A DNA stretch of 64,000 nucleotides from the IMG/VR virus record IMGVR_UViG_3300020159_001814, positions 13,793 through 77,792 of that record, one strand, 5' to 3'. The position numbers were made by a program, and so were the translations under genes. This DNA is from a virus. The notes beneath the pieces were generated by a model that had not been told where the DNA came from, did not search any database, and worked only from the letters and a program-made list of their open reading frames with translations. Of the stretch, positions 1 to 64,000 are shown piece after piece; position 1 is the stretch's first letter; every line of letters starts with the position of its first letter.

Positions 1-894
1 TAAAGAATTGTCATTTATTTTGTTAAATAAATCTATACCAAAAACCTTATAGCATTGTAATATAGGATCTATTTCTATGTTTTCATACTTATTAAGTAAG
101 TTTCTAATTTTCGTCCCTTTTAGTTCGTGTTTTTTCATAAACCAAGTAACTATATTATTACCAAAATTTTTTATTTCTTTTTTTGGTGTATAATATGACG
201 CAAACTTTTCAAAGGCATTAGGGTACTTCACACCTGAAATTTCAAGAAATAGTTGGTAATATTTTTTTCTGATGTTATCGGAATCGGAATCAATGTTAAG
301 GTTTAGTCTTTCAATAATTCTATCTAAAAAAATATTTAAACATTTTTTAGTTAATTTTTTTTCAGAAACTATCGGATATTCATTTTGATTTTCATTTTTT
401 TCAAAGTTCTCTATTTTTCTAATTACTTCAATAGCATTGATGTCAGTTTTATTAATACTCATAACCCCACCAATCTTTCTTTTCTTTTTAAGGTTAAGTG
501 TCCCTGAATAAAATAACTTTCTTTTGAAATTAAATGTAAGGTAATCGATTACCCTTCTAACCTTAAAATACTTTTTACCGGCATCTCTTGATGATACGTA
601 GGTATAAACTTTTAATGCAATCTTACTCTCGTTTTCTTCAATAACAAGAGTTCTTTTTACCATAAATGTAGATGCTAAGGGATTTCCATAGTTTTTAACA
701 AAACTTTCTTCCCCTTCTTCTTTTTTTAAGAATTTAAATTTACCTTGTTTAGGTATATGTTCGGTAGGATAGATACCAAATAAATCATCATCTTCTTCGT
801 AGTCTTTTTTAGTTACTATTTCATTAAAATCTTGGTGGATGTCGGTATCGTACTTTTTAATTTCGTCCTTAAATAGGACAGTCATATCTGACAT
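1..894 (-). CDS. Hypothetical protein, 3'-truncated by the window edge (absent from ORF track)
   Basis: ATG at 894 (MSDMTVLFKDEIKKYDTDIHQDF...); frame stays open to position 1. Confidence 0.75.
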   Translation of the reverse strand, partial: MSDMTVLFKDEIKKYDTDIHQDFNEIVTKKDYEEDDDLFGIYPTEHIPKQGKFKFLKKEEGEESFVKNYGNPLASTFMVKRTLVIEENESKIALKVYTYVSSRDAGKKYFKVRRVIDYLTFNFKRKLFYSGTLNLKKKRKIGGVMSINKTDINAIEVIRKIENFEKNENQNEYPIVSEKKLTKKCLNIFLDRIIERLNLNIDSDSDNIRKKYYQLFLEISGVKYPNAFEKFASYYTPKKEIKNFGNNIVTWFMKKHELKGTKIRNLLNKYENIEIDPILQCYKVFGIDLFNKINDNSL

Positions 895-915
895 AAAATA
901 ACTTATTAATGATTA

Positions 916-1200
916 CTAATTCAAACAAATTAAACCCATACTATGCTCCATAAATGGCAGTTTTTTCAACTTTTTTTCGCTAATAGCTTTTCCACCATTC
1001 ATTTCGACAAGAACGTCTAACACTTGATTTCTTGTTGGTTCTATAGGTTTTTCTTCTGCGTTATTTTTTTCCGCAATTTCCCTAATTTTATCGTAAAACA
1101 TTTCAGGATTAATATTACCTATTAGTGTTTTCAATTGATCAGGGTTTTTTTCAAAGAACCCCTTGAACTGATTCATATAAATTTCAACTTCTAAACTCAT
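916..1200 (-). CDS. Hypothetical protein
   Basis: ORF track 916..1206 starts at TTG; ATG at 1200 preferred; TTTG-N19-TATTTTTG promoter upstream. Confidence 0.7.
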   Translation of the reverse strand: MSLEVEIYMNQFKGFFEKNPDQLKTLIGNINPEMFYDKIREIAEKNNAEEKPIEPTRNQVLDVLVEMNGGKAISEKKLKKLPFMEHSMGLICLN

Positions 1201-1223
1201 TCCCAAAACTTTTAAATTTTATA

Positions 1224-1254
1224 CAAAAATACTAAATATTTTGGTTATAACAAA
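1224..1254 (-). promoter_or_regulatory. Bacteroidota-type sigma70 promoter (-33 TTTG / -7 TAnnTTTG)
   Basis: Minus strand TTTG(1254-1251), 19-nt spacer, TATTTTTG(1231-1224). Confidence 0.65.
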
Positions 1255-1259
1255 TAACC

Positions 1260-2627
1260 TTAAGCAAATAAATGGAAGTTGTCGTCTGATTCCATTTTTT
1301 GTTTTAATTCATCAGGAATCACTGAGTTTGGATTACTTCCTTTTAAATTAAGAACCGTTAATTTAGGTAGATTTGCCAAACAACCTGGTAAAGTTTTCAA
1401 ACCTGGATTATCAGGTAATGAAAGGAATTGTAATTTTTCAAGATTACATATTGATTTTGGTAAATCTCCAACACAACCAACTAAGTGTAGTGCTGTTAAG
1501 TTTTTAAATTTACCGATAGAATCAGGGATGTTTAATGAAAGTTCAGCACCACCTTTTTTAGTGAACTCAAGTCTTTCAATGTTTTCAGGTAATGTATCGA
1601 AGAACTCATCAAACCCATAAAGTGCAATAAATTTAGATGCCGAATCGCCAGGGTAGTTAACAGATACTTTTGTCCCACCTTTAGATGCTAATCCACCCAT
1701 AAACTCAGGTTTAAAGTATTCTTTAAGTCCAGGTTCTTGTTGATTTAAGAATTCAACTAAGTCGATATTTCTATCGTCAGGTGTCATAAACTGATTAGAC
1801 GGGAAATGGAATTGTATCCTGTAAGCCGGAAGTCCTGATTTTTGACCTATTTCATCACTACCTGTAAATTTACGAGGTGAGTTAGGAATAACAACATATA
1901 AAGGACCATCTTTAATGTATCTGTCAAACCAAGTTAAACCAGGTGATGATGTACACCATCTTGTTTCGCCTTTTTGTGGCTCCAAATAGTATCCACCATA
2001 GAAACAAGCGGCGTCCTTACCTAATTGACCTTGATCTGAAATACGAGCCACAGTCCAATCAGAACCTCTATAAACTATGTCAGCCCCTGGGTGTTGGTAT
2101 GTTTTTGATGCTTCTTTCTTTTCATCTGCAGTTGCCTTAGTTTTTTCTAAACTGAAATCTTTTACTTGATCATAAAGTGTTTCAGGTGTTAACTTATTAA
2201 TATCTCTATATTCTTGAGGTAATCTATTTTTAAATCTTTCAAACTTCATTAAGTCACCTGTTACTTTGTACAAGTCTTCTAAAAATAATGCTTGATATTC
2301 TTTAATTGCTTGTTTAACCGCCGGACTATTAGGATCCGTAATACCACTACCTGAATAAATATTTGGTGTTGTAAAGTTTTTAAGTATCCATTGGGTGTAT
2401 TTTCCAATTTTAACTTTTTCCATATCTTCGGGTTTAGCATTTCCTGCATCCATTCCTTCAGGAACTCTTGATGTTGGGTCAGCTGCGATGATATCAAATA
2501 ATATTTGAAAAGGCATCATACCCTTTCTGGTTTCTTTATTTGGTTTCACATATTTGTCAAAAAGGACTTGAAATCTTGAACTTTCAATAATCAAATCTCT
2601 TAGGATGTTTGTAAATCTAATAGCCAT
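1260..2627 (-). CDS. Phage protein with C-terminal leucine-rich repeats
   Basis: C-terminal LRRs (IPDSIGKFKNLTALHL, LPKSICNLEKLQFLSL, LPGCLANLPKLTVLNL); central ACFYG...TRWCT motif. Confidence 0.75.
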   Translation of the reverse strand: MAIRFTNILRDLIIESSRFQVLFDKYVKPNKETRKGMMPFQILFDIIAADPTSRVPEGMDAGNAKPEDMEKVKIGKYTQWILKNFTTPNIYSGSGITDPNSPAVKQAIKEYQALFLEDLYKVTGDLMKFERFKNRLPQEYRDINKLTPETLYDQVKDFSLEKTKATADEKKEASKTYQHPGADIVYRGSDWTVARISDQGQLGKDAACFYGGYYLEPQKGETRWCTSSPGLTWFDRYIKDGPLYVVIPNSPRKFTGSDEIGQKSGLPAYRIQFHFPSNQFMTPDDRNIDLVEFLNQQEPGLKEYFKPEFMGGLASKGGTKVSVNYPGDSASKFIALYGFDEFFDTLPENIERLEFTKKGGAELSLNIPDSIGKFKNLTALHLVGCVGDLPKSICNLEKLQFLSLPDNPGLKTLPGCLANLPKLTVLNLKGSNPNSVIPDELKQKMESDDNFHLFA

Positions 2628-2674
2628 TTTAAAATTGTTTTATTAATAAATATCACAAATATAAGAAAAATGTT

Positions 2675-3514
2675 TTAATAATTCATAATCAACAATTCTT
2701 CACCCATATTTTGTTTTGTTCCCTTCTTTGCTGCGGCAGCTTTTGCAAATTCTTTTTTAACCCACGTATACTGTTCTTCAGGAAACCATTCATGAAGTAA
2801 TTCAAAATCATAATAAGATAAACTAAACTTACCTTTAACTTCTTTTAATGTATTTGCAAGTCTTTCGTGGTCTTGTCTATCAAAATCGTGATTGGAGTAA
2901 TAGTTTTCTGTTTTCCAATATGGTGGATCTAAATAGATATATGTTGTTGGTGAGTCGTACTTTTTAATAACATCGGCAAAATCCATATTTTCAACTTCAG
3001 TTATTTTTAAAAAGTGTTCAATCCAATCCGGTTTAGATAACTTATCTCTAAATGTAAGATATTTTGATTTATATTTACCCTTCAAGTCAATAAACGAACT
3101 TGTTTCAGGTTTAGACCCACTAAATACTTGTGTTAGTACGTAAACGTATTTAGCCGCCACTTCATAATCGCCAGGTTCTACGCTGAAACCCTCATTAAAA
3201 ATTTCAGCCTGAAACCTTACAAACTGTTCTTTGTATATTGGTGGTGTCGGTTCCTCACCAAACTTCTGACAATCAATCGCGTTAATTGCCTTCAATAATT
3301 CACTTGGGTTTTGTACACACTTAAATAGATTATAATTTAGTGGATTAAAGTCGTTGTAAACAACTTTCTTTAGGTTAGGGAACTCTTTTAAGTCCATATT
3401 AAAGAAACACCAAAACATCCCACCAAATGTTTCAACATATGTTTCCATATCTTTATCGTAGAAAGGGACTATCCACTTTCCGATTTTACTTTTACCACCA
3501 ATATAACTTAACAT
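2675..3514 (-). CDS. dam: DNA adenine methyltransferase (Dam/D12 class)
   Basis: N-terminal YIGGKS, motif I variant ETFGG, VYND, catalytic DPPY. Confidence 0.85.
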   Translation of the reverse strand: MLSYIGGKSKIGKWIVPFYDKDMETYVETFGGMFWCFFNMDLKEFPNLKKVVYNDFNPLNYNLFKCVQNPSELLKAINAIDCQKFGEEPTPPIYKEQFVRFQAEIFNEGFSVEPGDYEVAAKYVYVLTQVFSGSKPETSSFIDLKGKYKSKYLTFRDKLSKPDWIEHFLKITEVENMDFADVIKKYDSPTTYIYLDPPYWKTENYYSNHDFDRQDHERLANTLKEVKGKFSLSYYDFELLHEWFPEEQYTWVKKEFAKAAAAKKGTKQNMGEELLIMNY

Positions 3515-3572
3515 AACAAAATATAGTATTTTAAATATTTATTTTCAAATAGAAGTTTATTAAAATATAACC

Positions 3573-3728
3573 ATGGAAGAAAAAAAAGCAACACAAGTAA
3601 CAGGATGTAACACATGTAAAGGTGTTAGTAAAAAACAATATAGTATGATTGTTTTAGGATTTTATATTTTAGGTACTTCAGTTTATGGAACTGTAGAATT
3701 AATAAAATATATCGCTACTTTGTTTTAA
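3573..3728 (+). CDS. Small membrane protein with CxxC (absent from ORF track)
   Basis: Hand translation [51 protein letters not shown] (51 aa); fills the dam-dnaJ gap. Confidence 0.6.
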
Positions 3729-4691
3729 AACATCTTTTATTTTATTTTTCAACACGGGATCTAAGTTACTAGTCTTATCTACAATTATTTTAACGTAGAA
3801 GTTACCAACCCCCCTATCTGTCTTATAGCCTTTATTTAGTATTCTTAAAGGTTTGTTTGTATCTAATTTTTCAGGTACCGTTAAAACTAAATCACCATCA
3901 GGGTGTTTAACTTCAAACTTATCCTCCAATAAAAGTTCCAAAGGTGAAACTTTTTTACTGTAAATTAAATCAAAACCAATTTTTTCATAATTATCAGCAG
4001 GGTTACACACAACTTTTAATATCAAATCACCGTGTCCTATTTTATGGTAATAATCACCTTTATTTTTTAGTTTTAAAAAGTCACCATTATCAACATTGGC
4101 AGGTATTTTAACATTAATTTTTATATCTTCTAATTTTGTACCAGACCCATCACATACTTTACAAGGATTAACAATAACACTTCCATTACCTTTACAATTA
4201 CCACAGGTTGTTTGAAAATGTTGTTTGAACATACCAGTACCAACCACTTGTGTTATTACACCACGGCCATTACAAGTATTACAAGTACCTCTTTTACCAC
4301 CATCACCATTACATCCACCACACATATTATGGTTTGTAACATATAATTCTTTATCTACACCAAAATACGATTCGATAGGGGTTATATGAAGGTCATATGT
4401 TTTATCAGGAGCCTTTGGTCTTCTTATTCCATTCATCATTTCTTCAAACACACTATGAACATCAAATCCACCATTAAAAGATCCAAAAGGGTTTTTTCTT
4501 TGGTTGTCGTAATTATTCTTTTTCCCGTCATCACCTAAAATATCGTAAGCTTCTGAAATGTCTTTAAATTTTTCTTCACCATCAGGGTTTACATCTGGGT
4601 GATATTGTTTACTTAATTTTCTATATGCTTTTTTTATGTCTTCTTGGGATGCATTTTCATTAACGCCTAATATATCGTAATAATTCTTCAT
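3699..4691 (-). CDS. dnaJ: DnaJ (Hsp40) chaperone, class A-like
   Basis: [11 protein letters not shown]-domain with HPD, four CxxCxGxG zinc-finger repeats and C-terminal domain; start moved to ATG at 4691. Confidence 0.92.
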
Positions 4692-5334
4692 GGATAATAA
4701 ATTTTTAATAATCTTATTTAAGAATAAGAAAAAACGTAAAATAATCAAACGTTATTCAACAGAATCTATCGCTAAAAGTAAATTTAAAGAATTACTATCT
4801 ACCAATGAAAAAATATTATTTGATAAGGAAGTTGAAAATGCAACTCCGTGTAATTACGAATTAGCTCTATTAACTAACACAACTAACATACAAAAAAGTC
4901 TTTTTATAACCGATGAATTAGGTAGAAATAACCCGGTAAATTTAGAAAACCCTGATTACGTTTTTTTAGATATTAAAAGATATAAAATAGAAGAAACTAT
5001 ATTTGACTGGCAACAACAAAAAAAAATAACAATAGACCAACTACTTAAAAAATATTGTAAGATTAACCAATTAAAAAGTGTATTCACCCTACATAACAAA
5101 TTATGTATTCAAGTTGATTTGGACGTTTCTATTTTTTCACTAAAAGATAGTCTTGAATCTGAAAGGTTAATAGAAGTTTTACAAAAATATTTTATGGAAA
5201 ATAATAGAATGGATGCCATTTTTGTGAAGGACGTGTCGTCAGCACAAAGAAAATGGATATATAACTTATTAGAAGAAAAAGGTTTTGATAAAAAAAGATT
5301 ATATAGGTTAAAAACTACTTTTTCAAAAAGGTAA
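4690..5334 (+). CDS. Hypothetical protein
   Basis: 214-aa ORF filling the region with no competing long minus-strand ORF. Confidence 0.7.
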
Positions 5335-5536
5335 AATTAATGGATCCAATAGATATGACACAGTTAGTACTATTAGGTTGATTATTTAAATTTAACATTA
5401 GATTGTTAAATGTTTGTTCGTTAAGTTTAACTTTAATTTCAACTTCCCCTTCACTAATAAAAGTATTTTCAAGTAATTCTACAGATTCAGCTAATTTTGC
5501 TAATTGATCCCTAAAGTTTTCAATATTCTTTGCCAT
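5315..5536 (-). CDS. Hypothetical protein
   Basis: 73-aa ORF in a tightly overlapping series. Confidence 0.6.
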   Translation of the reverse strand: MAKNIENFRDQLAKLAESVELLENTFISEGEVEIKVKLNEQTFNNLMLNLNNQPNSTNCVISIGSINFTFLKK

Positions 5537-5712
5537 ATCGTATATTTTACCTCAACCACAGGTGTATTTTTTATGTCTTTTTGGGTAAATTTTTTTATAT
5601 CTTTAGAAATTTGTTTTTTGTAAATTTCATTAGATACTTCGCTTATTTTAAGCTCATCTTCCAACATATTAAGCTGTTTTTGAAGATCCGCTATCGATTT
5701 CTGTTGTTTCAT
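5500..5712 (-). CDS. Hypothetical protein
   Basis: 70-aa ORF with coiled-coil-like N-terminus. Confidence 0.6.
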   Translation of the reverse strand: MKQQKSIADLQKQLNMLEDELKISEVSNEIYKKQISKDIKKFTQKDIKNTPVVEVKYTIWQRILKTLGIN

Positions 5713-6094
5713 TTTCTAAAAGTTTTGTAAGTTCTTCCATGTCAAATTTTAAACCTTTAAGGTTTTCCAATTTTTCTTTTTCAAAAATGTTTTTTAATTC
5801 TTGTACTTTAGATTTGAATAATCTTTCTTTTTCCTCCCTTTCGATGTTTGTCTTAATAACAGAATCCATCGTATTTTCTAATATATCTATAAATTCTTTT
5901 TTATTTTCACATACAAATGAAGTTACCATTTGACCGTCTTGAGACTCGTTTTGTAATATCTCCAACCCGTTAGGTGATTTTTTAAGTGTAACCCAACTTG
6001 ACGGGAAAACCATATCAAAACTAATATAGTTTTTAAGTATCCTAACCGATTTAAGGTACTTTGTAGTTTTGTCTATAAATTGACTAAAGATCAT
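5669..6094 (-). CDS. Hypothetical protein
   Basis: 141-aa ORF in operon. Confidence 0.7.
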   Translation of the reverse strand: MIFSQFIDKTTKYLKSVRILKNYISFDMVFPSSWVTLKKSPNGLEILQNESQDGQMVTSFVCENKKEFIDILENTMDSVIKTNIEREEKERLFKSKVQELKNIFEKEKLENLKGLKFDMEELTKLLENETTEIDSGSSKTA

Positions 6095-6095
6095 A

Positions 6096-6284
6096 TTAAA
6101 AATGTATTAAATATGTTATTATATATGATAAAAAAATACCGTATATCGCCACTTCGTGAACCATTAATTCAAACGGTTTTGGTGGTGTTGACAATAATGC
6201 CCTTAAAAAATTAAATACTAATCTTATAAGGGCCATTATTGAAAATAAAAAAAGAAATGTTAAAACTGGTATAATAAATGACAT
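6096..6284 (-). CDS. Small two-TM membrane protein
   Basis: Two hydrophobic segments in 62 aa. Confidence 0.65.
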   Translation of the reverse strand: MSFIIPVLTFLFLFSIMALIRLVFNFLRALLSTPPKPFELMVHEVAIYGIFLSYIITYLIHF

Positions 6285-6285
6285 T

Positions 6286-6462
6286 TTATTTTTCTTCTTT
6301 TGTGTGATTTAAAATCTCAGTTCTTAATGTTTGCATAAGTGCTTTAACTTCTTGAGCTGTTTTTCTTGCTCTAGTACCTGCAGACTTATTCCCACTGTAA
6401 AATTTAGTAGTATCCAAAGATAACGTTTCTACTAATGTTTTAATTTGTTCTAATGTTTCCAT
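6286..6462 (-). CDS. Histone H1-like protein, Hc1 family (absent from ORF track)
   Basis: Hand translation METLEQIKTLVETLSLDTTKFYSGNKSAGTRARKTAQEVKALMQTLRTEILNHTKEEK*; GNKxAGTRARK is the Hc1-like signature. Confidence 0.85.
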   Translation of the reverse strand: METLEQIKTLVETLSLDTTKFYSGNKSAGTRARKTAQEVKALMQTLRTEILNHTKEEK

Positions 6463-6523
6463 TTTTTAAAAAATTAAGTTTATTTTTATTAATATTATTA
6501 TTTAATATTTTATTGTAAATAAT

Positions 6524-7012
6524 TTAAATAACATTTAAAGACCTTTCTAAAACTTTATATATGTCTGTAAAAATTTCAATATCTGATTTTGTTTTTTTAT
6601 ATTTTCGATCAAAAAGTGTTTCAAAAAATATATCAATACCATCTTTTAAATTTTTATCCGAATGGTTATAAAATATATCAAAAAAGAATTCCTTAAAAAA
6701 AACACTGTCAGATTCATTAAAAATAAAATCAATATTTTCCTTATTAAAGTTATCTATTGTTTTTTTCCAACACCATTCAAAATGATTGTTTTTTTGCTCT
6801 ACAGTCATTCCTACTTTTGTTTCATTATTTTCAGAAAAATCATCACCAAGATAAGTTTCTTTTAAAAGACTTAAAAAAGAAAGACAAAAATCCCTAAAAA
6901 GTTCAGTAAGTTCCGGTATTATATTATTGGCCAAATACCAAGCATTGATATCTTCTTGATTCATTGGTTTTGCTAACCAATCAAAAAAACGACCCATGTT
7001 ATTATCATTCAT
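6524..7012 (-). CDS. Hypothetical protein
   Basis: 162-aa ORF; alternative in-frame ATG at 6997. Confidence 0.75.
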   Translation of the reverse strand: MNDNNMGRFFDWLAKPMNQEDINAWYLANNIIPELTELFRDFCLSFLSLLKETYLGDDFSENNETKVGMTVEQKNNHFEWCWKKTIDNFNKENIDFIFNESDSVFFKEFFFDIFYNHSDKNLKDGIDIFFETLFDRKYKKTKSDIEIFTDIYKVLERSLNVI

Positions 7013-7036
7013 AATAGTATAATAATAACATGGGTC
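6991..7036. repeat. Perfect 15-bp inverted repeat (16-nt loop) over the start of the 6524..7012 gene
   Basis: GACCCATGTTATTAT (6991-7005) / ATAATAACATGGGTC (7022-7036). Confidence 0.85.
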
Positions 7037-7057
7037 ATCCCAAAACGAAAGTGTTTT

Positions 7058-8446
7058 TTATTGTGTTTTTTGAGTATAACCTATTAAATTTTTCATTTTT
7101 TCTATTTCGGTTATAACTTTTTTATCTTCTACAGATTCTAATTTCATTAAAATCTTCGATGCTTTATCGGCATTTTCACCGGCTTCATCATTTACTGGTT
7201 GTGGTGCTTTGTTGTAAGCCTTTTTCTTGATTTGACCTAATAAGTTGTCTTTTCTTATTTTATTTCTTCTTTCACCAACTTCAGTTTCTACTGCGTTTGC
7301 CCACTCAGGGTTATTTCCTGTTCTAGATGAACCAACTAAATTATCTTCAACCCATTTTTCATTAGGTTTTATATCATCATAATCAATATTTTCTAAAGCC
7401 GCTGCTGTGAAATTTTCAACATATTCTTCAACCGCAGAAGACGGTATATACGCCTTCTTACCCATTTTACCAAGCTCACCATTACCTTTAGGAAAATGTT
7501 TAGGGTTCATTTCATATTCACCTTTAGAAGCGTCCTTAAGATAATTTTTCATTTTTTTAACAACACTATCAACATATTTATCATTTTCTGATTTTGATTT
7601 TGATTGTGCCGATTTAGTTGTTGATTTAGCGGATTCTGATTTTTTTGTTTTTTTACTTTTTTCTTCTAAAACAATATTTTGTATAATATCTACCATATCG
7701 TTTTCTGTAAAAATGAATTTTTCGCCAGTAGACTCATCAAGATGTAATTCATACATTTCATCTTCTTTAGTTTCTTTCTTTTTACCATTAAGTTTAACAC
7801 CTCTACCCATTAAAACATCTTTTCTTGTTACTTTTCCATCACCACTTAAATCAGGAAACTTCTTACCTTCTTTTGTTTCTGTTTTTTTACCTTTTCTAAG
7901 TAGTTTAAAATCTTCAGAGTCTATTTTATTATTTTTGTTTCTATCAATTCTTTTTTGGTTACCTTTTAACCCTTCACCAATTTCAGCATCCCCGCGGTTT
8001 CTACCAAAATTACGTTTCATTAGGTTCATTCTCTTTTCCGCAAATCCTGGTTTTGTTGGGAAATCTTCATCTTTATCTTCGTCACCTCTAAGAAGTTTCT
8101 CAATTTCGTCATTAGACATTTTTTTAGGGAATCTTTTTTTACCGAATTTTGGGTGTCCGTCATCCATACCACCTAATTCTTGGATTTCAGTTTCGTACAT
8201 ATTTCCACATTCCATACATTCGCCTTCCATCATTTTTCCACCACATTCAGAACACATTTGTCCTTCCATCATTGGTGATGAACCGCATTCCATACATTCG
8301 CCTTCGTACATCTTACCACCACATTCAGAACATTCTTGTTTTTTCATGTTTTTGTTTTCAAAAATTTTATTTTTTAAATTATTAACTTTACCTGAAATTT
8401 CTTCAGATAAAACTTTGTTCACTATTCTAAATATTTCTTTGTTCAT
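7058..8446 (-). CDS. Charged, low-complexity protein with CxxC repeats and EF-hand-like loops; possible head-internal/scaffold-type protein
   Basis: Two CSECGGKMxEGECMECG repeats; DRNKNNKIDSEDF and DLSGDGKVTRKDVL loops; K/E-rich. Confidence 0.65.
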   Translation of the reverse strand: MNKEIFRIVNKVLSEEISGKVNNLKNKIFENKNMKKQECSECGGKMYEGECMECGSSPMMEGQMCSECGGKMMEGECMECGNMYETEIQELGGMDDGHPKFGKKRFPKKMSNDEIEKLLRGDEDKDEDFPTKPGFAEKRMNLMKRNFGRNRGDAEIGEGLKGNQKRIDRNKNNKIDSEDFKLLRKGKKTETKEGKKFPDLSGDGKVTRKDVLMGRGVKLNGKKKETKEDEMYELHLDESTGEKFIFTENDMVDIIQNIVLEEKSKKTKKSESAKSTTKSAQSKSKSENDKYVDSVVKKMKNYLKDASKGEYEMNPKHFPKGNGELGKMGKKAYIPSSAVEEYVENFTAAALENIDYDDIKPNEKWVEDNLVGSSRTGNNPEWANAVETEVGERRNKIRKDNLLGQIKKKAYNKAPQPVNDEAGENADKASKILMKLESVEDKKVITEIEKMKNLIGYTQKTQ

Positions 8447-8467
8447 ACTGTATAAATATCAAGTTAT

Positions 8468-8968
8468 TTATAAATTATCATCTATCTTGGATAATATGAT
8501 ATTTTTTATTTCATTAACACTAAGTCCTGTCTTTAAGGAAACGTTTAATATTGCTTCATTCAGTGGTGATAGATTTCTATTTTCTTTCTGTAATGACTTT
8601 TTGTATTTGACCGCCCCTGTATTTCCTTGGTTACAATAAGGAAAGGTTTTACATTTTTCTTTTACTTCAACAAAAGAACCACCAGGTATTTGTGATTTTT
8701 TCCAAGATCTTCCCTTACCTTTAGTTGTGCTTCCCTTCATACTTATATCTTCAAAACTATTAGCGTCGTATGCACCCATAGATGAAGAATCAGTTGCTTC
8801 AGTGAATTCACCTTCCATTCTTTTGTATTCTGACTTAGCTTCTTCATCCTCAGACCACATTGAAAATGCGGGTGCCGAAATGCCGTTTCCAGCGGAAGCC
8901 GCTCCTGTTGCTTCGGTAGCTTCTTTAAACGCTTCACTAATGTACTTATGTAATAATTCCTTATCCAT
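8468..8968 (-). CDS. Hypothetical protein
   Basis: 166-aa ORF containing KCKTFPYCNQG. Confidence 0.7.
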   Translation of the reverse strand: MDKELLHKYISEAFKEATEATGAASAGNGISAPAFSMWSEDEEAKSEYKRMEGEFTEATDSSSMGAYDANSFEDISMKGSTTKGKGRSWKKSQIPGGSFVEVKEKCKTFPYCNQGNTGAVKYKKSLQKENRNLSPLNEAILNVSLKTGLSVNEIKNIILSKIDDNL

Positions 8969-8971
8969 TTA

Positions 8972-9223
8972 CTAATTTTTTAAACTTTTTAGTCTACCTT
9001 CCCAATGGGTCCTTCCTGTCCAAAGCATGTAATAAAATTCATGAAATAATTTAACTATAACATCGTTAATATCACCCCTAAGATTACCTTTCTTAATTTC
9101 GTTTCTTAGTTTATCAATTATGATTTTTTCAAATTTTTCGGTAGTTGTAGCCCCTAAGAAATCTTTTATTTCTTTTCTAACTATCCCTTCAATTTCTTTC
9201 TTATCTGCAGAAGTTAACGACAT
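8972..9223 (-). CDS. Hypothetical protein
   Basis: 83-aa ORF with overlapping stop/start coupling. Confidence 0.7.
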   Translation of the reverse strand: MSLTSADKKEIEGIVRKEIKDFLGATTTEKFEKIIIDKLRNEIKKGNLRGDINDVIVKLFHEFYYMLWTGRTHWEGRLKSLKN

Positions 9224-9639
9224 TATTTAAATACTAAAATATAGGTTAATGCTCCAACAATGGTGCCGGATACTATTTCAATAATAGTATTTTTAGTTTT
9301 AGTTTTTTTAATATCTTCTCTTAGGTTTGTATTGTCTTCTTCAACTAACTTAATCTTTTCTTCTGAGTCTCTAATAATAATTTGGTTGCTGCTATCTTTT
9401 TGTTCCAAAAATTTAATAACCCCCTCTTCTTTGGTTACTTTATTTTCAAGTTCTTGTATCTGTTTACTGTCCAATAACGATTGTTTTTTTAACTTATCTA
9501 ATTCGTTCAAATCTAATAATATCTGTTTTCCTACGTTAACGGGAAAACAAATTGTTGTTGTGTCTTCTTTTTGTGGTTTTGTTTGTCCAAACCCAACAAA
9601 TGAAAACAATAAGAATGTTATTAAAATAATTTTTTTCAT
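9223..9639 (-). CDS. Secreted coiled-coil protein with C-terminal TM (spanin-like candidate)
   Basis: Signal peptide MKKIILITFLLFSFVGFG|Q, coiled coil, C-terminal hydrophobic helix. Confidence 0.55.
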   Translation of the reverse strand: MKKIILITFLLFSFVGFGQTKPQKEDTTTICFPVNVGKQILLDLNELDKLKKQSLLDSKQIQELENKVTKEEGVIKFLEQKDSSNQIIIRDSEEKIKLVEEDNTNLREDIKKTKTKNTIIEIVSGTIVGALTYILVFK

Positions 9640-9641
9640 AA

Positions 9642-9992
9642 TTAATACTTATATCTTTGTTTAAACGAACTATCAATTTCTTTTTTTGACATACCTTCTA
9701 TTTTTTCTTTCTTTTGTTCGTAAAAATTATTAATGGTTGTCTTTTCTGATTTTATTTTTGATATGTTCTCGTCAATTTTATCTATATCTTTTTTATATGA
9801 GGATATGGAGTCATTTAATTGTAGTTGTAATTGTTTCATTTTATTAATGTTCTGATCCAACTGTTCTAACTTATACTTTAATAATTCTGATTTATCAGGT
9901 GCTGGTGTTAATATTTTTACCAAAATAAATATAACAACACCAATTGTTAACACTAGTAATATCTCTTTATAATATTTTTTAATTAAATTCAT
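9642..9992 (-). CDS. N-terminally anchored coiled-coil protein (i-spanin-like candidate)
   Basis: N-terminal TM helix followed by heptad-rich region. Confidence 0.5.
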   Translation of the reverse strand: MNLIKKYYKEILLVLTIGVVIFILVKILTPAPDKSELLKYKLEQLDQNINKMKQLQLQLNDSISSYKKDIDKIDENISKIKSEKTTINNFYEQKKEKIEGMSKKEIDSSFKQRYKY

Positions 9993-10001
9993 TTTATATC
10001 A

Positions 10002-10562
10002 TTATATTTTTTTAGTCTTTCTTCTTGCCGATAGGACTTTAGCCCATTTTGCTTTAAATTTTTGGTAATATGATGTTAATTTTGTTACCAATTCCGTTAG
10101 TTTTTCATCCAACTTTATCATATCCCCATTAATATATACACCATTGTTTTCCCCTATTGAAAAGAAAAATTCTAAATCAAAATCAATAACTTTACCGCTC
10201 CATTGTACTTCATTAGGGTACATATTTAACACACCAAAATCAGATAAATCGGATACTTCTTCAACAAATTCATCCATTGTTTCTTGAAACGCCGTTTTTT
10301 CTTCTGTTGTTAATTCTAATTCTTTTTTTTCTTTAGAATGGATGGTTAAAAGTCCACCAGAAATTCTATATGATTTACTTTTATCTTGTTTTACCATTTC
10401 AGAGTCTGTTTGACCATCACCACTTGTTTCGTATTCTTTATCGTCTTTTGATATTTCGTTTTCAATACTTTTTGCGATGTTTACTCCTTCAGGCTGTTCC
10501 ATTAACATTCTAGACCTTTTTAAAAGTCTTTTTATTTCATCATATTCATTAATCATTTCCAA
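10002..10562 (-). CDS. Hypothetical protein
   Basis: 186-aa ORF. Confidence 0.7.
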   Translation of the reverse strand: MEMINEYDEIKRLLKRSRMLMEQPEGVNIAKSIENEISKDDKEYETSGDGQTDSEMVKQDKSKSYRISGGLLTIHSKEKKELELTTEEKTAFQETMDEFVEEVSDLSDFGVLNMYPNEVQWSGKVIDFDLEFFFSIGENNGVYINGDMIKLDEKLTELVTKLTSYYQKFKAKWAKVLSARRKTKKI

Positions 10563-11145
10563 TTAGTTTTTTTAATAGTTTAAAATCAAAAGCCGGATTT
10601 ACGTCTTTATGTGTTATATCAAAATTACTTTTAGATACCACACCGTTAAAGTTTTTAACATTATCCCACTTAACATTTGTCCCCAAACATTCTTTATTAA
10701 TGTTGAAATTATCACAAAGGGTTAATATTAACTTAGACAAGCTTTCTATTTGTTTATCTGTGTAAATGTCCCAATATGATTGATCCCTCCATTTTTTTTC
10801 AAATACTTCTCTTTTATAAATATCCCCTAACCATGTTACATACGTATCTTCTATAGGATTTTTTTTAAACCATCCTAAATTCTCTAAAGATATTGTTATT
10901 GCGTTTTTATCTATATCGATATCTTCCATATATAAAGAGTAACGACTTGGGTCCATTATGGTGTAAATGTCACCACTTTTTGTAATCACATAATTTGGTA
11001 AGTATGGGTTTTTTTTATTATAACGGTACCTTAAAGAATTAATATAATCTTTATAAGACCTTTTAGTGTCTGTCAGGATTATTTGTTTTTTATCTTTGTT
11101 TTCACCGAAATACTTAAAATCTGTCAATTCGTAGTGATCCACCAT
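10549..11145 (-). CDS. N-acetylmuramoyl-L-alanine amidase (Amidase_2/PGRP fold)-like protein, apparently degenerate active site
   Basis: Fold motifs NYVITKSGDIY, ISLENLG, YTDKQIESL..L, KDVNPAFD; expected Zn-ligand His positions read IILTDT and VVSKSN. Confidence 0.7.
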   Translation of the reverse strand: MVDHYELTDFKYFGENKDKKQIILTDTKRSYKDYINSLRYRYNKKNPYLPNYVITKSGDIYTIMDPSRYSLYMEDIDIDKNAITISLENLGWFKKNPIEDTYVTWLGDIYKREVFEKKWRDQSYWDIYTDKQIESLSKLILTLCDNFNINKECLGTNVKWDNVKNFNGVVSKSNFDITHKDVNPAFDFKLLKKLIGND

Positions 11146-12238
11146 TTCTATTTGTGTATGTCAGACGTTTAGGTTGTTCTTCAGTAGATTCCACTATGTT
11201 ATCTTCTTTTTTTTCTAAAATATCATAGTCTTTGTTTTCAAAATAATCTTCAACAGGTAAAAATTCTTTTTTTACGGGTACTTCCACTATTTTTTCAACT
11301 ATTTTTTCTACAGGTACTTCCACTATTTTTTCAATAATAATGGGGTCTACTTGGTCGGTACTTGGTCGGTTGTTAGTCGGTACTTGATCGGTAACTTGGG
11401 GGGTAACTTGGGGGGTAACTTGGGGGGTATCGTCTTCTTTTCGTCTTGATTTAAAAGCTTGGTTTGTGGCAATAACTAACGTGATGGCTAATGGGTCAAA
11501 CACAAAGATTAAAATTAGAATGAACAGGTTCGCAGTTCTTTTAATATCCCAATCAAGTAATTCACTAACATATTTTAAAGCTCCTAACTCACTTCCTGAT
11601 ATTTCTTCTGACTCCATATTTAAAATATCAACATCTAGTTTAGTTATACTATCATTCATATTATCTATTCTTTTAGCTATAGTATCTCTTCTTACTTGTG
11701 CTTGTGATAGTTGTGTTTCAAATGTTTTTCTATTTGCGTTATTAGCCCTTGTTACAACTTGACCCGTTCGTTTATCTACGGACTGAGTTGTTGTATTATT
11801 AGATAATCCATCCCTTAGTTTGGTAATGTCTCCATCTAATGTGTTTTTTTCCTTAGTTAATTCATCTTTGACTTCTTCAAACCTTTTCTTTTTAACTTCA
11901 ATGTTTTTAACTTGTTTTTCGTTTATTTCAAGTTTCGCTATATTCCCTTGGAATCCTGTACTTAGTAATCCGTATATCCCTAACGATGTGATCAGTGATA
12001 AAATCACAAGTGCGGTTGTTAAATATATCTTTAAAACCCCGTAAGTTTGTTTCCATTTGTCGTGTAGGTATGTTGCAATTGCAATTTTAGAAATTTCAAG
12101 GAAAGACCCCATTATAATAACTGGGATTGCAACACCAACAAAGACAATAGAAAGTCCAACAACGGAATAATATGCTGCAGTTCCTGATAGTCCCAACGCA
12201 CAAATTAACATAAACCACGGTAAAAATTTTTCTTTCAT
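11114..12238 (-). CDS. Multi-TM membrane protein with long coiled coil and repetitive tail
   Basis: Three N-terminal TMs, coiled coil, TM with FDPLA, PQVT and EKIVEVPV repeats. Confidence 0.75.
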   Translation of the reverse strand: MKEKFLPWFMLICALGLSGTAAYYSVVGLSIVFVGVAIPVIIMGSFLEISKIAIATYLHDKWKQTYGVLKIYLTTALVILSLITSLGIYGLLSTGFQGNIAKLEINEKQVKNIEVKKKRFEEVKDELTKEKNTLDGDITKLRDGLSNNTTTQSVDKRTGQVVTRANNANRKTFETQLSQAQVRRDTIAKRIDNMNDSITKLDVDILNMESEEISGSELGALKYVSELLDWDIKRTANLFILILIFVFDPLAITLVIATNQAFKSRRKEDDTPQVTPQVTPQVTDQVPTNNRPSTDQVDPIIIEKIVEVPVEKIVEKIVEVPVKKEFLPVEDYFENKDYDILEKKEDNIVESTEEQPKRLTYTNRNGGSLRIDRF

Positions 12239-12284
12239 ATTATTAAACTATAATTAATAAATACTTATAATAAAGATTAACATT

Positions 12285-12734
12285 ATGTCATTACTTAGAG
12301 AGTCAATAAGAAAGCACTTATTAGTTGAAAAAACTATCGCTCAAATTATTTCAAATATAGAAGTTTCATTCAATCTTGAAATTGATCGCAGTTTTCATGC
12401 TTTCGATAGAAAAAAAAGAAGCGACTTAGAAGGTAAGGGATTTGAATTAAGTGGTAAACACAGTTATGAATATAACCAAAGAGAAATAAGTAATCCTGAA
12501 ATAAAAGAAGTCATTAATTTATCAAAAAAAGAAATTGCGGAAAAAATTGTATCAAGAGAAATCAACGATGAAGTTCCGTTTATTATAAAGTCTTTGAAGT
12601 GGGAAGTGGCAATTACTATAATACCAATGTTTCAGGGTGGAACGTATTGGATATTAAAAGTTAAGACAGTATTTAGGGAATCATTAGATAACCCTTTTAG
12701 GGTTGGTAAAGAACAATTAGTTATTTGGGTATAA
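12285..12734 (+). CDS. Hypothetical protein, possible BECR/RelE-like ribonuclease fold
   Basis: SFHAFDR...REISNPEIKEVI...VKTVF pattern resembles HAxxR / Is..EI / vxTv small RNase folds. Confidence 0.45.
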   Translation: MSLLRESIRKHLLVEKTIAQIISNIEVSFNLEIDRSFHAFDRKKRSDLEGKGFELSGKHSYEYNQREISNPEIKEVINLSKKEIAEKIVSREINDEVPFIIKSLKWEVAITIIPMFQGGTYWILKVKTVFRESLDNPFRVGKEQLVIWV

Positions 12735-12765
12735 ATAAAAAATCCCACCGGTACCAGTGGGATTT
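12735..12765 (-). terminator. Intrinsic terminator
   Basis: Minus strand AAATCCCACTG-GTAC-CGGTGGGATTT followed by T-rich run; G-U pair only on minus strand. Confidence 0.75.
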
Positions 12766-12875
12766 CGTAGTTTCATCTTACCATATAGATAAGATTGAGG
12801 AATTTCACCCTGAGAACCTCGTGTCTCATTCCGCCGAGTTGTAAGGGTAATCTCGGTTCAACCCTTTTTGTTTGT
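12737..12875 (-). ncRNA. Candidate structured ncRNA (two H-type pseudoknots, a hairpin and a terminator)
   Basis: GC-enriched intergenic island with no ORF in the track; own TATCTTTG promoter; nested complementary segments. Confidence 0.6.
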
Positions 12876-12879
12876 CTTA

Positions 12880-12887
12880 CAAAGATA
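12880..12887 (-). promoter_or_regulatory. TAnnTTTG promoter element upstream of the candidate ncRNA
   Basis: TATCTTTG on minus strand with no ORF downstream before the terminator. Confidence 0.6.
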
Positions 12888-12899
12888 TATCTTTTTTTA

Positions 12900-13187
12900 T
12901 TACAAACCTAACATTTCACCGACTTTTTTGAAATGTTTTTCAATTTTGTTCAAAGCTGCTGTTGCTTTTTGTTTGGTATTGAAATATGCGTAGAATTGAC
13001 AGGATTCAGAATCAAATTCGGCAGTTATCTTTAATGTTTTTTCAACAAAACTTTCAAATTCATATGCGTCTTCCCATTTACGAATTGTGTTTTTATTGGG
13101 GAAACCTGTTAATGTCCATTGAGCCCCTTCCCAATTACCTTTAGTGATTGTTAATCCTACATTATAGATTGTTTCTGTGTTTGTCAT
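12900..13187 (-). CDS. Hypothetical protein (early-type promoter)
   Basis: 95-aa ORF with full consensus promoter upstream. Confidence 0.75.
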   Translation of the reverse strand: MTNTETIYNVGLTITKGNWEGAQWTLTGFPNKNTIRKWEDAYEFESFVEKTLKITAEFDSESCQFYAYFNTKQKATAALNKIEKHFKKVGEMLGL

Positions 13188-13207
13188 AGTTTTTTAGTTT
13201 TGTTTTA

Positions 13208-13239
13208 CAAATATATGACGTTTATATCAATCTACCAAA
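13208..13239 (-). promoter_or_regulatory. Bacteroidota-type sigma70 promoter
   Basis: TTTG(13239-13236), 20-nt spacer, TATATTTG(13215-13208). Confidence 0.7.
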
Positions 13240-13243
13240 TTTA

Positions 13244-14047
13244 TTACCCTAAATATTCAAATAAATCTGAACATTCGTTTCTTAACTTACGTAAAGCTTT
13301 TTCTTTAATTTGTCTTACACGTTCTTTGGTTAATGAAAAATCAGTTCCAATATCTTCTAGTGTTCTTGGTGTGCCTGTAATCCCGTAATAGTCTTCAACA
13401 ATTACCCTTTCTCTTTCGTCAAGTACACACATTATTTTCATCATTTTTTCTTTTAGTGCGTCTTTTGTTGAAAATATTTCGTCGGGAGCAACTACGTTAT
13501 CATTTTTAATAATATCAACTAGTGTGTCACCGTCTTCGTTTATATGCATATCCAAATCAATCATTCTTGGTAGGTTTGCAAACTTATCAGATAATTCTTT
13601 ATTTGTTTTTTCGTTTTCACGTTTTTCTTTTTGCATGTCTTGTACGACATTTACCGGAAGTCTGATGGTACGTGAATTTTCGTTAAGTGATTGTAAAATT
13701 GATTGTTTAATCCACCAAACAGCGTAAGATATAAATCTATTATTTTTAGTCCAATCAAAATTATTAATCGCTTTCATTAAACCAAAGTTACCTTCAGCAA
13801 TTAAGTCAGACAAATCAATCCCTTGATTTTGGTATTGTTTTGCTACTGTAATAACAAAACGTAGATTACCTTCTAACATTTCTTTTTGGATCTGTTTCTT
13901 TTCTCTTTCGGTACAATCTTTAGAACAAATACGTTCAGATAGTATTTTTTCTCTTTCAGGTGTCATCACCTTTAATTTTCTAATATCTTTCAAATAAATT
14001 TGAATTTCATCCTGATTTAAAGGGTTTGTTGATTTTACTTCTTCCAT
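13244..14047 (-). CDS. RNA polymerase sigma-70 factor, RpoD/SigA-like without region 1.1
   Basis: NLRFVITVAKQYQNQG, DLIAEGNFGL, FISYAVWWIKQSI, TIRLP, region 4 TLEDIG...LTKERVRQIKEKALRKL. Confidence 0.93.
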   Translation of the reverse strand: MEEVKSTNPLNQDEIQIYLKDIRKLKVMTPEREKILSERICSKDCTEREKKQIQKEMLEGNLRFVITVAKQYQNQGIDLSDLIAEGNFGLMKAINNFDWTKNNRFISYAVWWIKQSILQSLNENSRTIRLPVNVVQDMQKEKRENEKTNKELSDKFANLPRMIDLDMHINEDGDTLVDIIKNDNVVAPDEIFSTKDALKEKMMKIMCVLDERERVIVEDYYGITGTPRTLEDIGTDFSLTKERVRQIKEKALRKLRNECSDLFEYLG

Positions 14048-14048
14048 T

Positions 14049-14630
14049 TTACTTCTTTCCATAATTTTCTAAAATTTGTTTTTCTCTTTCTGTTAATGAT
14101 TCTATTCCTGTTTCTGTTATCTTATCTAATATATCGTCTATACTTGGGTCTTTTACTATTTCGTCTTCGTTCGTTTTAAAGAAATTTGGGTCCATGATTG
14201 GGAACATCATGTGGTAAATATCCATTTCTTTTTTTGTTGGTTTGAATTTAATTTCTGTCGGTTCACCTATTTCAATACTTCCATTTTTATTTTGTGGTTT
14301 TTCATCATCAATATTAAGGAAATCTTTCTTTAGTGGTCTATCCATTTTTACATCAAAATTCGTACCTACTTCAACAAGATAATATTGTTCAGTAATTTCA
14401 TTTAATGACATGTCAATATATTCTTTTAAATCATTAAATGTTTCTTTTGTTCTAAAATGACAAACCATACCAAATTCACCGTAGTTAAATTTAATGAATT
14501 TTGAGCTAACTATGGCAATTAATTGGTAATTAATTTCATTTACAAGATTTTCGTCGTCTGAAAAATCACCGAATAAAAATAACATATATCGTTTATCTTT
14601 AATCGCCATATTCTTAGTCTTCTTTTTCAT
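14049..14630 (-). CDS. Hypothetical protein with C-terminal DUF6576-like motif
   Basis: IDDILDKITETGIESLTEREKQIL; start moved downstream of TATATTTG at 14653-14660. Confidence 0.6.
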   Translation of the reverse strand: MKKKTKNMAIKDKRYMLFLFGDFSDDENLVNEINYQLIAIVSSKFIKFNYGEFGMVCHFRTKETFNDLKEYIDMSLNEITEQYYLVEVGTNFDVKMDRPLKKDFLNIDDEKPQNKNGSIEIGEPTEIKFKPTKKEMDIYHMMFPIMDPNFFKTNEDEIVKDPSIDDILDKITETGIESLTEREKQILENYGKK

Positions 14631-14680
14631 AAATAGTTTAGATATTAATTTACAAATATAATATTTTTTAAACATAAAAA

Positions 14681-15532
14681 TTAAATTCCAAATTCTTTTA
14701 ATACTAAATTTTTAAAATTTTCGTCACCAAGTTGTACTTTTTGTGATTTTTTGAATAACTTTTCTATTTTTTCAGTATCCATAAATTCAGCAGAAAGACT
14801 TTCATATGTCCCGTTAGTATAGTCTTGAAATTTTTTTAGGTAATTTGGTTTTGTTGATGTTACTATCGATTTTATTTTATTAAAAACTTTTTTAGTGTTG
14901 TTCATTCTTTCTAAACCTTTCAATACTTCGGTTGATTCTTCAACTTCAACTTGTACTATTGGGTTACCGTTTTGATACGCAACAAAATCAACCCAATAAA
15001 AAGTGTCTTTACTTGTTAAATTTAATAGATTTGTTTCGTGTGATTCTATGATAGTTTTGTTATCATATTTAGTTTTATTACGGTCTCCGCTTGAGTCATT
15101 TTTTGGTACCCATACATCACAACCGATTTTTGTAAATATACTACATAACTGATACTGTATGTTTACATGTTTTCTTGTTTCATTTTTGTTAGTTTTTTCT
15201 ATCAATTCTTCTGAATTGTTTTTCAAAGCCAACTCATATATTTGATTATTATCAGTATAAAAATAATCAACACCTTCATACTCAAAAGAATGTAATTCTT
15301 TTATGCTTCGGCCTTCTTCATTTTTACAAACTTGTGAAATTTTACTTCTTGTTGTTCCAAAAGCACTTCTCCAATCGTTACCATTAAAAAGGTGTGGTTC
15401 ATTTTCAAACTTAGTTTTAATCATTTTATAGATCATACCTTTTGTTGGAAAAACACCTTTATTTTTAATTGTCCACAACACAAATAACGGTATAGATTCT
15501 TTTATTGTTTGTGATGCGCTTGGTAATTTCAT
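14681..15532 (-). CDS. Putative PD-(D/E)xK restriction endonuclease
   Basis: HVNIQYQL...GCDVWVPKND and VDFV...QVEVEEST; directly downstream of a methyltransferase. Confidence 0.55.
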   Translation of the reverse strand: MKLPSASQTIKESIPLFVLWTIKNKGVFPTKGMIYKMIKTKFENEPHLFNGNDWRSAFGTTRSKISQVCKNEEGRSIKELHSFEYEGVDYFYTDNNQIYELALKNNSEELIEKTNKNETRKHVNIQYQLCSIFTKIGCDVWVPKNDSSGDRNKTKYDNKTIIESHETNLLNLTSKDTFYWVDFVAYQNGNPIVQVEVEESTEVLKGLERMNNTKKVFNKIKSIVTSTKPNYLKKFQDYTNGTYESLSAEFMDTEKIEKLFKKSQKVQLGDENFKNLVLKEFGI

Positions 15533-15578
15533 TTTATTTTTAGTTTTAAATATGTTTTACAAATATAAAGACTTTTTT

Positions 15579-16256
15579 TTAAACGGTTACTATGTTTTGA
15601 TAAAAAATCACTTCTTTTGTTTTGTGTTTCTGTCCTTGTATTTCAACTAATGGTTTAAAGTCCATCCATGTCGCTTCTGAATTTTCACAAACAATTGTTT
15701 CACCATTACGTTCTAAACACCAATCTTTTAAGTTTTCATAATCAAAACCCTTATTACCGTGTTTATAGTACTTGCCCCCATTTCCTTGGTATGGCGGGTC
15801 TATAAACCAAGTCGCATCTATATTTTCTATTTGTTGATAATCTCCGTTAATTATTGTCCAATGTTTAACTTTATTAACATCGTTAGATAATTTTAATCTA
15901 TTCTTTTCATTCCACCCACAAAATTTACCAGGTGACTTTTTTGGTTGTGAAGAACCAGGATTTAAAAAAAACCCAATCAAGGATTTTTGATTGTCGGTTA
16001 GGTAATTAAATTGTTCGTCATTTAAAGATTGTCCCTTTACCAATAAAGGTAGTGAAAGTATTTCATCAGAACTAACTTCAATTAGGTATGACCAAAGATC
16101 TGCAATTCTTTTATCTTTTTCAATTAATATAACATCCCTATCATAATAATTCATTGAATATGCTGCCGACCCGGCAAATGGTTCAATTATTGTCCCATAC
16201 TTAGGTTTAGGATAATAACTAAAAATCTTTTCTTTTCTTCCGTAATAATAAAACAT
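15579..16256 (-). CDS. DNA adenine methyltransferase
   Basis: YYGRK, IEPFAGSA (motif I), FIDPPY (motif IV). Confidence 0.85.
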   Translation of the reverse strand: MFYYYGRKEKIFSYYPKPKYGTIIEPFAGSAAYSMNYYDRDVILIEKDKRIADLWSYLIEVSSDEILSLPLLVKGQSLNDEQFNYLTDNQKSLIGFFLNPGSSQPKKSPGKFCGWNEKNRLKLSNDVNKVKHWTIINGDYQQIENIDATWFIDPPYQGNGGKYYKHGNKGFDYENLKDWCLERNGETIVCENSEATWMDFKPLVEIQGQKHKTKEVIFYQNIVTV

Positions 16257-16290
16257 ACCTAATTATAAATTATTTTTATACTAATATCAA

Positions 16291-18624
16291 TTATTGGTAA
16301 ACTTTTGATATGTTATCTTCTTTTTTAATTTTAACAACACTGTCAGCCCATTGATTCACCATTGGGTTATGGGTTATAAGGAAAATCTTTTCAAAATATT
16401 CTTTTATTTTTACAAAAAATTCTGAAACCATTTCCAAGTTTTCATTTGAAATCTTACCGAAAACCTCATCGAAAACAATTACGTTTGGTTTAGGTAATGA
16501 ACATATTTTACTTAGTACCGACCTTAAAGCTAAAGAAGCTATTGTTCTTTCGTAACCAGATCCTGATGACATTAGTTTTTCAATACCTGTTCCATTATCT
16601 ATCATTAAGAATTCGACTTCATTCTTATCAGATATTCTAATTTCTAACTTGAAGTAAGAACTATCTTCCATTAATCTTTGAAGTTCTGAATTAATCAATG
16701 GCATCATTGTCTTCATTATAATTTTAGATATACCATTTTTACCGTAAGCCTCCAAATACATTTTATGTATTTTTTCTTTTTCTTGTTCTTCGGCAATTTT
16801 TATAATGTTATTTAAGTTTGTTTTAATTTTTTCTTCTAAAGATTTAACTGAATAATCATCACTATTAATTTGTGTTTGTTTTTGTGTCTTTTGTCTTTCT
16901 AAATCTTCAATTCTTAAATTAGCCTTAATTAACATACTATCTATATGTTCATTTTCTTTTATCTTATCAAGCATCTTATCGTATTCAGTAAGTTTTGTCT
17001 GAAGTCCTTGTATTTTTAACTGATAGTTTTCAATTGTCGCATCGTACTTTTCTTTAATAAGTTTGTTTTTTTCATATTCATCAAAATCCTTTTTCAACCT
17101 GACAAACGTTTGTTCTATGCCTGATAAAACCTGCATTGTGGTCCAAACATTGTCTTTTTGCATGATATAACCATCAAGTTCAGATATTTTTTGTTGTGTA
17201 ATACTAGCATTCATTAAATTGATCCCACAATGTTCACATTTGATTCCACCCTCAACAGAACTCTTTAGTTTCTCAACTTCTTCTATTTTTGTTTCAATCT
17301 GAATTAACTCTTTATTAAGTCTTGAATATTCTTCTTTAGTTTTATCGTGTTCATCCTCTTTGTAGTATTCTTTTGGTTCAACTACTTTAAGTTCATTAAG
17401 TTTTAATTTTGTTTGTTCAATCTGATACTCGTGTCCTTCAATATCTTGTTTAACCTGGCTTGGGTTTAATCTACTTAACTCAACGTCAATATCTGTGTGT
17501 TTTTTAGAAATCATGTCGTCGCGATAATCCCTACCTTTTGTTAGATTTGTATCAATATTTACCAATTCAAGTCCATATGATTCAATATTAGACTTTAACT
17601 CGGTAATTTTTGTTTCGTTGTTTTCGTTATCTGTTTTTAATTGTTCGGTATTGTAAATGTTAGATAACATTGATTTTGAAAAGTCGGAATATATTAATTT
17701 TGCGGCTTCTTCTTTTCTTTTTAAAAACTCTAACCCCATAAAACGAGTTAGTACCTGTCCTCTAGCAGTTGGTTTTGCGTCAATCAATTCTTCAAGATTT
17801 GTTGCCGTTGTAAGTATGGTCATTAGGAAATCATCTTTAGTTCCAATAGATTCTTTAATGAATTTTTCAGTTTCCCTTCTTTGTTCACCAGTAAAGTTTT
17901 GTAAAGTCCCATCAGCCAATTTTTTAAAAAAGTCTAATTCCGTTTTAACATTCCATTCACCTTTTTTAGACATTTTTCTTTCTATATTCCTAACGATAAT
18001 ATATTCTTCACCGTCGATAACAATTTCACCTTTTACAGTAACTTTATCTTTATCTGTAAACCGGTTAAAAATTTCTTCAGCTTTAGTTGTTTTTGTTGTT
18101 TCATTAAAGAATAAAAACAATAGTAAATCAACAGATAATACTGTCTTACCACCAAAATTTGGCGGGTTAGATTCAATAACAGTCAAACCATTACATTTTT
18201 CAAAATCTATTTTTTGGTTTTCTCCGTAAGATAAAAAGTTAGAAAATTCAATGTTTTTTATATACCATTTTTTAAAAACAGTCGTTTCTGTTTCATTTTC
18301 TTGCATTTTATTTTCAACCATTTTATTATGTGATAAAATAGTATCTAAATAGTTTTCATATCCTTTACTTACCAAGTATTGTTTTAATAAATCGACTTGG
18401 TAGTTGGTATCCATAATGTTTACCGATACGTCAACAGTTTGTTCCGTTTCTTCCTGTGTTGTTTTTACTTTGGTAATAACATTAACATTGGTTGTGTTAT
18501 ATTTTTTTTGGAAGTAGTGTTTTACACTTTTAATTCTGTCTTGTGTAAAATTCTCATTAATATCTTCCCAAACAACTTGGATGTACGGGTTTTCAAACTT
18601 AGTAAAGTTTATTTCTTTTGTCAT
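16291..18624 (-). CDS. SbcC/Rad50/gp46-like recombination ATPase
   Basis: IEFSNFLSYG, Walker A-like NFGGKT, coiled coils, CEHCG zinc hook, SGYE signature, Walker B VIVFDEVFG, H-loop ITH. Confidence 0.9.
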   Translation of the reverse strand: MTKEINFTKFENPYIQVVWEDINENFTQDRIKSVKHYFQKKYNTTNVNVITKVKTTQEETEQTVDVSVNIMDTNYQVDLLKQYLVSKGYENYLDTILSHNKMVENKMQENETETTVFKKWYIKNIEFSNFLSYGENQKIDFEKCNGLTVIESNPPNFGGKTVLSVDLLLFLFFNETTKTTKAEEIFNRFTDKDKVTVKGEIVIDGEEYIIVRNIERKMSKKGEWNVKTELDFFKKLADGTLQNFTGEQRRETEKFIKESIGTKDDFLMTILTTATNLEELIDAKPTARGQVLTRFMGLEFLKRKEEAAKLIYSDFSKSMLSNIYNTEQLKTDNENNETKITELKSNIESYGLELVNIDTNLTKGRDYRDDMISKKHTDIDVELSRLNPSQVKQDIEGHEYQIEQTKLKLNELKVVEPKEYYKEDEHDKTKEEYSRLNKELIQIETKIEEVEKLKSSVEGGIKCEHCGINLMNASITQQKISELDGYIMQKDNVWTTMQVLSGIEQTFVRLKKDFDEYEKNKLIKEKYDATIENYQLKIQGLQTKLTEYDKMLDKIKENEHIDSMLIKANLRIEDLERQKTQKQTQINSDDYSVKSLEEKIKTNLNNIIKIAEEQEKEKIHKMYLEAYGKNGISKIIMKTMMPLINSELQRLMEDSSYFKLEIRISDKNEVEFLMIDNGTGIEKLMSSGSGYERTIASLALRSVLSKICSLPKPNVIVFDEVFGKISNENLEMVSEFFVKIKEYFEKIFLITHNPMVNQWADSVVKIKKEDNISKVYQ

Positions 18625-18643
18625 GTTTGTATAATTAAATGGT

Positions 18644-19003
18644 TTACTCTCCTCGAACAGATTCAGTTGATTCTTGTCCTTCCTGTGATTTTTCTTCATC
18701 TAAGTTTATGTCTAATATATTTGCAATATTATTAATGTTTGACTGAATACCATCAACATCTATATTGTCTTCGTTACTTAATTTTCCTTCTAAAATATTA
18801 AGTTCATCAATAACGTTATCAAGTTTATCTTCACCATCTAAAAGTCCTGTTTCACCAGACATTGCTTCGAATTTTTGTTTCATAGCATCCATTTGTTCTT
18901 GGAATGCTTCTTGCCAAACTTTTTGCATTCTTTTTTCTTGTACTTTCAAGTTAGCGTTTCTTTTCGCCACTTTTGCTCTATGAGCCTTTGCCGCTTTTCC
19001 CAT
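18644..19003 (-). CDS. Hypothetical protein
   Basis: 119 aa; basic N-terminus and acidic C-terminus. Confidence 0.7.
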   Translation of the reverse strand: MGKAAKAHRAKVAKRNANLKVQEKRMQKVWQEAFQEQMDAMKQKFEAMSGETGLLDGEDKLDNVIDELNILEGKLSNEDNIDVDGIQSNINNIANILDINLDEEKSQEGQESTESVRGE

Positions 19004-19060
19004 TATTAGTTATTATTAGTTATTATTAGTTATTATTAGTTATTATTAGTTATTATTAGT
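19002..19060. repeat. 10-bp tandem repeat (TATTATTAGT), about 6 copies
   Basis: Directly visible perfect copies. Confidence 0.95.
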
Positions 19061-19414
19061 CGGTCTATTTTCTTCAAACCATTCTATGATCGCATTTATT
19101 CCCCACACAAATCCTGCGGACAACATACCATCAAAAAATACAGATAAAAATTTATTAAGTCCAATAATATCTGTATTAGGTGAAAAATACACCAAAGAAA
19201 GGAAGAATCCTACCCATGTTGATGTGCACAATACACAAGATATTAACCCTGACAAAAAGTTACCTATCCCATTGAATATGGCAAGTTCGTTGTTCCCCCA
19301 ATTATGGATTCTATTTCTTAATCCGTTGAAAATTGATCCGTAGACCAAAATGTTTGTCATTCCGTAGGCAACTATGGCCCAAATTAGTAAATTCATATTA
19401 TCTATATAAGTCAT
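19046..19414 (-). CDS. Membrane protein, DUF1360-like
   Basis: Three TMs; LISCVLCTSTWVG (CxxCxxxW). Confidence 0.65.
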   Translation of the reverse strand: MTYIDNMNLLIWAIVAYGMTNILVYGSIFNGLRNRIHNWGNNELAIFNGIGNFLSGLISCVLCTSTWVGFFLSLVYFSPNTDIIGLNKFLSVFFDGMLSAGFVWGINAIIEWFEENRPTNNN

Positions 19415-20102
19415 CGTTTAGGTTAGAACTTCCGTGAAACTTGGCGGGAATATTGCCAAGTTGTTTTGGTTGTTCTAACAATTTTTTATTTAATTCTTCA
19501 TTTTTATTTTTCAATTCTCTTATTTCCGTGTTGAGGTTTTGTATGGTGTCTTGTAATAGTTTCATTTTATTTTCATCTAACTTTATATCTAAATTACGTC
19601 TAACTTCGTCTAACTCTTTATCCTTATTAGATATTTCATAATGGAAATTATTTTCCATTTCTTCTGTTTTAGTGGAAAAAATTTTCCTTTCTGATTCTAT
19701 TTGTTCATTTAAGTGGAAAATATTTTGCTCCAACTGTTCGATTTTTCCGATTAGTTCGTTTTCACCACTTTTGTCACTAATATATTCTACTTTTGTGACA
19801 ACTTTTTCTACTGGAACTTCCTTAATTACTTCTACCTCCTTGATAATCTCGACAGGTACTTCCACCCGTATTTCACGGATTACCTCAATTTCTACCTGTT
19901 TTTCACCAACAATACCCGTTTTTAAGTGTTTTTCACCTTCATTAAGTGTTTTTCCTAAAAGTCCGTATTTCTCTATATTAAATCCAGTATCAAAACATTT
20001 TTTAATAAACCCATCAATATCTTCAATACCGTTTAGTTTACAATATTCAGATACTGATTTCAATATGGTTTTATTAAATATTTCTGAGTACTTCAGTTCC
20101 AT
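19398..20102 (-). CDS. Coiled-coil protein with EVPVE repeats
   Basis: V/E/I/P-rich repeat block followed by a long coiled coil. Confidence 0.7.
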   Translation of the reverse strand: MELKYSEIFNKTILKSVSEYCKLNGIEDIDGFIKKCFDTGFNIEKYGLLGKTLNEGEKHLKTGIVGEKQVEIEVIREIRVEVPVEIIKEVEVIKEVPVEKVVTKVEYISDKSGENELIGKIEQLEQNIFHLNEQIESERKIFSTKTEEMENNFHYEISNKDKELDEVRRNLDIKLDENKMKLLQDTIQNLNTEIRELKNKNEELNKKLLEQPKQLGNIPAKFHGSSNLNDDLYR

Positions 20103-20856
20103 TTTCTATATCTTCAAAAGACTTAATCGAAAACTTTAAAAACGGTTTTGGGTTTTCAAGATCCGTATATGTATATTCTTTAGTTCCGAAATCATAAGTT
20201 CCGAAACCGTGGTTTCTGATGCTTTCACCGATGTTCTGTTGGATTGGTGATCCGATCATATACCCTTTCCCTGTTTTAAACTTAAATTCTTGTCTTTTGT
20301 GAATATCGCCACATAACACAATATCTAATCCATCAAACTTTTCTGTATCATAAGCATGGTCACCAAAATCATAACCTAAGTCTGTCGTCATTCCTTGTAT
20401 TGGTCCATGAAACAACCCTACTTTTATACCCTTTGCTTCTGAAATGTCAGGTGGAATATTTCCTTGATACTGCGAATACACACACCAACTAACATTATCG
20501 TCTTCATAAACACCTCTGTCTTTGTAATAGACAATGTTTTTGTTATTTAATGAGTCGATAATCGGAGATAAAGCGTCTAACCTATCAATATTATTCACTA
20601 AAAAGTCATGATTACCAGGTATAATGATTGTTTTTGTAATATTTGCACATTCAGTTAATATCCAAGCAACAAACTCAATAAGTTCTGGTGTCATCTGATT
20701 TTTAGAGTGAACTAAATCACCGGTAAAGACAATACGGTCGGGTTTTATTTCTTCCCATTTGTTAATTGCGTCCTCCAAAATCTTTCGGTATTGGTCGTGA
20801 TCTTTAAATAATTTTACATGAAGATCAGAAAAGTGTACTAGTTTTTTTATCACCAT
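20074..20856 (-). CDS. SbcD/Mre11/gp47-like metallophosphoesterase nuclease
   Basis: DLH, GDLVH, PGNHD, FHG, GDIH motifs. Confidence 0.9.
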   Translation of the reverse strand: MVIKKLVHFSDLHVKLFKDHDQYRKILEDAINKWEEIKPDRIVFTGDLVHSKNQMTPELIEFVAWILTECANITKTIIIPGNHDFLVNNIDRLDALSPIIDSLNNKNIVYYKDRGVYEDDNVSWCVYSQYQGNIPPDISEAKGIKVGLFHGPIQGMTTDLGYDFGDHAYDTEKFDGLDIVLCGDIHKRQEFKFKTGKGYMIGSPIQQNIGESIRNHGFGTYDFGTKEYTYTDLENPKPFLKFSIKSFEDIENGTEVLRNI

Positions 20857-21593
20857 TACTTTCTTTTTTTAAGTTTCGTAAGTTTATTTACTTCAACCAT
20901 ATATTTTTCTTCCGCAAAAATTCTGTCTTCAAGTTCCTTATTTTTTTTTAAAATATTGACAAGTCTTTCATTTGTTTCTTTAGCGTCTGATTCATTCTTT
21001 TTTAAATCAATATAATAATGGTTTACCTCGGTATCCCCACCATCTTCAATAACTTCAAACAAACCCCTAACTAATAAACCCCTAAAACCTTTAGTTTGGT
21101 ATTCTTCTGGGTTGTCCAATACGTCATCTAATAACTTGTGAATATCATTTCTCAATGTTTCTTCATTATTAGTACCTTCAAATAAATCTTGAGCCATTTC
21201 GGGTGTCCAAGTTAGTAAAATATGTTTTCTTGGTTCAAATGTCATTGGATCATAAATTACTGGTCCCATGGCGGCACCATTCTTAACAGGTTTAATTAAT
21301 TGATTTGGATCGTACATTACAGGTGTTAATGCCAATGATAATAAATAACATTTACCCTTAAACTTCATAACATCTGACAACTTAACCGTAGATGTTGTTA
21401 ATATTTCACCATTATTATCTTTAACTAAAGGGTGTTCGAGAATTTCTAAAGAATCGCATTCTTTAAATTCGTCAGTATTCATTATAATCTTTTTGTATTT
21501 TTCTAAATTTTTACCATACAAAAGATTATCCATATATAAACCATTATCATTTCTAGATAATTCTACAATTTCAATTAATTCTTTTAATTTCAT
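20856..21593 (-). CDS. Hypothetical protein
   Basis: 245-aa ORF, translationally coupled. Confidence 0.7.
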   Translation of the reverse strand: MKLKELIEIVELSRNDNGLYMDNLLYGKNLEKYKKIIMNTDEFKECDSLEILEHPLVKDNNGEILTTSTVKLSDVMKFKGKCYLLSLALTPVMYDPNQLIKPVKNGAAMGPVIYDPMTFEPRKHILLTWTPEMAQDLFEGTNNEETLRNDIHKLLDDVLDNPEEYQTKGFRGLLVRGLFEVIEDGGDTEVNHYYIDLKKNESDAKETNERLVNILKKNKELEDRIFAEEKYMVEVNKLTKLKKRK

Positions 21594-21853
21594 ATTACTG
21601 TTTTTGTTGGGTGACTTGATTCGTCGTCTTGTTTATTTGTTCCACAATATATTTCATATGGTGGGTTAAATGGGTTTGGTGGTAATGGCACTGGTTCAAA
21701 TCTTGGTACTGTAGTTCTTGGATTTGGAAAAAATGGGTCCACGTCTTTTACTTCTTGCATTTTTTCAACAATCGGACTAATATTGATGTGTTTATCTTCA
21801 AGTTTACCGTATAAATAACCTTCTAACCAAATATAAAATTCTTTATGTGTCAT
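21590..21853 (-). CDS. Hypothetical protein
   Basis: 87 aa; FYIWLEGY N-terminus and Pro-rich tail. Confidence 0.7.
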   Translation of the reverse strand: MTHKEFYIWLEGYLYGKLEDKHINISPIVEKMQEVKDVDPFFPNPRTTVPRFEPVPLPPNPFNPPYEIYCGTNKQDDESSHPTKTVI

Positions 21854-21854
21854 A

Positions 21855-22055
21855 CTAATCTTCTTCTATTTCAAAATCGTATTCATCTTCGTCTTGGATT
21901 TTGTCCCATTCCAATTCTTGGTTACCTCTAAAATCAACTTCTTCGTAGAATTTATCTTCATCTTCTTCAAAAAGTTTTGCTTCTTCGTCTGTTAACTCGG
22001 CAGAATACTTACAAATTGTTGTATAAGATTCAAACCATACTAATTTTTTTCCCAT
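21855..22055 (-). CDS. Small acidic protein
   Basis: 66 aa, strongly D/E-rich. Confidence 0.65.
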   Translation of the reverse strand: MGKKLVWFESYTTICKYSAELTDEEAKLFEEDEDKFYEEVDFRGNQELEWDKIQDEDEYDFEIEED

Positions 22056-22060
22056 GTTTT

Positions 22061-22207
22061 TTAATTTAATTCTCGATTATATAAATTAACTAAAATAATT
22101 CTAGCAAACTTAAATTCTTTTGCTCTGTTTAAATTTAGACCGTACGCATATGCTATCACTTTCAAATGTGGATACGCTTCGCTTATGGTCATTTTACCAA
22201 TTTCCAT
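22061..22207 (-). CDS. Small hypothetical protein (absent from ORF track)
   Basis: MEIGKMTISEAYPHLKVIAYAYGLNLNRAKEFKFARIILVNLYNRELN* (48 aa) fills the gap almost exactly. Confidence 0.55.
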   Translation of the reverse strand: MEIGKMTISEAYPHLKVIAYAYGLNLNRAKEFKFARIILVNLYNRELN

Positions 22208-22209
22208 GA

Positions 22210-22425
22210 TTAATCAAATAATTTAAAATCGGCATTAACGTGACCACATTCATTACACATATATGTCGGGAAAGGTACTAACGTATCTTCAGGTCCACCT
22301 GTTAAAATTTTAGAAACTTTTTTTAACATTACAATTTCTTTAAAGTAAGTGGATTTACATTCACCGCACTGTACTGTTGGTTGTTCTTTAAGGTTAATTT
22401 TTGGTTTTAGGATGTCGTCCATCAT
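22210..22425 (-). CDS. Zinc-ribbon protein
   Basis: CGEC...CNECG. Confidence 0.7.
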   Translation of the reverse strand: MMDDILKPKINLKEQPTVQCGECKSTYFKEIVMLKKVSKILTGGPEDTLVPFPTYMCNECGHVNADFKLFD

Positions 22426-22534
22426 TTTATGATATATTTTACGTTTATTTTTTCTGTTTGATTATCCCATGTGGTATTATACCACCACCTAATTGTTATA
22501 TCTGGTTCCATTTTAAAAATATAATTTATTTTAT

Positions 22535-23392
22535 TTATTTTGTCAAACGTTCTTTAATGTCCATATTTAATATGGTATCAATAACTTTTCGTTCTACCCT
22601 ATATTCAGTAAAATCTTGGTCTTCGGTTAAATGAACAATAACACAACCATAAAATGGAATGTTTTCGTATTTAGAACCTTCCAACATTTTAATTAATAAT
22701 TTACCATATAAAGGTAATTGTGTGTTGTAGTGTCCAAGAGCGTTATTCGGTAAAAACTTAAATGGCTCCCTCATCGGTTTTGTATAGTCGTTGGATTCCA
22801 TATTTTTCTTTTTGTTTGTTTTCCAATCGGTGATTACTATACCAAACCCTGTCTGTTGTTTATTTAACATAATCCAAACTTTATCGGGTTGACCTGTATA
22901 TCCTAATTCCGGGTCACCTAAAACAATCTCCGTATCCAATAAAACCGCACCTCTTTCTTCCATTAGTTTTAAGAACCTATTACCGGCCTTTATCATACGA
23001 TCACCCTTCATTATCATTTCCATATCACAGGCATAAATTGGTTGTCTAACTTCTTTTATGATTCCGTGTCGTTTGATAGTTTCAATTTCCAATTCGTAAT
23101 GAACCCTACTTCCCATGTTGGTTGATACTCTACCCGCTTCGGCCCATTCTTCCAATAAAGTTTGCATTACGTATGGGTCACCTTTGGCGACGTTTCTTGC
23201 CGCTTCTTCGGTTGGAAACTCATCATAAAACAATTTCATTACTTTAGATACTGAAGGGAAATTATCTTTTATTTCCCCATCAACGTCTTTCATTGTATAT
23301 CTATGTTTTTCTTCCTCAAAAGTTAAACATAGTTCTTTTTGTCTTTCAGATAAGATATCTCTTATTTCTTCTGCTATTTTTTTTAAATTCAT
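22535..23392 (-). CDS. PD-(D/E)xK exonuclease (RecB/Cas4-like superfamily)
   Basis: GSRVH, TEIVL, GQPDKV, DWKT, YNTQLPLY. Confidence 0.8.
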   Translation of the reverse strand: MNLKKIAEEIRDILSERQKELCLTFEEEKHRYTMKDVDGEIKDNFPSVSKVMKLFYDEFPTEEAARNVAKGDPYVMQTLLEEWAEAGRVSTNMGSRVHYELEIETIKRHGIIKEVRQPIYACDMEMIMKGDRMIKAGNRFLKLMEERGAVLLDTEIVLGDPELGYTGQPDKVWIMLNKQQTGFGIVITDWKTNKKKNMESNDYTKPMREPFKFLPNNALGHYNTQLPLYGKLLIKMLEGSKYENIPFYGCVIVHLTEDQDFTEYRVERKVIDTILNMDIKERLTK

Positions 23393-24309
23393 TCTTTTTC
23401 TTGTATATAATATGGTGTTATGTCACCCTTTAAATCACACACATCTTTGTCTTTTGGTAATTTAACAAGTTTTACTCGGTTATAAAGGACACCACCGTTT
23501 AGTTTATCGTATAGTTTTTTTGCATCATCATAAGCATCCCCATCAAGACAAATAATTATATCTTTTTTTGCCTTCGTATAAAGTTTTTCCCACATATTGT
23601 CATTTATAAACTTTCCAAGCAATGCGATTGAATTATCTAAAAAGAAAGAGTCGAACACACCTTCTACTATGTATATGTCTTTATTAAAATCAATTAAACT
23701 TTCATTAAAAATTAAAAAGTCTTTTGCCGCTTCGGGGTTCTTATATTTAAGTTTTGATTTTGGGTTCCAAGATCTTGATACAAAAAAATTTAAATCACCC
23801 TTTTTATTAAAGGATGGTACAATTATTCTACCTGAATATTCACCTTCAATACAAAGACCAATCTGATATTTATCAATTATTTCTTGTGTTATCCCTCGTT
23901 TTTTTAGATAATTGAATGCTTCCTTTCTTGGGATATGTAATGGATGTATTTCATCAAATTTTTTATATTCTTTAGGTAATTGTAATTGTTTATATACCTT
24001 TTCTTTTTTTTCAAACTTATCAGGTCTAATTAACTTATAAGTTTTCTTATCTTTTTTTGACCCATATTTATCAATTAGTTTACCTAAATGTCCGTGAGTT
24101 TCGTGTGTTTCAGCACATGCCCAACATTTATAAACATGGTTTTGGTAATTTATTTCAAGATTTCCTTTACCGTCCGTTTTTGATAGTCCTTTAATATCGT
24201 AGGAACACACCGGACAATCTACAGAAATTTGTCCTGAATATTCGTTAACGTTTTTAGGTTCCCCAAAAATCGTTTGTATTAAGTCTATCAATAATGATTC
24301 GTCATCCAT
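23389..24309 (-). CDS. DNA primase (zinc finger + TOPRIM)
   Basis: CPVC...CWAC, YLKKRGI, VEGVFD, LDGDA, KDVCD; start moved to ATG at 24309. Confidence 0.9.
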   Translation of the reverse strand: MDDESLLIDLIQTIFGEPKNVNEYSGQISVDCPVCSYDIKGLSKTDGKGNLEINYQNHVYKCWACAETHETHGHLGKLIDKYGSKKDKKTYKLIRPDKFEKKEKVYKQLQLPKEYKKFDEIHPLHIPRKEAFNYLKKRGITQEIIDKYQIGLCIEGEYSGRIIVPSFNKKGDLNFFVSRSWNPKSKLKYKNPEAAKDFLIFNESLIDFNKDIYIVEGVFDSFFLDNSIALLGKFINDNMWEKLYTKAKKDIIICLDGDAYDDAKKLYDKLNGGVLYNRVKLVKLPKDKDVCDLKGDITPYYIQEKE

Positions 24310-24346
24310 ACTTAAAAGATAGGTGTATGGTATGGTTTTGTCAAAT

Positions 24347-24377
24347 AATAAAAAACCCACCTTTTTGGGGTGGGTTA
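24347..24377 (-). terminator. Intrinsic terminator
   Basis: AACCCACC-ccaaaaa-GGTGGGTT followed by T-run on minus strand, just after the 24384 stop. Confidence 0.75.
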
Positions 24378-24383
24378 TTATTT

Positions 24384-25106
24384 TTAAGCTACGTTTTGGT
24401 CTGTTTTGTTATTTGTGGATGCAAAGGCGGCTTTTTGTACTGCCCTTCCTTCTTTATTATAACTACACATGTAATTTTGAATATAAGATATCATGTCTTT
24501 ACCATCACCATCGGTACCTCCTTCAACTCTTGGTTGTGGGAATTTGTTTAGTAATATATCAGCGTCTACTGAAATAGCAGTCGCCAATTCTTGGTCAGTT
24601 TTTTGAGTATTTCTATTTTTAATTTTAGCATGATAAGTTACAAGTCTTTTCCAGCTGTCGTTGTATTTATTTTTTACAAAATCAACGAAGAACCTACCAA
24701 GTTGTTGTAATATAGTACCATCTTCTTTAGTAACTTCTAAAGTAAAATTGTTAGAACCATCACACATATATGTTAATTTTACATCACCTATTCTTAGATC
24801 GTTATCAGCCATTGTTTTATAACCAACACCAGTAACAAAAATATGATTACCTCTTTCACTAAACATAATATTATTACATTCTAACTGAAATAATGGAAGA
24901 TCAAATTCACCTGGTAAATAAAAATTAATTTTTTTACCTTTAAAAATTCTAACAAATTCACCAATTCTTTGTGCCTCATCGGCAGTTTTTGGGTCAATGT
25001 TAGGTGTTATGTCTTCCGACAAATAAAATCTTTTGGTTGATTTTTTATGCATTTCAAGAATTCTATTCTTTTCTTGTTGTGTGATTTCAGATAAAATATT
25101 TTTCAT
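24384..25106 (-). CDS. Hypothetical protein, stand-alone unit, possibly virion-packaged
   Basis: N-terminus MKNILSEITQQEKNRILEMHKK...LSE; TATTTATA upstream and terminator downstream. Confidence 0.7.
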   Translation of the reverse strand: MKNILSEITQQEKNRILEMHKKSTKRFYLSEDITPNIDPKTADEAQRIGEFVRIFKGKKINFYLPGEFDLPLFQLECNNIMFSERGNHIFVTGVGYKTMADNDLRIGDVKLTYMCDGSNNFTLEVTKEDGTILQQLGRFFVDFVKNKYNDSWKRLVTYHAKIKNRNTQKTDQELATAISVDADILLNKFPQPRVEGGTDGDGKDMISYIQNYMCSYNKEGRAVQKAAFASTNNKTDQNVA

Positions 25107-25156
25107 AATTTTTTTAATTTATATATAAATATAATAAAAAATCAAAAAAAAAATGA

Positions 25157-25762
25157 TTACCAAATTTTTTCTTGTTTCATATACCCCAAAACACAAGTAT
25201 ATGAATCGGCCATATCAAAACATTCTTTTTTAAGTGTATTGTTTTTTGTGTAAAGCCATTTAATTTGTGGTTCTTTTTCTGATACTTTTTTCCAAATAGT
25301 ATCTTTTTTGTCGATGTCCTTTGGTAGTCCACCAAAAAGAACATATTTACCTTTATCATTCAGTTGTACAAGATCAGGCCAAGCAAATTTTCTTGAGTTA
25401 TATGTAGATATGTAGGATGGAACAATTCCTAAAATATCATATATTGATTTAGTAATCATTGAATTATATCTTAATAAGACACCTACTGTCCAAATATTAT
25501 TAGAATTTAGTAAGGGTTCTTCAATAACAACTTTAGTAATTCCTAAGTTTTTATATCCTTCAAGTTTTTCTTCAAACGCAACAACCTTCAATAAAAGTTC
25601 TTCTATTTTATCTTCAGGTTTTGGTTTAATAACCGGGGAAAAATGTGTTAATTCTAAAAGTTCTTCTGTTTTAATATCGAATAAACTCCAACCTATTGTC
25701 TTTGTTGAAATGTCTAATCCAAGAACTTTTGGTGTGTTCTTTAAATCTGTTTTTTTGTTCAT
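25157..25762 (-). CDS. RuvC-like Holliday junction resolvase
   Basis: VLGLDISTKTIGW, VVIEEP, DMADSY. Confidence 0.8.
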   Translation of the reverse strand: MNKKTDLKNTPKVLGLDISTKTIGWSLFDIKTEELLELTHFSPVIKPKPEDKIEELLLKVVAFEEKLEGYKNLGITKVVIEEPLLNSNNIWTVGVLLRYNSMITKSIYDILGIVPSYISTYNSRKFAWPDLVQLNDKGKYVLFGGLPKDIDKKDTIWKKVSEKEPQIKWLYTKNNTLKKECFDMADSYTCVLGYMKQEKIW

Positions 25763-25767
25763 AAAAT

Positions 25768-27972
25768 TTAAAAATCCAATTTAATAGGATACTGTTGAAT
25801 ACCTTGTCTTTTTTCAGGTGACTGTATCTTAGATATAACCATAAGTTCTTTGTCTGTATTGTAAAGAGCAACTTCGGTCACGTAAATAGACTTGGTTTTA
25901 TCCCATGTTGGATTTGATGAATCAAAAAACTGTGTTTGACCTAAATTCACTAAGAAATTCATAACGTAAATTGTTGCTTGAATATCTGTTGTTATTGTAC
26001 CAAAAAACAAGTACTCCCCACCAAAATTTAAAGTTACACCATTTTGGTTTAAGGTCGGTAAAGAAATATAACTATTTAAATTATACAATGATGCCGTATC
26101 GTACATATTTTTTGTTAACTGTATCGTTGTACCTGTAAGTCCTGAATATGTTATATATCCATTTGAAGTTGTGGCCGATAATTGGTCGGTTACATCAATT
26201 TCTTTCCATAGTGTTGGGTCAGGTCTTGTTGTTCCACTACTAACTTTTTGTGCTAAGATTTTTACACTATTAGCATTAAACCCTAAAGGTGTTGCTAACA
26301 AATCATTATTTAAAAAAGAAAATTCAGCCCCAAATCTTATTATAATATCAGACGCGCCAGCCAATAAAGTTTGGTCATTCCCTGTGACTGTAGTATAATA
26401 ATTACAATGTAATGAATCGGTAAATGCCGTACTGTTAAATCTATAAGTTAAAAATAGTGTTTCACTATTACCAGATAATAAACCTGTCGTACCACCTAAA
26501 ACACCACCAAAAGTGTTTGGTGTAACCAAACCTAATTTAGGTGCCGGTAGTGTCCAAGTTCTATTTGATTTATAATTTAAAGTTGCGACAATTTCGTCAT
26601 CATCAAATACCACCATTTTTAAGTCAGGAAAAACTTTACCAACCCTATTAGGAATTCCTGTTGTGTTAGCGTGTGTGTCCCAAAGATGGTAATATCTTAA
26701 ACCAGGGTTATTAAAATTAATATCTTTTTTTGACTCTATATAATAAACTTGAAACAAGTTTAAACCGGCAAATCCGGGTGGGTCAACATAAAAATCTTCA
26801 CCTATAGTTCCGTTTGGATTTTTATGCCACATTAACCATGGTAAAGATATTTTAAAGTTTCTTGCTTGTCCTGTATTATTAGGGTTAGCCGGATCGAAGT
26901 CTTGAAATGCGAACTTTTCACCATAAAAATTATCAATCGATTGGTTAGTGTAATGTAGTATTGCTATCGCTTTTTGGTCAACACTCGGTACAGATATTTT
27001 TTCAGCAAATGAATTGTAATAGAACGTTTCGCTAGTATCTTCTTGTCCGGTTTTACTATTATACCCTAAATATTCTTTTGTATTTGTGTAATTTTTAGAA
27101 TTATAGTAATTAAAATCTTGGTATGTTGAATTAAAGACTCCTGCAGGTGATTCGGTCCATGGAATGTTCATATTCCAAACATTAACATTTCTTTGTGATA
27201 CATCACAATTTGTTTCAAAATTAAATACGTCAGTTGCCCAATATGGTTGTGGTGTAAATGTATCATATAAATCAGTCATGTTTTCAGGTAAAAACATAAT
27301 ACTTGAAAACCCTCCGTATCCCATTAAAGCGTAATTAGGTAGACTTCTATCAACTTCTATTGTTATTGTTGCGTCAGTTGAGCTATTACCTGTTATTGAT
27401 ACCACTTTATAGACAAACATTGGTGTATTTGTTGTTATAGGTTCTAAACTATTATTAACAAACATAACCATATACATTCCTTGTGTAACCGATCCACTAA
27501 CAGTCGGATAAAGGGTTGTTGCTGATAATGTTACAACATTACCGGATAAAGTGGTGTTGTCTGCAACAAAATTAGGGTTAATAGTATATGCTGATGATGT
27601 GAATGCACTAAATCCGTTTGTTGTGTCACCAGTAAAAAACCCTCTTGGTGCTGCAGAATTATAAACATTATCAATATATGAATTATCAAATGGGACCCCA
27701 AAAGTACTTCCTGATGTTGAGTCCAAAAATAATGGATACTTTATATGCATTCTATTCTTTTCTGGAATCGGTGCAGTATTTTGTGCATTGTATTGTGGCA
27801 TTAATACGTTAAAATCAACAGGATTAAAATTATCGACACAATTATAACAAACTTCACTATCACCAATTTGGAAATATGCAATATCAAATCTACCTTGCGA
27901 TATTCTTTTTCTAGCAGCATCGGTTAATAACGTGTTAATTAGTGCTGATGTATTTTTTATTATGTATGACAT
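25768..27972 (-). CDS. Virion structural protein (tail/baseplate-associated)
   Basis: N-terminal LTDAARKRI...F.IGDSE and C-terminal VTEVALYN...LMVISK, as in tail-collar/baseplate proteins. Confidence 0.6.
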   Translation of the reverse strand: MSYIIKNTSALINTLLTDAARKRISQGRFDIAYFQIGDSEVCYNCVDNFNPVDFNVLMPQYNAQNTAPIPEKNRMHIKYPLFLDSTSGSTFGVPFDNSYIDNVYNSAAPRGFFTGDTTNGFSAFTSSAYTINPNFVADNTTLSGNVVTLSATTLYPTVSGSVTQGMYMVMFVNNSLEPITTNTPMFVYKVVSITGNSSTDATITIEVDRSLPNYALMGYGGFSSIMFLPENMTDLYDTFTPQPYWATDVFNFETNCDVSQRNVNVWNMNIPWTESPAGVFNSTYQDFNYYNSKNYTNTKEYLGYNSKTGQEDTSETFYYNSFAEKISVPSVDQKAIAILHYTNQSIDNFYGEKFAFQDFDPANPNNTGQARNFKISLPWLMWHKNPNGTIGEDFYVDPPGFAGLNLFQVYYIESKKDINFNNPGLRYYHLWDTHANTTGIPNRVGKVFPDLKMVVFDDDEIVATLNYKSNRTWTLPAPKLGLVTPNTFGGVLGGTTGLLSGNSETLFLTYRFNSTAFTDSLHCNYYTTVTGNDQTLLAGASDIIIRFGAEFSFLNNDLLATPLGFNANSVKILAQKVSSGTTRPDPTLWKEIDVTDQLSATTSNGYITYSGLTGTTIQLTKNMYDTASLYNLNSYISLPTLNQNGVTLNFGGEYLFFGTITTDIQATIYVMNFLVNLGQTQFFDSSNPTWDKTKSIYVTEVALYNTDKELMVISKIQSPEKRQGIQQYPIKLDF

Positions 27973-27998
27973 ATTTTATAAATTTTATTCTTTATTTT

Positions 27999-29594
27999 TT
28001 ATGCTAATATTACTACCCCATTTTTTGTAACTGACATATATTGTGGGTTAACCAAATTACTTATAGTTGAGCAATCATTAGGTAACAATGATAAAACATT
28101 AATTGTCATTGTGTCACTAATAGTTGCTGTTAAAACACATCTGTTATTAAATGATGTGGGTACAAATATTGCTTGATCAATTATTCCTGTTATATATCCA
28201 TTACCGGTTATTGATGCTGAATATGTTGCGGTGTATGCACTTGTTGATATTGTTGTTCTTTCACACTCTTTGTCAGTTATTATTGTTGACGTTTGAGTTA
28301 CGGGACCAACGGTAGGTGCACCAAGTGTTGACGTATTAATAGGGGTACCACTAATAGTATTAGAAGTGATTGTTCTTCTTGACCCATTTGTTGTTCCCGT
28401 CATATTAACTGAAAAATTAACATCAAATGAAATTGTTTTTGTTGGTGGTAGTGTTGGTGATACGTCGATTCTCCAATACCATGTTTTTACGGTTGTTGTG
28501 TTAGTAATAGATTGTGTTGCAATAGGTGTTAATGTCAGATTTAAGACATAATTCACTACAGAAGATACCGGTGTTAAAGTTACCGTTTGTGTTATTATAT
28601 TGTTTGATGAATCTTTTACATAAACAGTATAATTACCTGACGATAACCCGACAAATGTAGATGATGGTTGGTATGTAACGCCGTTTAACGAATACGTATA
28701 CCCAGGGTCCCCACCCAAAACATTAACACTAATAACACCATTATTAACACCAACACAAGATGGATTAGTTTTACTAATCTTAAGTGTCATCGGAGTACTT
28801 ACACATTCGCCACTACTAACAGTTATGTTTGTTAATGGTGCTCCATTAACCGACCAAGTACCGACCGGTGGAGCAACAGGGTAATTATAACTTGGTACCC
28901 CACTACCGGACCAATTTAAAATTTCCCATCTTGTCATACCCGTATTATAATATATGGTATATGTTGGTGTGGAACTTGTCCAAGATGGGTAACCATTTAT
29001 AGTACTTCCAGAACTAAAATCAATTTGTTCATTAATTTTTAATACTTTAATATTCATACAAAGTTTACTTGGGTAAACTATAGGGGGTAAAGGTACAGGT
29101 AAACACCTAAAACAAGAATTATATGGTGAGTGACTTGTGTTTGCAAAATTATTTATATAGGTTTGTCCTGTATATAGTGTAGTTCCACTACTAGTCCAAC
29201 ATCCTGTTTGTGTTGTTAATTTGTAGACTTTACCATTTATAAATGTCGATGGTAAATTTGCCAAGTAATAAATAAAATTACTTGGGTTACTACAATTTTG
29301 AAATTTTTCCAAATAAAAACTGTCATACCCAACAGTACATGTAGTTGTTGCGGTAAAATCACCATAATAATCAGTTACGGTGGCAGTATAATTACCAGGT
29401 AATAAATTAGAAATTGGTGATCCTTGTAATCCATTATTCCAAGTAATATTATAAGGTGGTGTTCCTCCAGTAACATACAAAGCGATCACACCGTTAGTTG
29501 CGTCAGGTGTCGATGCGTTAACCGTATTACATTTAACCCCTAAAGGTAAAATTGTTATAATATTACAGCTATTTCCACTTAATTGGCTCATCAA
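27999..29594 (-). CDS. SprB-repeat/Ig-like structural protein
   Basis: GGTPPYNITW..G...NLLPGNYTATVTD and NPSC...GGDPGYTYSL...GNYTVYVKD. Confidence 0.7.
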   Translation of the reverse strand: MMSQLSGNSCNIITILPLGVKCNTVNASTPDATNGVIALYVTGGTPPYNITWNNGLQGSPISNLLPGNYTATVTDYYGDFTATTTCTVGYDSFYLEKFQNCSNPSNFIYYLANLPSTFINGKVYKLTTQTGCWTSSGTTLYTGQTYINNFANTSHSPYNSCFRCLPVPLPPIVYPSKLCMNIKVLKINEQIDFSSGSTINGYPSWTSSTPTYTIYYNTGMTRWEILNWSGSGVPSYNYPVAPPVGTWSVNGAPLTNITVSSGECVSTPMTLKISKTNPSCVGVNNGVISVNVLGGDPGYTYSLNGVTYQPSSTFVGLSSGNYTVYVKDSSNNIITQTVTLTPVSSVVNYVLNLTLTPIATQSITNTTTVKTWYWRIDVSPTLPPTKTISFDVNFSVNMTGTTNGSRRTITSNTISGTPINTSTLGAPTVGPVTQTSTIITDKECERTTISTSAYTATYSASITGNGYITGIIDQAIFVPTSFNNRCVLTATISDTMTINVLSLLPNDCSTISNLVNPQYMSVTKNGVVILA

Positions 29595-29833
29595 ATATCT
29601 TCTTTATTTATTATTGTTCTTGTACCACCACTGAATAATAATATTTCATTTTCATTCAAAGGGTAGTAATATGTTATTTTTAATTCATCAATTTTATCAA
29701 AACAAAGTTCTTGTGTATTTGATTCAAAAATTTGATAGGGTGTTGCGGTTATACCATTTGTTTCTAACAAATCAATAACTTCCGTATTTGTGTATATTAA
29801 TCTCCAAATCATAATTAATAAGTTATTGTCCAA
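29591..29833 (-). CDS. Hypothetical protein
   Basis: Short ORF coupled to neighbours. Confidence 0.55.
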   Translation of the reverse strand: MDNNLLIMIWRLIYTNTEVIDLLETNGITATPYQIFESNTQELCFDKIDELKITYYYPLNENEILLFSGGTRTIINKEDI

Positions 29834-31251
29834 TTATAGGGTGACCCTGTTAAAAAGGATATTGCGGCTAAACCATTATATCCACCGCTCGATGAGTCAG
29901 GATCTGCGTTTGTTCCGCTTATATTTAAAGTAATGTTTGACCAACCTGTTGGGTTGTAAGTCGCATTTCCACTAAAATCCACTAATATGTGATTAACATC
30001 GGTAGTTGTCATATTGTTATTTTGTAAATCGATTCCCGCACGTCCTTGTGTAGTTCCAGAAACTAAAGTAGCGCCTGATAAACTAGTTAAGTCTATATAG
30101 TCTAAATTACAACCATATAAACTAAATGCCCTACTACCTAAACCATTACTTTCGTTTTTAAAATATTGTGTAGATGTAGGTAACAATATATTTGTTAAAC
30201 TACTGTTTCCATCAAGTCTTAAAATTGATGTTGATCCGGTTGTTGAAGCACCTAATTTTGTTAGGTTTCTTAAATCTAAGGTTCCGGTTAATTTACAATC
30301 GTTTGCCCTATATCGTGTAATATTATTTGGCGATGTTGCGTGTGTTATTCCAGTTAAATTAAAGTTAAACCAAACATCAAATTGCCCTCCTAACCCAGAT
30401 AATGGCGTTAAATCTAAATTTCCTATTAGATTACAAGAATTTGCGAAATATGATGTAAAAATTTGTGATGATGGTCCGTGAGTAATTCCTGTTAAATTTG
30501 TACTATATTGAACCCAAAATTGCCCACCTAAACCAGATAATGGCGTTAAATCTAACTTTCCTGTTAAATTACAAGAATTCGCTAAATATGATGTAAAAAT
30601 TTGTGATGATGGTCCGTGAGTTATCCCTGTTAAATTACTATTAGCACTAACCCAAAATTGACCTCCGAGTCCAGATAATGGCGTTAAATCTAAATTTCCT
30701 ATTAGATTACAAGAATTTGCTAAATATGATGAAATATTTTGTGATGATGGTCCGTGAGTTATCCCTGTTAAATTTGGATTATTATTAACTTGGAACTGTC
30801 CACCTAAACCAGATAATGGTGTTAAATCTAAATTTCCTGTTAAATTACAAGAATAGGCAATATATGATGAAAAAATTTGTGATGATGGTCCGTTAGTAAT
30901 TCCTGTTAAATTTGGGTTTGTATTGACTCTGAAGGTGCCTCTAAAACCAGATAATTGTGTTAAATCTAAATTACCATATATATTATCATTATCAAAAATA
31001 AAACTATTTGTATTCCTAAAACTATTAACCCTAATTTGGATTGTCCTAATATCGGTGTCTAATGTAAAACCGGTATATGTTAATCCATTTCCGGCGGTTT
31101 GTGTAATATTTGTTCCATTATCTAATCTCCATGATACTCTCCCTCCCCCATCAAACCCTATTGTCGGTTCGAAAAAACTTGTTGACCCACTCTTTTGAAA
31201 AGTAAGGATTTTACCTATATTATTTCTTGACGTGAATTGTTGCCTACTCAT
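29815..31251 (-). CDS. Leucine-rich-repeat protein in tail module (candidate receptor-binding protein)
   Basis: About five 46-aa (138-nt) repeats NLxGxLDLTPLSGLGGQFxVxxNxNLTGITHGPSSQxxxSYxAxSC. Confidence 0.75.
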   Translation of the reverse strand: MSRQQFTSRNNIGKILTFQKSGSTSFFEPTIGFDGGGRVSWRLDNGTNITQTAGNGLTYTGFTLDTDIRTIQIRVNSFRNTNSFIFDNDNIYGNLDLTQLSGFRGTFRVNTNPNLTGITNGPSSQIFSSYIAYSCNLTGNLDLTPLSGLGGQFQVNNNPNLTGITHGPSSQNISSYLANSCNLIGNLDLTPLSGLGGQFWVSANSNLTGITHGPSSQIFTSYLANSCNLTGKLDLTPLSGLGGQFWVQYSTNLTGITHGPSSQIFTSYFANSCNLIGNLDLTPLSGLGGQFDVWFNFNLTGITHATSPNNITRYRANDCKLTGTLDLRNLTKLGASTTGSTSILRLDGNSSLTNILLPTSTQYFKNESNGLGSRAFSLYGCNLDYIDLTSLSGATLVSGTTQGRAGIDLQNNNMTTTDVNHILVDFSGNATYNPTGWSNITLNISGTNADPDSSSGGYNGLAAISFLTGSPYNWTITY

Positions 31252-31261
31252 ATGTTAATTT

Positions 31262-32095
31262 TTATATATAATCATTACCAACTGTCCAATACATTATTGA
31301 GCCGTTATATGTGAACGTTAATATATCAGTTGCCCCGCCATTAGATGTTAGTACTACAGGTCCCCCACCATTTGCTACCTTATGTGTGCCTGACGCACCA
31401 TTTACTTGATTAAAAAATAAACTTCTTCCCCCAACACCGTCTTGTATTACTATCAAAGTCCCGTATTCACCATTTCTTACATTAATTAATGATAATGTTG
31501 TGTTTGCCGTTAGTGTTGCTTCATAATTTGTACTTAATCCGGAAACGTCCCAAACTACCGTTGATCCTGTTGACCCTATGTCGTTAAATGGGTTTATACT
31601 GACACCACCACCAGACGTACCACTACTTCCACTTGTACCATTAATTCCTGATGTTCCATTAATTCCACTAGTTCCATTTATTCCTGATGTACCACTAGTT
31701 CCATTAATTCCTGATGTACCACTAGTTCCATTTATTCCTGATGTACCACTAGTTCCATTAATTCCCGAAGTACCACTAGTTCCATTAATTCCGCTAGTTC
31801 CTGAAGTTCCATTAATTCCCGAAGTACCACTAGTTCCATTAATTCCCGAAGTACCACTAGTTCCATTAATTCCCGAAGTACCACTAGTTCCATTAATTCC
31901 CGAAGTACCATTAATACCACTGGTGCCCGATCCGCCGGATGTACCACCAAAAATAGTTATAAGTTGTTGTAATTCTGCTTTATAAGATGACCCATCAGGG
32001 TTTTGTGACGGGTCCCCAGTATAAACAATATGTATTAGGGTTGTTGGGGTAATTGCCGTTGATGCCGCTAATGTCCTGTCCGTTAATCTTGCCAT
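31262..32095 (-). CDS. Collagen-like (Gly-X-Y) fibre protein
   Basis: About 100-aa uninterrupted G-T-S/G-I-N triplets between globular ends. Confidence 0.8.
   Translation of the reverse strand: MARLTDRTLAASTAITPTTLIHIVYTGDPSQNPDGSSYKAELQQLITIFGGTSGGSGTSGINGTSGINGTSGTSGINGTSGTSGINGTSGTSGINGTSGTSGINGTSGTSGINGTSGTSGINGTSGTSGINGTSGTSGINGTSGINGTSGINGTSGSSGTSGGGVSINPFNDIGSTGSTVVWDVSGLSTNYEATLTANTTLSLINVRNGEYGTLIVIQDGVGGRSLFFNQVNGASGTHKVANGGGPVVLTSNGGATDILTFTYNGSIMYWTVGNDYI
31610..31945. repeat. 9/27-bp coding tandem repeat (GINGTSGTS)
   Basis: Repeated GTACCACTAGTTCCATTAATTCCYGAW units. Confidence 0.9.
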
Positions 32096-32115
32096 TTTTT
32101 TATTTTATATAATTT

Positions 32116-32397
32116 TTATTGAAATTTATATTCTTCACCATCTTGGAACTCAAATATTAATCCGTCTTGGAAAAGTTTATCTGAAACACTTAATGTTTCA
32201 CAATACGTACAATTATTATCATCTATTAATTTTATAGTATAAGTTTCATAAGTTTCATAAGTTTCAGGTAATATAAAACTATATGGTATGGTCGTTATTG
32301 TATCAATATATTGACAAGTACCGTAACACGTATCACAAACCCATATGTGGTATGGTGAAGTTCCTAAAGTTATCGTATTTATTGTTACGTTTATCAT
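32116..32397 (-). CDS. Small Ig/SprB-like structural protein (paralog 1)
   Basis: GTSPYHIWVCD..C...IKLIDDNNC; C-terminal FQDG repeats. Confidence 0.65.
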   Translation of the reverse strand: MINVTINTITLGTSPYHIWVCDTCYGTCQYIDTITTIPYSFILPETYETYETYTIKLIDDNNCTYCETLSVSDKLFQDGLIFEFQDGEEYKFQ

Positions 32398-32415
32398 TTA
32401 TTAAAAATTTCCATT

Positions 32416-34011
32416 TTATTTACAAAATCCATTAACTTTACATTTTTGTGTTAAAGAACCTGTTTTATCATTAACCTCATAGATATAATCTTGGTATTTG
32501 ATATAATCCACAGTTAATTTTCTTGTTAAACTACTATCCTTATACACATATATACCATCGGTTAATGTTTCTACACCGTATTCCGTATAGATTGTTATTG
32601 GTGATCCAAAGTTAGTCAATTCACAAACAGGACAAGAAATTGTATATTCACCTTTAACTTCCCAAGATTTAAACACAGGTGTTGGTGTTGGCTCAGGTGT
32701 AAAACATTCTATACAATCAACATATGTTGTTGCTGTTGTAGCAGTAAACACATCTTGGTTTGTTGCTATAAATCCTGTTGTTGGGTAATAACCAACAACA
32801 TTTGTGACATAAACCCAACAATTACCATTATCATCTTTTAATACATTAGTTTCACAAAGATTTAGTGGTGGCGTTGCGGTTTGAACTATCATTGAATTAT
32901 TAGTACATGACGTAAATATAAATTGGGTTCCCATAGGATACGATGTTGGTGTTGGTGTCGGTGTTAGTGTTGCCGTTGGTGTTGGTGTCGGTGTTGCAGT
33001 TGGTGTTGGTGTCGGTGTAACACAAACACTACAATCACTAGTATATGCAGTAATTATTAATTCAAGATTACTATTTGTACTACTAAATAAATCTTTAGTG
33101 TATGTTACACATTTTATTTGGTCACTAATTACCGCCAAGAAAGTTGTACCAGTACTTAATGGTATACCGCTAAACACTATAGGTTCAGTAACGTAATATT
33201 TATTAAACGTACCACATTCACTTAATTCTTTTGTTCTTGTACAAATAAATTTACCAGTATCTATTAAATAAGTAACACTATCCGCAGATGGCACAATAAC
33301 GTTATAACAAGGTGTTGGTGATGGTGTTGGTGATGGTGTTGGTGATGGTGTGATTTCTTCTGTTGATATATCGACAATAAACCCTTCACAAACATCGGGT
33401 GTTGGTGTTGGTGTTGGTGTAGGAGTTGGTGTTGCGGTTGGTGATGCTGTTGGTGATGGTGTAATACCACATTCTATTAATACATCAAAATCAAGTATAG
33501 AACAAGGGTCATATGGTGTTGGTGTAGGTACACATACTCCATTATATAAAATGGTCTCGTCAAGGTCGGGTGATGTTGATTCTGTCGGGTTTTGCCCAAA
33601 AAAATCACATTCACCACCTAAAGTTTCACTTAAACACCATTTTATACCATCATAAAAAATGTAACCATTGTTTGTTATTCCACTGTAATATGTATTAGTA
33701 TTATAACTTCCCGCAAAAGTATATGACCCGTTATATCCAGTAAATGCACTTAAAGAAATATTAACGCAAAAATCTTCAGACCCACAATAGTCACTACAAC
33801 CACCAGAACCACAACCACCATTTGATATTGATACCCCGTCAAATATTACAGGTATACTACCGACACCACTAGACACTATAGTATAGCACCCATTTATTAT
33901 GTTAGTATCATCTGTAATTTCAAAACCATCACCGACGGTCGTACTATACGACCAACCCGTGGCACTATATACTAGATTATAACAACAACTACTTAAAACA
34001 ACATTAGCCAT
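32416..34011 (-). CDS. Cys-rich structural protein with Pro-Thr mucin-like linkers
   Basis: Several (PT)n/(PS)n tracts separating Cys-rich modules. Confidence 0.75.
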
Positions 34012-34065
34012 TCAGATTTAAACTTTATTATATAAATAATCGAAAGTTTATTTTATTGAAGTGTT

Positions 34066-34860
34066 TTATGAGAATATGTTAAAATATTGTCTCCAATCTG
34101 ATTTGACAATATTGTAACTTTCGGGGTTTAGATTATAGCAAAAATCATAATACTTTTCTTCGCTACCAACAACACCTTGTTCTAAATACATGTCTATATA
34201 CCAAATAAAGTCGGCAATTAATTTATCAATCGTATTATTGTTTGGCACAAAAAAACAACCACCGTGAATAAACCTATACTGTGAAAACAAATGAAAAACA
34301 TAATCACCTAATGATACGGTATCTTGGTGATTAAAGAATGTTATTTTATCTGAATAACCGTTATTTATTTTTTCTAAATTAGGCCAGTTAGGTATTGGCT
34401 GATTTATTTCATGTCTCAGAACCCCAGCATCCGCCCAAATAAAAAAATCAGAATCAAAATGTTTTTTCATTATTGATTCTTTTATGTAAAAAAGTTTATT
34501 AAAAATTACAATATTATATAATGGTTTAGTCATTTCTGGAACCCTAAAATGTATTTTATTTTTAAATTCTTCAGAATTCATTAAACTATTTACCTTTTCA
34601 TAATACATTTGATGAGCAACCAAGTCCTCAACTTTTCTTATTTCAAAAATAGTTTTTTCTAAATTAGGGTCACAAACCATTCTATTTTTTTTAATTTCAT
34701 CGTATAATTTTTCATCAGTATAAATAACCATTGGCATGTCGTACATTAATAGGGCTTTCATCCAGTGAAGATATGTACCATATGCTAATTCATATCCATC
34801 CCAAGTATCCCTACCAATATCAAACAATGCCGTTACAATGACCGGTTTTTCTATTTTCAT
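34066..34860 (-). CDS. HtrL/YibB (WlaTC)-like glycosyltransferase
   Basis: IVTALFDIGR, YNIVIFNK, FFIWADAG, HGGCF, SEE motifs. Confidence 0.7.
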   Translation of the reverse strand: MKIEKPVIVTALFDIGRDTWDGYELAYGTYLHWMKALLMYDMPMVIYTDEKLYDEIKKNRMVCDPNLEKTIFEIRKVEDLVAHQMYYEKVNSLMNSEEFKNKIHFRVPEMTKPLYNIVIFNKLFYIKESIMKKHFDSDFFIWADAGVLRHEINQPIPNWPNLEKINNGYSDKITFFNHQDTVSLGDYVFHLFSQYRFIHGGCFFVPNNNTIDKLIADFIWYIDMYLEQGVVGSEEKYYDFCYNLNPESYNIVKSDWRQYFNIFS

Positions 34861-36104
34861 AATTTTCCTGTTAGTCTTTCACCCCAACCTTTTGATGTTG
34901 TGTGTGTCCATACAACCCATTCTGTTGGTTTTATTGTTGTATTAAATTCCCTCCAAACATTTACAAAATCCCCTTGTTTTGACAAAATGTTGTTTATTTC
35001 GTTTTTATCGGCGTCTTTTCTAAATATTTCATTACCATTATCATCTAAAAATATTACGGCCCAAAAATCATAATCAGATTCTTTTAAACTACCTTTATAT
35101 AGGTCAATACAATGTTTAAAAACAGTTGAAAAGCTGTTTACCCATTCGTCTTCAGTTTCATAATTATATGGGTTTGGTGGGTATTGTTTATTAATAGTGT
35201 ATTGTTGTACCGCTCTTTTTGAAAAAAGTAATCCGGCATATTTTTCATAATCTTTTAACGTTCTTTCCTTTCCAAATCCGTATATATCATCATGGCCTTC
35301 TTGCATTATACCATCCATACCAAACAACATTCTATTAAGTAAATGGGCCTTTTCATTTTTTTTATACCATTCTTTATCGTCGTCCCATTGTTTAGTTCTA
35401 CCGTTTCTTGTATATTCATGCCATATAACAACTTTATGTGGGTGAAATAAATCATACCCATGTGTATATGCTCTAACCGCTATTGATATTTCTTCGCCGT
35501 GAAAATAAAAATTAGGGTTATGTTGTACTTCTTTTGAAAATACTCCTAATGTAAAACAAAAATGTGCGGAATAGAATCTTGATGTAATTGGTTCTGTTAA
35601 CGTTTCCCAATTTGGGATTGTCTCAGGTAAAAAGAATACCGCACCTTCGGGTATGAATCTATCAAATACCATTCTCCAAGGAACATTAACCCTACCTTCG
35701 GGATCATTTTGTGGATTATAAGACGAAACATATCCAGTTAAAAGTGGTTTTTTATGTCCTTTTTTTTGTAAATCAACAACCATGTTAATTAGTGTTTCAT
35801 CCCAATTTTTTTCAAATCTCATGTGTGAATCAATCTGCAAAGTATAATCTTCACCATCATATAACTGTTGGACCATATTTCTTGCCCAACAAACCCCTTT
35901 AGCATCTAAATATGGGACATCAACAATCCTAAATCTTTCATCATTTTCATATTCACTAAGGTCGTCAAATTTATCATCTATGTGATATTGTCGACATATA
36001 CCAAATACTAAACTTTCAGGATTTTTTGCGTTCAATAAACAATTCTTTATTGTTGGTATCAATTCGGGGTCCCTATAAGACGCGATTTGTATAAAAATTT
36101 TCAT
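34857..36104 (-). CDS. GT60-like polypeptide alpha-GlcNAc transferase (Skp1 GlcNAc-transferase family)
   Basis: IFIQIASYRDPEL, AKGVCWARN, QIDSHMRF..NWD, FHGEE, H.Y.R. Confidence 0.8.
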   Translation of the reverse strand: MKIFIQIASYRDPELIPTIKNCLLNAKNPESLVFGICRQYHIDDKFDDLSEYENDERFRIVDVPYLDAKGVCWARNMVQQLYDGEDYTLQIDSHMRFEKNWDETLINMVVDLQKKGHKKPLLTGYVSSYNPQNDPEGRVNVPWRMVFDRFIPEGAVFFLPETIPNWETLTEPITSRFYSAHFCFTLGVFSKEVQHNPNFYFHGEEISIAVRAYTHGYDLFHPHKVVIWHEYTRNGRTKQWDDDKEWYKKNEKAHLLNRMLFGMDGIMQEGHDDIYGFGKERTLKDYEKYAGLLFSKRAVQQYTINKQYPPNPYNYETEDEWVNSFSTVFKHCIDLYKGSLKESDYDFWAVIFLDDNGNEIFRKDADKNEINNILSKQGDFVNVWREFNTTIKPTEWVVWTHTTSKGWGERLTGKL

Positions 36105-36173
36105 ACTACCAATATATATAAAAAAAAATTTGTGTAAATAATATTTAATATCTACGTATAACAGTCGGTGTTG

Positions 36174-36575
36174 TTATATATTTAATTCAAAAGTATAACC
36201 TGACAAACTACATAAAATAGGTTCAATAGTAGGTGTGGGTGTAGGTGTAGGTGTTGCGGTTGGTGTTATTTTATTTAATTCAAAACTATATCCAGACATA
36301 CTACATAAAACAGGTGTTGGTGTAGGTGTTGGTGTTGGTGTAGGTGTTGGTGTTGGTTCGCAAGGGGAATCAATCAAATCTACGCACCCATAATTATCAA
36401 CAATCCTAACTTTTAATAACCCTTCTTTAGGAAAATAATTATCAGAGTTAATAAAAACATTTGGTGGTATTGAAGTTACTCCCGATATATAAAAACAACC
36501 GGTTAAATCCCAATTACAAAGATATATGTCATACGGACCGACCCCATTTGTTACACCTGTTATTTCAATAATCAT
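36174..36575 (-). CDS. Small Ig/SprB-like protein with Pro-Thr tracts (paralog 2)
   Basis: GVGPYDIYLC...C...VRIVDNYGC plus two (PT)n tracts with duplicated LCSxSGYxFELN. Confidence 0.7.
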   Translation of the reverse strand: MIIEITGVTNGVGPYDIYLCNWDLTGCFYISGVTSIPPNVFINSDNYFPKEGLLKVRIVDNYGCVDLIDSPCEPTPTPTPTPTPTPTPVLCSMSGYSFELNKITPTATPTPTPTPTIEPILCSLSGYTFELNI

Positions 36576-36576
36576 T

Positions 36577-36864
36577 TTATATCCAAACTAATCCATCCCC
36601 ACTTTCAGTGGTTATTATGAGTTCGTTCTCAGTTAAAATAAAGAAGGTATCTAATGTACAATAAACATATTTAAAAGTAAAACACCCAGTACTATCAACC
36701 AATTTTATTATCAATGTTTGTGCAGTAGAAAAAAAGGAATTTAAGGTGTATGTTCCACCTGTAGGTCCAAGCAAAAAACAAGTATTCATATATTCGTCAC
36801 AAACATAAAAACTATAGGGTGGTGTGCCACCTGTTTCACCTGATATGATAAGTTGACTTGTCAT
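36577..36864 (-). CDS. Small Ig/SprB-like structural protein (paralog 3)
   Basis: GGTPPYSFYVCD...C...IKLVDSTGC. Confidence 0.65.
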   Translation of the reverse strand: MTSQLIISGETGGTPPYSFYVCDEYMNTCFLLGPTGGTYTLNSFFSTAQTLIIKLVDSTGCFTFKYVYCTLDTFFILTENELIITTESGDGLVWI

Positions 36865-39113
36865 AATATAAAGTATGTTGAGTCATGAATTGTGTATGCA
36901 CTTGTAGTCCCTGTGTAACTATATATTAAGAATTCACTTGATGTTGTTATACCGGTTAATGATCTAGTGTAAATTTCAAAATCCCTTCTATCTGATGGGT
37001 TATTTAATTTTACAGTATAATAGTAATTATACCTTCCATAATAACCTAAATTATTTGATGATGCTTGGTAAGTAAAACCAGATGTATCAAAATTAAATGT
37101 TTTACCACTTAATGAATTTACTAATGTTGGTGATGTTCCGCTATAAACAATTGTTTCATTTATATATTTTGGTATATATATGTATCCTACTGATGTCGTT
37201 CCTGTTTGTGATGTTGTGCCGCTGCACAGAGCATAAACATAAGCAACAGGATTTGTATATCTAGAACTAACAGTTGTTGTTCCAGTATAATTATTTGTTG
37301 TCCCTGTAGATTGTGTATTAATAGTATTAACAACTGATAATACATTTCCTTGTATACTACAATTAGGGTCATATGTTAAACCATCATAAACCGTCGGCAT
37401 TGTAAATCTTAAAGTATAATCACTACCAGTTATGCCAGTTGTAACAACTGATCCAGTATGTAAAAGGTATTGTTTAACTGTAGACCCATCTGAACCACAT
37501 ATACTGGTACCTGTGGTGGATGGTAGTGACAAATAAAGATATCTGTAATATCTAATATCTGTTGGATCACTTGGAGTCCCGCTCCATGGGCCTGATGAAG
37601 TAGCACAAATACCTGTGGTGGTTGTTGTACCAGTAATTGCCTTTAAATATGAATTATAATATGCGTTAAAATCCGTAAAATCTGTAAACTGAATGTCTAT
37701 TATACCTAATGTTCCTCCACTAATATATTTTTTAAATGTTATTGTTCCTGTGGAGCTAGCAGCACAGATGTCAGGTGTGGTATAATAAGGGTTAGTTGCA
37801 GATGCTTGGATTGTATTTAAATATAAAAAATTACCCACCCCTATTAAATTATTAACACCGGAACCGTACATGCTAACATCATAGTAAGGCACATTATTAC
37901 TTAAGATAAAAGACCCGTCAGTTGCAATATATTTACTAAAATCATCAGCACTTCTACTACAAGCACTAACACTAAATGATACTGTATTGGAATTACATCC
38001 ACCGGTAATTGTTGTGATTGTTGATGCGGAAATTTTATAAGGAAAATTATTTAAAATACAAGTATCTTGTGAAAAACCACTTAAACATGTAAAATAAAAA
38101 TCCCAATTAGTTTCATTGTTAAACTGATTTGGTATGACTTCAATTCTTAAAGAGTCTCCTATGTTTCTAGTTAAACCAGTTAAACATGTCACCTTTTTAA
38201 GGTATGTTGCTTGTGAAATAGTATCGGCACTTTTTGGAAATTTATTTAAACTAAAATCGGATCTAATTAAGTTAGACCCAACTGTTATGTCTTCAATTAA
38301 AAGTTCTTCAGAATATGCGGAACCAATATATGTTAATCTTAATCTATCTTCAACAGCAAATCCTTTAAACTTCCAAGCGAAATAATCAGTAATACCCGTA
38401 AAAAGAAATGTTGCTTCCAAAGCCTGTGGTGTCGATCCAACAGATGCTGATAAAAAATTTACCCTATGTTCATAATATGGGTTATCACTACTATCACCAT
38501 TACCACAAGTAAACGCGTCTACAGTTACTGTTGTTAAATCAAAACATTCTAATTCTGCGGGGATATTACCTGTGCCCCCTGTTTGTGAAAAAGTTAGACC
38601 ACTTAATTTTATTTTATCAATGATAGGTACATATGTACCTGCTTGTGCAAATATAGAACTAGTGCCCGTTAATGGATGCGTAAAAGAATATGGTGTAAAT
38701 TCAGAACCCTTTCCCGAAACATAAACAGGATTTGTAGTATCCCCTGTTTCATACCAAAATATTCTATAATCAGTAATGTTTGATTCGCAAGCACCTGTAA
38801 GGTTACCAGCAACAATTCTACCAACAGTCGATGCACTATAACTACTAAAATCCAATTCACAACTAACACATAAATCATTAGACTGCACAAAAGTATCACA
38901 ATAACACCCTGTCGATATATCTAATATTCTTATTTGTGTTGTTCCGTTGGGTACTTCAATATAATACGGACATTCATTGCCGGTTATTGCTGATAAATTT
39001 ATACTACTTTGTATTGGGGTAGTAAACCCATCATAATCACTATATATATTCATAACCCCACCAAGTGGTGTTGTTCCTGTGTAAGATAAACATGTTACTG
39101 CCGAAAATGACAT
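36861..39113 (-). CDS. Thr/Ser/Gly-rich structural protein
   Basis: 750 aa, beta-rich composition, in tail module. Confidence 0.65.
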   Translation of the reverse strand: MSFSAVTCLSYTGTTPLGGVMNIYSDYDGFTTPIQSSINLSAITGNECPYYIEVPNGTTQIRILDISTGCYCDTFVQSNDLCVSCELDFSSYSASTVGRIVAGNLTGACESNITDYRIFWYETGDTTNPVYVSGKGSEFTPYSFTHPLTGTSSIFAQAGTYVPIIDKIKLSGLTFSQTGGTGNIPAELECFDLTTVTVDAFTCGNGDSSDNPYYEHRVNFLSASVGSTPQALEATFLFTGITDYFAWKFKGFAVEDRLRLTYIGSAYSEELLIEDITVGSNLIRSDFSLNKFPKSADTISQATYLKKVTCLTGLTRNIGDSLRIEVIPNQFNNETNWDFYFTCLSGFSQDTCILNNFPYKISASTITTITGGCNSNTVSFSVSACSRSADDFSKYIATDGSFILSNNVPYYDVSMYGSGVNNLIGVGNFLYLNTIQASATNPYYTTPDICAASSTGTITFKKYISGGTLGIIDIQFTDFTDFNAYYNSYLKAITGTTTTTGICATSSGPWSGTPSDPTDIRYYRYLYLSLPSTTGTSICGSDGSTVKQYLLHTGSVVTTGITGSDYTLRFTMPTVYDGLTYDPNCSIQGNVLSVVNTINTQSTGTTNNYTGTTTVSSRYTNPVAYVYALCSGTTSQTGTTSVGYIYIPKYINETIVYSGTSPTLVNSLSGKTFNFDTSGFTYQASSNNLGYYGRYNYYYTVKLNNPSDRRDFEIYTRSLTGITTSSEFLIYSYTGTTSAYTIHDSTYFIL

Positions 39114-39136
39114 AATTTTATTTTATTAATTTTAGT

Positions 39137-41464
39137 TTATGGGCAAGGTATTTCTTCTATACAACTCACATCATACACTATTGTTAATGATAAATTTACT
39201 TCAACATCCGCCAAAGGATTTGAGTCACCGTCACAAGATGATATGATTTGTAATGTATTGTTAATAGTATCTAATGTGTATGATTCAACATCACTTATAC
39301 CTGATAATATGTTTTCTATTGTTTGTTTCCATAATAAATCTGATGGTACGTCGGTGTTCGTTGATCCAGTATAAAAACTTTCGGTATATGATATTCCACT
39401 TATTTCTAAATTACATATGTATTCCGCAGAATTCAAACTACACCCAGTGTATCCGTCAGTTATGTCAAGATAACCTTCACCCAACATTTCTAAAAACCCT
39501 CTTTTAGCCCCTGTAGTTGTTGTAAATAAATTTTCACATATGTTATAAACACCATAACTACTAACTATATTTGTTAAACAATTAATACTAAAAGGTAATG
39601 TCGCAGTACATCCGTTTGAATCTGTAACAATAACAGTGTATGTTCCGGCAGTAAGTCCTGTCACAGTACTACCTGTTTGTGAACAACAGACATTTTCAGA
39701 CCAATCATATTCAAAGGTTGGTTTACCTTCATATATAACAACCTCCGCAGTTCCGTCATCCCCATTAACACAATCATTTGTTACAATATTTGCAACCAAA
39801 TTACCAGCAGTTGTTACATTAATGTCTTTTTTTACTGAACACCCTTGTTCATCCGTAACCGTAACCGTATATAACCCCTCGGTTAAGTTATTAAAGGTAT
39901 ATGATGTCAAATTAGTATCTAATATTGTTTGACCATCACTTAAAAGGTAGTCTAAAACACCCGTATATCCAGTACCAACATCAATTTTAATAAATCCATT
40001 CGAAGAAAAGCAAGTCGCTCCACTTGTTGTTGCTGTAAAATCAAATTTTTGTACAGAACTAATATTTAAAAATGTACTATATGAACATTCTGTACCTGAT
40101 CCAGAAATACTTAATAGGTATGTATCGTTTGGTAAATTATTAAAAGTGTAATTTTGATTTTGAGATACATTACCATATAATTGATTAGTATTTTGTCCTG
40201 ATAGTGCGTACGCGTAATACCCACTTAACCCTTGTATTTCAACATAAACTGACCCGTTATTAATATCACAATTTGAATTCGTAATGACAGTGTTAACAAC
40301 ATTAAACCCATTTACAGGACTTAAAAACCCACCGAGAATCGTCTCACAAAAATTAGCATCCCTAACAACCACACTATAACCACCACTAGACAAACCAGTT
40401 ATCGAAAACGTGTCAGATAATGTGTATCCTACTTGTGATGTACTTGCCGAATAATAAAAAGGTACAGTTCCACCTGTTAATGTATAATTTAAAGTCCCAT
40501 CAGAAGAAAAACAAGACGGATTATCCGAAGTTAGTAACCCTAAACCTAAAGGTTGTGCCTGCCCTATAGATTCATTTTTTGTTGTCGAGCAACCTAAACT
40601 ATCAGTTACAGTACAAGAATATGTTCCTATTGTTAATCCCGTAATTAATTGTGTTGTTTCACCGTTTGACCATAAGTATGTATACGGACCATTTCCAGTA
40701 ATACCGGTTATGGCTAATTTACCTTTATCTATTACACATGTTGATGTGTTTACTTTCCAGAACCCAAAATCGACACTGGTGCTTGCCGAAACTATGACAT
40801 TTTCTGTGTCTGCAGTTGTTGATCCATAGTCGTATATAGTCGCATAATAAATACCGTCACTTAGATTACTAACCAAATATGGGAAAGTATTTGTGGTGTA
40901 TAACCCATAAAATGAATTATCCCTATAAACAACAATATTATAAGGGCTGGCTGATGATGTTGCACTTAAACTAAAAGAACCGTTATTACCACCACATGTT
41001 GTTCCACTAACATTATATATATTAGCATTAAAACAATTACTGATGTTAACATTAATATATAATTCATTATTTTGTAACCCTAACGTATCATTTAACCTAA
41101 AAACATAAGTACCACCTGTAAGTCCGGTAAAATTAAATGGGCCGTTAGCCGTTTGTCCACTTAAAGTTCCAGGAATAACATTATCCACAGTATAAGGTAG
41201 TGTCCCACCAAAACCATTTATTGTTAAATTACCGTACCCGCTATCACAAATCCCCGTAACTGTGAAATTATAACTTAAAGGTCCGTAATTACAACTATCT
41301 GTACATGCACTTGTTGGTTCTAAGTACACCCCTACGGCCGAACCTGAGTATATTACGTCAACACACACACTTTCAAGGCCAGGTGATAAACCTGTTTGAT
41401 TTAAACCACAACAGTCTATATAATTATAGTACCCACCTAATGTAAAACCTGATACACAAGCCAT
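39137..41464 (-). CDS. Multi-SprB-repeat Cys-rich structural protein
   Basis: Multiple GxxPYxYxW...GLxxGTYxVxVTDxxGC repeats. Confidence 0.8.
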   Translation of the reverse strand: MACVSGFTLGGYYNYIDCCGLNQTGLSPGLESVCVDVIYSGSAVGVYLEPTSACTDSCNYGPLSYNFTVTGICDSGYGNLTINGFGGTLPYTVDNVIPGTLSGQTANGPFNFTGLTGGTYVFRLNDTLGLQNNELYINVNISNCFNANIYNVSGTTCGGNNGSFSLSATSSASPYNIVVYRDNSFYGLYTTNTFPYLVSNLSDGIYYATIYDYGSTTADTENVIVSASTSVDFGFWKVNTSTCVIDKGKLAITGITGNGPYTYLWSNGETTQLITGLTIGTYSCTVTDSLGCSTTKNESIGQAQPLGLGLLTSDNPSCFSSDGTLNYTLTGGTVPFYYSASTSQVGYTLSDTFSITGLSSGGYSVVVRDANFCETILGGFLSPVNGFNVVNTVITNSNCDINNGSVYVEIQGLSGYYAYALSGQNTNQLYGNVSQNQNYTFNNLPNDTYLLSISGSGTECSYSTFLNISSVQKFDFTATTSGATCFSSNGFIKIDVGTGYTGVLDYLLSDGQTILDTNLTSYTFNNLTEGLYTVTVTDEQGCSVKKDINVTTAGNLVANIVTNDCVNGDDGTAEVVIYEGKPTFEYDWSENVCCSQTGSTVTGLTAGTYTVIVTDSNGCTATLPFSINCLTNIVSSYGVYNICENLFTTTTGAKRGFLEMLGEGYLDITDGYTGCSLNSAEYICNLEISGISYTESFYTGSTNTDVPSDLLWKQTIENILSGISDVESYTLDTINNTLQIISSCDGDSNPLADVEVNLSLTIVYDVSCIEEIPCP

Positions 41465-41473
41465 TCTATATTA

Positions 41474-44422
41474 TTAATTACAATTTATTTGTATGTCTAC
41501 ACCTATATTTAGGTATAGTTTTTTATTTGTGAAGTCATCATAACAACTTGAATTACTAATCACTAATTGATTTCCAGAAAAATAATAATTTAATCCGTAG
41601 TTATATAATCCTTCTAATTTGTCGTCTATTGCATTTAAAATTTGTAAATTTGTTGGTGTGTCGTTATTTCCGTACCCAACATAAAATTGTTCCTGCACTA
41701 AAACATCACTATCTAATTTACATTCAACAAACCAAGTTGAAACAATACTTGTTGGATCACATTGGTTTTGATTAAACCCATTATCAGTTATAATTTTAGT
41801 TAACACGTAAGACAAAATTGTTGGTCCATTCGTATTCGGGAAACTACATTTAACCGTTTGGTCTATACAATCATATGCAAATAATTTTCCATCGTATTTA
41901 CATGGTATACAAGAAACAGGGACAAATACACAACCACGTTGTCTTCTCCAAACAAACTTTTGTCTATGAAAGATTGAATTGTCCATTTTTTGGCCTGTTA
42001 ACCAAAGTGTGGTTGCTGGAACAACTTGTTCTAATAGTCTTTGCCAATAATCACCGATACCCAAAGTAAAATCAATCATTTTTTGGTATGTAAACTTATT
42101 TGTTGGTATCCCCACCGTTTCTTCAGATTGAAGGTATCTCCAAAATACAGATTGTAGTGTTGGGTATCCACCTGTTTTACCGTCAAAAATTGTTTGTCTA
42201 TTTCTTACGTTTATAAAATTATTGTAAAATGTTTGAGCAAACTCAAAAAACGTCTTTTCTTTAGGTTTTGGATTAATTGATGTCCAATCGACATTACCAG
42301 GTGCTGGATAAGGTGCCGTTAATGGTGTATTTGGGATTGGGTAATCATATTTCACGGATGTTTCCCAAACATCGTAAGTTATCCCTTGCCCCATATTTAA
42401 ATACATTTCAATGTTTTTAGAATTAATAACTAACCTATCGTTATTAACCTTGTAGTTAACCCCATTAAAATTTTTATCGTTAGACCTATTACCTATCATT
42501 TCAGATGGCCAAGATTTTTGGTTATCCGAAGTTTTAGTTAATGTGTATCCAACATTAATCATCCCATCAAAACTTCTATACTTATTCATGTAATCCTGAC
42601 CAAAAGTATTTGTTTTAATCTTTGATGTAATAAAGGGGTTTGTATTATTAAAAGATGAATTTTTTAAATCTATTTCTTCTTCAGACCTATGTTGTGGTGT
42701 TTGTTCAAACCATCCAGACCCCTTTTGAAAAAAGTTACCTTCTGTTGCTCTTGGTGATTTAGGGTATCCAAAATTATCAATACCATAATCTTCTAAATTA
42801 TTTGTTATTCTTTTTATTGCCGAAATGTTTGTATATCCCGTATATTGTAAACCTTGTATATTAAACGTATTGTCGGGGTCAAAAGTTGCTATATTTAATT
42901 CAACGGTACCACCCGAAATACAAGCATATTGTTCTTCAAATTTGTTAATGTTTATCGGGGCATCCGCTATATAAACAATTTCATTAAATTCAACAAGAGC
43001 ATCAGGAGCCCCAATCATTCTCATAATGTATTCTAAAGAATGTCTTGTACCCTTACTTTTAAACATGTAAGAAGCGTTCAAAATTAGATTTCTATAGTAT
43101 TGGAAATCCAACTCTAAAGGGGTGTCCGATTTTTCTATACCCGGATAGGTTTTCTTACTTGATGTGTTAAAAACAGAACCTAACAAACTTTCATTAGAAA
43201 TTTTTGATATATTTGTATTAATCCCTAAAGTAAGTGCTAAATTCTTTAATAACTGTGATGGTATATCGTTCCCAACATCATAATTAACGGAATTCATATA
43301 CGCCAATGAATCAATAAACTTTTTTGTTTCATCAAAACTTCTACCATATATTTGTAATACTTTTTCCATTCTTTGGTCTACAGTATCGAAATCTTTAAAA
43401 GAACCTGTGGTAAGAAATCTTGATATTAAATTTGTTTTGGTTGCGTCCATATTTTCAGCAACATCATTTAAATCTTTTAAGTATACATCAAAAGAATTAC
43501 TTGATATATCAATATTCCAAGGATCACCTAACGGCCAAGATATTGTTTTTTCATATTCAATTAACCTACCATCATTGTCAAAATATTGGTATTTGAAATT
43601 AGCACTGTATTTTGGTGTTGTATTTCTATTTAAAAGAAATTTTTCAACCTCATCAAAATCTTCGTTAAATACTTTTTCAATAGTTTCATCGTTTAATCTA
43701 ATTAACAAAGTTTCAGACCATGTCGGTTGTGATTGAAATGGATTTCCTTTAACGGTAAAAAATAAAGTCCCGTCATTTAATGTTTTTGTTGGTTCAAAGT
43801 CTGTAATTTCATAAGATTCATTAGGTGATACATATATTGAGTACTTTTCAAAATTACCTGTAAAATTTCTATACTTACTTAGTGGTATCGTACTGGTTTC
43901 TATTGATCTTTTTGCGTTTTTAGTATAATCAATACCTAATGGGTTTTTAATTTGATCCGCATTTATTTCAAAACTTGTTTCATCCCTTATTTGGTCGTAT
44001 TCAATATTAAAGGCTGTATTTGCAACATATGAACCAACTTTTACTTTATTAATTAGTAAACCAGCGGGGAAATTATTAATAACATTAACAACAGCCACCG
44101 AAATTCTTTTTTGTAAAGAACCGTAAGTAGTAAAACTAGTGATCTGTGAAAAATCAAAATTAGGATAAACTTTAAAGTTTTGTTGGACTATCGCTTTAAG
44201 ACTGTCAATACTTTGGATGTTTAAACTATCTAAACTTACAGGATCAGAAAATACCCCTAAATCAAAATTTCTATTCGATTTATCACCTATGTTTGGCGTA
44301 AACTCAAACACACCTGTTGTTAATCCACCACCCTTAACCAACTGTAAACCAACTAAGTCGTCTGAAAATGTTTCAGACCCTACTGGCGGTGCTGGTGGGT
44401 AAAAATATTTTTTCTTTGCCAT
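41474..44422 (-). CDS. Large structural (baseplate/tail) protein
   Basis: 982 aa; FKSKGTRHSLEYIMRMIG resembles phage tail/baseplate-wedge KGT motif. Confidence 0.6.
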   Translation of the reverse strand: MAKKKYFYPPAPPVGSETFSDDLVGLQLVKGGGLTTGVFEFTPNIGDKSNRNFDLGVFSDPVSLDSLNIQSIDSLKAIVQQNFKVYPNFDFSQITSFTTYGSLQKRISVAVVNVINNFPAGLLINKVKVGSYVANTAFNIEYDQIRDETSFEINADQIKNPLGIDYTKNAKRSIETSTIPLSKYRNFTGNFEKYSIYVSPNESYEITDFEPTKTLNDGTLFFTVKGNPFQSQPTWSETLLIRLNDETIEKVFNEDFDEVEKFLLNRNTTPKYSANFKYQYFDNDGRLIEYEKTISWPLGDPWNIDISSNSFDVYLKDLNDVAENMDATKTNLISRFLTTGSFKDFDTVDQRMEKVLQIYGRSFDETKKFIDSLAYMNSVNYDVGNDIPSQLLKNLALTLGINTNISKISNESLLGSVFNTSSKKTYPGIEKSDTPLELDFQYYRNLILNASYMFKSKGTRHSLEYIMRMIGAPDALVEFNEIVYIADAPININKFEEQYACISGGTVELNIATFDPDNTFNIQGLQYTGYTNISAIKRITNNLEDYGIDNFGYPKSPRATEGNFFQKGSGWFEQTPQHRSEEEIDLKNSSFNNTNPFITSKIKTNTFGQDYMNKYRSFDGMINVGYTLTKTSDNQKSWPSEMIGNRSNDKNFNGVNYKVNNDRLVINSKNIEMYLNMGQGITYDVWETSVKYDYPIPNTPLTAPYPAPGNVDWTSINPKPKEKTFFEFAQTFYNNFINVRNRQTIFDGKTGGYPTLQSVFWRYLQSEETVGIPTNKFTYQKMIDFTLGIGDYWQRLLEQVVPATTLWLTGQKMDNSIFHRQKFVWRRQRGCVFVPVSCIPCKYDGKLFAYDCIDQTVKCSFPNTNGPTILSYVLTKIITDNGFNQNQCDPTSIVSTWFVECKLDSDVLVQEQFYVGYGNNDTPTNLQILNAIDDKLEGLYNYGLNYYFSGNQLVISNSSCYDDFTNKKLYLNIGVDIQINCN

Positions 44423-44424
44423 TA

Positions 44425-45333
44425 TTAACTAATAATATTTGTAAAGTTTTTACTAAAATCTATGTTGTTATTTCTATCTTGTCTTACTTCATAAAGTAAT
44501 TCATTAAAGCTATCCCTAACTTCAAATAAATTATATTGTCTGTAAATATTACCACCACTATCATAAATTGTGTAAATCCCGTCTTCAATGCTTTTTGTTT
44601 GATTACCATACAATGCCAACGCAATCGTATCCAAATCATGTTCAGCCATTTGAATGTCTATTGTCATTGGGTTAAAAAAAGTGTTTGTTATAATAATACT
44701 TTGATTTGGTTGACCAATGAATGGAGTTGCGTTTGGTTTATTTGTTGGTGATGCTGATGGTGTAAGTGTACAAAAAATTAAATCACTTCCTGTTTCAACA
44801 TATCTATATCTAATCGCCTTTTGTGTTGTGTTTGATTGTTCAGTTAAAATTGGTTCACAATAAAAAGATGATGTTACAATTCTATAAAAATTAGGTATTT
44901 TAGTACCGTCAGAATTTAAATATTCAACCCTAAATCCAACCAAACCTTGATTAACGAATTTACTTCTATATTCACTTGGTACCGCATTAATATCTATTAC
45001 AATACCTTTTACGTTTGGTAACGCCGATAAAACCCCACAATCAGATATTGTTGTTCTAATTTCTGCAGGTCTTATATACAGTGTGTATATTCCTAACTTA
45101 TTAAATTCAGATGCTGGAAGTTTAAGATTGTACAAACCACCAAGGATTTCAACATCAGTTTTACCACCAGTATTATCGTTATGAAAATATGGGGTTAAAA
45201 TACTTCTAGTATTTAATTTTTTCATTATAAAGTTTTGGGTCACATCCCTAGACTCCGTATAATGTAAAATTATTTCAACATCTTCTGGTGAAACATCTGC
45301 GGGTCTTACAATTCCATATGTGCCAAGTGCCAT
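44425..45333 (-). CDS. Structural protein (putative)
   Basis: 302 aa in tail module; TATTTATA upstream. Confidence 0.65.
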   Translation of the reverse strand: MALGTYGIVRPADVSPEDVEIILHYTESRDVTQNFIMKKLNTRSILTPYFHNDNTGGKTDVEILGGLYNLKLPASEFNKLGIYTLYIRPAEIRTTISDCGVLSALPNVKGIVIDINAVPSEYRSKFVNQGLVGFRVEYLNSDGTKIPNFYRIVTSSFYCEPILTEQSNTTQKAIRYRYVETGSDLIFCTLTPSASPTNKPNATPFIGQPNQSIIITNTFFNPMTIDIQMAEHDLDTIALALYGNQTKSIEDGIYTIYDSGGNIYRQYNLFEVRDSFNELLYEVRQDRNNNIDFSKNFTNIIS

Positions 45334-45368
45334 TTTCTTTTATTTTATAAATAGGTTTATATTAAATT

Positions 45369-46541
45369 TTATAAATCGTTTGGTGTATTTATTTTATAAT
45401 ATCCGTATCCATATCTTACTAAATCACCGATATTATCAACCTCACCTAACCTTTGTAAATTTTCAAATGCTGAATATTTTCCTCTTTGGATATATACGTC
45501 AGTTATTATTTCAGGAGCCATCACCATATCCATTAATAACTCGTCTTTTGTTATTTTTTCGGCACCTATAGTATTTGATGTTAAACCTGAACTTTCTATA
45601 ATATACAAAGTATTTCCATTATTTAAATCATAATATGAAACACCGTTTATTGTGTATGCAGTATAATCGGTATTAATGTCCGTTACTTGTCCGTATGGTT
45701 GGTTATTTTTAAATACAGTATTAAGGTTATATTTAGTCGGCCCCCACCTTCTTAGGTCCTGTAATCTTGATTTTGTATATCCACTAATTTGATATGGTAC
45801 GGGTATAAAATTACTTGTTACTTGACTTTGTACGTTATTTTCGGAATCACCTGTAAAGATATAATCGTATGTTACAGGAATCCCTGACCAACTACCCCCT
45901 TGTGGTATAAAAGTCACAGTACCGAATGGGTTTGATATTGTTACCCCTGTCATTGGTAAATAAACGTCTCTTTTTATGATGGTTTGACCAAACATGTTAC
46001 TACCAGATAAGGTTATTGTATATGTACTTGGGGTATTAGGGTATGTGTGTGATATTATTTGACTATTCAATGGTTGTTGTGATGTTCCGTCGCCCCAATC
46101 AACAAAATAGTTACTTTCGGATAAATATGATACCATTATGTCACCCGAAGTATTATATAAATTTATTTCATAATTATTAAATGGTGCACCACTATAAACA
46201 AAATTAGTTATAATATCTTTTTGTAATAAAAACCCATCAAATTCCGAATAATAACCAATATCGTTTGTTGATTCTAAAAGCAATATAGGTAACGTAAGTC
46301 CTGTAAATATTGAGTTTCTAACGTCACATCTACAAATTATACATGTGTTATTATCACAATTACAAGTTCCTCCGCTTAATATATAAGTCATACCAGAATA
46401 GTAACTTAACGACCAATCAGTCAATACGCTATCAGTATTACCACAATTTATTTGATCAGAATAACCTGAAAACGGTACCGTTATCAAGTCATTTTTTAAT
46501 ACTTCAGGTGATATTCTATATGATAAATTATATGATTTCAT
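45369..46541 (-). CDS. Structural protein with PKD-like domain
   Basis: YFVDWGDG...SHTY...YTITL. Confidence 0.65.
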   Translation of the reverse strand: MKSYNLSYRISPEVLKNDLITVPFSGYSDQINCGNTDSVLTDWSLSYYSGMTYILSGGTCNCDNNTCIICRCDVRNSIFTGLTLPILLLESTNDIGYYSEFDGFLLQKDIITNFVYSGAPFNNYEINLYNTSGDIMVSYLSESNYFVDWGDGTSQQPLNSQIISHTYPNTPSTYTITLSGSNMFGQTIIKRDVYLPMTGVTISNPFGTVTFIPQGGSWSGIPVTYDYIFTGDSENNVQSQVTSNFIPVPYQISGYTKSRLQDLRRWGPTKYNLNTVFKNNQPYGQVTDINTDYTAYTINGVSYYDLNNGNTLYIIESSGLTSNTIGAEKITKDELLMDMVMAPEIITDVYIQRGKYSAFENLQRLGEVDNIGDLVRYGYGYYKINTPNDL

Positions 46542-47383
46542 TATGGGTTTACGTATTCATACCATTTTATGGGATTTAAATTATCCCCAACTCTTGTTAG
46601 ATTCCCTAATTGGTCTTCTAAATAAACCTTATATTCATAATCATTAAAATCAAATTTAACTTTATAATAAAAAAGTAACGATTTATTAAAATTAAACTTG
46701 TTTGATGTAAAAAACGGATCGGATTGTGGTTTATTCATCATTCTTAAAAAACTTCCAGTCTTACCATTAAAAAATTTAGCACTCATATAAAATTCAGTGT
46801 TTGTTATTACTTTTGGTTCTTTTAACCAATAGATAAAAAACCCTTCTTTATCGGCACCTAAATAATCTAAAATAAATTTTGGTTTTTTAACGTCAACCTG
46901 AGTCGGATTTAAAGGTGGTCCTATTAATCCAGGTTCTTTTAATCCTTGTTGTACGGGAATTATTACACTAATGAATGCTCGTCCATTTTCATTTGAATTT
47001 GTGTCATAAAAATCTAATTTAAAGAAGCTCCCTTTGAATGAATTAGAAAAAAAGTAAATTTCTTTGTCTGTAAAAGTGGCGTATTGATAGTCGTCTAACC
47101 ACGATGTTGGATTATTTATAGATTGCGTTGAATCGAAGAAATTAAATTGGTAATGAATTTCTGTTTTAAATGGGTTATTATCCCATGGTGCATGCATGAA
47201 TCTTGTTGTTTCAAAATCATCAATTGGGTTAATGACCTTGTCAATAGTTTCTTTTTCATACCTATCAATAGCGTCTTCCCTTCCTGTTAAATCAAAGCTT
47301 AACTCAACAGGAATATTCATGTAAGTATCCTTTTGTAAAGGTTTTAAACTAAATCTGTAATAGTTATTATTCACAGTCATCAA
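46541..47383 (-). CDS. Structural protein (putative)
   Basis: 280-aa coupled ORF in baseplate operon. Confidence 0.6.
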   Translation of the reverse strand: MMTVNNNYYRFSLKPLQKDTYMNIPVELSFDLTGREDAIDRYEKETIDKVINPIDDFETTRFMHAPWDNNPFKTEIHYQFNFFDSTQSINNPTSWLDDYQYATFTDKEIYFFSNSFKGSFFKLDFYDTNSNENGRAFISVIIPVQQGLKEPGLIGPPLNPTQVDVKKPKFILDYLGADKEGFFIYWLKEPKVITNTEFYMSAKFFNGKTGSFLRMMNKPQSDPFFTSNKFNFNKSLLFYYKVKFDFNDYEYKVYLEDQLGNLTRVGDNLNPIKWYEYVNP

Positions 47384-49076
47384 CTTTAGGTCTTTTTATA
47401 ACAATCGAGTTAACATTAACTTCTTGTTTAATTGGTTTTTGTAAAAACAATATATTTAAAAATGGGTAATGTGCTCCGTTAATAAATGGATGGTCCACAC
47501 CAATATTATCCGCATCTATAAAACCATAACTATATAAATCCCTCCATAACCATAATTGGTTTGATTCTGAAAACCACGAATATCCAGGGATACCATCAAC
47601 TTCATTTTTACCCCCATATTCTATGTAATCACTAAATGTTCTTATTTTAATTGGGTAGTGTGGTATATATACATACCCACTAGGGTATGAATTTGTTGAG
47701 TTATCTAAAAAAACCATTTGGTTATATGAGTACTTATGATATAGATTTGATAATACATATTCTTTTTGTTCTATCTCATTGTATTCACAAAAATCACCTT
47801 TAATTACGTCACCGATATTTAGTTCTTTATTAAAATAGAATGTCTGTCCGTTCGCCACGTAACTACCAACAGGTAGGTTGTCTTTATTATTTAAAGATGT
47901 ATGATTCCACCAAGTATCTACTGAATTTTTTAAGAAATTAAATTCCCAACCAATATCTATTGATGTTTGTTGTGACGGTGGGGGGTAATTAAACCAACCC
48001 ATATATCCCTTATTTAATATTGTCACAAAAAGTTCAGTTAATGGTTTTCCATTGTTATCTAATAACCCATTAATATCCACGTCCCTATCAAATGAATAGG
48101 AAAAAGACTGACTACCTTGTCTTTTAGATACCCTTTGTGTTTGGTTTGGTGTTATCGCTGAATATTCTATTTTTTGTTTTATTGGGAAAGCACTGTTTTC
48201 AAAACCAGCTTTAGCCAAATTACAGTCTTTTTCAATTGTTAATACTTTATGAAGTCTAACATAATATCTTGATCTTGTTTCTGCACTGTTTGTTGTTGTT
48301 ATTATTCTTTTAAAACTACCATATTTACCAACAGGAATATCTATTGCCGGAAATTTTAAATCATAGATTGCAAAAACATTTGTTTCACTACCTAATGTTC
48401 CGTCACCGACAGAATAAACTTGGAATAGGTTTTTACCATTTATAGTAAAACTTAACTCAACCCATTCGTTTTCACTTAAATTGTGTGGTGTCGCACAATA
48501 AAAATACACAATGGGGTTTCCATTATAAAACCCTGACTTTATACAGAAAGGAATACCATCACCAACAATCGCATTATTATAGACCGAGTTTGTAATGTTT
48601 TCATTTATATAACTTATTTTTTGTGTTGTAATACTACTAAACGGGTATGTTAAATATATTCCCCAATTATAAGATGACGCACTTTTTGGTGCAAATGGTA
48701 TGTGGTTTGGTATACCATCCGACCTTAAAAATGTGAACTCGTCAAATTGTGGTGTACCTTCCCAAGCGTTTGCATTATTTAGTGCGTTTTGAACTGCATT
48801 TGTATAATAAAGATAATTTTTAAATGGTGAATAACTAGTTTTTCCCGTTATTTCATTATTAAAAACATTAACAATTTTTCCAGATACCCGGTATATACCA
48901 CTATTTTGTCTTTCTTTGTTAAATTGTTCTAATTGATTTACCATTACCGATCTATCGGATTCCGTAATATCCCTTCTTTCACCAATCAACGCAGGTTGTA
49001 TCCAAACATCTTTATTTGTGTTTCCTGCGTATCTTTTAGAACCTAAAACAATTCTTATTTCATTTTCATTACTCAT
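47367..49076 (-). CDS. Structural protein (putative)
   Basis: 569-aa coupled ORF in baseplate operon. Confidence 0.6.
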   Translation of the reverse strand: MSNENEIRIVLGSKRYAGNTNKDVWIQPALIGERRDITESDRSVMVNQLEQFNKERQNSGIYRVSGKIVNVFNNEITGKTSYSPFKNYLYYTNAVQNALNNANAWEGTPQFDEFTFLRSDGIPNHIPFAPKSASSYNWGIYLTYPFSSITTQKISYINENITNSVYNNAIVGDGIPFCIKSGFYNGNPIVYFYCATPHNLSENEWVELSFTINGKNLFQVYSVGDGTLGSETNVFAIYDLKFPAIDIPVGKYGSFKRIITTTNSAETRSRYYVRLHKVLTIEKDCNLAKAGFENSAFPIKQKIEYSAITPNQTQRVSKRQGSQSFSYSFDRDVDINGLLDNNGKPLTELFVTILNKGYMGWFNYPPPSQQTSIDIGWEFNFLKNSVDTWWNHTSLNNKDNLPVGSYVANGQTFYFNKELNIGDVIKGDFCEYNEIEQKEYVLSNLYHKYSYNQMVFLDNSTNSYPSGYVYIPHYPIKIRTFSDYIEYGGKNEVDGIPGYSWFSESNQLWLWRDLYSYGFIDADNIGVDHPFINGAHYPFLNILFLQKPIKQEVNVNSIVIKRPKVDDCE

Positions 49077-52000
49077 TTTGATTTAAAATATATTTTGTAA
49101 TGTATCTATTTATTGCACTTTTACCCTTGTTTAATCCAAAATAAAAATGATTGGGTGCTCCCACAACAAATTTATCCGCATTTCCTGAAGGCCAAGAAGC
49201 GGAAGGAGTAACCCCATTCGATTGGTAATTATAAATGTACCCAAGATTTGGTCCGTTATCGGCCCAAAAATAATCTGTCTGTGTAAAGTCCATTCCTTGA
49301 TATTTTGTTGAGTACATTTTTAAATTTGCAACATCTAAATCGGTCGCCCAATCGTTATCTTGATTCCCAAATACATTACCGGTATCGTCAGACTTCCACT
49401 TATACATAGGTACTTCTTGTGTATCAGGATACCCAAAGTAATTAGTTAATCCTGGTCCTAATGTTGTTATTCCGGGTGATAAAACTTTTCTATTTGCCGT
49501 TTCTGAACTAAAGAATATACCCACCAAAGAGTCGCCGTTAGAATCTGTAGAAACATAAAGGTCATTTACCCCATCATATTCATCTTCACTAAATGCTGCA
49601 ACACCGTATTCGGAATTTATACTAAATAATTGTACTATGTCACCATCCAATCTGTTTTCACTTCTACTAAATAATCTATCAACAGATGCGTCGCCAAGGC
49701 CGGCAATTTGTCCCCAAAAACTACTATTAATTAATCTAGATATTATTCCTAATTGTAGTATATCTGATGTATCTTGGTTCGATGTTGACTTTAATGTGTT
49801 AACATAAAAACTTTCAAGTTGTGGATTAAAACATACTTCTTTAGTGAATTGATCTCTTGTTCCTAAATCCATTATTGTTGTTGGGAAAAATAAATTCCTT
49901 TCGTTAGATTTATAACTTTGTGGGAAATCCCAAGACCCGACATTTAATGTTTTTTTCTTAGGTATTTGACCTAAGAAATTTGTTCCGTCATATGGTGTTG
50001 ATCTGTAAAATAATGAATTAGTTGTCCCTTCTGTATATATTATAGGTCCTTGACCATATCTAGCGTTACTGTCTAATGTTCCGCAAAATTTATATTTTTT
50101 AGGTTGTCCAACAATACTATATATTGTTTTTTTCTTAAATGAAAACATGTATAAAGTACCGTTAACCCAATTATTTTGAAACATTTCGGCAAATACCCCT
50201 CTACATGCTGCGAACATCATTCTAAATCTTGCCTTCCATTCTTCAAAATATTTGATGTCTTTTGGTATTGAAACTAATAATGGTTTATCAACTAAATAAT
50301 AACACCCACCTTTAACCCTATTACCGTCAGGATTACCTAAATTGTTATCCGTATCGTCATCTTCACACGCCGGCACTACCGTAAAGTTAGTTCCGTTACC
50401 TTGGTAGCACCCTAATGCTGTCATACCCGCACAATCAAATGATGTTAAAACGGTCGTAGTAAAATCATTCGCATCTTCGGCCGCGTCAGCAGCATCATTA
50501 TTAGAATCGTACGGCACTGTAGTTATACTGAAAGCCACTGAAGTACCATCTTCATTAACCATATAGTACCCAAACCTTTTATTTTGGTGTAGTGCAAAAG
50601 AATTATTTCCTATCGTGTCCACTTTATCTGAAACAGGTAATCTATCAGACCTTAAAACTAATCTACCATTATTGGTCATTTGAATTGGTGTTTGTGGTGA
50701 TAGATGATATGCGGGTGAATAAACCCTAGACCTATTATTACCACCAGTTTCAAATGGTGACAAAAAAGTAGGGTTAGAAAGTGGGTTTGGTGGTGTGTCT
50801 ATCCAATAACATTGGAATATATTATGATTTGACACTGTAAAAGACCCCCCGTCAATTCTACCTATTTGATTATTATTGTACGTTGATGATGCGTTCCGAT
50901 GTTTTACATTGTTATTATATATAGAACCAGTACTACCTAAATCTAAACTATTAGATTGGAACCATGCTCCCATTGAGAATGTATCGTAAGATCCGTGTAC
51001 CAACGTAAGTGTTGATTTATCTGTTGATGTATAATAATATGGTGCTGTTGTGGTAAACGACGTAAACGCGGTTGTGTCAACATTAAAATTAAAAGGTGTG
51101 TGATAAAGTTTATCATTAGTGTTGTTAGCAACTAAATTATGTTTTTCAGGTGTTTGTTGGTCAACCGCCCAAGCACCTGTACTATTTTTTTGTATCGGTA
51201 TATTTAAGTAATAATTTCCTTCAACAGTGTAAGTGTTGTTTGCACTTGTTTGCCCAAATAAAATAGATAAATCATATTTTATTGTTTGTTTATCAGTATA
51301 TGGATCAACGCCTCTAGTTAAAAAAACAATCTCTTGATTTTCATAATCATTTAACCAAACATATGATCGATTATTACTTGTTGTTGTGTCAAACTGTTTG
51401 GAACCTAATAAATATTTTTCTATCAATCCACTACCATTGGTCATTCCTGAAATATCACTAATGGTCATTCCTGTAATCATTTGGAAATATTCTACTCCCG
51501 ATTTTACTTTATATTGTTTTTCTGATGTGTTAGAAATTATTTTAATATTTCTGACAATTTGATTACCATTGTCCAACATATAGGTAACAGGTTTATCGTA
51601 ACCTGTTGGTGATAATGTTGTTGTTCCAGTAATTGCGTTAGTATTGAACTGATTTGCAACGGTTAATCCTGTTATATTATTATCCGATAAACTATTAGTA
51701 TCATTAAAAGATATTAGTTTACCCATCAATAAGTCTTTAGTTCCCGGATCAACCAAAAGAACCATACATGTATCTTCATAATAATTTATAGTGTCATTCG
51801 CAATTGATGGGTTAGGTATGACTTTTATTTTATTTTTAGCGGTATTATCAAAATATCTTGGTCTAATATTCGCTAAATTCATTGATTGAGCCAATGTTAT
51901 ACCATCACCAAACTTACCCATAATAGAATCACCATTTGTTACACTTTTGATATAACCAACCTTATAACAATTCACAGTATTTTTAATTTCACCTGTGACA

Positions 52001-53970
52001 AACTGCCTAGTTGCGGTATAATAAACATTAACATCGTCAACCGCAGAATCGAAAGTATAACAACCCGCAAAGTTAGGTGTCCAATTACCAGCCTCACCTA
52101 AATCAATAAGAACCGTGGTGTTTGCCGCTTGTATTGTTGCTAATGTTTGTTGATTAACACCACTAGTGTCTTGTTCTAAAGTAGTATCCTCACATGGACA
52201 TGCTTCACAATCAGGATAACTTAGCATTGGTAGTGATATCCTTTTAAACGGGTTACCTTCTAAAGGTGTTATGGTTTCTTTTTTACATTCGATACTATTG
52301 GAAAACCATGAAACAACAACACATATACCATAAATAACCACATTAACTAACCATATGATTAGATTGATTATGAATTGCAAAACTGGCCATATAAAAGCCA
52401 ATACGTGTAAGATAATTATTATCGTATATATAGTTGGGGTTAATAATACTATTAATATGTTAAATAAGAAAAATAAGAAATCAAAATTCTTAATTGCGTC
52501 ATTGGTTGGGAATCTGTTTACTTTAGATGTACAAGTTTTGTCATTTATTTCTTTAATACCTAAATGTCGATTCCTGTTTGTGCCCCACTTCCATCTATCT
52601 AAAAAATTAGCAATTGTATAAACTTTGTTATAATTGAATTTATAAAAGGTGTCTTCACAATTGATTGCCGATGTGGGGTCCGCATAATCATTCCAATCTA
52701 AGCTAAATGCGTATGATTTTTTTTGTTGTAGTAATTGAGCTGCGGTAAATGTTTCAGGACCATTATTATTGTTTGGGTTTGCACTTAGTGGTAACCAACC
52801 ATATTCCCTAACATTAGGAACCAAATAATCGGCTCTCATAATGTCGTTTTCCATCCCCGACTCATTTTGGTATTTAATTCTAAATCTATATCTACCTGTC
52901 GTTGGTATACCAACTTTAGGGTCATTAGATATTACTTGGTCACCAAATTCGTTTGTGGTGACGTAATCCATATTCATGGGTAATTCTACCAACCACGTCC
53001 CTTCATCGTCGATTATTTTACCACCTTCAGGTAAACTGAATTGTTCTAAAACAGGCTGACCGTTAGAATCGAAATCTATTGTTTGTCTTATTGCTAAAAT
53101 TTCACCAGGAGCAGCCACTAAATCACAAAGTTTTCCTGTTGTTTTCTTTGGTTTACAATTTGATTTTAAAAAGTCTTCGTCTGTTGTTGAAAACAAGGAC
53201 CCCATAAAGATGGATTGTGGTTTTATTTCAACACCGTAATCCCTTAAATCAAAATCAGCCCTAGTTATTCCTACGTTACATAAGTCTTGTTCACCCCAAA
53301 AAGAAGTGACATCGATATCTTTACTACCAAAAATTATTTGAGGTAACGATGATAAATCTGTGGACGATTTAAATAATGGTCCGTTGAATTGTTCCGCAAC
53401 TCCCATACCCATTCTAATTAAATCGGCAGGTCTTAAAGAAAAACACCCTATGTTTGAAAGGTCTAAATCCATAGCAATGACTTGCATTCCAAGAGGAACA
53501 CCAATAATCATAAAGTCACCACTTTCATTAGTCTTAACGGTATATCTATAATATTTTTCGTATACTTCTAAAACTTCTTTTCTTTCTAATAAATCTTTTC
53601 TATCTGGAAATGTACCCGTTGGTGTGTGACCTCCGTATTCTTTTACGTAAGGTAATAAGTTATACCTATACCCATCTTCATTTTTATCTGAAGGTTTTTT
53701 ATAAGGATATAGTGTGGATATTATTTCATCTTCTTCGTCTATTGACGATAATGGAACAAATATAGATATATTAACGTTAGGTACCCCGTAACCACCATTA
53801 GTAATTACCCTACCGGCAACCACACCATAGTCAGCACAAAATCTTGTGTAAACATCTTCTTGTCTTAATTTTAATGATAAAATTTCTAAAAAATCAAAAT
53901 CTTGATTGATGTTTAGTCGTATATTTTTGTCGGTACCAACTTCCGTTCTTATTCTATGACTTTTTTGCAT
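49069..53970 (-). CDS. Very large baseplate-associated protein with internal hydrophobic segment
   Basis: 1633 aa; N-terminal GVVAGRV...GVPNVNISIF (transthyretin/carboxypeptidase-regulatory-like); ~60-aa hydrophobic stretch. Confidence 0.65.
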   Translation of the reverse strand: MQKSHRIRTEVGTDKNIRLNINQDFDFLEILSLKLRQEDVYTRFCADYGVVAGRVITNGGYGVPNVNISIFVPLSSIDEEDEIISTLYPYKKPSDKNEDGYRYNLLPYVKEYGGHTPTGTFPDRKDLLERKEVLEVYEKYYRYTVKTNESGDFMIIGVPLGMQVIAMDLDLSNIGCFSLRPADLIRMGMGVAEQFNGPLFKSSTDLSSLPQIIFGSKDIDVTSFWGEQDLCNVGITRADFDLRDYGVEIKPQSIFMGSLFSTTDEDFLKSNCKPKKTTGKLCDLVAAPGEILAIRQTIDFDSNGQPVLEQFSLPEGGKIIDDEGTWLVELPMNMDYVTTNEFGDQVISNDPKVGIPTTGRYRFRIKYQNESGMENDIMRADYLVPNVREYGWLPLSANPNNNNGPETFTAAQLLQQKKSYAFSLDWNDYADPTSAINCEDTFYKFNYNKVYTIANFLDRWKWGTNRNRHLGIKEINDKTCTSKVNRFPTNDAIKNFDFLFFLFNILIVLLTPTIYTIIIILHVLAFIWPVLQFIINLIIWLVNVVIYGICVVVSWFSNSIECKKETITPLEGNPFKRISLPMLSYPDCEACPCEDTTLEQDTSGVNQQTLATIQAANTTVLIDLGEAGNWTPNFAGCYTFDSAVDDVNVYYTATRQFVTGEIKNTVNCYKVGYIKSVTNGDSIMGKFGDGITLAQSMNLANIRPRYFDNTAKNKIKVIPNPSIANDTINYYEDTCMVLLVDPGTKDLLMGKLISFNDTNSLSDNNITGLTVANQFNTNAITGTTTLSPTGYDKPVTYMLDNGNQIVRNIKIISNTSEKQYKVKSGVEYFQMITGMTISDISGMTNGSGLIEKYLLGSKQFDTTTSNNRSYVWLNDYENQEIVFLTRGVDPYTDKQTIKYDLSILFGQTSANNTYTVEGNYYLNIPIQKNSTGAWAVDQQTPEKHNLVANNTNDKLYHTPFNFNVDTTAFTSFTTTAPYYYTSTDKSTLTLVHGSYDTFSMGAWFQSNSLDLGSTGSIYNNNVKHRNASSTYNNNQIGRIDGGSFTVSNHNIFQCYWIDTPPNPLSNPTFLSPFETGGNNRSRVYSPAYHLSPQTPIQMTNNGRLVLRSDRLPVSDKVDTIGNNSFALHQNKRFGYYMVNEDGTSVAFSITTVPYDSNNDAADAAEDANDFTTTVLTSFDCAGMTALGCYQGNGTNFTVVPACEDDDTDNNLGNPDGNRVKGGCYYLVDKPLLVSIPKDIKYFEEWKARFRMMFAACRGVFAEMFQNNWVNGTLYMFSFKKKTIYSIVGQPKKYKFCGTLDSNARYGQGPIIYTEGTTNSLFYRSTPYDGTNFLGQIPKKKTLNVGSWDFPQSYKSNERNLFFPTTIMDLGTRDQFTKEVCFNPQLESFYVNTLKSTSNQDTSDILQLGIISRLINSSFWGQIAGLGDASVDRLFSRSENRLDGDIVQLFSINSEYGVAAFSEDEYDGVNDLYVSTDSNGDSLVGIFFSSETANRKVLSPGITTLGPGLTNYFGYPDTQEVPMYKWKSDDTGNVFGNQDNDWATDLDVANLKMYSTKYQGMDFTQTDYFWADNGPNLGYIYNYQSNGVTPSASWPSGNADKFVVGAPNHFYFGLNKGKSAINRYITKYILNQNE

Positions 53971-54044
53971 TATACTTTTTTAATAAATAGTTATTTTGAT
54001 GTTTTTACCAAAAAAGTAACACTAAAAGAATTAAAATAAATATA

Positions 54045-55883
54045 TTAAGAGAAGTCTACGGATTTAAATGTTTTGGTTCTTACTTTTATATCTGAACTGT
54101 CAAATCTAACTTGATATGCTTGGTCTGGTTCAGCAAATATTGTATCGTCAATAAGTTGTATTTCTCTTGTTAAAGGGTCTAAATATTTTTGTGATGTTTC
54201 TGATGATGAATATTTACCACCAACTTTATTAAATACCTTTATTTCAGGTACACTTAGGATACCGCCTAAATTTTGTATTCTTTTTCTTATTTCAGAAACA
54301 TTAACACTACCACCAAGATCTCTATTATTTGGGTTCATGTAATCAGAAACTTGACTAATAACTGCACCAACGACTTCACTTTGACTTCTATCGGATTCTA
54401 ATACAACCGATATTTCAAATTCTAAGTCAATGACCTTTGCACTATCTATAACTATATAATCATTAACCATTCTGTATTTAGAAAGGTATGTTGCTAAATT
54501 TGTTTTTAAGTTGTTCGACGCTACTTGGGTTAATTTACCACCTGTTTCAAATGATAATAACTGAACGACAATTTTATTATCTTTTTCTGTTATGGAAACT
54601 TTACCGGGAGCTCCGAATCTTCCAGGCATTGTGTCTATTATAGATTTATAATCATTCACCGTTACCGCTCTTTTTTGTGCCGCGAAATTAAACGCAACCA
54701 TATTTCTTACTTCTTCTGTTGTTGGTGGGTTTGATCCCCCAACCGCTGCAGTAACATTTCTTACGCTTAACGATTGTTTAACATTTCTATTAATAGTTTC
54801 GTTGGGTCCGTTTATTACAAAATCAATTGTACCGACTTGGTTAATTGCTCCGACACCAACATTAGTTGCGGTTCCACCACCAACCCTATATTGTACAAAT
54901 ATTGTAGTGTTTGGTTTTACTGTTAACCCCAAACCTATATTATTTTGATAATCACCTAATTTTAGATCTACCCCAACATTAGTGAATTGTTTTAATTGTT
55001 CGTTTGGTGTGGTTGTCCCAGCACCAAATTGTATTTTAAAATAACTTTCTGGTGTGTATTCAGTAATAAATCTATTGTCTGTTTGGACATACTTCCCTCC
55101 TCTAACACCATTAGAATCCACAGGCTTAGTGGTATCCTCAACAAACACAGTATCTTCAGCCAAAGCATCGACTTCATACCATTTACCGTTTTCAGCTTGG
55201 AAATCAGAATATTTAGGAGTTCCTTGAAAGGTTGTACCGTCTTTTTGTATAATACTACTAACCCCTAAAACATTTTTTTCAGGTAAAAAGAAATTAAAAA
55301 ATGGAACAACGTCTGATGGGTTTATAACCCTTTTAAAAACTTTTGTTGTACCATTAACTAATACTTCCCTTTTGGTTATAACATAATTAATAATTTTATT
55401 ATTCGCATCGAAACTTGGGACTTTAGTTCTATTAACTTGTCCTTGTTCGTTATATTGTGTTGAAAAGTCTATATCATATAAATTTTCAAATGAGTTTCCT
55501 GCTCCGAAAAATTGGGATCCTGCACGAATTTTACCTAGATACCTAACATCTTCAGAATCACCAAAAGCGGGTACCGTGATTGATAAATCAACAACCGCAA
55601 CTGATGGTCTATACCCCGGCACTTTTAAACCGTATGTTCTTGCTATATTATAGACTGACGATCTTTGTTGTGCATACTGCAATACCGTTTCTTGTAAACT
55701 TCTATCTATATGGTAATGTAGGTTATCGGCGATACCCGCATTTAAATCCATTAAAACAGAAAACACCGAAGCATCATTAAAATTTTGAATTAAGTCGGGA
55801 TAATAACTTTGTACGTAATTTAATAATTCGTCCCTAAGTCCAACGAAATCCCTTTCGGTATATGATATTTTTCTTTCTGCCAT
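54045..55883 (-). CDS. Baseplate wedge subunit (T4 gp6/P2 gpJ-like)
   Basis: YTERDF, DFNDAS-like NFNDAS, YRVGGG..TNV, AVGG, RAVTVNDY. Confidence 0.85.
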   Translation of the reverse strand: MAERKISYTERDFVGLRDELLNYVQSYYPDLIQNFNDASVFSVLMDLNAGIADNLHYHIDRSLQETVLQYAQQRSSVYNIARTYGLKVPGYRPSVAVVDLSITVPAFGDSEDVRYLGKIRAGSQFFGAGNSFENLYDIDFSTQYNEQGQVNRTKVPSFDANNKIINYVITKREVLVNGTTKVFKRVINPSDVVPFFNFFLPEKNVLGVSSIIQKDGTTFQGTPKYSDFQAENGKWYEVDALAEDTVFVEDTTKPVDSNGVRGGKYVQTDNRFITEYTPESYFKIQFGAGTTTPNEQLKQFTNVGVDLKLGDYQNNIGLGLTVKPNTTIFVQYRVGGGTATNVGVGAINQVGTIDFVINGPNETINRNVKQSLSVRNVTAAVGGSNPPTTEEVRNMVAFNFAAQKRAVTVNDYKSIIDTMPGRFGAPGKVSITEKDNKIVVQLLSFETGGKLTQVASNNLKTNLATYLSKYRMVNDYIVIDSAKVIDLEFEISVVLESDRSQSEVVGAVISQVSDYMNPNNRDLGGSVNVSEIRKRIQNLGGILSVPEIKVFNKVGGKYSSSETSQKYLDPLTREIQLIDDTIFAEPDQAYQVRFDSSDIKVRTKTFKSVDFS

Positions 55884-56416
55884 TATATATTAATTATAAC
55901 AAATTGTTTAGCACCAAACGGGTCGGTGTCATTAGAATATTCTATTTTTAATTTTGCAGTATATTCTTCAGTATTTTTACCTGGTAACCTATAAATACCA
56001 ACATCTTTTAGTTCTTCATCAGAATTAAAAGTTTCAAAAACTTGGGTTATTGTACCATCATCCACGTATGTTTTTGGGTCAATTATTGTTTTTGGTCCCG
56101 CCGGTTTGTTTTCTAATAAAACATATGGTGTTATAGTAATAGCAATAATATTTAAATCGGGAACATAAATTTCACATTGTTTTTGTATATCTTCTTTAAT
56201 CGCATCAAATGTTTGCCCATCCATTGGATCGAAAATAAATTCATAAAGTCGAGTACCAAAATCGGGTAACATAAATCGACTACCCTTTCTAGTAAGAATT
56301 AAATGTAGTAGACTTGATCGTATTTCTTGATCCCTATCCCTCGACAATGATAGATATTTACCAATCGCGCTTGGTCTAAATGGGAAATTAATACCAAATG
56401 TTTCGTTAGTTGCCAT
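55883..56416 (-). CDS. Baseplate gp25/GPW-like protein
   Basis: GINFPF...IRSSLLHLILTRKGSRFMLPDFGTRLYEFIFDP. Confidence 0.88.
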   Translation of the reverse strand: MATNETFGINFPFRPSAIGKYLSLSRDRDQEIRSSLLHLILTRKGSRFMLPDFGTRLYEFIFDPMDGQTFDAIKEDIQKQCEIYVPDLNIIAITITPYVLLENKPAGPKTIIDPKTYVDDGTITQVFETFNSDEELKDVGIYRLPGKNTEEYTAKLKIEYSNDTDPFGAKQFVIINI

Positions 56417-56467
56417 TATTTTATAAATATATTAAGAGTATATTTTATTTAAATAAAAAAAAATCAC

Positions 56468-56475
56468 TATCTTTG
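56468..56475 (+). promoter_or_regulatory. TAnnTTTG promoter 4 nt upstream of ATG (near-leaderless)
   Basis: TATCTTTG-TAAT-ATG. Confidence 0.6.
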
Positions 56476-56479
56476 TAAT

Positions 56480-57079
56480 ATGAAAACTATATTATCTTTT
56501 TTATTCTTTTTATTTATATTCAATATCTTTTCACAAGATACAATTAATGATTATTACAAAGATATCACCAGTGGTAGTGAATTAGGGGGTTTCTCAAATG
56601 TTAAAGTTAAGTTTTATAAAGACGTTAAAATTTATGTTTTTGGCGAAAAAAATGACACTTTAATGACGGAATTAAATAAAATTGTTGGTGAACTTAATGA
56701 TTTGATAGAAACTGTTAACGTCGAAATAATAAATGATTCTACTCAATCAAATATTGATATTTATTTTGGTTCTACCGAATATTTTTACTCAAAAAGAAAT
56801 GAAAAATTTATTCGTGATTTATCAAAAATAGCTCAGGGGTTTGTTGTTGCATATCCGTATGGTGAAGTTTTAAAAGGGTCATTGGTTTTTGTTAATACTG
56901 ACGTTATAGATAACATGACACGTAAAAAACATGTATTAAGAGAAGAATTAACACAGGCGTTTGGTTTTTGTAATGACTCTTACAAATACCCGACAAGTAT
57001 TTTCTATGAATTGTACTCGGACGTAACAGAGTATTCAGAAATAGATAGGGCGATTATAAAAAAACACTATAAGTTATAA
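56480..57079 (+). CDS. Secreted DUF2927-like (zincin-like) protein
   Basis: Signal peptide ending FS|Q; HVLREELTQAFGFCNDS...SIFY. Confidence 0.65.
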   Translation: MKTILSFLFFLFIFNIFSQDTINDYYKDITSGSELGGFSNVKVKFYKDVKIYVFGEKNDTLMTELNKIVGELNDLIETVNVEIINDSTQSNIDIYFGSTEYFYSKRNEKFIRDLSKIAQGFVVAYPYGEVLKGSLVFVNTDVIDNMTRKKHVLREELTQAFGFCNDSYKYPTSIFYELYSDVTEYSEIDRAIIKKHYKL

Positions 57080-57089
57080 AACGTATTAA

Positions 57090-58295
57090 CTATTTTTTTG
57101 CAAATAATGAAGAACACGCATCAAATGTTGCAACATTTACTGAAACATTTTTTTCATCAGGAGTTGACAGTTGAACTCCATCGATTAACGATCCTTGTCC
57201 CGCCCCAACTGATTTAATTTCTGTTTGTGTTAGACTTTTAGAACTAAATTTTATATCACCAACCCATGCATGGCAAAATTGTTTTTCGGTGTAACCCCTT
57301 TCTATTTTACCTTTATCGTCAGTACCCCATGGTGTTCCTCCGTGGTCTATACACTTAGCGCTTACTAATAATTTACCATCATATTTATTCCAAACCCCGT
57401 TGTTTAAAAATTCTTTATTAATACCATCCGCAGTAATGTCAAAATAGTTGTATCTCAATCTACCTTCTGCCCTATCTGCAGCAAACTCATTACCAGCTAT
57501 GTTGTTTAAACTAGCCCATGGTTTCGTACTTCTATTATACAATAAAACACCATTAGCGTATATTTCATAGACAGCCTTATTACAATTATGTTTTATGTTA
57601 CCTGGTTTATCTTGTTCAAAATGTACTTCTATGGTTGCTGATTCAAAACATTTAATAATATCGGTTGACGGTCTTTCAGTTCCACATAAATCGACGGTCA
57701 TTTTTACTATTTGACCCGCATTAAATTTTTTAGAATCGATGGCCGGCTGATTTGTTTTATCAGTAGCACCATTAGTGTCTATAACGTATTGTTCAAATGT
57801 GGGTACGACACCCTTAGGTATTTGTATATTATTATTAGGTAGTAATGTTTGTAGTTCTGCCCAAACATTTTTTGCTCTATCTTCGGCTAATTTTAGGTTT
57901 GCACTAAAATCCCCTGTGTATTTTTTTGGGTCTTCAGCATATTCTTTAGGGTTATATTGATTATCCATAGTAGGTCTAACAACTTTTCCACCATAACGAT
58001 TACTAGCACCCCCCATTAATTTTATTTCACCAACATAAAGTTTACCATCATCATAAGCTTTTTTAAGTAATTCATTTTTACCTATTTGTTCATTTAATTT
58101 TGTGATAAAATTTTTAATGTTGTCAGGATTTTCAGTAACCATAACATCAAAACTACCGATAACTTCAACAGATATACAATCTGTTTTTGTTTGTGTGTTA
58201 TCTGGTTTTTCGTTTTGTTCTATTATTAAACCTTTATTTGAATACAGAGATCTGATTTGTTTTTTTTCGTTTTCAGTTAATATAAACCCTTTCAT
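57090..58295 (-). CDS. Hypothetical protein, possibly virion-packaged
   Basis: Start moved to ATG at 58295 (MKGFILTENEKKQIRSLY...IIEQ) downstream of TATTTAT; contains ASN...NLKLAEDRA reminiscent of OmpA-like C-terminal domains. Confidence 0.65.
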   Translation of the reverse strand: MKGFILTENEKKQIRSLYSNKGLIIEQNEKPDNTQTKTDCISVEVIGSFDVMVTENPDNIKNFITKLNEQIGKNELLKKAYDDGKLYVGEIKLMGGASNRYGGKVVRPTMDNQYNPKEYAEDPKKYTGDFSANLKLAEDRAKNVWAELQTLLPNNNIQIPKGVVPTFEQYVIDTNGATDKTNQPAIDSKKFNAGQIVKMTVDLCGTERPSTDIIKCFESATIEVHFEQDKPGNIKHNCNKAVYEIYANGVLLYNRSTKPWASLNNIAGNEFAADRAEGRLRYNYFDITADGINKEFLNNGVWNKYDGKLLVSAKCIDHGGTPWGTDDKGKIERGYTEKQFCHAWVGDIKFSSKSLTQTEIKSVGAGQGSLIDGVQLSTPDEKNVSVNVATFDACSSLFAKK

Positions 58296-58330
58296 AAAAT
58301 ATATTTTTTTAATAAATATATTATAAAACA

Positions 58331-58356
58331 AAAAATCCCAACTTAAAGTCGGGATT
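58331..58356 (-). terminator. Intrinsic terminator
   Basis: AATCCCGAC-tttaa-GTTGGGATT followed by T-run, overlapping the 58343 stop. Confidence 0.7.
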
Positions 58357-58567
58357 CTTGTAATTTATTATTTCCTCTTTCATGTCTTGGTTCATATGGG
58401 CAATGTAAACAACCATTACCACAACACTTACCACGTTTCATATGGTATTCTTCTGTCATAACCATTCTACCTTGATTATCGTAATAGAAATCATTTTGTT
58501 GTAGTTTGGGTCCAAACTCCCTAACATATAATTGTTGTACCCAATCCTTAGATGCACCTATATTCAT
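58343..58567 (-). CDS. Cys-rich DUF5522-like protein
   Basis: DFYY...GRMVMTEEYHMKRGKCCGNGCLHCPY. Confidence 0.75.
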   Translation of the reverse strand: MNIGASKDWVQQLYVREFGPKLQQNDFYYDNQGRMVMTEEYHMKRGKCCGNGCLHCPYEPRHERGNNKLQESRL

Positions 58568-58652
58568 TTTAGTTTGTTTTTCTTTGGTTATAGAACGCTA
58601 ACAAAACTTGGTATGTTAGCGTTATATTGTTTCCCCATTGTACTTTCATGAC

Positions 58653-60512
58653 TTAAACAATTTCACATGCCCCACCAGCACACGCAGCTTCTCCTCGTAG
58701 GTCGGTGTTATCTTGTAACTCAATTACTTTTGTAAGATCAACATCTGATAATGTTTTAACTAATCTTTCAAAATCTTCTTTTGTACAATCTTCAAAAGGT
58801 GCTTGTGTGTAAGTTCCTCCGTTATAAGGTAGTACTGACAAACCGTTGTAGAAATCTCTGTTATTCCACATCCATTCACCTACCAAGTCCCACTCATCTT
58901 CTTTAATTGAAACTGTCGCAGATACGTTGTGAGTGTTTTGTCCGTTTCTATGTCCTGGTTTAATCCATTCTTGTGATACTTTCTTAACACGTTCCAACAT
59001 TTGGAATACAGATTCGTGTCTAATGATAGACCCTTCAGGTGATTTTTGTGGAATAGTGATTACCGCAGTATCGTGAGGACGGAAAAACTCATCTTCAATA
59101 AGTTCAGGATGGTTAATTGCCAAGTATGAATAGATTGATTCATTTTTACCAACACGGATTCTTCTTAAATAGAAGTCATTATGCCAAGCGTGAATTCCTG
59201 ATGATGTTCCCAATACCAATGATGAGGTACCTGATGGTTTAACTGTTGTTGTTCTTGCGGATTTGTTAATTCCAATAAGTCCAGCAACTCTTTCGTTTTC
59301 TTCTTTAACCATTTTAGCGGCTCTTTTCATATCATAACCCAATACAACACCTGAACCAATACCTGTCATACCTACACCGATAAGTGCGTCTTTTTCAGTG
59401 GTTCTTTTCCAAATATCTCTTAAATAATGGAAGTCTGTGTATCCTGCTTGTAGTGTACCAATGAATGATGCAGCCCTAACCCTTGCGTCAAAGTCTTCTT
59501 GTGATTCAATATCTGAAGCGTTAACCTCACACAAGTTACAGAATTGGAACGGACGAAGTGCGATTTCACAACAAGGGTTTGTTCCCCAATCCTTATCGTT
59601 AGATAAGTAGATTCCAGGTTCACCTGCTCCTGACAACTCAATACGTTTCCACAAATCCATAAAGAATTCTTTTGTGATTTTGTGACGAAGAAGTACTGCC
59701 GAGTTATTAGCTCTACCTCTTTGTGCGTTTTGTTCCCACCAACTACCTGATTTACAAGAAATCATTTCTTCATCATCAGCTGAGAATAATGAGATAAGTG
59801 CAGCTCGTCTGATACCACCTGCAAGTACTGCGTCAGCAATATGACATACGATATCGTGAGTTTCAATAGGTGTTAATTTTTCACCATCTTTTTTGTTATC
59901 CAATACTTTTGTAATGTTGTGGATACAATCTTTTAATGGTTGAGGTCCCGGAGCCTTTCCTCCTGATGTCACAAGCATCGCACCTTTGTGTCTGATATCT
60001 GAAAAGTCAAATACGGGTGTTGATGACTTGTATCCCAAGTATGATTCCATCAATACTTTAATTGCGTCTGCCCATCCTTCAATAGAATCACCAATAAGGT
60101 AACGTCTTGTTCTTTCAGGGTTTGGTTTTTTAATATCTGGTAATTTTTCAACGTGGTGTTTTTGAACTGAGTAACCAACTCCTGTTCCACCTAAAAGTAA
60201 AAACATTGTTTCAGAAAACGAGTCAACGTGATCGATTGGCATATATGCACAATTATAAACTCTGTTTGGTGATATCTCAATTGGTTTTCCACCGAATTGT
60301 AAAGACCTCATTGATGGTAATACTTTCTTGTCGTATACCATTTTATATACCTCCTCGATTTCATCTTTGATGTGGGGGTACTTTCGTTGGTGCATTTCTT
60401 TGTTACGAGTCACCAGCTCTTCCCAAGTCTCTCTCCGATTCTTTTCCGGTTGAAACTTAGCGTATTTCATAAAGACAGTAATGTCACTTAATATTTTTTG
60501 CGAAATATCCAT
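58653..60512 (-). CDS. nrdJ: Class II (adenosylcobalamin-dependent) ribonucleotide reductase
   Basis: PSMRSL, GTGVG, GGIRRAA, TNPCCEI, CNL, VKPSGT, C-terminal CAGGAC. Confidence 0.92.
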   Translation of the reverse strand: MDISQKILSDITVFMKYAKFQPEKNRRETWEELVTRNKEMHQRKYPHIKDEIEEVYKMVYDKKVLPSMRSLQFGGKPIEISPNRVYNCAYMPIDHVDSFSETMFLLLGGTGVGYSVQKHHVEKLPDIKKPNPERTRRYLIGDSIEGWADAIKVLMESYLGYKSSTPVFDFSDIRHKGAMLVTSGGKAPGPQPLKDCIHNITKVLDNKKDGEKLTPIETHDIVCHIADAVLAGGIRRAALISLFSADDEEMISCKSGSWWEQNAQRGRANNSAVLLRHKITKEFFMDLWKRIELSGAGEPGIYLSNDKDWGTNPCCEIALRPFQFCNLCEVNASDIESQEDFDARVRAASFIGTLQAGYTDFHYLRDIWKRTTEKDALIGVGMTGIGSGVVLGYDMKRAAKMVKEENERVAGLIGINKSARTTTVKPSGTSSLVLGTSSGIHAWHNDFYLRRIRVGKNESIYSYLAINHPELIEDEFFRPHDTAVITIPQKSPEGSIIRHESVFQMLERVKKVSQEWIKPGHRNGQNTHNVSATVSIKEDEWDLVGEWMWNNRDFYNGLSVLPYNGGTYTQAPFEDCTKEDFERLVKTLSDVDLTKVIELQDNTDLRGEAACAGGACEIV

Positions 60513-60536
60513 TTTAATTCAAATTTAATAATTTAT

Positions 60537-61919
60537 TTAAGATTCTCCTTGTTCTTTTAACCTTTTTTTCTCTAACAGTTCTTTAATTCTGTTACGATTT
60601 TTTTCTTCTTTTTGTTCTTCGTGTCCTAAGAATGTGACACTTTGTTCGGTATCGATTTCTAACATACCATTATCGAATTTACAGTTTTCAAATATAATCC
60701 CGTCTTTACCTATTCTTGATTTAGTAATTGCTATTGTTGCTAAATTCATTTCTTTTTGTTGTAAGCTTTTAGCAACAGTAATAATTACGTGACCAACTTG
60801 TGCCTTTTTAATAGAACCACCCATTTGGTCCGTTGTTACAACTTCTGAAGATATAGAATTTCTATTACCTTGTGTTGCCGTCCATCCTGCAATATCCAAT
60901 TCATGACACATTGCTTCAAACCCTCGCATAACAGAGCCTTCACTTTTCCATTCATCACTTAATACTTTGTCAGGTACAACACAATCGATATAATCTAATA
61001 TTATCATATCAACTTTAATACCTTCAGCCATCATTTTCCTTACTTGATTTTTGATTTGATTCATTGACACAGTATCTGATGCCAATTTTTTCATAATCAA
61101 TTTATTTTTTCTTGATGTTTGGATTTGTTTTACTTTTTCTACCACTTCTTCCTTATTCTCAGATAGGTCATCAGGGTGTATACCGGTCCAAAGTGTAAAG
61201 TGTTTTCTTTGGATGATTTTTGGGTTGTCTTCAAAAAATATTTGAAGGACGTTATAACCTAGGTTAAATGCATGGTTTGCAATTTTAGTAGTAAATGTTG
61301 ATTTACCAACACCGGTAGGGGCCAAAATAACGCCAATTTCACCTTTGGCTAATCCTCCTTTTAATAAATTATCAATACCGGGGACCCCAATAGGAATTGG
61401 GTGTCTGTAATCATCATCTAAAACCTCATCAAGGTTAAAGAACACATCAGTAGTCCCTTTATCTACTTCACCAACTTGAAGTGCTCCACGTACCATTTCT
61501 TCTAACTTATCATAACTTTCAAAATCACCTTTATCGATGATTGATTGAGCTTTAGTCATTACTTTTTGGAGTTCTTGTTGTTTACAGAATTTAAGGGATT
61601 TTTCTTGTACGAATATTGAACCTTCGTCTGAAACATTCTTAACTTGCTCTAAAGTGTCTAAAACACTTTTTTGAGCCATAGGTGATGTTATTTCGGACTT
61701 TGTTAATTGTTCAATTGTGTCAAACGTAGGTGTATGTTCATATTTTGAATAATATTCTTTAATCATTTGACAAATAATTTTAAAATATTGATTATCAAAA
61801 TAATGAGGATCAATAACTTCAATAATGGAATTTGAGAAATCTTTATACGTTATAATGTTATTTAAAAGTTGTATTTGAAAGGTGTTCCCTAAGTATCCGA
61901 AGTTTTTTTTGTCTGACAT
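60537..61919 (-). CDS. Replicative DNA helicase (DnaB/T4 gp41-like)
   Basis: APTGVGKS Walker A, IILDYID, TATQGNR, KSRIG. Confidence 0.9.
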   Translation of the reverse strand: MSDKKNFGYLGNTFQIQLLNNIITYKDFSNSIIEVIDPHYFDNQYFKIICQMIKEYYSKYEHTPTFDTIEQLTKSEITSPMAQKSVLDTLEQVKNVSDEGSIFVQEKSLKFCKQQELQKVMTKAQSIIDKGDFESYDKLEEMVRGALQVGEVDKGTTDVFFNLDEVLDDDYRHPIPIGVPGIDNLLKGGLAKGEIGVILAPTGVGKSTFTTKIANHAFNLGYNVLQIFFEDNPKIIQRKHFTLWTGIHPDDLSENKEEVVEKVKQIQTSRKNKLIMKKLASDTVSMNQIKNQVRKMMAEGIKVDMIILDYIDCVVPDKVLSDEWKSEGSVMRGFEAMCHELDIAGWTATQGNRNSISSEVVTTDQMGGSIKKAQVGHVIITVAKSLQQKEMNLATIAITKSRIGKDGIIFENCKFDNGMLEIDTEQSVTFLGHEEQKEEKNRNRIKELLEKKRLKEQGES

Positions 61920-61958
61920 ATTTTATAAGATTTTTGTTCTGTGTTTTAATAAATATAA

Positions 61959-62411
61959 TTAAACCAATGAATAATTCATCATCTTATAAGATAAATTTTT
62001 CTCTGATAAAATGTCAGTTAATTCTCTTAAAATGTTTTTTATGGATGGGCGTATGTCCAGGGTATATCTTACCTTTGGTGGGTACACTTTCGCATCTATT
62101 ATTCTATGACAAATTGTCTCATTTCCGACCTTTAAAATAATATTAAATGTTTCAGGTCCGTCTGTGTTTGATGTTTCTAATATGGTTGCATCTTCTTCAA
62201 TTTGGAATCTATTTTCCAACATGTAAACCACACTTTTGTTTCTTAATTTTGTTTGTAGTTCAGATGCTAAACTTCTAATGTAATCATATAACTCAGTACT
62301 ACTTTTAGCCTTTTCGTTATATCCTTTAACATTAAAGAATCTTTGTACCACAAAATTGTTGTTAAGTGTCATTAAGAATTCAACCTTTGTTACATCATTC
62401 TGCTCTTTCAT
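61959..62411 (-). CDS. Hypothetical protein
   Basis: 150-aa ORF in replication cluster. Confidence 0.7.
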   Translation of the reverse strand: MKEQNDVTKVEFLMTLNNNFVVQRFFNVKGYNEKAKSSTELYDYIRSLASELQTKLRNKSVVYMLENRFQIEEDATILETSNTDGPETFNIILKVGNETICHRIIDAKVYPPKVRYTLDIRPSIKNILRELTDILSEKNLSYKMMNYSLV

Positions 62412-62415
62412 AATT

Positions 62416-63423
62416 TTACTTTTTTGTTTTAAAATTGTTTTTTTCTTTTCTTGTTAGTTTTAAGAATGGTTTTAAAAAATAAACCCATGCTTCATCGTTT
62501 TTTGGAAGATATTTAAAAAGTCCATCTTCCATCATCATTCGAATTAAGTTTTTATATCCCCTTCCGTCAGGATCCAATGACTCGGAGTAATATGATTCAA
62601 CCAATTCTTTTCCTTCATCACTTATTAATGGTTCTGATAAATCTACTATCTTTTTATTAATTTCAAAAAACTCATCCCCAAAGATACCTTCTTTTGTTTT
62701 ACCCGTCAGTAAATTTTTAAGAACGGTATTATCTTTTTGTTCTTTTAAAAGTTCTTCCCCTTTTGTTAAAATATCGGTAAAAGAAACTTCTGTTTCAAGT
62801 AGCTCAGGAAATAATTTAATAAATGTTTTTTCACCTAAGTAATATATACCATCAATATTATCGGATTTGTCACCAGAAAGTATCTTAAATGTTTTTACAT
62901 TATAGTGAGGTATTTCAATATCGTGTAATTTGATATTATCACCCTTCTTATAATACTTCTTGGTGTTAGGTGAGTAGATGGTCACGTCATCAGTTATAAG
63001 TTGTGTAAGGTCCCTATCACCACTAAAAATGGTTTTATTTTCACCTTTAGATATTTGGCAATAGTATGCAATTAAATCGTCAGCTTCTGAGTTTGGAAAC
63101 TCGATTTGCCTTACAAACATTTCTTCAAGATATTCTTTTACCCTATGTTTTTGTTTGTTAAACGATTCTTCCTTTAATTCGTTTTCGGGGGCTTTTCGGT
63201 TAAGTTTGTATTTTGGGTAGATTAACCTTCTTTGTGAAGTGCTTGTTTCTCCATCCCAAAATACAACAACCTTAGTGAAGTTTTCTTCGTCTATGAACCT
63301 ACGTAATGTGTTTAGAAAGTGCCAAAGACCCCCAATGTGTTCACCTTTGTTAAAATAATCTTTAACTCCGTGAAATCCAATTTTTAAAAGGTTGTTTCCG
63401 TCAACCAATAACGTCTTTGTCAT
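62416..63423 (-). CDS. 5'-3' exonuclease/flap endonuclease (T4 RNase H/PolA N-terminal-like)
   Basis: LLVDGNN, VFWDG, YKLNR, EADDLIA, SGDRDLTQL, GDKSDNIDGI. Confidence 0.92.
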   Translation of the reverse strand: MTKTLLVDGNNLLKIGFHGVKDYFNKGEHIGGLWHFLNTLRRFIDEENFTKVVVFWDGETSTSQRRLIYPKYKLNRKAPENELKEESFNKQKHRVKEYLEEMFVRQIEFPNSEADDLIAYYCQISKGENKTIFSGDRDLTQLITDDVTIYSPNTKKYYKKGDNIKLHDIEIPHYNVKTFKILSGDKSDNIDGIYYLGEKTFIKLFPELLETEVSFTDILTKGEELLKEQKDNTVLKNLLTGKTKEGIFGDEFFEINKKIVDLSEPLISDEGKELVESYYSESLDPDGRGYKNLIRMMMEDGLFKYLPKNDEAWVYFLKPFLKLTRKEKNNFKTKK

Positions 63424-63444
63424 TTCTGTATTATTACAGGGTTC

Positions 63445-64000
63445 TTACTCAACTTCTTCTTTTTCTGCCTTTAAATCAAAGTCACCATCAACTCCGATGA
63501 TTTCTTTCCAATACTCAGCATGATCTTTTTTGTATTGTTCAATAGATGTTTTTTCTTCGGACGCTTCTTTACCAGGCAAAAATCCGTGTGGTGTTACTAT
63601 AATTTTTCCATCTTCAAATCCAAGTCCGTTGATATGGTTTTTCATTACGGATACTTTAGTTCTTGATGCAAATTTAACTGTTCGTTTGTCTTTTGTTGCG
63701 GTAATTTTTGTTGTTCCTGCACCTTTTTGATTTCCAAATAAGAAAACCAAAGATGAATTTAACCAAATCGCTTCACCACCTTTTGCTTTAATTTTTGGTT
63801 GTCCAAATGGGTTATCGGGTAATTCAACCCAAGGTTGGTTAACAATGATTAGTGTGTTCTCAAATTTAGAATCTGATTTACGGGAACCTGAAATACGTTG
63901 GTTGATTCCCATTCCAATCTTGTCGGCTAAAACACTTGCATTGTGTTGTTTACCACCTTTACCTTCATATGTCATCTTACAAGGAACTGAACCAACAGAA
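63445..64000 (-). CDS. RecA/UvsX-like recombinase, 5'-truncated by the window edge
   Basis: Frame open to the edge (SVGSVPCKMTY...); IIVNQ, KAKGGEA, KVSVMKNH. Confidence 0.75.
   Translation of the reverse strand, partial: SVGSVPCKMTYEGKGGKQHNASVLADKIGMGINQRISGSRKSDSKFENTLIIVNQPWVELPDNPFGQPKIKAKGGEAIWLNSSLVFLFGNQKGAGTTKITATKDKRTVKFASRTKVSVMKNHINGLGFEDGKIIVTPHGFLPGKEASEEKTSIEQYKKDHAEYWKEIIGVDGDFDLKAEKEEVE

What the first reader, a model, noticed from the sequence alone, without database searches (positions are those of the whole stretch)
12737..12887. Unannotated stand-alone ncRNA with two tandem pseudoknots
Seen (minus strand): promoter TATCTTTG, then AAGGGU-ugaa-CCGAG-auu-ACCCUU-acaa-CUCGG (H-type pseudoknot 1: AAGGGU/ACCCUU and CCGAG/CUCGG). 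Next is UGAGA-cac-GAGG-u-UCUCA-gggugaaauu-CCUC (pseudoknot 2), then hairpin AUCUUAUC-uauau-GGUAAGAU and a terminator. G-U pairs in both hairpins work only on the minus strand. The island is GC-richer than its flanks and has no ORF in the track. Inference: an early ~135-nt phage RNA. It could be a decoy for type III toxin-antitoxin/abortive-infection RNases (ToxI antitoxins are tandem pseudoknots, and phiTE uses pseudo-ToxI), a protein-binding regulator near the sigma gene, or a nuclease-resistant RNA. I cannot assign it to a known family.
Basis: partly seen in the sequence, partly recalled or inferred. Interest (0 to 1): 0.8.

Follow-up and report, generated by a model that had tools for sequence, protein, structure and literature searches.

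The report
Pseudoknotted phage small RNA, RNase-linked
The flagged stretch is a real, uncatalogued small RNA of about 135 bases from large freshwater phages, with one nearly invariant pseudoknot (not two) and three hairpins; it lies tail-to-tail with a gene for a probable RNA-cutting enzyme and is most likely that enzyme's RNA partner, although about half of its relatives carry the RNA alone.

Summary
Real feature, partly misread. The minus-strand element 12733-12887 belongs to an RNA family found once each in 95 IMG/VR contigs of large freshwater phages (63 distinct sequences) and in 2 Bacteroidota MAG contigs. Rfam 15 has no match. Covariation supports a host-type promoter, a 5' H-type pseudoknot (S1 closing pair AU/UA; S2 G-C to A-U in two metagenome contigs), hairpins P3, P4 and P5, and a terminator.

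The terminator tail overlaps the stop codon of a convergent 149-aa gene with weak RelE/RegB-like fold matches. All 80 relatives of that gene examined have a convergent small RNA: this one in 19, and a different two-loop RNA in 61. My best reading is an RNA partner (inhibitor, decoy or substrate) of that putative RNase, confidence 0.4. Against it, only 36-38 of 88 RNA loci have the gene, two near-complete phage genomes have the RNA and no gene, and the pseudoknot is invariant either way. No expression data were obtained.

This scan found the same family before on other DNA, with similar conclusions.

The parts
12880..12887 (-). Bacteroidota-type -7 promoter motif TATCTTTG (TAnnTTTG). The inferred start of the RNA is a few bases downstream, near 12873.
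   Evidence: Sequence. The motif is in the same position in 18 of 24 distinct homologous contexts without an abutting ORF stop, against a background of 1.09 per kb per strand. The start site itself is inferred, not mapped.
12834..12865 (-). 5' H-type pseudoknot domain. S1 is 12865-12861 with 12848-12844. Loop 1 is UGAA. S2 is 12856-12852 with 12838-12834. Loop 2 is AUU. Loop 3 is UACAA. The domain is nearly invariant across the family.
   Evidence: invariance. (S1 closing pair AU 34, UA 21, other 8). (S2 G-C to A-U compensatory change in two metagenome contigs). A competing nested fold is not conserved.
12811..12828 (-). Hairpin P3 (UGAGA/UCUCA) with an ACGA-containing loop.
   Evidence: Four covarying pairs. 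ACGA is in the loop in 27 of 27 distinct RNAs that have the adjacent 149-aa gene, and in 13 of 31 without it.
12798..12810 (-). Hairpin P4 (GGG/CCU, loop UGAAAUU).
Evidence: Pair 64-78 of alignment A1 is AU 34, GU 19, GC 9, other 1.
12775..12795 (-). Hairpin P5 (AUCUUAUC/GGUAAGAU, loop UAUAU), followed by the conserved linker GAAACUAC (12774-12767).
   Evidence: Four covarying pairs and three pairs with one-sided G-U changes.
12733..12766 (-). Intrinsic terminator (12-bp stem, loop GUAC, U-rich tail). The tail overlaps the stop codon of the convergent gene.
   Evidence: Eight covarying pairs. The gene's stop codon is at 12732-12734.
12285..12734 (+). Convergent 149-aa gene, a putative RelE/RegB-like (BECR-fold) RNase and the candidate protein partner of the RNA.
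   Evidence: 123 homologs, none with a Pfam domain. Invariant residues H38, R42, R45, Y63, E72, K102, S103, R131, E132. AF2 pLDDT 77. VIA-align best Z 5.7 (CdiA-CT), then RelE, HigB, ParE, RegB and colicin E5/D at Z 3-4.6. All 80 related loci have a convergent small RNA.
12900..13187 (-). Upstream 95-aa ORF of unknown function (context). There is no terminator between it and the RNA, so the RNA may also be co-transcribed with it.
   Evidence: In relatives the slot after this ORF holds this RNA (L002-L005) or tRNA arrays (L006-L013).
13244..14062 (-). Phage sigma-70-family factor gene (context, syntenic with the RNA).
   Evidence: Pfam Sigma70_r2 and r4, PHROG 351. Upstream on the same strand in 76 of 95 RNA loci, often 5-10 nt before the pseudoknot.

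Best explanation
The element is a stand-alone small RNA gene of about 135 nt. In many relatives the same RNA forms the 3' end of the sigma-factor transcript. It folds into an invariant 5' H-type pseudoknot, three hairpins and a terminator.

It most likely acts in trans as a structured, protein-binding RNA that partners the convergent 149-aa putative RelE/RegB-like RNase. It would hold the enzyme in check or divert it, as inhibitor, decoy or preferred substrate. The ACGA-bearing P3 loop is the likely contact.

The RNA has a host-type promoter. The RNase gene instead has a different conserved upstream motif, GTATTTATA. This suggests that the RNA accumulates first.

Where the gene is absent, the RNA would persist as an 'orphan' that neutralises related RNases of competing phages, or it would serve a second function carried by the pseudoknot.

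Shown: the RNA family, its fold, its promoter and terminator, the gene-RNA adjacency and its conservation.
Inferred: RNase activity, binding, direction of control and timing.
For: 1. Real structured RNA: 95 viral contigs, 63 distinct sequences, covariation in S1, P3, P4, P5 and the terminator. S2 has a compensatory change.
2. Tail-to-tail with the 149-aa gene, with the terminator tail overlapping the stop codon. The same geometry recurs in 19 related gene loci.
3. From the gene's side, 80 of 80 homolog loci have a convergent small RNA abutting the stop. In 19 it is this pseudoknot RNA. In 61 it is a different RNA with its own TAnnTTTG promoter and one or two loops reading GGNAACGAUUNAGAUACAA. 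The flanks differ widely, including positions inside tRNA arrays.
4. No small protein-antitoxin-like ORF is conserved upstream of the gene.
5. The pseudoknot RNA plus gene pair also occurs where sigma and the 374-aa ORF (window 11114-12238) are absent: the L032, L014 and L026 groups.
6. ACGA is in the P3 loop in 27 of 27 RNAs with the gene, and in 13 of 31 without it. ACGA is also the core of the other RNA's loop motif.
7. The protein has invariant H, R, R, Y, E, K, S, R and E residues. Its structural neighbours are enriched for RelE, HigB, ParE, RegB and colicin E5/D RNases.
8. A complete relative that has the gene with another RNA type has no pseudoknot RNA. The RNA types therefore look like alternatives in one slot.
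Against: - Only 36-38 of 88 pseudoknot-RNA loci have the gene. 49 of 88 go straight on to a homolog of the 374-aa ORF.
- Near-complete genomes G001 (99%) and G003 (93%) have the RNA but no gene homolog. Positive controls matched in 5 of 5 records.
- The pseudoknot domain is equally invariant with or without the gene, and it is absent from the other RNA type that accompanies the gene. Its selection is therefore not explained by the RNase.
- The RNase assignment is weak: no Pfam, PHROG, PADLOC or PDB sequence match, Foldseek E above 0.4, and best Z 5.7.
- Much of the adjacency could be shared ancestry. The ACGA association may rest on a single clade.
- Two bacterial MAG copies have no such gene.
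- There is no expression or binding data.
Confidence: 0.4

Rival explanations
1. It is an autonomous trans-acting phage RNA whose invariant pseudoknot binds some host or phage factor, such as transcription or translation machinery or an RNA-binding protein. The RNase-like gene is merely an optional insertion at a hot spot beside it.
For: - The RNA is present and invariant in phages that lack the gene, including two near-complete genomes.
- The gene is a clean insertion between the terminator and the 374-aa ORF homolog.
- The slot is a variable region that holds small ORFs or tRNA arrays in relatives.
- The pseudoknot is far more conserved than the flanking proteins, which suggests a conserved binding partner.
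- Copies occur in two bacterial MAG contigs without the gene.
Against: - It does not explain why all 80 homologs of the gene carry a convergent small RNA in many different contexts.
- It does not explain why the pseudoknot RNA plus gene pair recurs outside the sigma synteny.
- No partner or target could be identified.
Confidence: 0.25
2. It is an antisense-type (type I-like) control. The RNA and the mRNA of the convergent gene overlap at their 3' ends, and the RNA regulates the gene by duplex formation or transcriptional interference, not by binding the protein.
For: - The orientation is convergent, with a shared palindromic terminator overlapping the stop codon.
- On the gene's strand the hairpin is followed by a poor U-tract, so read-through into the RNA gene is plausible.
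- Different RNA types can accompany the same gene, as expected if only the arrangement matters.
Against: - Conserved, structured, non-overlapping parts (the pseudoknot, the loop motifs) are not needed for antisense action.
- Known type I toxins are small hydrophobic peptides (my own knowledge), unlike this 149-aa protein.
- Bidirectional terminators between convergent genes are common.
- It does not explain the gene-less copies.
Confidence: 0.1
3. It is a cis-acting 3'-end module. It would be a stabiliser, processing or termination element for the sigma or upstream mRNA, or an attenuator in front of the 374-aa ORF.
For: - In 34 of 58 distinct contexts the pseudoknot starts within 20 nt of an ORF stop, usually that of sigma, with no promoter between.
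- In 49 of 88 loci a co-directional gene starts 30-60 nt after the terminator.
Against: - Wherever no ORF stop abuts it, the RNA has its own promoter, as in this window.
- It is retained when a convergent gene separates it from the 374-aa ORF (window).
- Sequence invariance far exceeds what a stabilising structure needs.
- No conserved antiterminator alternative was found: the alternative fold is not conserved.
Confidence: 0.1
4. It is a ligand-sensing aptamer or a small self-cleaving ribozyme.
For: The compact pseudoknot of about 32 nt is nearly invariant, with an A-rich third loop. This resembles small pseudoknotted aptamers (my own knowledge). Conservation begins sharply at the first G of the pseudoknot.
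Against: - No Rfam riboswitch or ribozyme family matches, even at E up to 10.
- In this window there is no downstream gene to regulate.
- The topology lacks the extra helices of HDV-like, twister or pistol ribozymes (read from the sequence).
Confidence: 0.05
5. One reading: it is a decoy (pseudo-ToxI-like) against host type III toxin-antitoxin or abortive-infection RNases.
For: It is a pseudoknotted phage RNA. Orphan copies in gene-less phages would suit a decoy role.
Against: - There are no tandem repeats.
- There is no similarity to a ToxI family in Rfam.
- Type III families are reported from Firmicutes, Fusobacteria and Proteobacteria (PMC3401426), whereas the promoters and MAG copies here point to Bacteroidota hosts.
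- In the sampled host family only 1 of 151 genomes has a look-alike RNA.
Confidence: 0.05

Closest known systems
Type III toxin-antitoxin systems (ToxIN, CptIN, TenpIN; PMC3401426)
   Same: A pseudoknotted RNA is encoded next to a gene for a putative endoribonuclease with no protein antitoxin nearby. The gene family is always accompanied by a small RNA. Some partner RNAs carry a repeated motif, and one locus (L316) has a tandem duplicate.
   Different: The RNA here is a single non-repetitive unit of about 135 nt. It is convergent with the gene, not upstream and co-directional. The protein shows weak RelE/BECR-like fold matches, not ToxN/AbiQ. The element is phage-encoded in probable Bacteroidota phages. 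The RNA often occurs without the gene. Neither toxicity nor processing has been shown.
Type I toxin-antitoxin pairs with 3'-overlapping convergent RNAs (for example bsrG/SR4 and txpA/RatA of Bacillus; my own knowledge)
   Same: A tail-to-tail small RNA and gene share or overlap their terminators.
   Different: Those toxins are small membrane peptides, and the RNA acts by long antisense overlap. Here the protein has 149 aa, and the conserved parts of the RNA lie outside any overlap.
Phage T4 RegB endoribonuclease (PDB 2hx6)
   Same: It is a phage-encoded protein of about 150 aa. RegB appears among the structural neighbours (Z 3.8, 93 residues aligned). From my own knowledge, RegB is a RelE-related, sequence-specific RNase.
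   Different: There is no sequence similarity and the Z-score is low. No RNA partner is known for RegB.
Compact H-type pseudoknots with A-rich third loops (luteoviral frameshift pseudoknots, preQ1-type aptamers; my own knowledge)
   Same: Two short helices of 5 bp each, short loops and an A-rich loop 3. Invariance of the stems could reflect base triples.
   Different: There is no slippery site or open frame, because the spacing to the upstream stop codon varies. It is not upstream of a regulated gene here. No Rfam match.
Automated catalogue of 8,495 candidate structured RNAs from IMG/VR (PMC10690425)
   Same: It uses the same data source (IMG/VR intergenic regions) and the same kind of evidence (covariation). 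This family may be one of its anonymous 'DNAVirus_X' entries.
   Different: I could not check this, because the supplementary alignments are not held. The paper's main text has no occurrence of 'sigma' or 'jumbo' and only one of 'toxin'.

Membership tests
Type III toxin-antitoxin antitoxin RNA (ToxI/CptI/TenpI) | The antitoxin is encoded by short tandem repeats (PMC3401426 abstract). | tested here: not met
   No tandem repeat in 12600-13000. The RNA is a single unit with distinct domains.
Type III toxin-antitoxin antitoxin RNA (ToxI/CptI/TenpI) | The RNA gene lies upstream of the toxin gene (PMC3401426 abstract). | tested here: not met
   The RNA is convergent, tail-to-tail with the 149-aa gene.
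Type III toxin-antitoxin antitoxin RNA (ToxI/CptI/TenpI) | [quoted passage not shown] | tested here: inconclusive
   No Pfam or PADLOC match of any kind. The structural neighbours are RelE-like and BECR-fold RNases at low Z.
Type III toxin-antitoxin antitoxin RNA (ToxI/CptI/TenpI) | The protein is toxic and is inhibited by direct binding of the pseudoknot RNA. | not testable with these tools
   This needs expression, binding and cleavage assays.
H-type RNA pseudoknot | Two helices in which the loop of the first pairs downstream. Both should be supported by conservation of pairing. | tested here: met
   S1 closing pair is AU 34, UA 21, other 8, with the other four pairs invariant. S2 is invariant in IMG/VR and changes G-C to A-U in both metagenome variants found. 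The phylogeny-aware test is underpowered, with 2 independent pairs on supported branches.
   The middle pair is paired in 14 of 63 sequences, with no change on both sides. CCU pairs with RGG instead.
Any Rfam 15 family | Covariance-model score at or above the gathering threshold. | tested here: not met
   0 matches in the whole window. The best sub-threshold hit scores 17 bits at E 1.7.
RelE/ParE-like (BECR-fold) endoribonuclease, for the 149-aa protein | Family profile match, or a clear structural match to the fold. | tested here: inconclusive
   No Pfam match for 45 members. No PDB sequence match. Foldseek E at least 0.4. VIA-align Z is 5.7 to 3, but with many RelE, HigB, ParE, RegB and colicin hits.
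Riboswitch or transcription attenuator | An aptamer plus terminator directly upstream of the regulated gene, with a conserved alternative pairing. | tested here: not met
   In this window the next gene is convergent. The only alternative fold found is not conserved.
tRNA or tmRNA | Cloverleaf or tmRNA detected. | tested here: not met
   ARAGORN finds none in the window or in 43 homologous loci.

The most novel reading that the evidence does not exclude
This would be a new kind of RNA-protein toxin-antitoxin-like module. A RelE/BECR-fold RNase carried by phages is neutralised or steered by a structured small RNA encoded tail-to-tail with it. The RNA scaffolds are interchangeable: an invariant pseudoknot type and a two-loop ACGAUU-motif type. 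'Orphan' copies of the RNA in gene-less phages, and occasionally in bacteria, would act as immunity against the RNase of competitors.
Probability: 0.3. Interest if true: 0.8.

Novelty: new variant of a known kind. Interest (0 to 1): 0.6.

Why it matters
Few phage-encoded small RNAs have an assigned function, and very little is known of RNA biology in Bacteroidota phages.

This is a well-defined family that can be tested directly. It has about 135 nt, an almost invariant 32-nt pseudoknot, and a candidate protein partner that is always accompanied by a small RNA.

If the pairing is functional, it would extend RNA-based antitoxins to a RelE-like fold, to a convergent gene layout and to phages. 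It would also offer a model for RNA 'immunity' between competing phages.

If the pairing is not functional, the invariant pseudoknot still marks an unknown and strongly selected interaction in abundant lake phages.

Tried and rejected
- Rfam at gathering and at E up to 10 gave nothing meaningful. It gave none for the second RNA type either.
- ARAGORN found no tRNA or tmRNA.
- blastn of the element against GenBank phages found no match.
The ViennaRNA MFE alternative (UUACCCU with AGGGUGA) is not conserved.
- Scans that let S2 or S1 vary found no new viral loci.
- The phylogeny-aware test of the S1 closing pair is underpowered. There are 2 independent pairs on supported branches, both concordant, and 14 state changes on a weak tree.
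- Expression: the one freshwater metatranscriptome with any signal has a 172-nt contig over 12880-13051 only, with nothing over the RNA. This says nothing either way.
- Protein family searches found nothing: Pfam, PHROGs, PADLOC and PDB sequences. Foldseek against the PDB was not significant. The ESM Atlas scored 0.78 or less; a DUF4258 cluster at 0.75 is a lead only.
- tRNA-mimic idea: I asked whether the ACGA loops mimic the tRNA-Arg(ACG) anticodon loop. The Bacteroidota MAG tRNA has the loop CUACGGA, and the likeness is slight, so I dropped the idea.
- The second RNA's motif does not occur elsewhere in this genome fragment.
Only the 8 loci with two or more motif copies were usable.
- Host-family search with the covariance model matched 1 of 151 genomes, the one that seeded the search.
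- The supplements of PMC10690425 are not held, so I could not check whether the family is already listed there.
- One repeat finder failed on a strand argument. I used the tandem-repeat finder instead.

Full report
**What is there**

On the minus strand, after the stop of a 95-aa ORF (12900-13187), the window reads in this order:
- a TATCTTTG motif (12887-12880);
- a 32-nt domain whose segments A-GGGU/ACCC-U and CCGAG/CUCGG interleave as an H-type pseudoknot (12865-12834);
- hairpin UGAGA/UCUCA (12828-12811);
- hairpin GGG/CCU (12810-12798);
- hairpin AUCUUAUC/GGUAAGAU (12795-12775);
- a 12-bp terminator (12766-12739), whose U-rich tail overlaps the stop codon of a convergent 149-aa ORF (12285-12734, plus strand).

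The element has GC 0.41-0.43, against 0.30-0.31 in the flanks. It holds no tRNA and no tandem repeat, and it matches no Rfam 15 family. The window is part of a 77.8-kb IMG/VR virus record that CheckV rates 26% complete, so the phage is large. DNA runs that hold this stretch come from lake, river and other freshwater metagenomes.

**It is a family**

The 95-aa ORF led to 12 related loci. Four carry the same RNA, and eight carry tRNA arrays in the same slot.

A pattern fixing only the four pseudoknot strands hit 95 viral contigs, one copy each. The same pattern in 596 Gb of prokaryote genomes gave 17 hits, about the number I calculated for chance. Fifteen of them sit in unrelated, mostly GC-rich sequence and only two carry the whole element. 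Sixty-three distinct sequences were aligned as A1.

**Structure**

Counting pairs on A1:
- P3 has 4 pairs with changes on both sides, P5 has 4, the terminator has 8, and P4 has 1 (AU 34, GU 19, GC 9).
- The S1 closing pair switches between A-U (34) and U-A (21), with 8 exceptions. Its other four pairs never vary.
- S2 never varies in IMG/VR. Scans that left either helix free found no new loci.

A metagenome scan that demanded a non-G at the middle S2 position found two contigs. Both have CCAAG...CUUGG, a compensatory G-C to A-U change. They are probably one lineage.

A strict independent-pairs test for S1 is underpowered. I regard pseudoknot 1 as supported but not proven.

Its GAGG/CCUC helix pairs at the middle position in 14 of 63 sequences. 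The ViennaRNA alternative fold is not conserved either.

G-U to A-U or G-C exchanges in P4, P5 and the terminator, together with the fold z-scores (-2.74 against -1.68), fix the strand as minus.

**Transcription unit**

TAnnTTTG is the Bacteroidota -7 promoter motif (my own knowledge). It lies 8-30 nt before the pseudoknot in 18 of 24 distinct contexts that lack an abutting ORF stop. It never does so (0 of 34) where an ORF stop, usually sigma's, lies within 20 nt. Background is 1.09 per kb per strand.

The RNA is therefore a stand-alone gene here. In many relatives it is the 3' end of the sigma mRNA. No expression evidence could be obtained.

**Context**

The backbone runs sigma, then zero or one small ORF, then the RNA, then a homolog of the 374-aa ORF (window 11114-12238), then an amidase. 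Sigma is upstream on the same strand in 76 of 95 loci.

Downstream, 36 of 88 loci have a BLAST-detectable homolog of the convergent 149-aa gene. Two more have a look-alike 138-aa ORF. In 49 of 88 the RNA is followed directly by the 374-aa ORF homolog.

Near-complete genomes G001 (99%) and G003 (93%) have the RNA and no homolog of the gene. Five control records all matched.

**The gene**

The 149-aa protein has 123 homologs, none with a Pfam domain. It has invariant residues H38, R42, R45, Y63, E72, K102, S103, R131 and E132.

An AF2 model (pLDDT 77) has no significant Foldseek match. VIA-align gives CdiA-CT at Z 5.7, then a run of RelE, HigB, ParE, YafQ, RegB and colicin E5/D chains at Z 3-4.6. 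This suggests a RelE/BECR-type RNase but does not establish one.

**The gene's side of the association**

Of 80 viral loci with a homolog, 19 have this pseudoknot RNA convergent on it. The other 61 have a different convergent small RNA with its own TAnnTTTG promoter. That RNA has hairpins whose loops read GGNAACGAUUNAGAUACAA (usually two copies), and often a middle hairpin that resembles P4.

The flanks of this pair vary widely. Some pairs sit inside tRNA arrays. All 8 loci with two or more motif copies found by an independent scan have the gene. One locus has a tandem duplicate of the RNA. No small upstream ORF that could be a protein antitoxin is conserved.

The pseudoknot RNA plus gene pair also occurs in contexts lacking sigma and the 374-aa ORF. 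A complete relative that has the gene and another RNA type has no pseudoknot RNA.

ACGA is in the P3 loop of all 27 distinct RNAs that have the gene, and of 13 of 31 that lack it. This may rest on one clade.

**Reading**

The strongest comparative signal links the RNA to the putative RNase, so I rank 'RNA partner of the RNase' first, at 0.4. The link is not obligatory for this RNA. The invariant pseudoknot is selected regardless of the gene, and it is missing from the other partner RNA. The pseudoknot therefore probably carries a further, unknown interaction.

The rivals are:
- an autonomous protein-binding RNA (0.25);
- antisense control through the shared terminator (0.1);
- a cis-acting 3'-end element (0.1);
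- an aptamer or ribozyme (0.05);

**Comparison with known systems**

It works most like a type III toxin-antitoxin pair, but it fails that family's defining features of tandem repeats and an upstream co-directional RNA (PMC3401426).

It may be listed anonymously in an automated IMG/VR catalogue of structured RNAs (PMC10690425), which I could not check.

Earlier agents of this scan reached similar conclusions on other genomes. I re-tested their main claims here.

Noticed in passing
L132-L188, just past the stop of the 149-aa homolog on the opposite strand (for example L150 about 1912-2040; L169 about 1912-2035): A second small-RNA family that Rfam does not hold. It has a TAnnTTTG promoter, two hairpins whose loops carry GGNAACGAUUNAGAUACAA, often a middle hairpin like GGGCGAAAnAAUCC, and a last hairpin that serves as the terminator. 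It is always convergent on a homolog of the 149-aa gene.
   Followed up: partly
L316:6770-6950 (minus strand): Two tandem copies of that two-hairpin RNA (four motif copies) lie beside a homolog of the gene. This is the nearest thing here to a type III-like repeat array.
   Followed up: partly
L191:7480-7628 (minus) and L194:3023-3170 (plus): Copies of the pseudoknot RNA (with variant loops and different 3' parts) lie in two Bacteroidota MAG contigs, next to genes with type IX secretion sorting tails. No homolog of the 149-aa gene is in those MAGs. Only 1 of 151 genomes of the Crocinitomicaceae MAG's family has it.
   Followed up: partly
Upstream of the 149-aa homologs in L109-L188, 4-8 nt before the ATG. 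The window equivalent is about 12255-12284.: A conserved GTATTTATA-like motif lies directly before the start codon across very different contexts. It may be a phage-specific promoter, distinct from the host-type promoter of the RNA.
   Followed up: no
L006-L013, downstream of the 95-aa ORF homolog (for example L006:800-930, L008:3370-3500): tRNA arrays occupy the slot that holds the RNA in this window. Between the tRNAs lies a conserved stretch of about 130 nt with a CCUCCUCGC motif reminiscent of the HDV-ribozyme L3 loop. Rfam at gathering found only tRNAs.
   Followed up: no
L012:4519-4594 and L007:4963-5038: ARAGORN reports tRNA-like genes with odd anticodon loops (anticodon given as 'ttaa' and 'ta'). 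They may be suppressor or expanded-anticodon tRNAs, or mispredictions.
   Followed up: no
window 12815-12855; joints 12864 to 13244 and 12866 to 13250: In lake metagenome run X2, contig depth piles up to about 840 over the pseudoknot, against about 10 on the flanks. Many co-occurring phage strains therefore share this domain. Riverine run X4 holds variants in which the RNA directly follows the sigma gene, without the 95-aa ORF.
   Followed up: partly
window 12900-13187 (minus): The 95-aa ORF has a weak PADLOC hit to PD-T4-10_A (E 0.013) and no other family.
   Followed up: no

Follow-up and report, generated by a model that had tools for sequence, protein, structure and literature searches.

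A pair of genes for putative glycosyltransferases of the GT60 and HtrL/YibB families was found within the fibre module of a large uncultured lake phage, in a stretch of 64,000 nucleotides (hereafter, the window). The two enzymes are predicted to be soluble, and their genes are flanked by those of fibre-type proteins containing Pro-Thr linkers; the phage thus probably, if narrowly so, sugar-coats its own fibres by cytoplasmic O-glycosylation. The pair is best read as a variant of the already known glycosylation of phage virions. The sequence-only reading of the window had proposed a mucin-type glycosylation of virion appendages; the enzyme families, predicted folds, solubility, location in the fibre module and the enrichment of Pro-Thr (PT) proteins next to the enzymes agree with it, while PT tracts were also found without the enzymes in a relative, and the pair is the minimal form of a variable cassette.

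Organization of the locus and properties of the encoded proteins

The window is part of a roughly 300-kb phage fragment, its own record being 78 kb long and 26% complete. The following features of the locus are considered:

55883-56416, minus strand: baseplate wedge gp25-like protein (PF04965, E 6e-9), head of the structural block
54045-55883, minus strand: baseplate wedge gp6-like protein (phrog_219, E 6e-23), head of the structural block
36861..41464, minus strand: two large Ser/Thr-rich fibre-type proteins (750 aa and 775 aa, the latter with SprB repeats), upstream of the pair
36577..36864, minus strand: small N-domain paralogue without PT linker, 95 aa
36174..36575, minus strand: small fibre-associated PT protein, 133 aa, candidate acceptor
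34857..36104, minus strand: GT60 gene, 415 aa, PF11397, putative initiating enzyme
34066..34860, minus strand: HtrL/YibB-domain gene, 264 aa, PF09612, putative second (extending) glycosyltransferase
32416..34011, minus strand: Cys-rich multidomain PT/PS protein, 531 aa, candidate acceptor
32116..32397, minus strand: small N-domain paralogue without PT linker, 93 aa
31262..32095, minus strand: collagen-like fibre protein (PF01391, E 5e-16), alternative acceptor

All four open reading frames of the sequence-only reading, namely, the two enzyme genes and the PT genes flanking them, are present on the minus strand, and the reported overlap of the glycosyltransferase genes, between the stop of the GT60 gene and the start of the HtrL gene, is 4 nt. 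The pair shares its strand with the baseplate and fibre genes, the gp25-like and gp6-like genes lying upstream, and is ringed by SprB-repeat, LRR and collagen-like fibre genes, in line with the proposed position inside a structural operon. The terminator scan revealed no convincing terminator between the pair and the neighbouring genes, and the Bacteroidota promoter motif TAnnTTTG was barely more frequent than in shuffled sequences (139 vs 117 ± 11). Scans of the locus for sigma-70 promoters and terminators gave results near chance; therefore, the operon structure is deduced from spacing and strand alone. No TM-like segments were detected by a simple hydropathy scan in the GT60 protein, the HtrL-domain protein or the two flanking PT proteins.

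The GT60 protein matches PF11397 with E 1e-69 (236 bits, cut-off 21), the alignment falling into two stretches (profile positions 2-43 and 95-349 of 352), and phrog_24687 with E 1e-168, which is labelled merely ‘glycosyltransferase’ in PHROGs; no NCBIfam family covers it. The motifs SYRD, DSH and GEE, on which the assignment to GT60 had been based, were located in the translation at residues 9-12, 92-94 and 203-205, and residues D92, H94, E205 and H229 are invariant across 45 homologues with 36-83% identity. By analogy with GT27 enzymes, the DxH motif and the downstream His may serve as metal ligands. The catalytic region of the protein spans approximately residues 1-300, a beta-rich domain occupies the C-terminal part (326-414), and the clade to which the protein belongs is 97-98% viral in the Atlas. 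GT60 genes are carried by more than 300 viral contigs, and about 4600 clusters of the family at 50% identity are present in the protein library.

Searches of the PDB with single sequences and with profiles revealed no solved GT60 or HtrL structure, so folds were compared. In the comparison of the AF2 model of the GT60 protein (pLDDT 95.9), ranks 1-29 are all occupied by polypeptide GalNAc-transferases (ppGalNAc-Ts; Z 19-22, about 270 residues, rmsd 3.5 Å), and other GT-A enzymes rank below them (Z 16-18). The model, with Z of about 22 for its nearest ppGalNAc-Ts, thus agrees with the initiating role suggested for this protein, which is a putative initiator resembling peptide glycosyltransferases.

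The second protein matches PF09612 almost over the entire profile (positions 4-265 of 267; E 2e-23, 83.7 bits vs cut-off 24.1). Since the equivalog cut-offs were missed (TIGR02192, 82.9 bits vs 264.9; NF008462, 55 vs 342), it appears from its sequence to be a distant member of the family and no orthologue of YibB of E. coli. W142, D144 and G146 are invariant among the HtrL-domain homologues. The best Foldseek matches of its AF2 model (pLDDT 91.8) are GT6, XXYLT1 (GT8-like) and LARGE1, with E 2e-5, probability 1.0 and a TM-score of about 0.47. The predicted GT-A fold, nearest to glycan-extending enzymes at moderate similarity, agrees with both the assignment to HtrL/YibB-like GT-A transferases and the extending role proposed earlier, and the protein is considered a putative glycosyltransferase.

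The PT/PS proteins reported on both sides of the pair were likewise found; among the 67 ORFs of the window, only these two contain PT/PS tracts. The 133-aa protein has a conserved 70-aa N-domain and two PT linkers (DNA positions 36306-36359 and 36213-36254); a 15-aa repeat peptide comes after each of them. Three PT/PS linkers are present in the 531-aa protein (33397-33432, 33310-33351 and 32941-33018), which belongs to a phage-only family with Atlas matches solely to phage ‘hypothetical protein’ clusters. Pfam, NCBIfam and the Atlas provide no name for either protein, and the gene context suggests that both are parts of the virion. Accordingly, a gene resembling peptide transferases of the initiating type is co-encoded with Pro/Thr/Ser-rich candidate acceptors on both sides, as in a mucin-type system. 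The Thr/Ser-rich collagen-like fibre noted nearby consists of G-T-S / G-I-N repeats and contains 31% Ser+Thr.

Variable cassettes and PT proteins in related phages

In 80 related viral contigs, the GT60 gene is located at the head of a hypervariable cassette, into which 0 to 13 or more genes of soluble glycosyltransferases and sugar methyltransferases are inserted. A gene of the HtrL-domain protein was found downstream of GT60 in 68 of the 80 contigs (within the fetched flank), usually at the cassette end. The cassette is represented by 54 protein clusters, including GT25, GT10, GT7, GT34, GT32, GT61, PLOD-GT and RXYLT1, as well as methyltransferases FkbM/TylF/CmcI. TM-like segments are absent, by a simple hydropathy scan, from all 211 cassette proteins and all 68 HtrL proteins. 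The cassette is inserted either between fibre genes or next to the baseplate block, and this location is conserved from Bacteroidota-type to Xanthomonas phages. Of the two-enzyme system proposed earlier, both enzymes are thus present, but the pair is not a fixed unit: it is the minimal two-gene form of the cassette.

In the Xanthomonas phages XacN1 and Xoo-sp13, the GT60-to-HtrL cassette converges on baseplate wedge genes and on a gene whose giant product (about 3300 aa) has three PT/PS tracts in its C-terminal part. ORF334 of XacN1 is 46% identical to the GT60 protein of the window, and ORF330 carries the HtrL domain. Assignment of the XacN1 cassette to the replication module was rejected, the cassette occupying a junction position and converging on the baseplate and giant-fibre block. 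The cassette of this jumbo phage borders on baseplate genes and on the gene of the giant protein with PT tracts, as the pair adjoins fibre and PT genes, but it comprises five genes, including one for carbamoyltransferase, against two in the window, and the host phylum is not the same. In virions of the cultured phage XacN1, PAS staining revealed at least two glycoproteins, attributed by the authors to ORF328/ORF334, the glycoproteins and the responsible enzyme being unnamed there (PMC5852040).

PT-tract proteins are strongly enriched exactly at both borders of the cassette in the related contigs. PT/PS tracts were found in 33/52 genes at position -1, 27/47 at +1 and 2/36 at +2, as compared to 15/124 far genes and 0/278 cassette genes; these counts lack phylogenetic independence, the synteny being inherited to a considerable extent. 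In 21 loci, the gene immediately after the cassette encodes a homologue of the 531-aa protein, invariably with PT tracts, and in a 99%-complete relative this place is taken by a 2499-aa protein with 44% Ser+Thr. In bacterial genomes, PT tracts are approximately 7-fold enriched within two genes from GT60 (12/257 vs 4/602).

The expected co-occurrence of glycosyltransferases and PT-rich genes was therefore observed at the cassette borders, but independence of the two was also partly observed. The 96%-complete relative G006 lacks matches to PF11397 and PF09612 but encodes a protein carrying three long PT tracts; hence, the tracts work as linkers without the enzymes. Among bacterial GT60 loci, 62/73 have no PT tract within two genes. 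As the tracts can occur without the enzymes, the PT proteins, taken for acceptors in the sequence-only reading, are retained as candidate acceptors, favoured by the border enrichment. PF13640 (P4H-type) has no match in the own 78-kb record; among three genomes of relatives, matches were found in GT60-positive G001 and G005, far from the cassette, and not in GT60-negative G006, a sample too small for a judgement. Given the P4H-type oxygenases of the two GT60-positive relatives, the acceptor could be hydroxyproline instead of Thr.

Proposed mechanism and alternative targets

Both soluble glycosyltransferases would be synthesized late in infection, alongside the tail-fibre proteins. The GT60-family enzyme would act in the cytoplasm of the host and attach the first sugar, by family analogy a HexNAc from UDP-GlcNAc, to side-chain hydroxyls of fibre-type proteins of the phage itself, most likely to Thr/Ser within the Pro-Thr linkers of both flanking proteins, and the HtrL-like GT-A enzyme would add the second. 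The possible benefit may lie in linker stiffening, protease resistance, shielding or adhesion. The cassettes of relatives hold up to a dozen or more additional enzymes, so that related phages would display different glycans. Tentatively, the GT60 and HtrL genes may frame a rapidly swapped set of glycosyltransferases in a widespread group of freshwater jumbo phages, their distant Xanthomonas relatives and some bacteria, producing strain-specific ‘glycan barcodes’ on Pro-Thr fibre stalks. Such barcodes, if real, would represent the viral equivalent of the diversity of O-antigens, tuning adsorption, shielding or escape from recognition, and the window would represent their simplest, two-sugar form.

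It is fairly unlikely that virion proteins are glycosylated with the PT tracts serving as mere flexible linkers and another Ser/Thr-rich element (collagen-like G-T-S, SprB-like or other fibre domains) as the acceptor. The collagen-like region of BclA of Bacillus anthracis is O-glycosylated on Thr; collagen-like genes are located immediately upstream of GT60 in about ten relatives, all proteins of the fibre block contain 20-31% Ser+Thr, and GT60-negative G006 retains its PT tracts, all of which is consistent with such an acceptor. However, the enrichment is specific to PT-tract proteins at exactly -1 and +1, and ppGalNAc-Ts and protist GT60 enzymes favour Thr in Pro-rich tracts (PMC6939170).

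It is unlikely that the cassette, inserted among fibre genes by chance, serves to remodel a glycan of the host envelope (LPS core, O-antigen or capsule) during infection, e.g., as a block to superinfection. The HtrL/YibB, GT25 and GT9 families are tied to LPS loci, htrL/yibB of E. coli being located within the LPS core cluster, and the variable gene content recalls O-antigen loci. The HtrL-like gene of cyanophage Bellamy lies within a cluster of nucleotide-sugar and carbamoyltransferase genes, and such clusters were interpreted by Iyer and Aravind as responsible for host polysaccharide modification (PMC7824862). Yet no flippase, polymerase, polyprenyl-phosphate transferase or TM-like segment was found among 279 cassette proteins, which distinguishes the cassette from Wzx/Wzy, ABC and Gtr loci with their membrane-embedded flippase, polymerase or initiating transferase; the first enzyme is, by its model, nearest to peptide transferases, and the insertion site in the structural block, at fibre or baseplate genes, is kept from Bacteroidota-type to Xanthomonas phages.

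Glycosylation of a host protein or small molecule, for takeover or in secondary metabolism, is very unlikely: GT-A enzymes use many types of acceptors and the carbamoyltransferase-containing versions of XacN1 and Bellamy recall natural-product tailoring, but biosynthetic partner genes are absent from the window and the association with fibre genes and PT-tract proteins is close and conserved. Most improbable is the glycosylation of phage DNA (hydroxymethyl-pyrimidine or similar) for evading restriction, a common role of phage glycosyltransferases with known GT-A/GT-B multi-sugar DNA glycans, since the ThyA-like hydroxymethylases or 5mYOX/TET enzymes adjoining the known systems are encoded neither near the pair nor in the fibre block, and the GT-A enzymes described for DNA are similar to JGT and TarP and not to PF11397 (bioRxiv 10.1101/2023.12.21.572611). 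The 98%-complete, GT60-positive G001 has no PF00303 match, and canonical ThyA is present in both GT60-positive G005 and GT60-negative G006, being thus uncoupled from GT60; the search with PF12851 (Tet/JBP) gave no matches even in controls and is uninformative.

Comparison with known glycosylation systems

Particle glycosylation is documented in few phages, mainly for capsid and tail-tube proteins of mycobacteriophages; the literature search revealed nothing relevant on GT60 in phages or O-glycosylated tail fibres. In mycobacteriophages (Freeman et al. 2023, cited in PMC12619734), phage-encoded glycosyltransferases likewise act on the phage's own structural proteins, the acceptors being C-termini of capsid and tail-tube proteins rather than candidate proteins of the fibre module. 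Here, a putative enzyme of the protein-modifying type, related to mucin initiators, is located within the receptor-binding apparatus of very common uncultured lake phages, and the enzymes encoded between the conserved GT60 and HtrL genes vary among these phages. Should the fibres be glycosylated, genome-based host prediction would overlook a hidden, fast-evolving layer of sugars on which the host range, the stability of the particles and their recognition by hosts and grazers would depend.

In chloroviruses and mimiviruses, capsids and fibrils are glycosylated by virus-encoded enzymes (work of Van Etten, cited in PMC5852040). Soluble eukaryote-like glycosyltransferases and sugar methyltransferases are common to them and the phage cassettes, and theirs build strain-specific glycans on the virion surface; however, these are giant viruses of eukaryotes, which differ in the enzymes of initiation and in the context of the acceptors. 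Phage DNA glycosylation (T4 alpha/beta-GT; 5mYOX-associated GT-A/GT-B) also involves soluble phage glycosyltransferases, at times several in a row, but it is linked to base-hydroxymethylating enzymes, DNA-metabolism modules and other GT families, features not found here.

GT27 enzymes of animals and apicomplexans initiate mucin-type O-glycosylation, acting on Thr/Ser in Pro-rich tracts. They include the closest solved structures to the phage GT60 model (Z 19-22 over about 270 residues) and share the order of a GT-A domain and a C-terminal beta-rich domain. However, identity is only 10-14%, and GT27 enzymes are anchored in the Golgi membrane and carry a ricin-type lectin domain, while the phage protein is predicted to be soluble.

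Protist GT60 enzymes include Gnt1 of Dictyostelium/Toxoplasma, acting on hydroxyproline of Skp1, and mucin-type enzymes of Trypanosoma cruzi/Dictyostelium (PMC6939170). PF11397 and the DxH-type motif set are common to these alpha-GlcNAc-transferases and the phage enzyme, but the latter belongs to the 97-98% viral clade, lacks about 50 profile positions and has an additional C-terminal beta domain. Gnt1, a soluble enzyme of the cytoplasm, initiates a short glycan to which other soluble transferases add further sugars, and the phage pair is predicted to be soluble as well.

Enzyme pair and surrounding fibre block

The window covers positions 13793–77792 of an IMG/VR record of 77.8 kb that was judged 26% complete, which gives a phage genome of about 300 kb; its G+C content is about 30%, with almost every gene carried by the minus strand. 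The four open reading frames claimed by the sequence-only reading were all found where it had placed them and, together with the nearby collagen-like gene, are the following:

34857–36104 (−), GT60 protein, 415 aa, matching PF11397 (E 1e-69) and phrog_24687 (E 1e-168)
34066–34860 (−), HtrL-like protein, 264 aa, matching PF09612 HtrL_YibB (E 2e-23)
36174–36575, 133-aa neighbour with two Pro-Thr/Pro-Ser (PT/PS) tracts
32416–34011, 531-aa neighbour with three PT/PS tracts
31262–32095, collagen-like gene with a PF01391 match

The HtrL-like and GT60 genes overlap by 4 nt. The claim that tract proteins flank the enzyme pair on both sides was borne out; the 133-aa and 531-aa proteins are the only tract carriers among the 67 ORFs of the window (2/67). 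The block is headed by gp25-like and gp6-like baseplate genes, and the rest of it is represented by SprB-repeat, LRR and other proteins with a Ser+Thr content of 20–31%.

Residues D92, H94, E205 and H229 of the GT60 protein are invariant in an alignment of 45 homologues (36–83% identity), and the SYRD motif keeps its R11 and D12 in at least 90% of them. In a comparison of its confident AlphaFold model (pLDDT 95.9) by Foldseek and then VIA-align, ranks 1–29 were all polypeptide GalNAc-transferases (Z 19–22, about 270 residues aligned, rmsd 3.5 Å), with generic GT-A enzymes ranked below (Z 16–18). Polypeptide GalNAc-transferases are the initiators of mucin-type O-glycosylation. The PF11397 match and the peptide-transferase-like fold of the predicted model thus agree with the proposed nature of the first enzyme. 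Residues 326–414 form an additional beta-rich domain; a GT60 structure was not found in a sequence search of the PDB.

For the HtrL-like protein, the GT-A fold anticipated from its family is present in the predicted model, which is confident (pLDDT 91.8). The model is nearest to retaining glycan-extending enzymes, namely, GT6 BoGT6a, alpha-3-GalT and ABO transferases, XXYLT1 and LARGE1, with only moderate likeness (E 2e-5, TM ~0.47); the score of the protein falls far short of the cut-off set for equivalogs of E. coli YibB. A hydropathy scan detected no hydrophobic segment in either enzyme of the window. Families, folds, solubility and position of the pair, as well as the comparative pattern, are matters of observation.

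Other features of the block were also noted. An N-domain of 70 aa, with two conserved Cys, is common to three small paralogues (36577–36864, 36174–36575 and 32116–32397). In related phages, the C-terminus of this family is either a short F.FMDG..Y.FQ tail or a PT linker with a Cys-rich C-domain; the 133-aa protein differs in having two repeats of 15 aa (LCS-M/L-SGY-S/T-FELN), each preceded by a PT linker. These repeats may be docking peptides. The LRR-like fibre protein (29815–31251) contains near-identical 138-nt repeats differing at a few positions. The gaps 34012–34065, before the 531-aa gene, and 36105–36173, before the GT60 gene, both contain A/T-rich TATATA-type elements, which might be phage late promoters; promoter motif tests gave no significant result.

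Variable cassette and Pro-Thr tracts in related viruses

Strongly conserved and very widespread, the GT60 protein has relatives in 327 viral stretches and in about 4600 clusters of the protein library at 50% identity, and the nearest Atlas clusters are 97–98% viral. Cassette anatomy was derived from the best 80 viral loci (67–76% identity), with ORFs called mechanically. GT60 is the first cassette gene in 80/80 of these loci, and an HtrL-domain protein, usually a 556-aa fusion and sometimes joined to a TylF methyltransferase, follows downstream inside the fetched flank in 68/80. In the related viral genome G001 (98% complete), the HtrL gene is located about 18 kb past GT60, beyond the fetched flank, so some loci seemingly devoid of HtrL are those whose flank ended too early. 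From 0 to 13 genes separate GT60 from the HtrL-domain gene in the fetched flanks of the 80 loci; given this range, the putative initiator and HtrL-like enzyme of the window are the minimal form of a hypervariable glycan-building cassette, the insertion point of which in the fibre block is conserved.

The 211 intervening proteins form 54 clusters, representatives of which match GT25, GT10, GT7, GT34, GT32, GT61, PLOD-GT, RXYLT1 and DUF3431, as well as methyltransferases of the FkbM, TylF and CmcI types; TM-like segments were found in 0/211 by hydropathy scan. The GT60-to-HtrL stretch of G001 (G001:C1, ~60.5–79.9 kb, partly covered by locus L063) encodes, among others, a uridine-kinase/PRK-family protein as well as an enzyme of GT61. 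Two tandem GT60 paralogues are present in another related genome (G008:C1:6137-8300, loci L167 and L170), and some giant proteins of the protein library have as many as four GT60 domains, e.g., one of 2461 aa (proteins P0122, P0123 and P0125).

PT tracts, defined as at least three PT/PS dipeptides, were counted in 55 of 64 non-redundant architectures, namely, those with the HtrL gene within the fetched flank. Upstream, they occur in 33/52 genes bordering the cassette (−1) and 13/35 at −2; downstream, in 27/47 at the border (+1), 2/36 at +2 and 0/22 at +3; farther away, in 15/124; inside the cassette, in 0/278. Border genes differ from far genes with an odds ratio of 10–13 (Fisher p 1.6e-11 at −1 and 4.9e-9 at +1, phylogeny being ignored for counts that share ancestry). 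Border proteins fall into 26 clusters, with tract-bearing members in 10/26, and the median Ser+Thr fraction is 0.26 at −1 versus 0.11 within the cassette. In G005 (99% complete), with the cassette order GT60-523-292-176-796(HtrL), the cassette is directly followed by a truly mucin-like giant protein of 2499 aa with 44% Ser+Thr and PT tracts (L174, G005:C1:84000-103999, ORF 5223–12722 (−)).

A second search was anchored on a conserved 982-aa neighbour, not on GT60; GT60 was found downstream in every closer relative with enough flank, with one exception, in which it is located elsewhere in the record. Both PF11397 and PF09612 are absent from G006 (96% complete), the fibre block of which is compact and includes the following gene, inverted at the block end:

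L173 (G006:C1:57000-76999), ORF 13185–13766 (−), protein of 193 aa, three long PT tracts

Since G006 keeps tracts in the absence of both families, PT tracts do not require the enzymes. The expected co-occurrence of enzymes and tracts is supported in part: tracts are enriched at −1 and +1, but persist alone in G006. G006 represents a natural comparison strain without the enzymes.

Proposed mechanism and alternative acceptors

We infer which donor and acceptor are used, that the reaction takes place and what benefit it brings, within the scheme that seems most probable, cytoplasmic O-glycosylation of the phage's own fibre proteins. Two soluble enzymes would be produced late in infection, together with the fibre proteins. 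The donor of GT60 would be a UDP-HexNAc; analogy with its family suggests UDP-GlcNAc and an alpha-linked product (PMC6939170). The enzyme would modify Thr/Ser, or hydroxyproline, of the Pro-Thr linkers that connect small folded domains in the flanking proteins; the HtrL-like enzyme would add a second sugar, and in relatives longer, methylated, strain-specific glycans would result. Hydroxyproline instead of Thr is a possible acceptor, because genes of P4H-type 2OG-Fe(II) oxygenases (PF13640) occur in two GT60-positive relatives; among the three genomes compared, they are present in G001 and G005 and absent from GT60-negative G006, and are located away from the cassette:

G001:C1:288908-291681, PF13640
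G005:C1:26916-27191, PF13640
G005:C1:272129-272440, PF13640

Virion acceptors other than PT tracts, such as the G-T-S repeats of the collagen-like protein or other domains rich in Ser/Thr, are rather unlikely to be the substrate. Remodelling of a host surface glycan is the published reading of glycosyltransferase clusters in jumbo cyanophages (PMC7824862), and the HtrL and GT25 families have LPS associations; however, a hydropathy scan showed no membrane component in the cassettes, the first enzyme resembles peptide transferases and the location in the fibre block is conserved across host phyla, which makes this function improbable here. Glycosylation of phage DNA is highly improbable: the glycosyltransferases of known multi-sugar DNA systems are JGT/TarP-like or GT-B enzymes, encoded next to a ThyA-like hydroxymethylase or a 5mYOX enzyme (bioRxiv 10.1101/2023.12.21.572611), whereas neither of these two genes occurs near the enzyme pair, GT60-positive G001 has no PF00303 match, and canonical ThyA is found both with and without GT60.

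Bacterial homologues and cultured phages

Homologues of GT60 with 36–65% identity occur in bacterial genomes and MAGs, and in 23/73 loci an HtrL-domain protein comes after them. The link to PT tracts holds here in part: tracts within two genes of GT60 are about 7-fold enriched (12/257 vs 4/602, p 2e-4), but 62/73 loci have none within that distance. The best bacterial matches to the phage enzyme (58–65% identity), all with an HtrL fusion behind them, are in Saprospiraceae and Lewinellaceae MAG contigs (loci L175–L178 and L181–L182). This may point to the host group, or to contigs of phages that were binned together with their host.

Mycobacteriophages are known to have glycosylated virions, and a comparable enzyme apparatus is encoded by giant viruses of eukaryotes. 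A literature search retrieved no description of a GT60-led, HtrL-closed variable cassette linked to PT-tract fibre proteins. In large freshwater Bacteroidota phages, glycosyltransferases are among the core genes, with no target assigned (PMC12619734).

In an independent lineage, the jumbo phages of Xanthomonas and Stenotrophomonas, GT60 is 42–47% identical. The XacN1 cassette consists of GT60 (ORF334), a carbamoyltransferase, two ORFs and an HtrL fusion (ORF330), and converges on a block of an M23 peptidase, two baseplate wedge genes, a 3313-aa protein, two small ORFs, a GT9 enzyme and one further ORF; Xoo-sp13 has the same layout. The giant proteins of both phages have three PT/PS tracts each, close to the C-terminus. 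Virion glycosylation was suggested for XacN1, purified virions of which gave at least two Schiff-stained glycoprotein bands, with ORF328 and ORF334 as the makers suggested by its authors (PMC5852040). This staining, the sole experimental hint, singles out neither enzyme nor acceptor.

HtrL-like genes also travel with NodU/CmcH-type carbamoyltransferases, both in a sugar-nucleotide cluster of Synechococcus phage Bellamy (167366–182154, L005) and in the Xoo-sp13 and XacN1 cassettes (L001/L002), which suggests that glycans are carbamoylated in these three phages.
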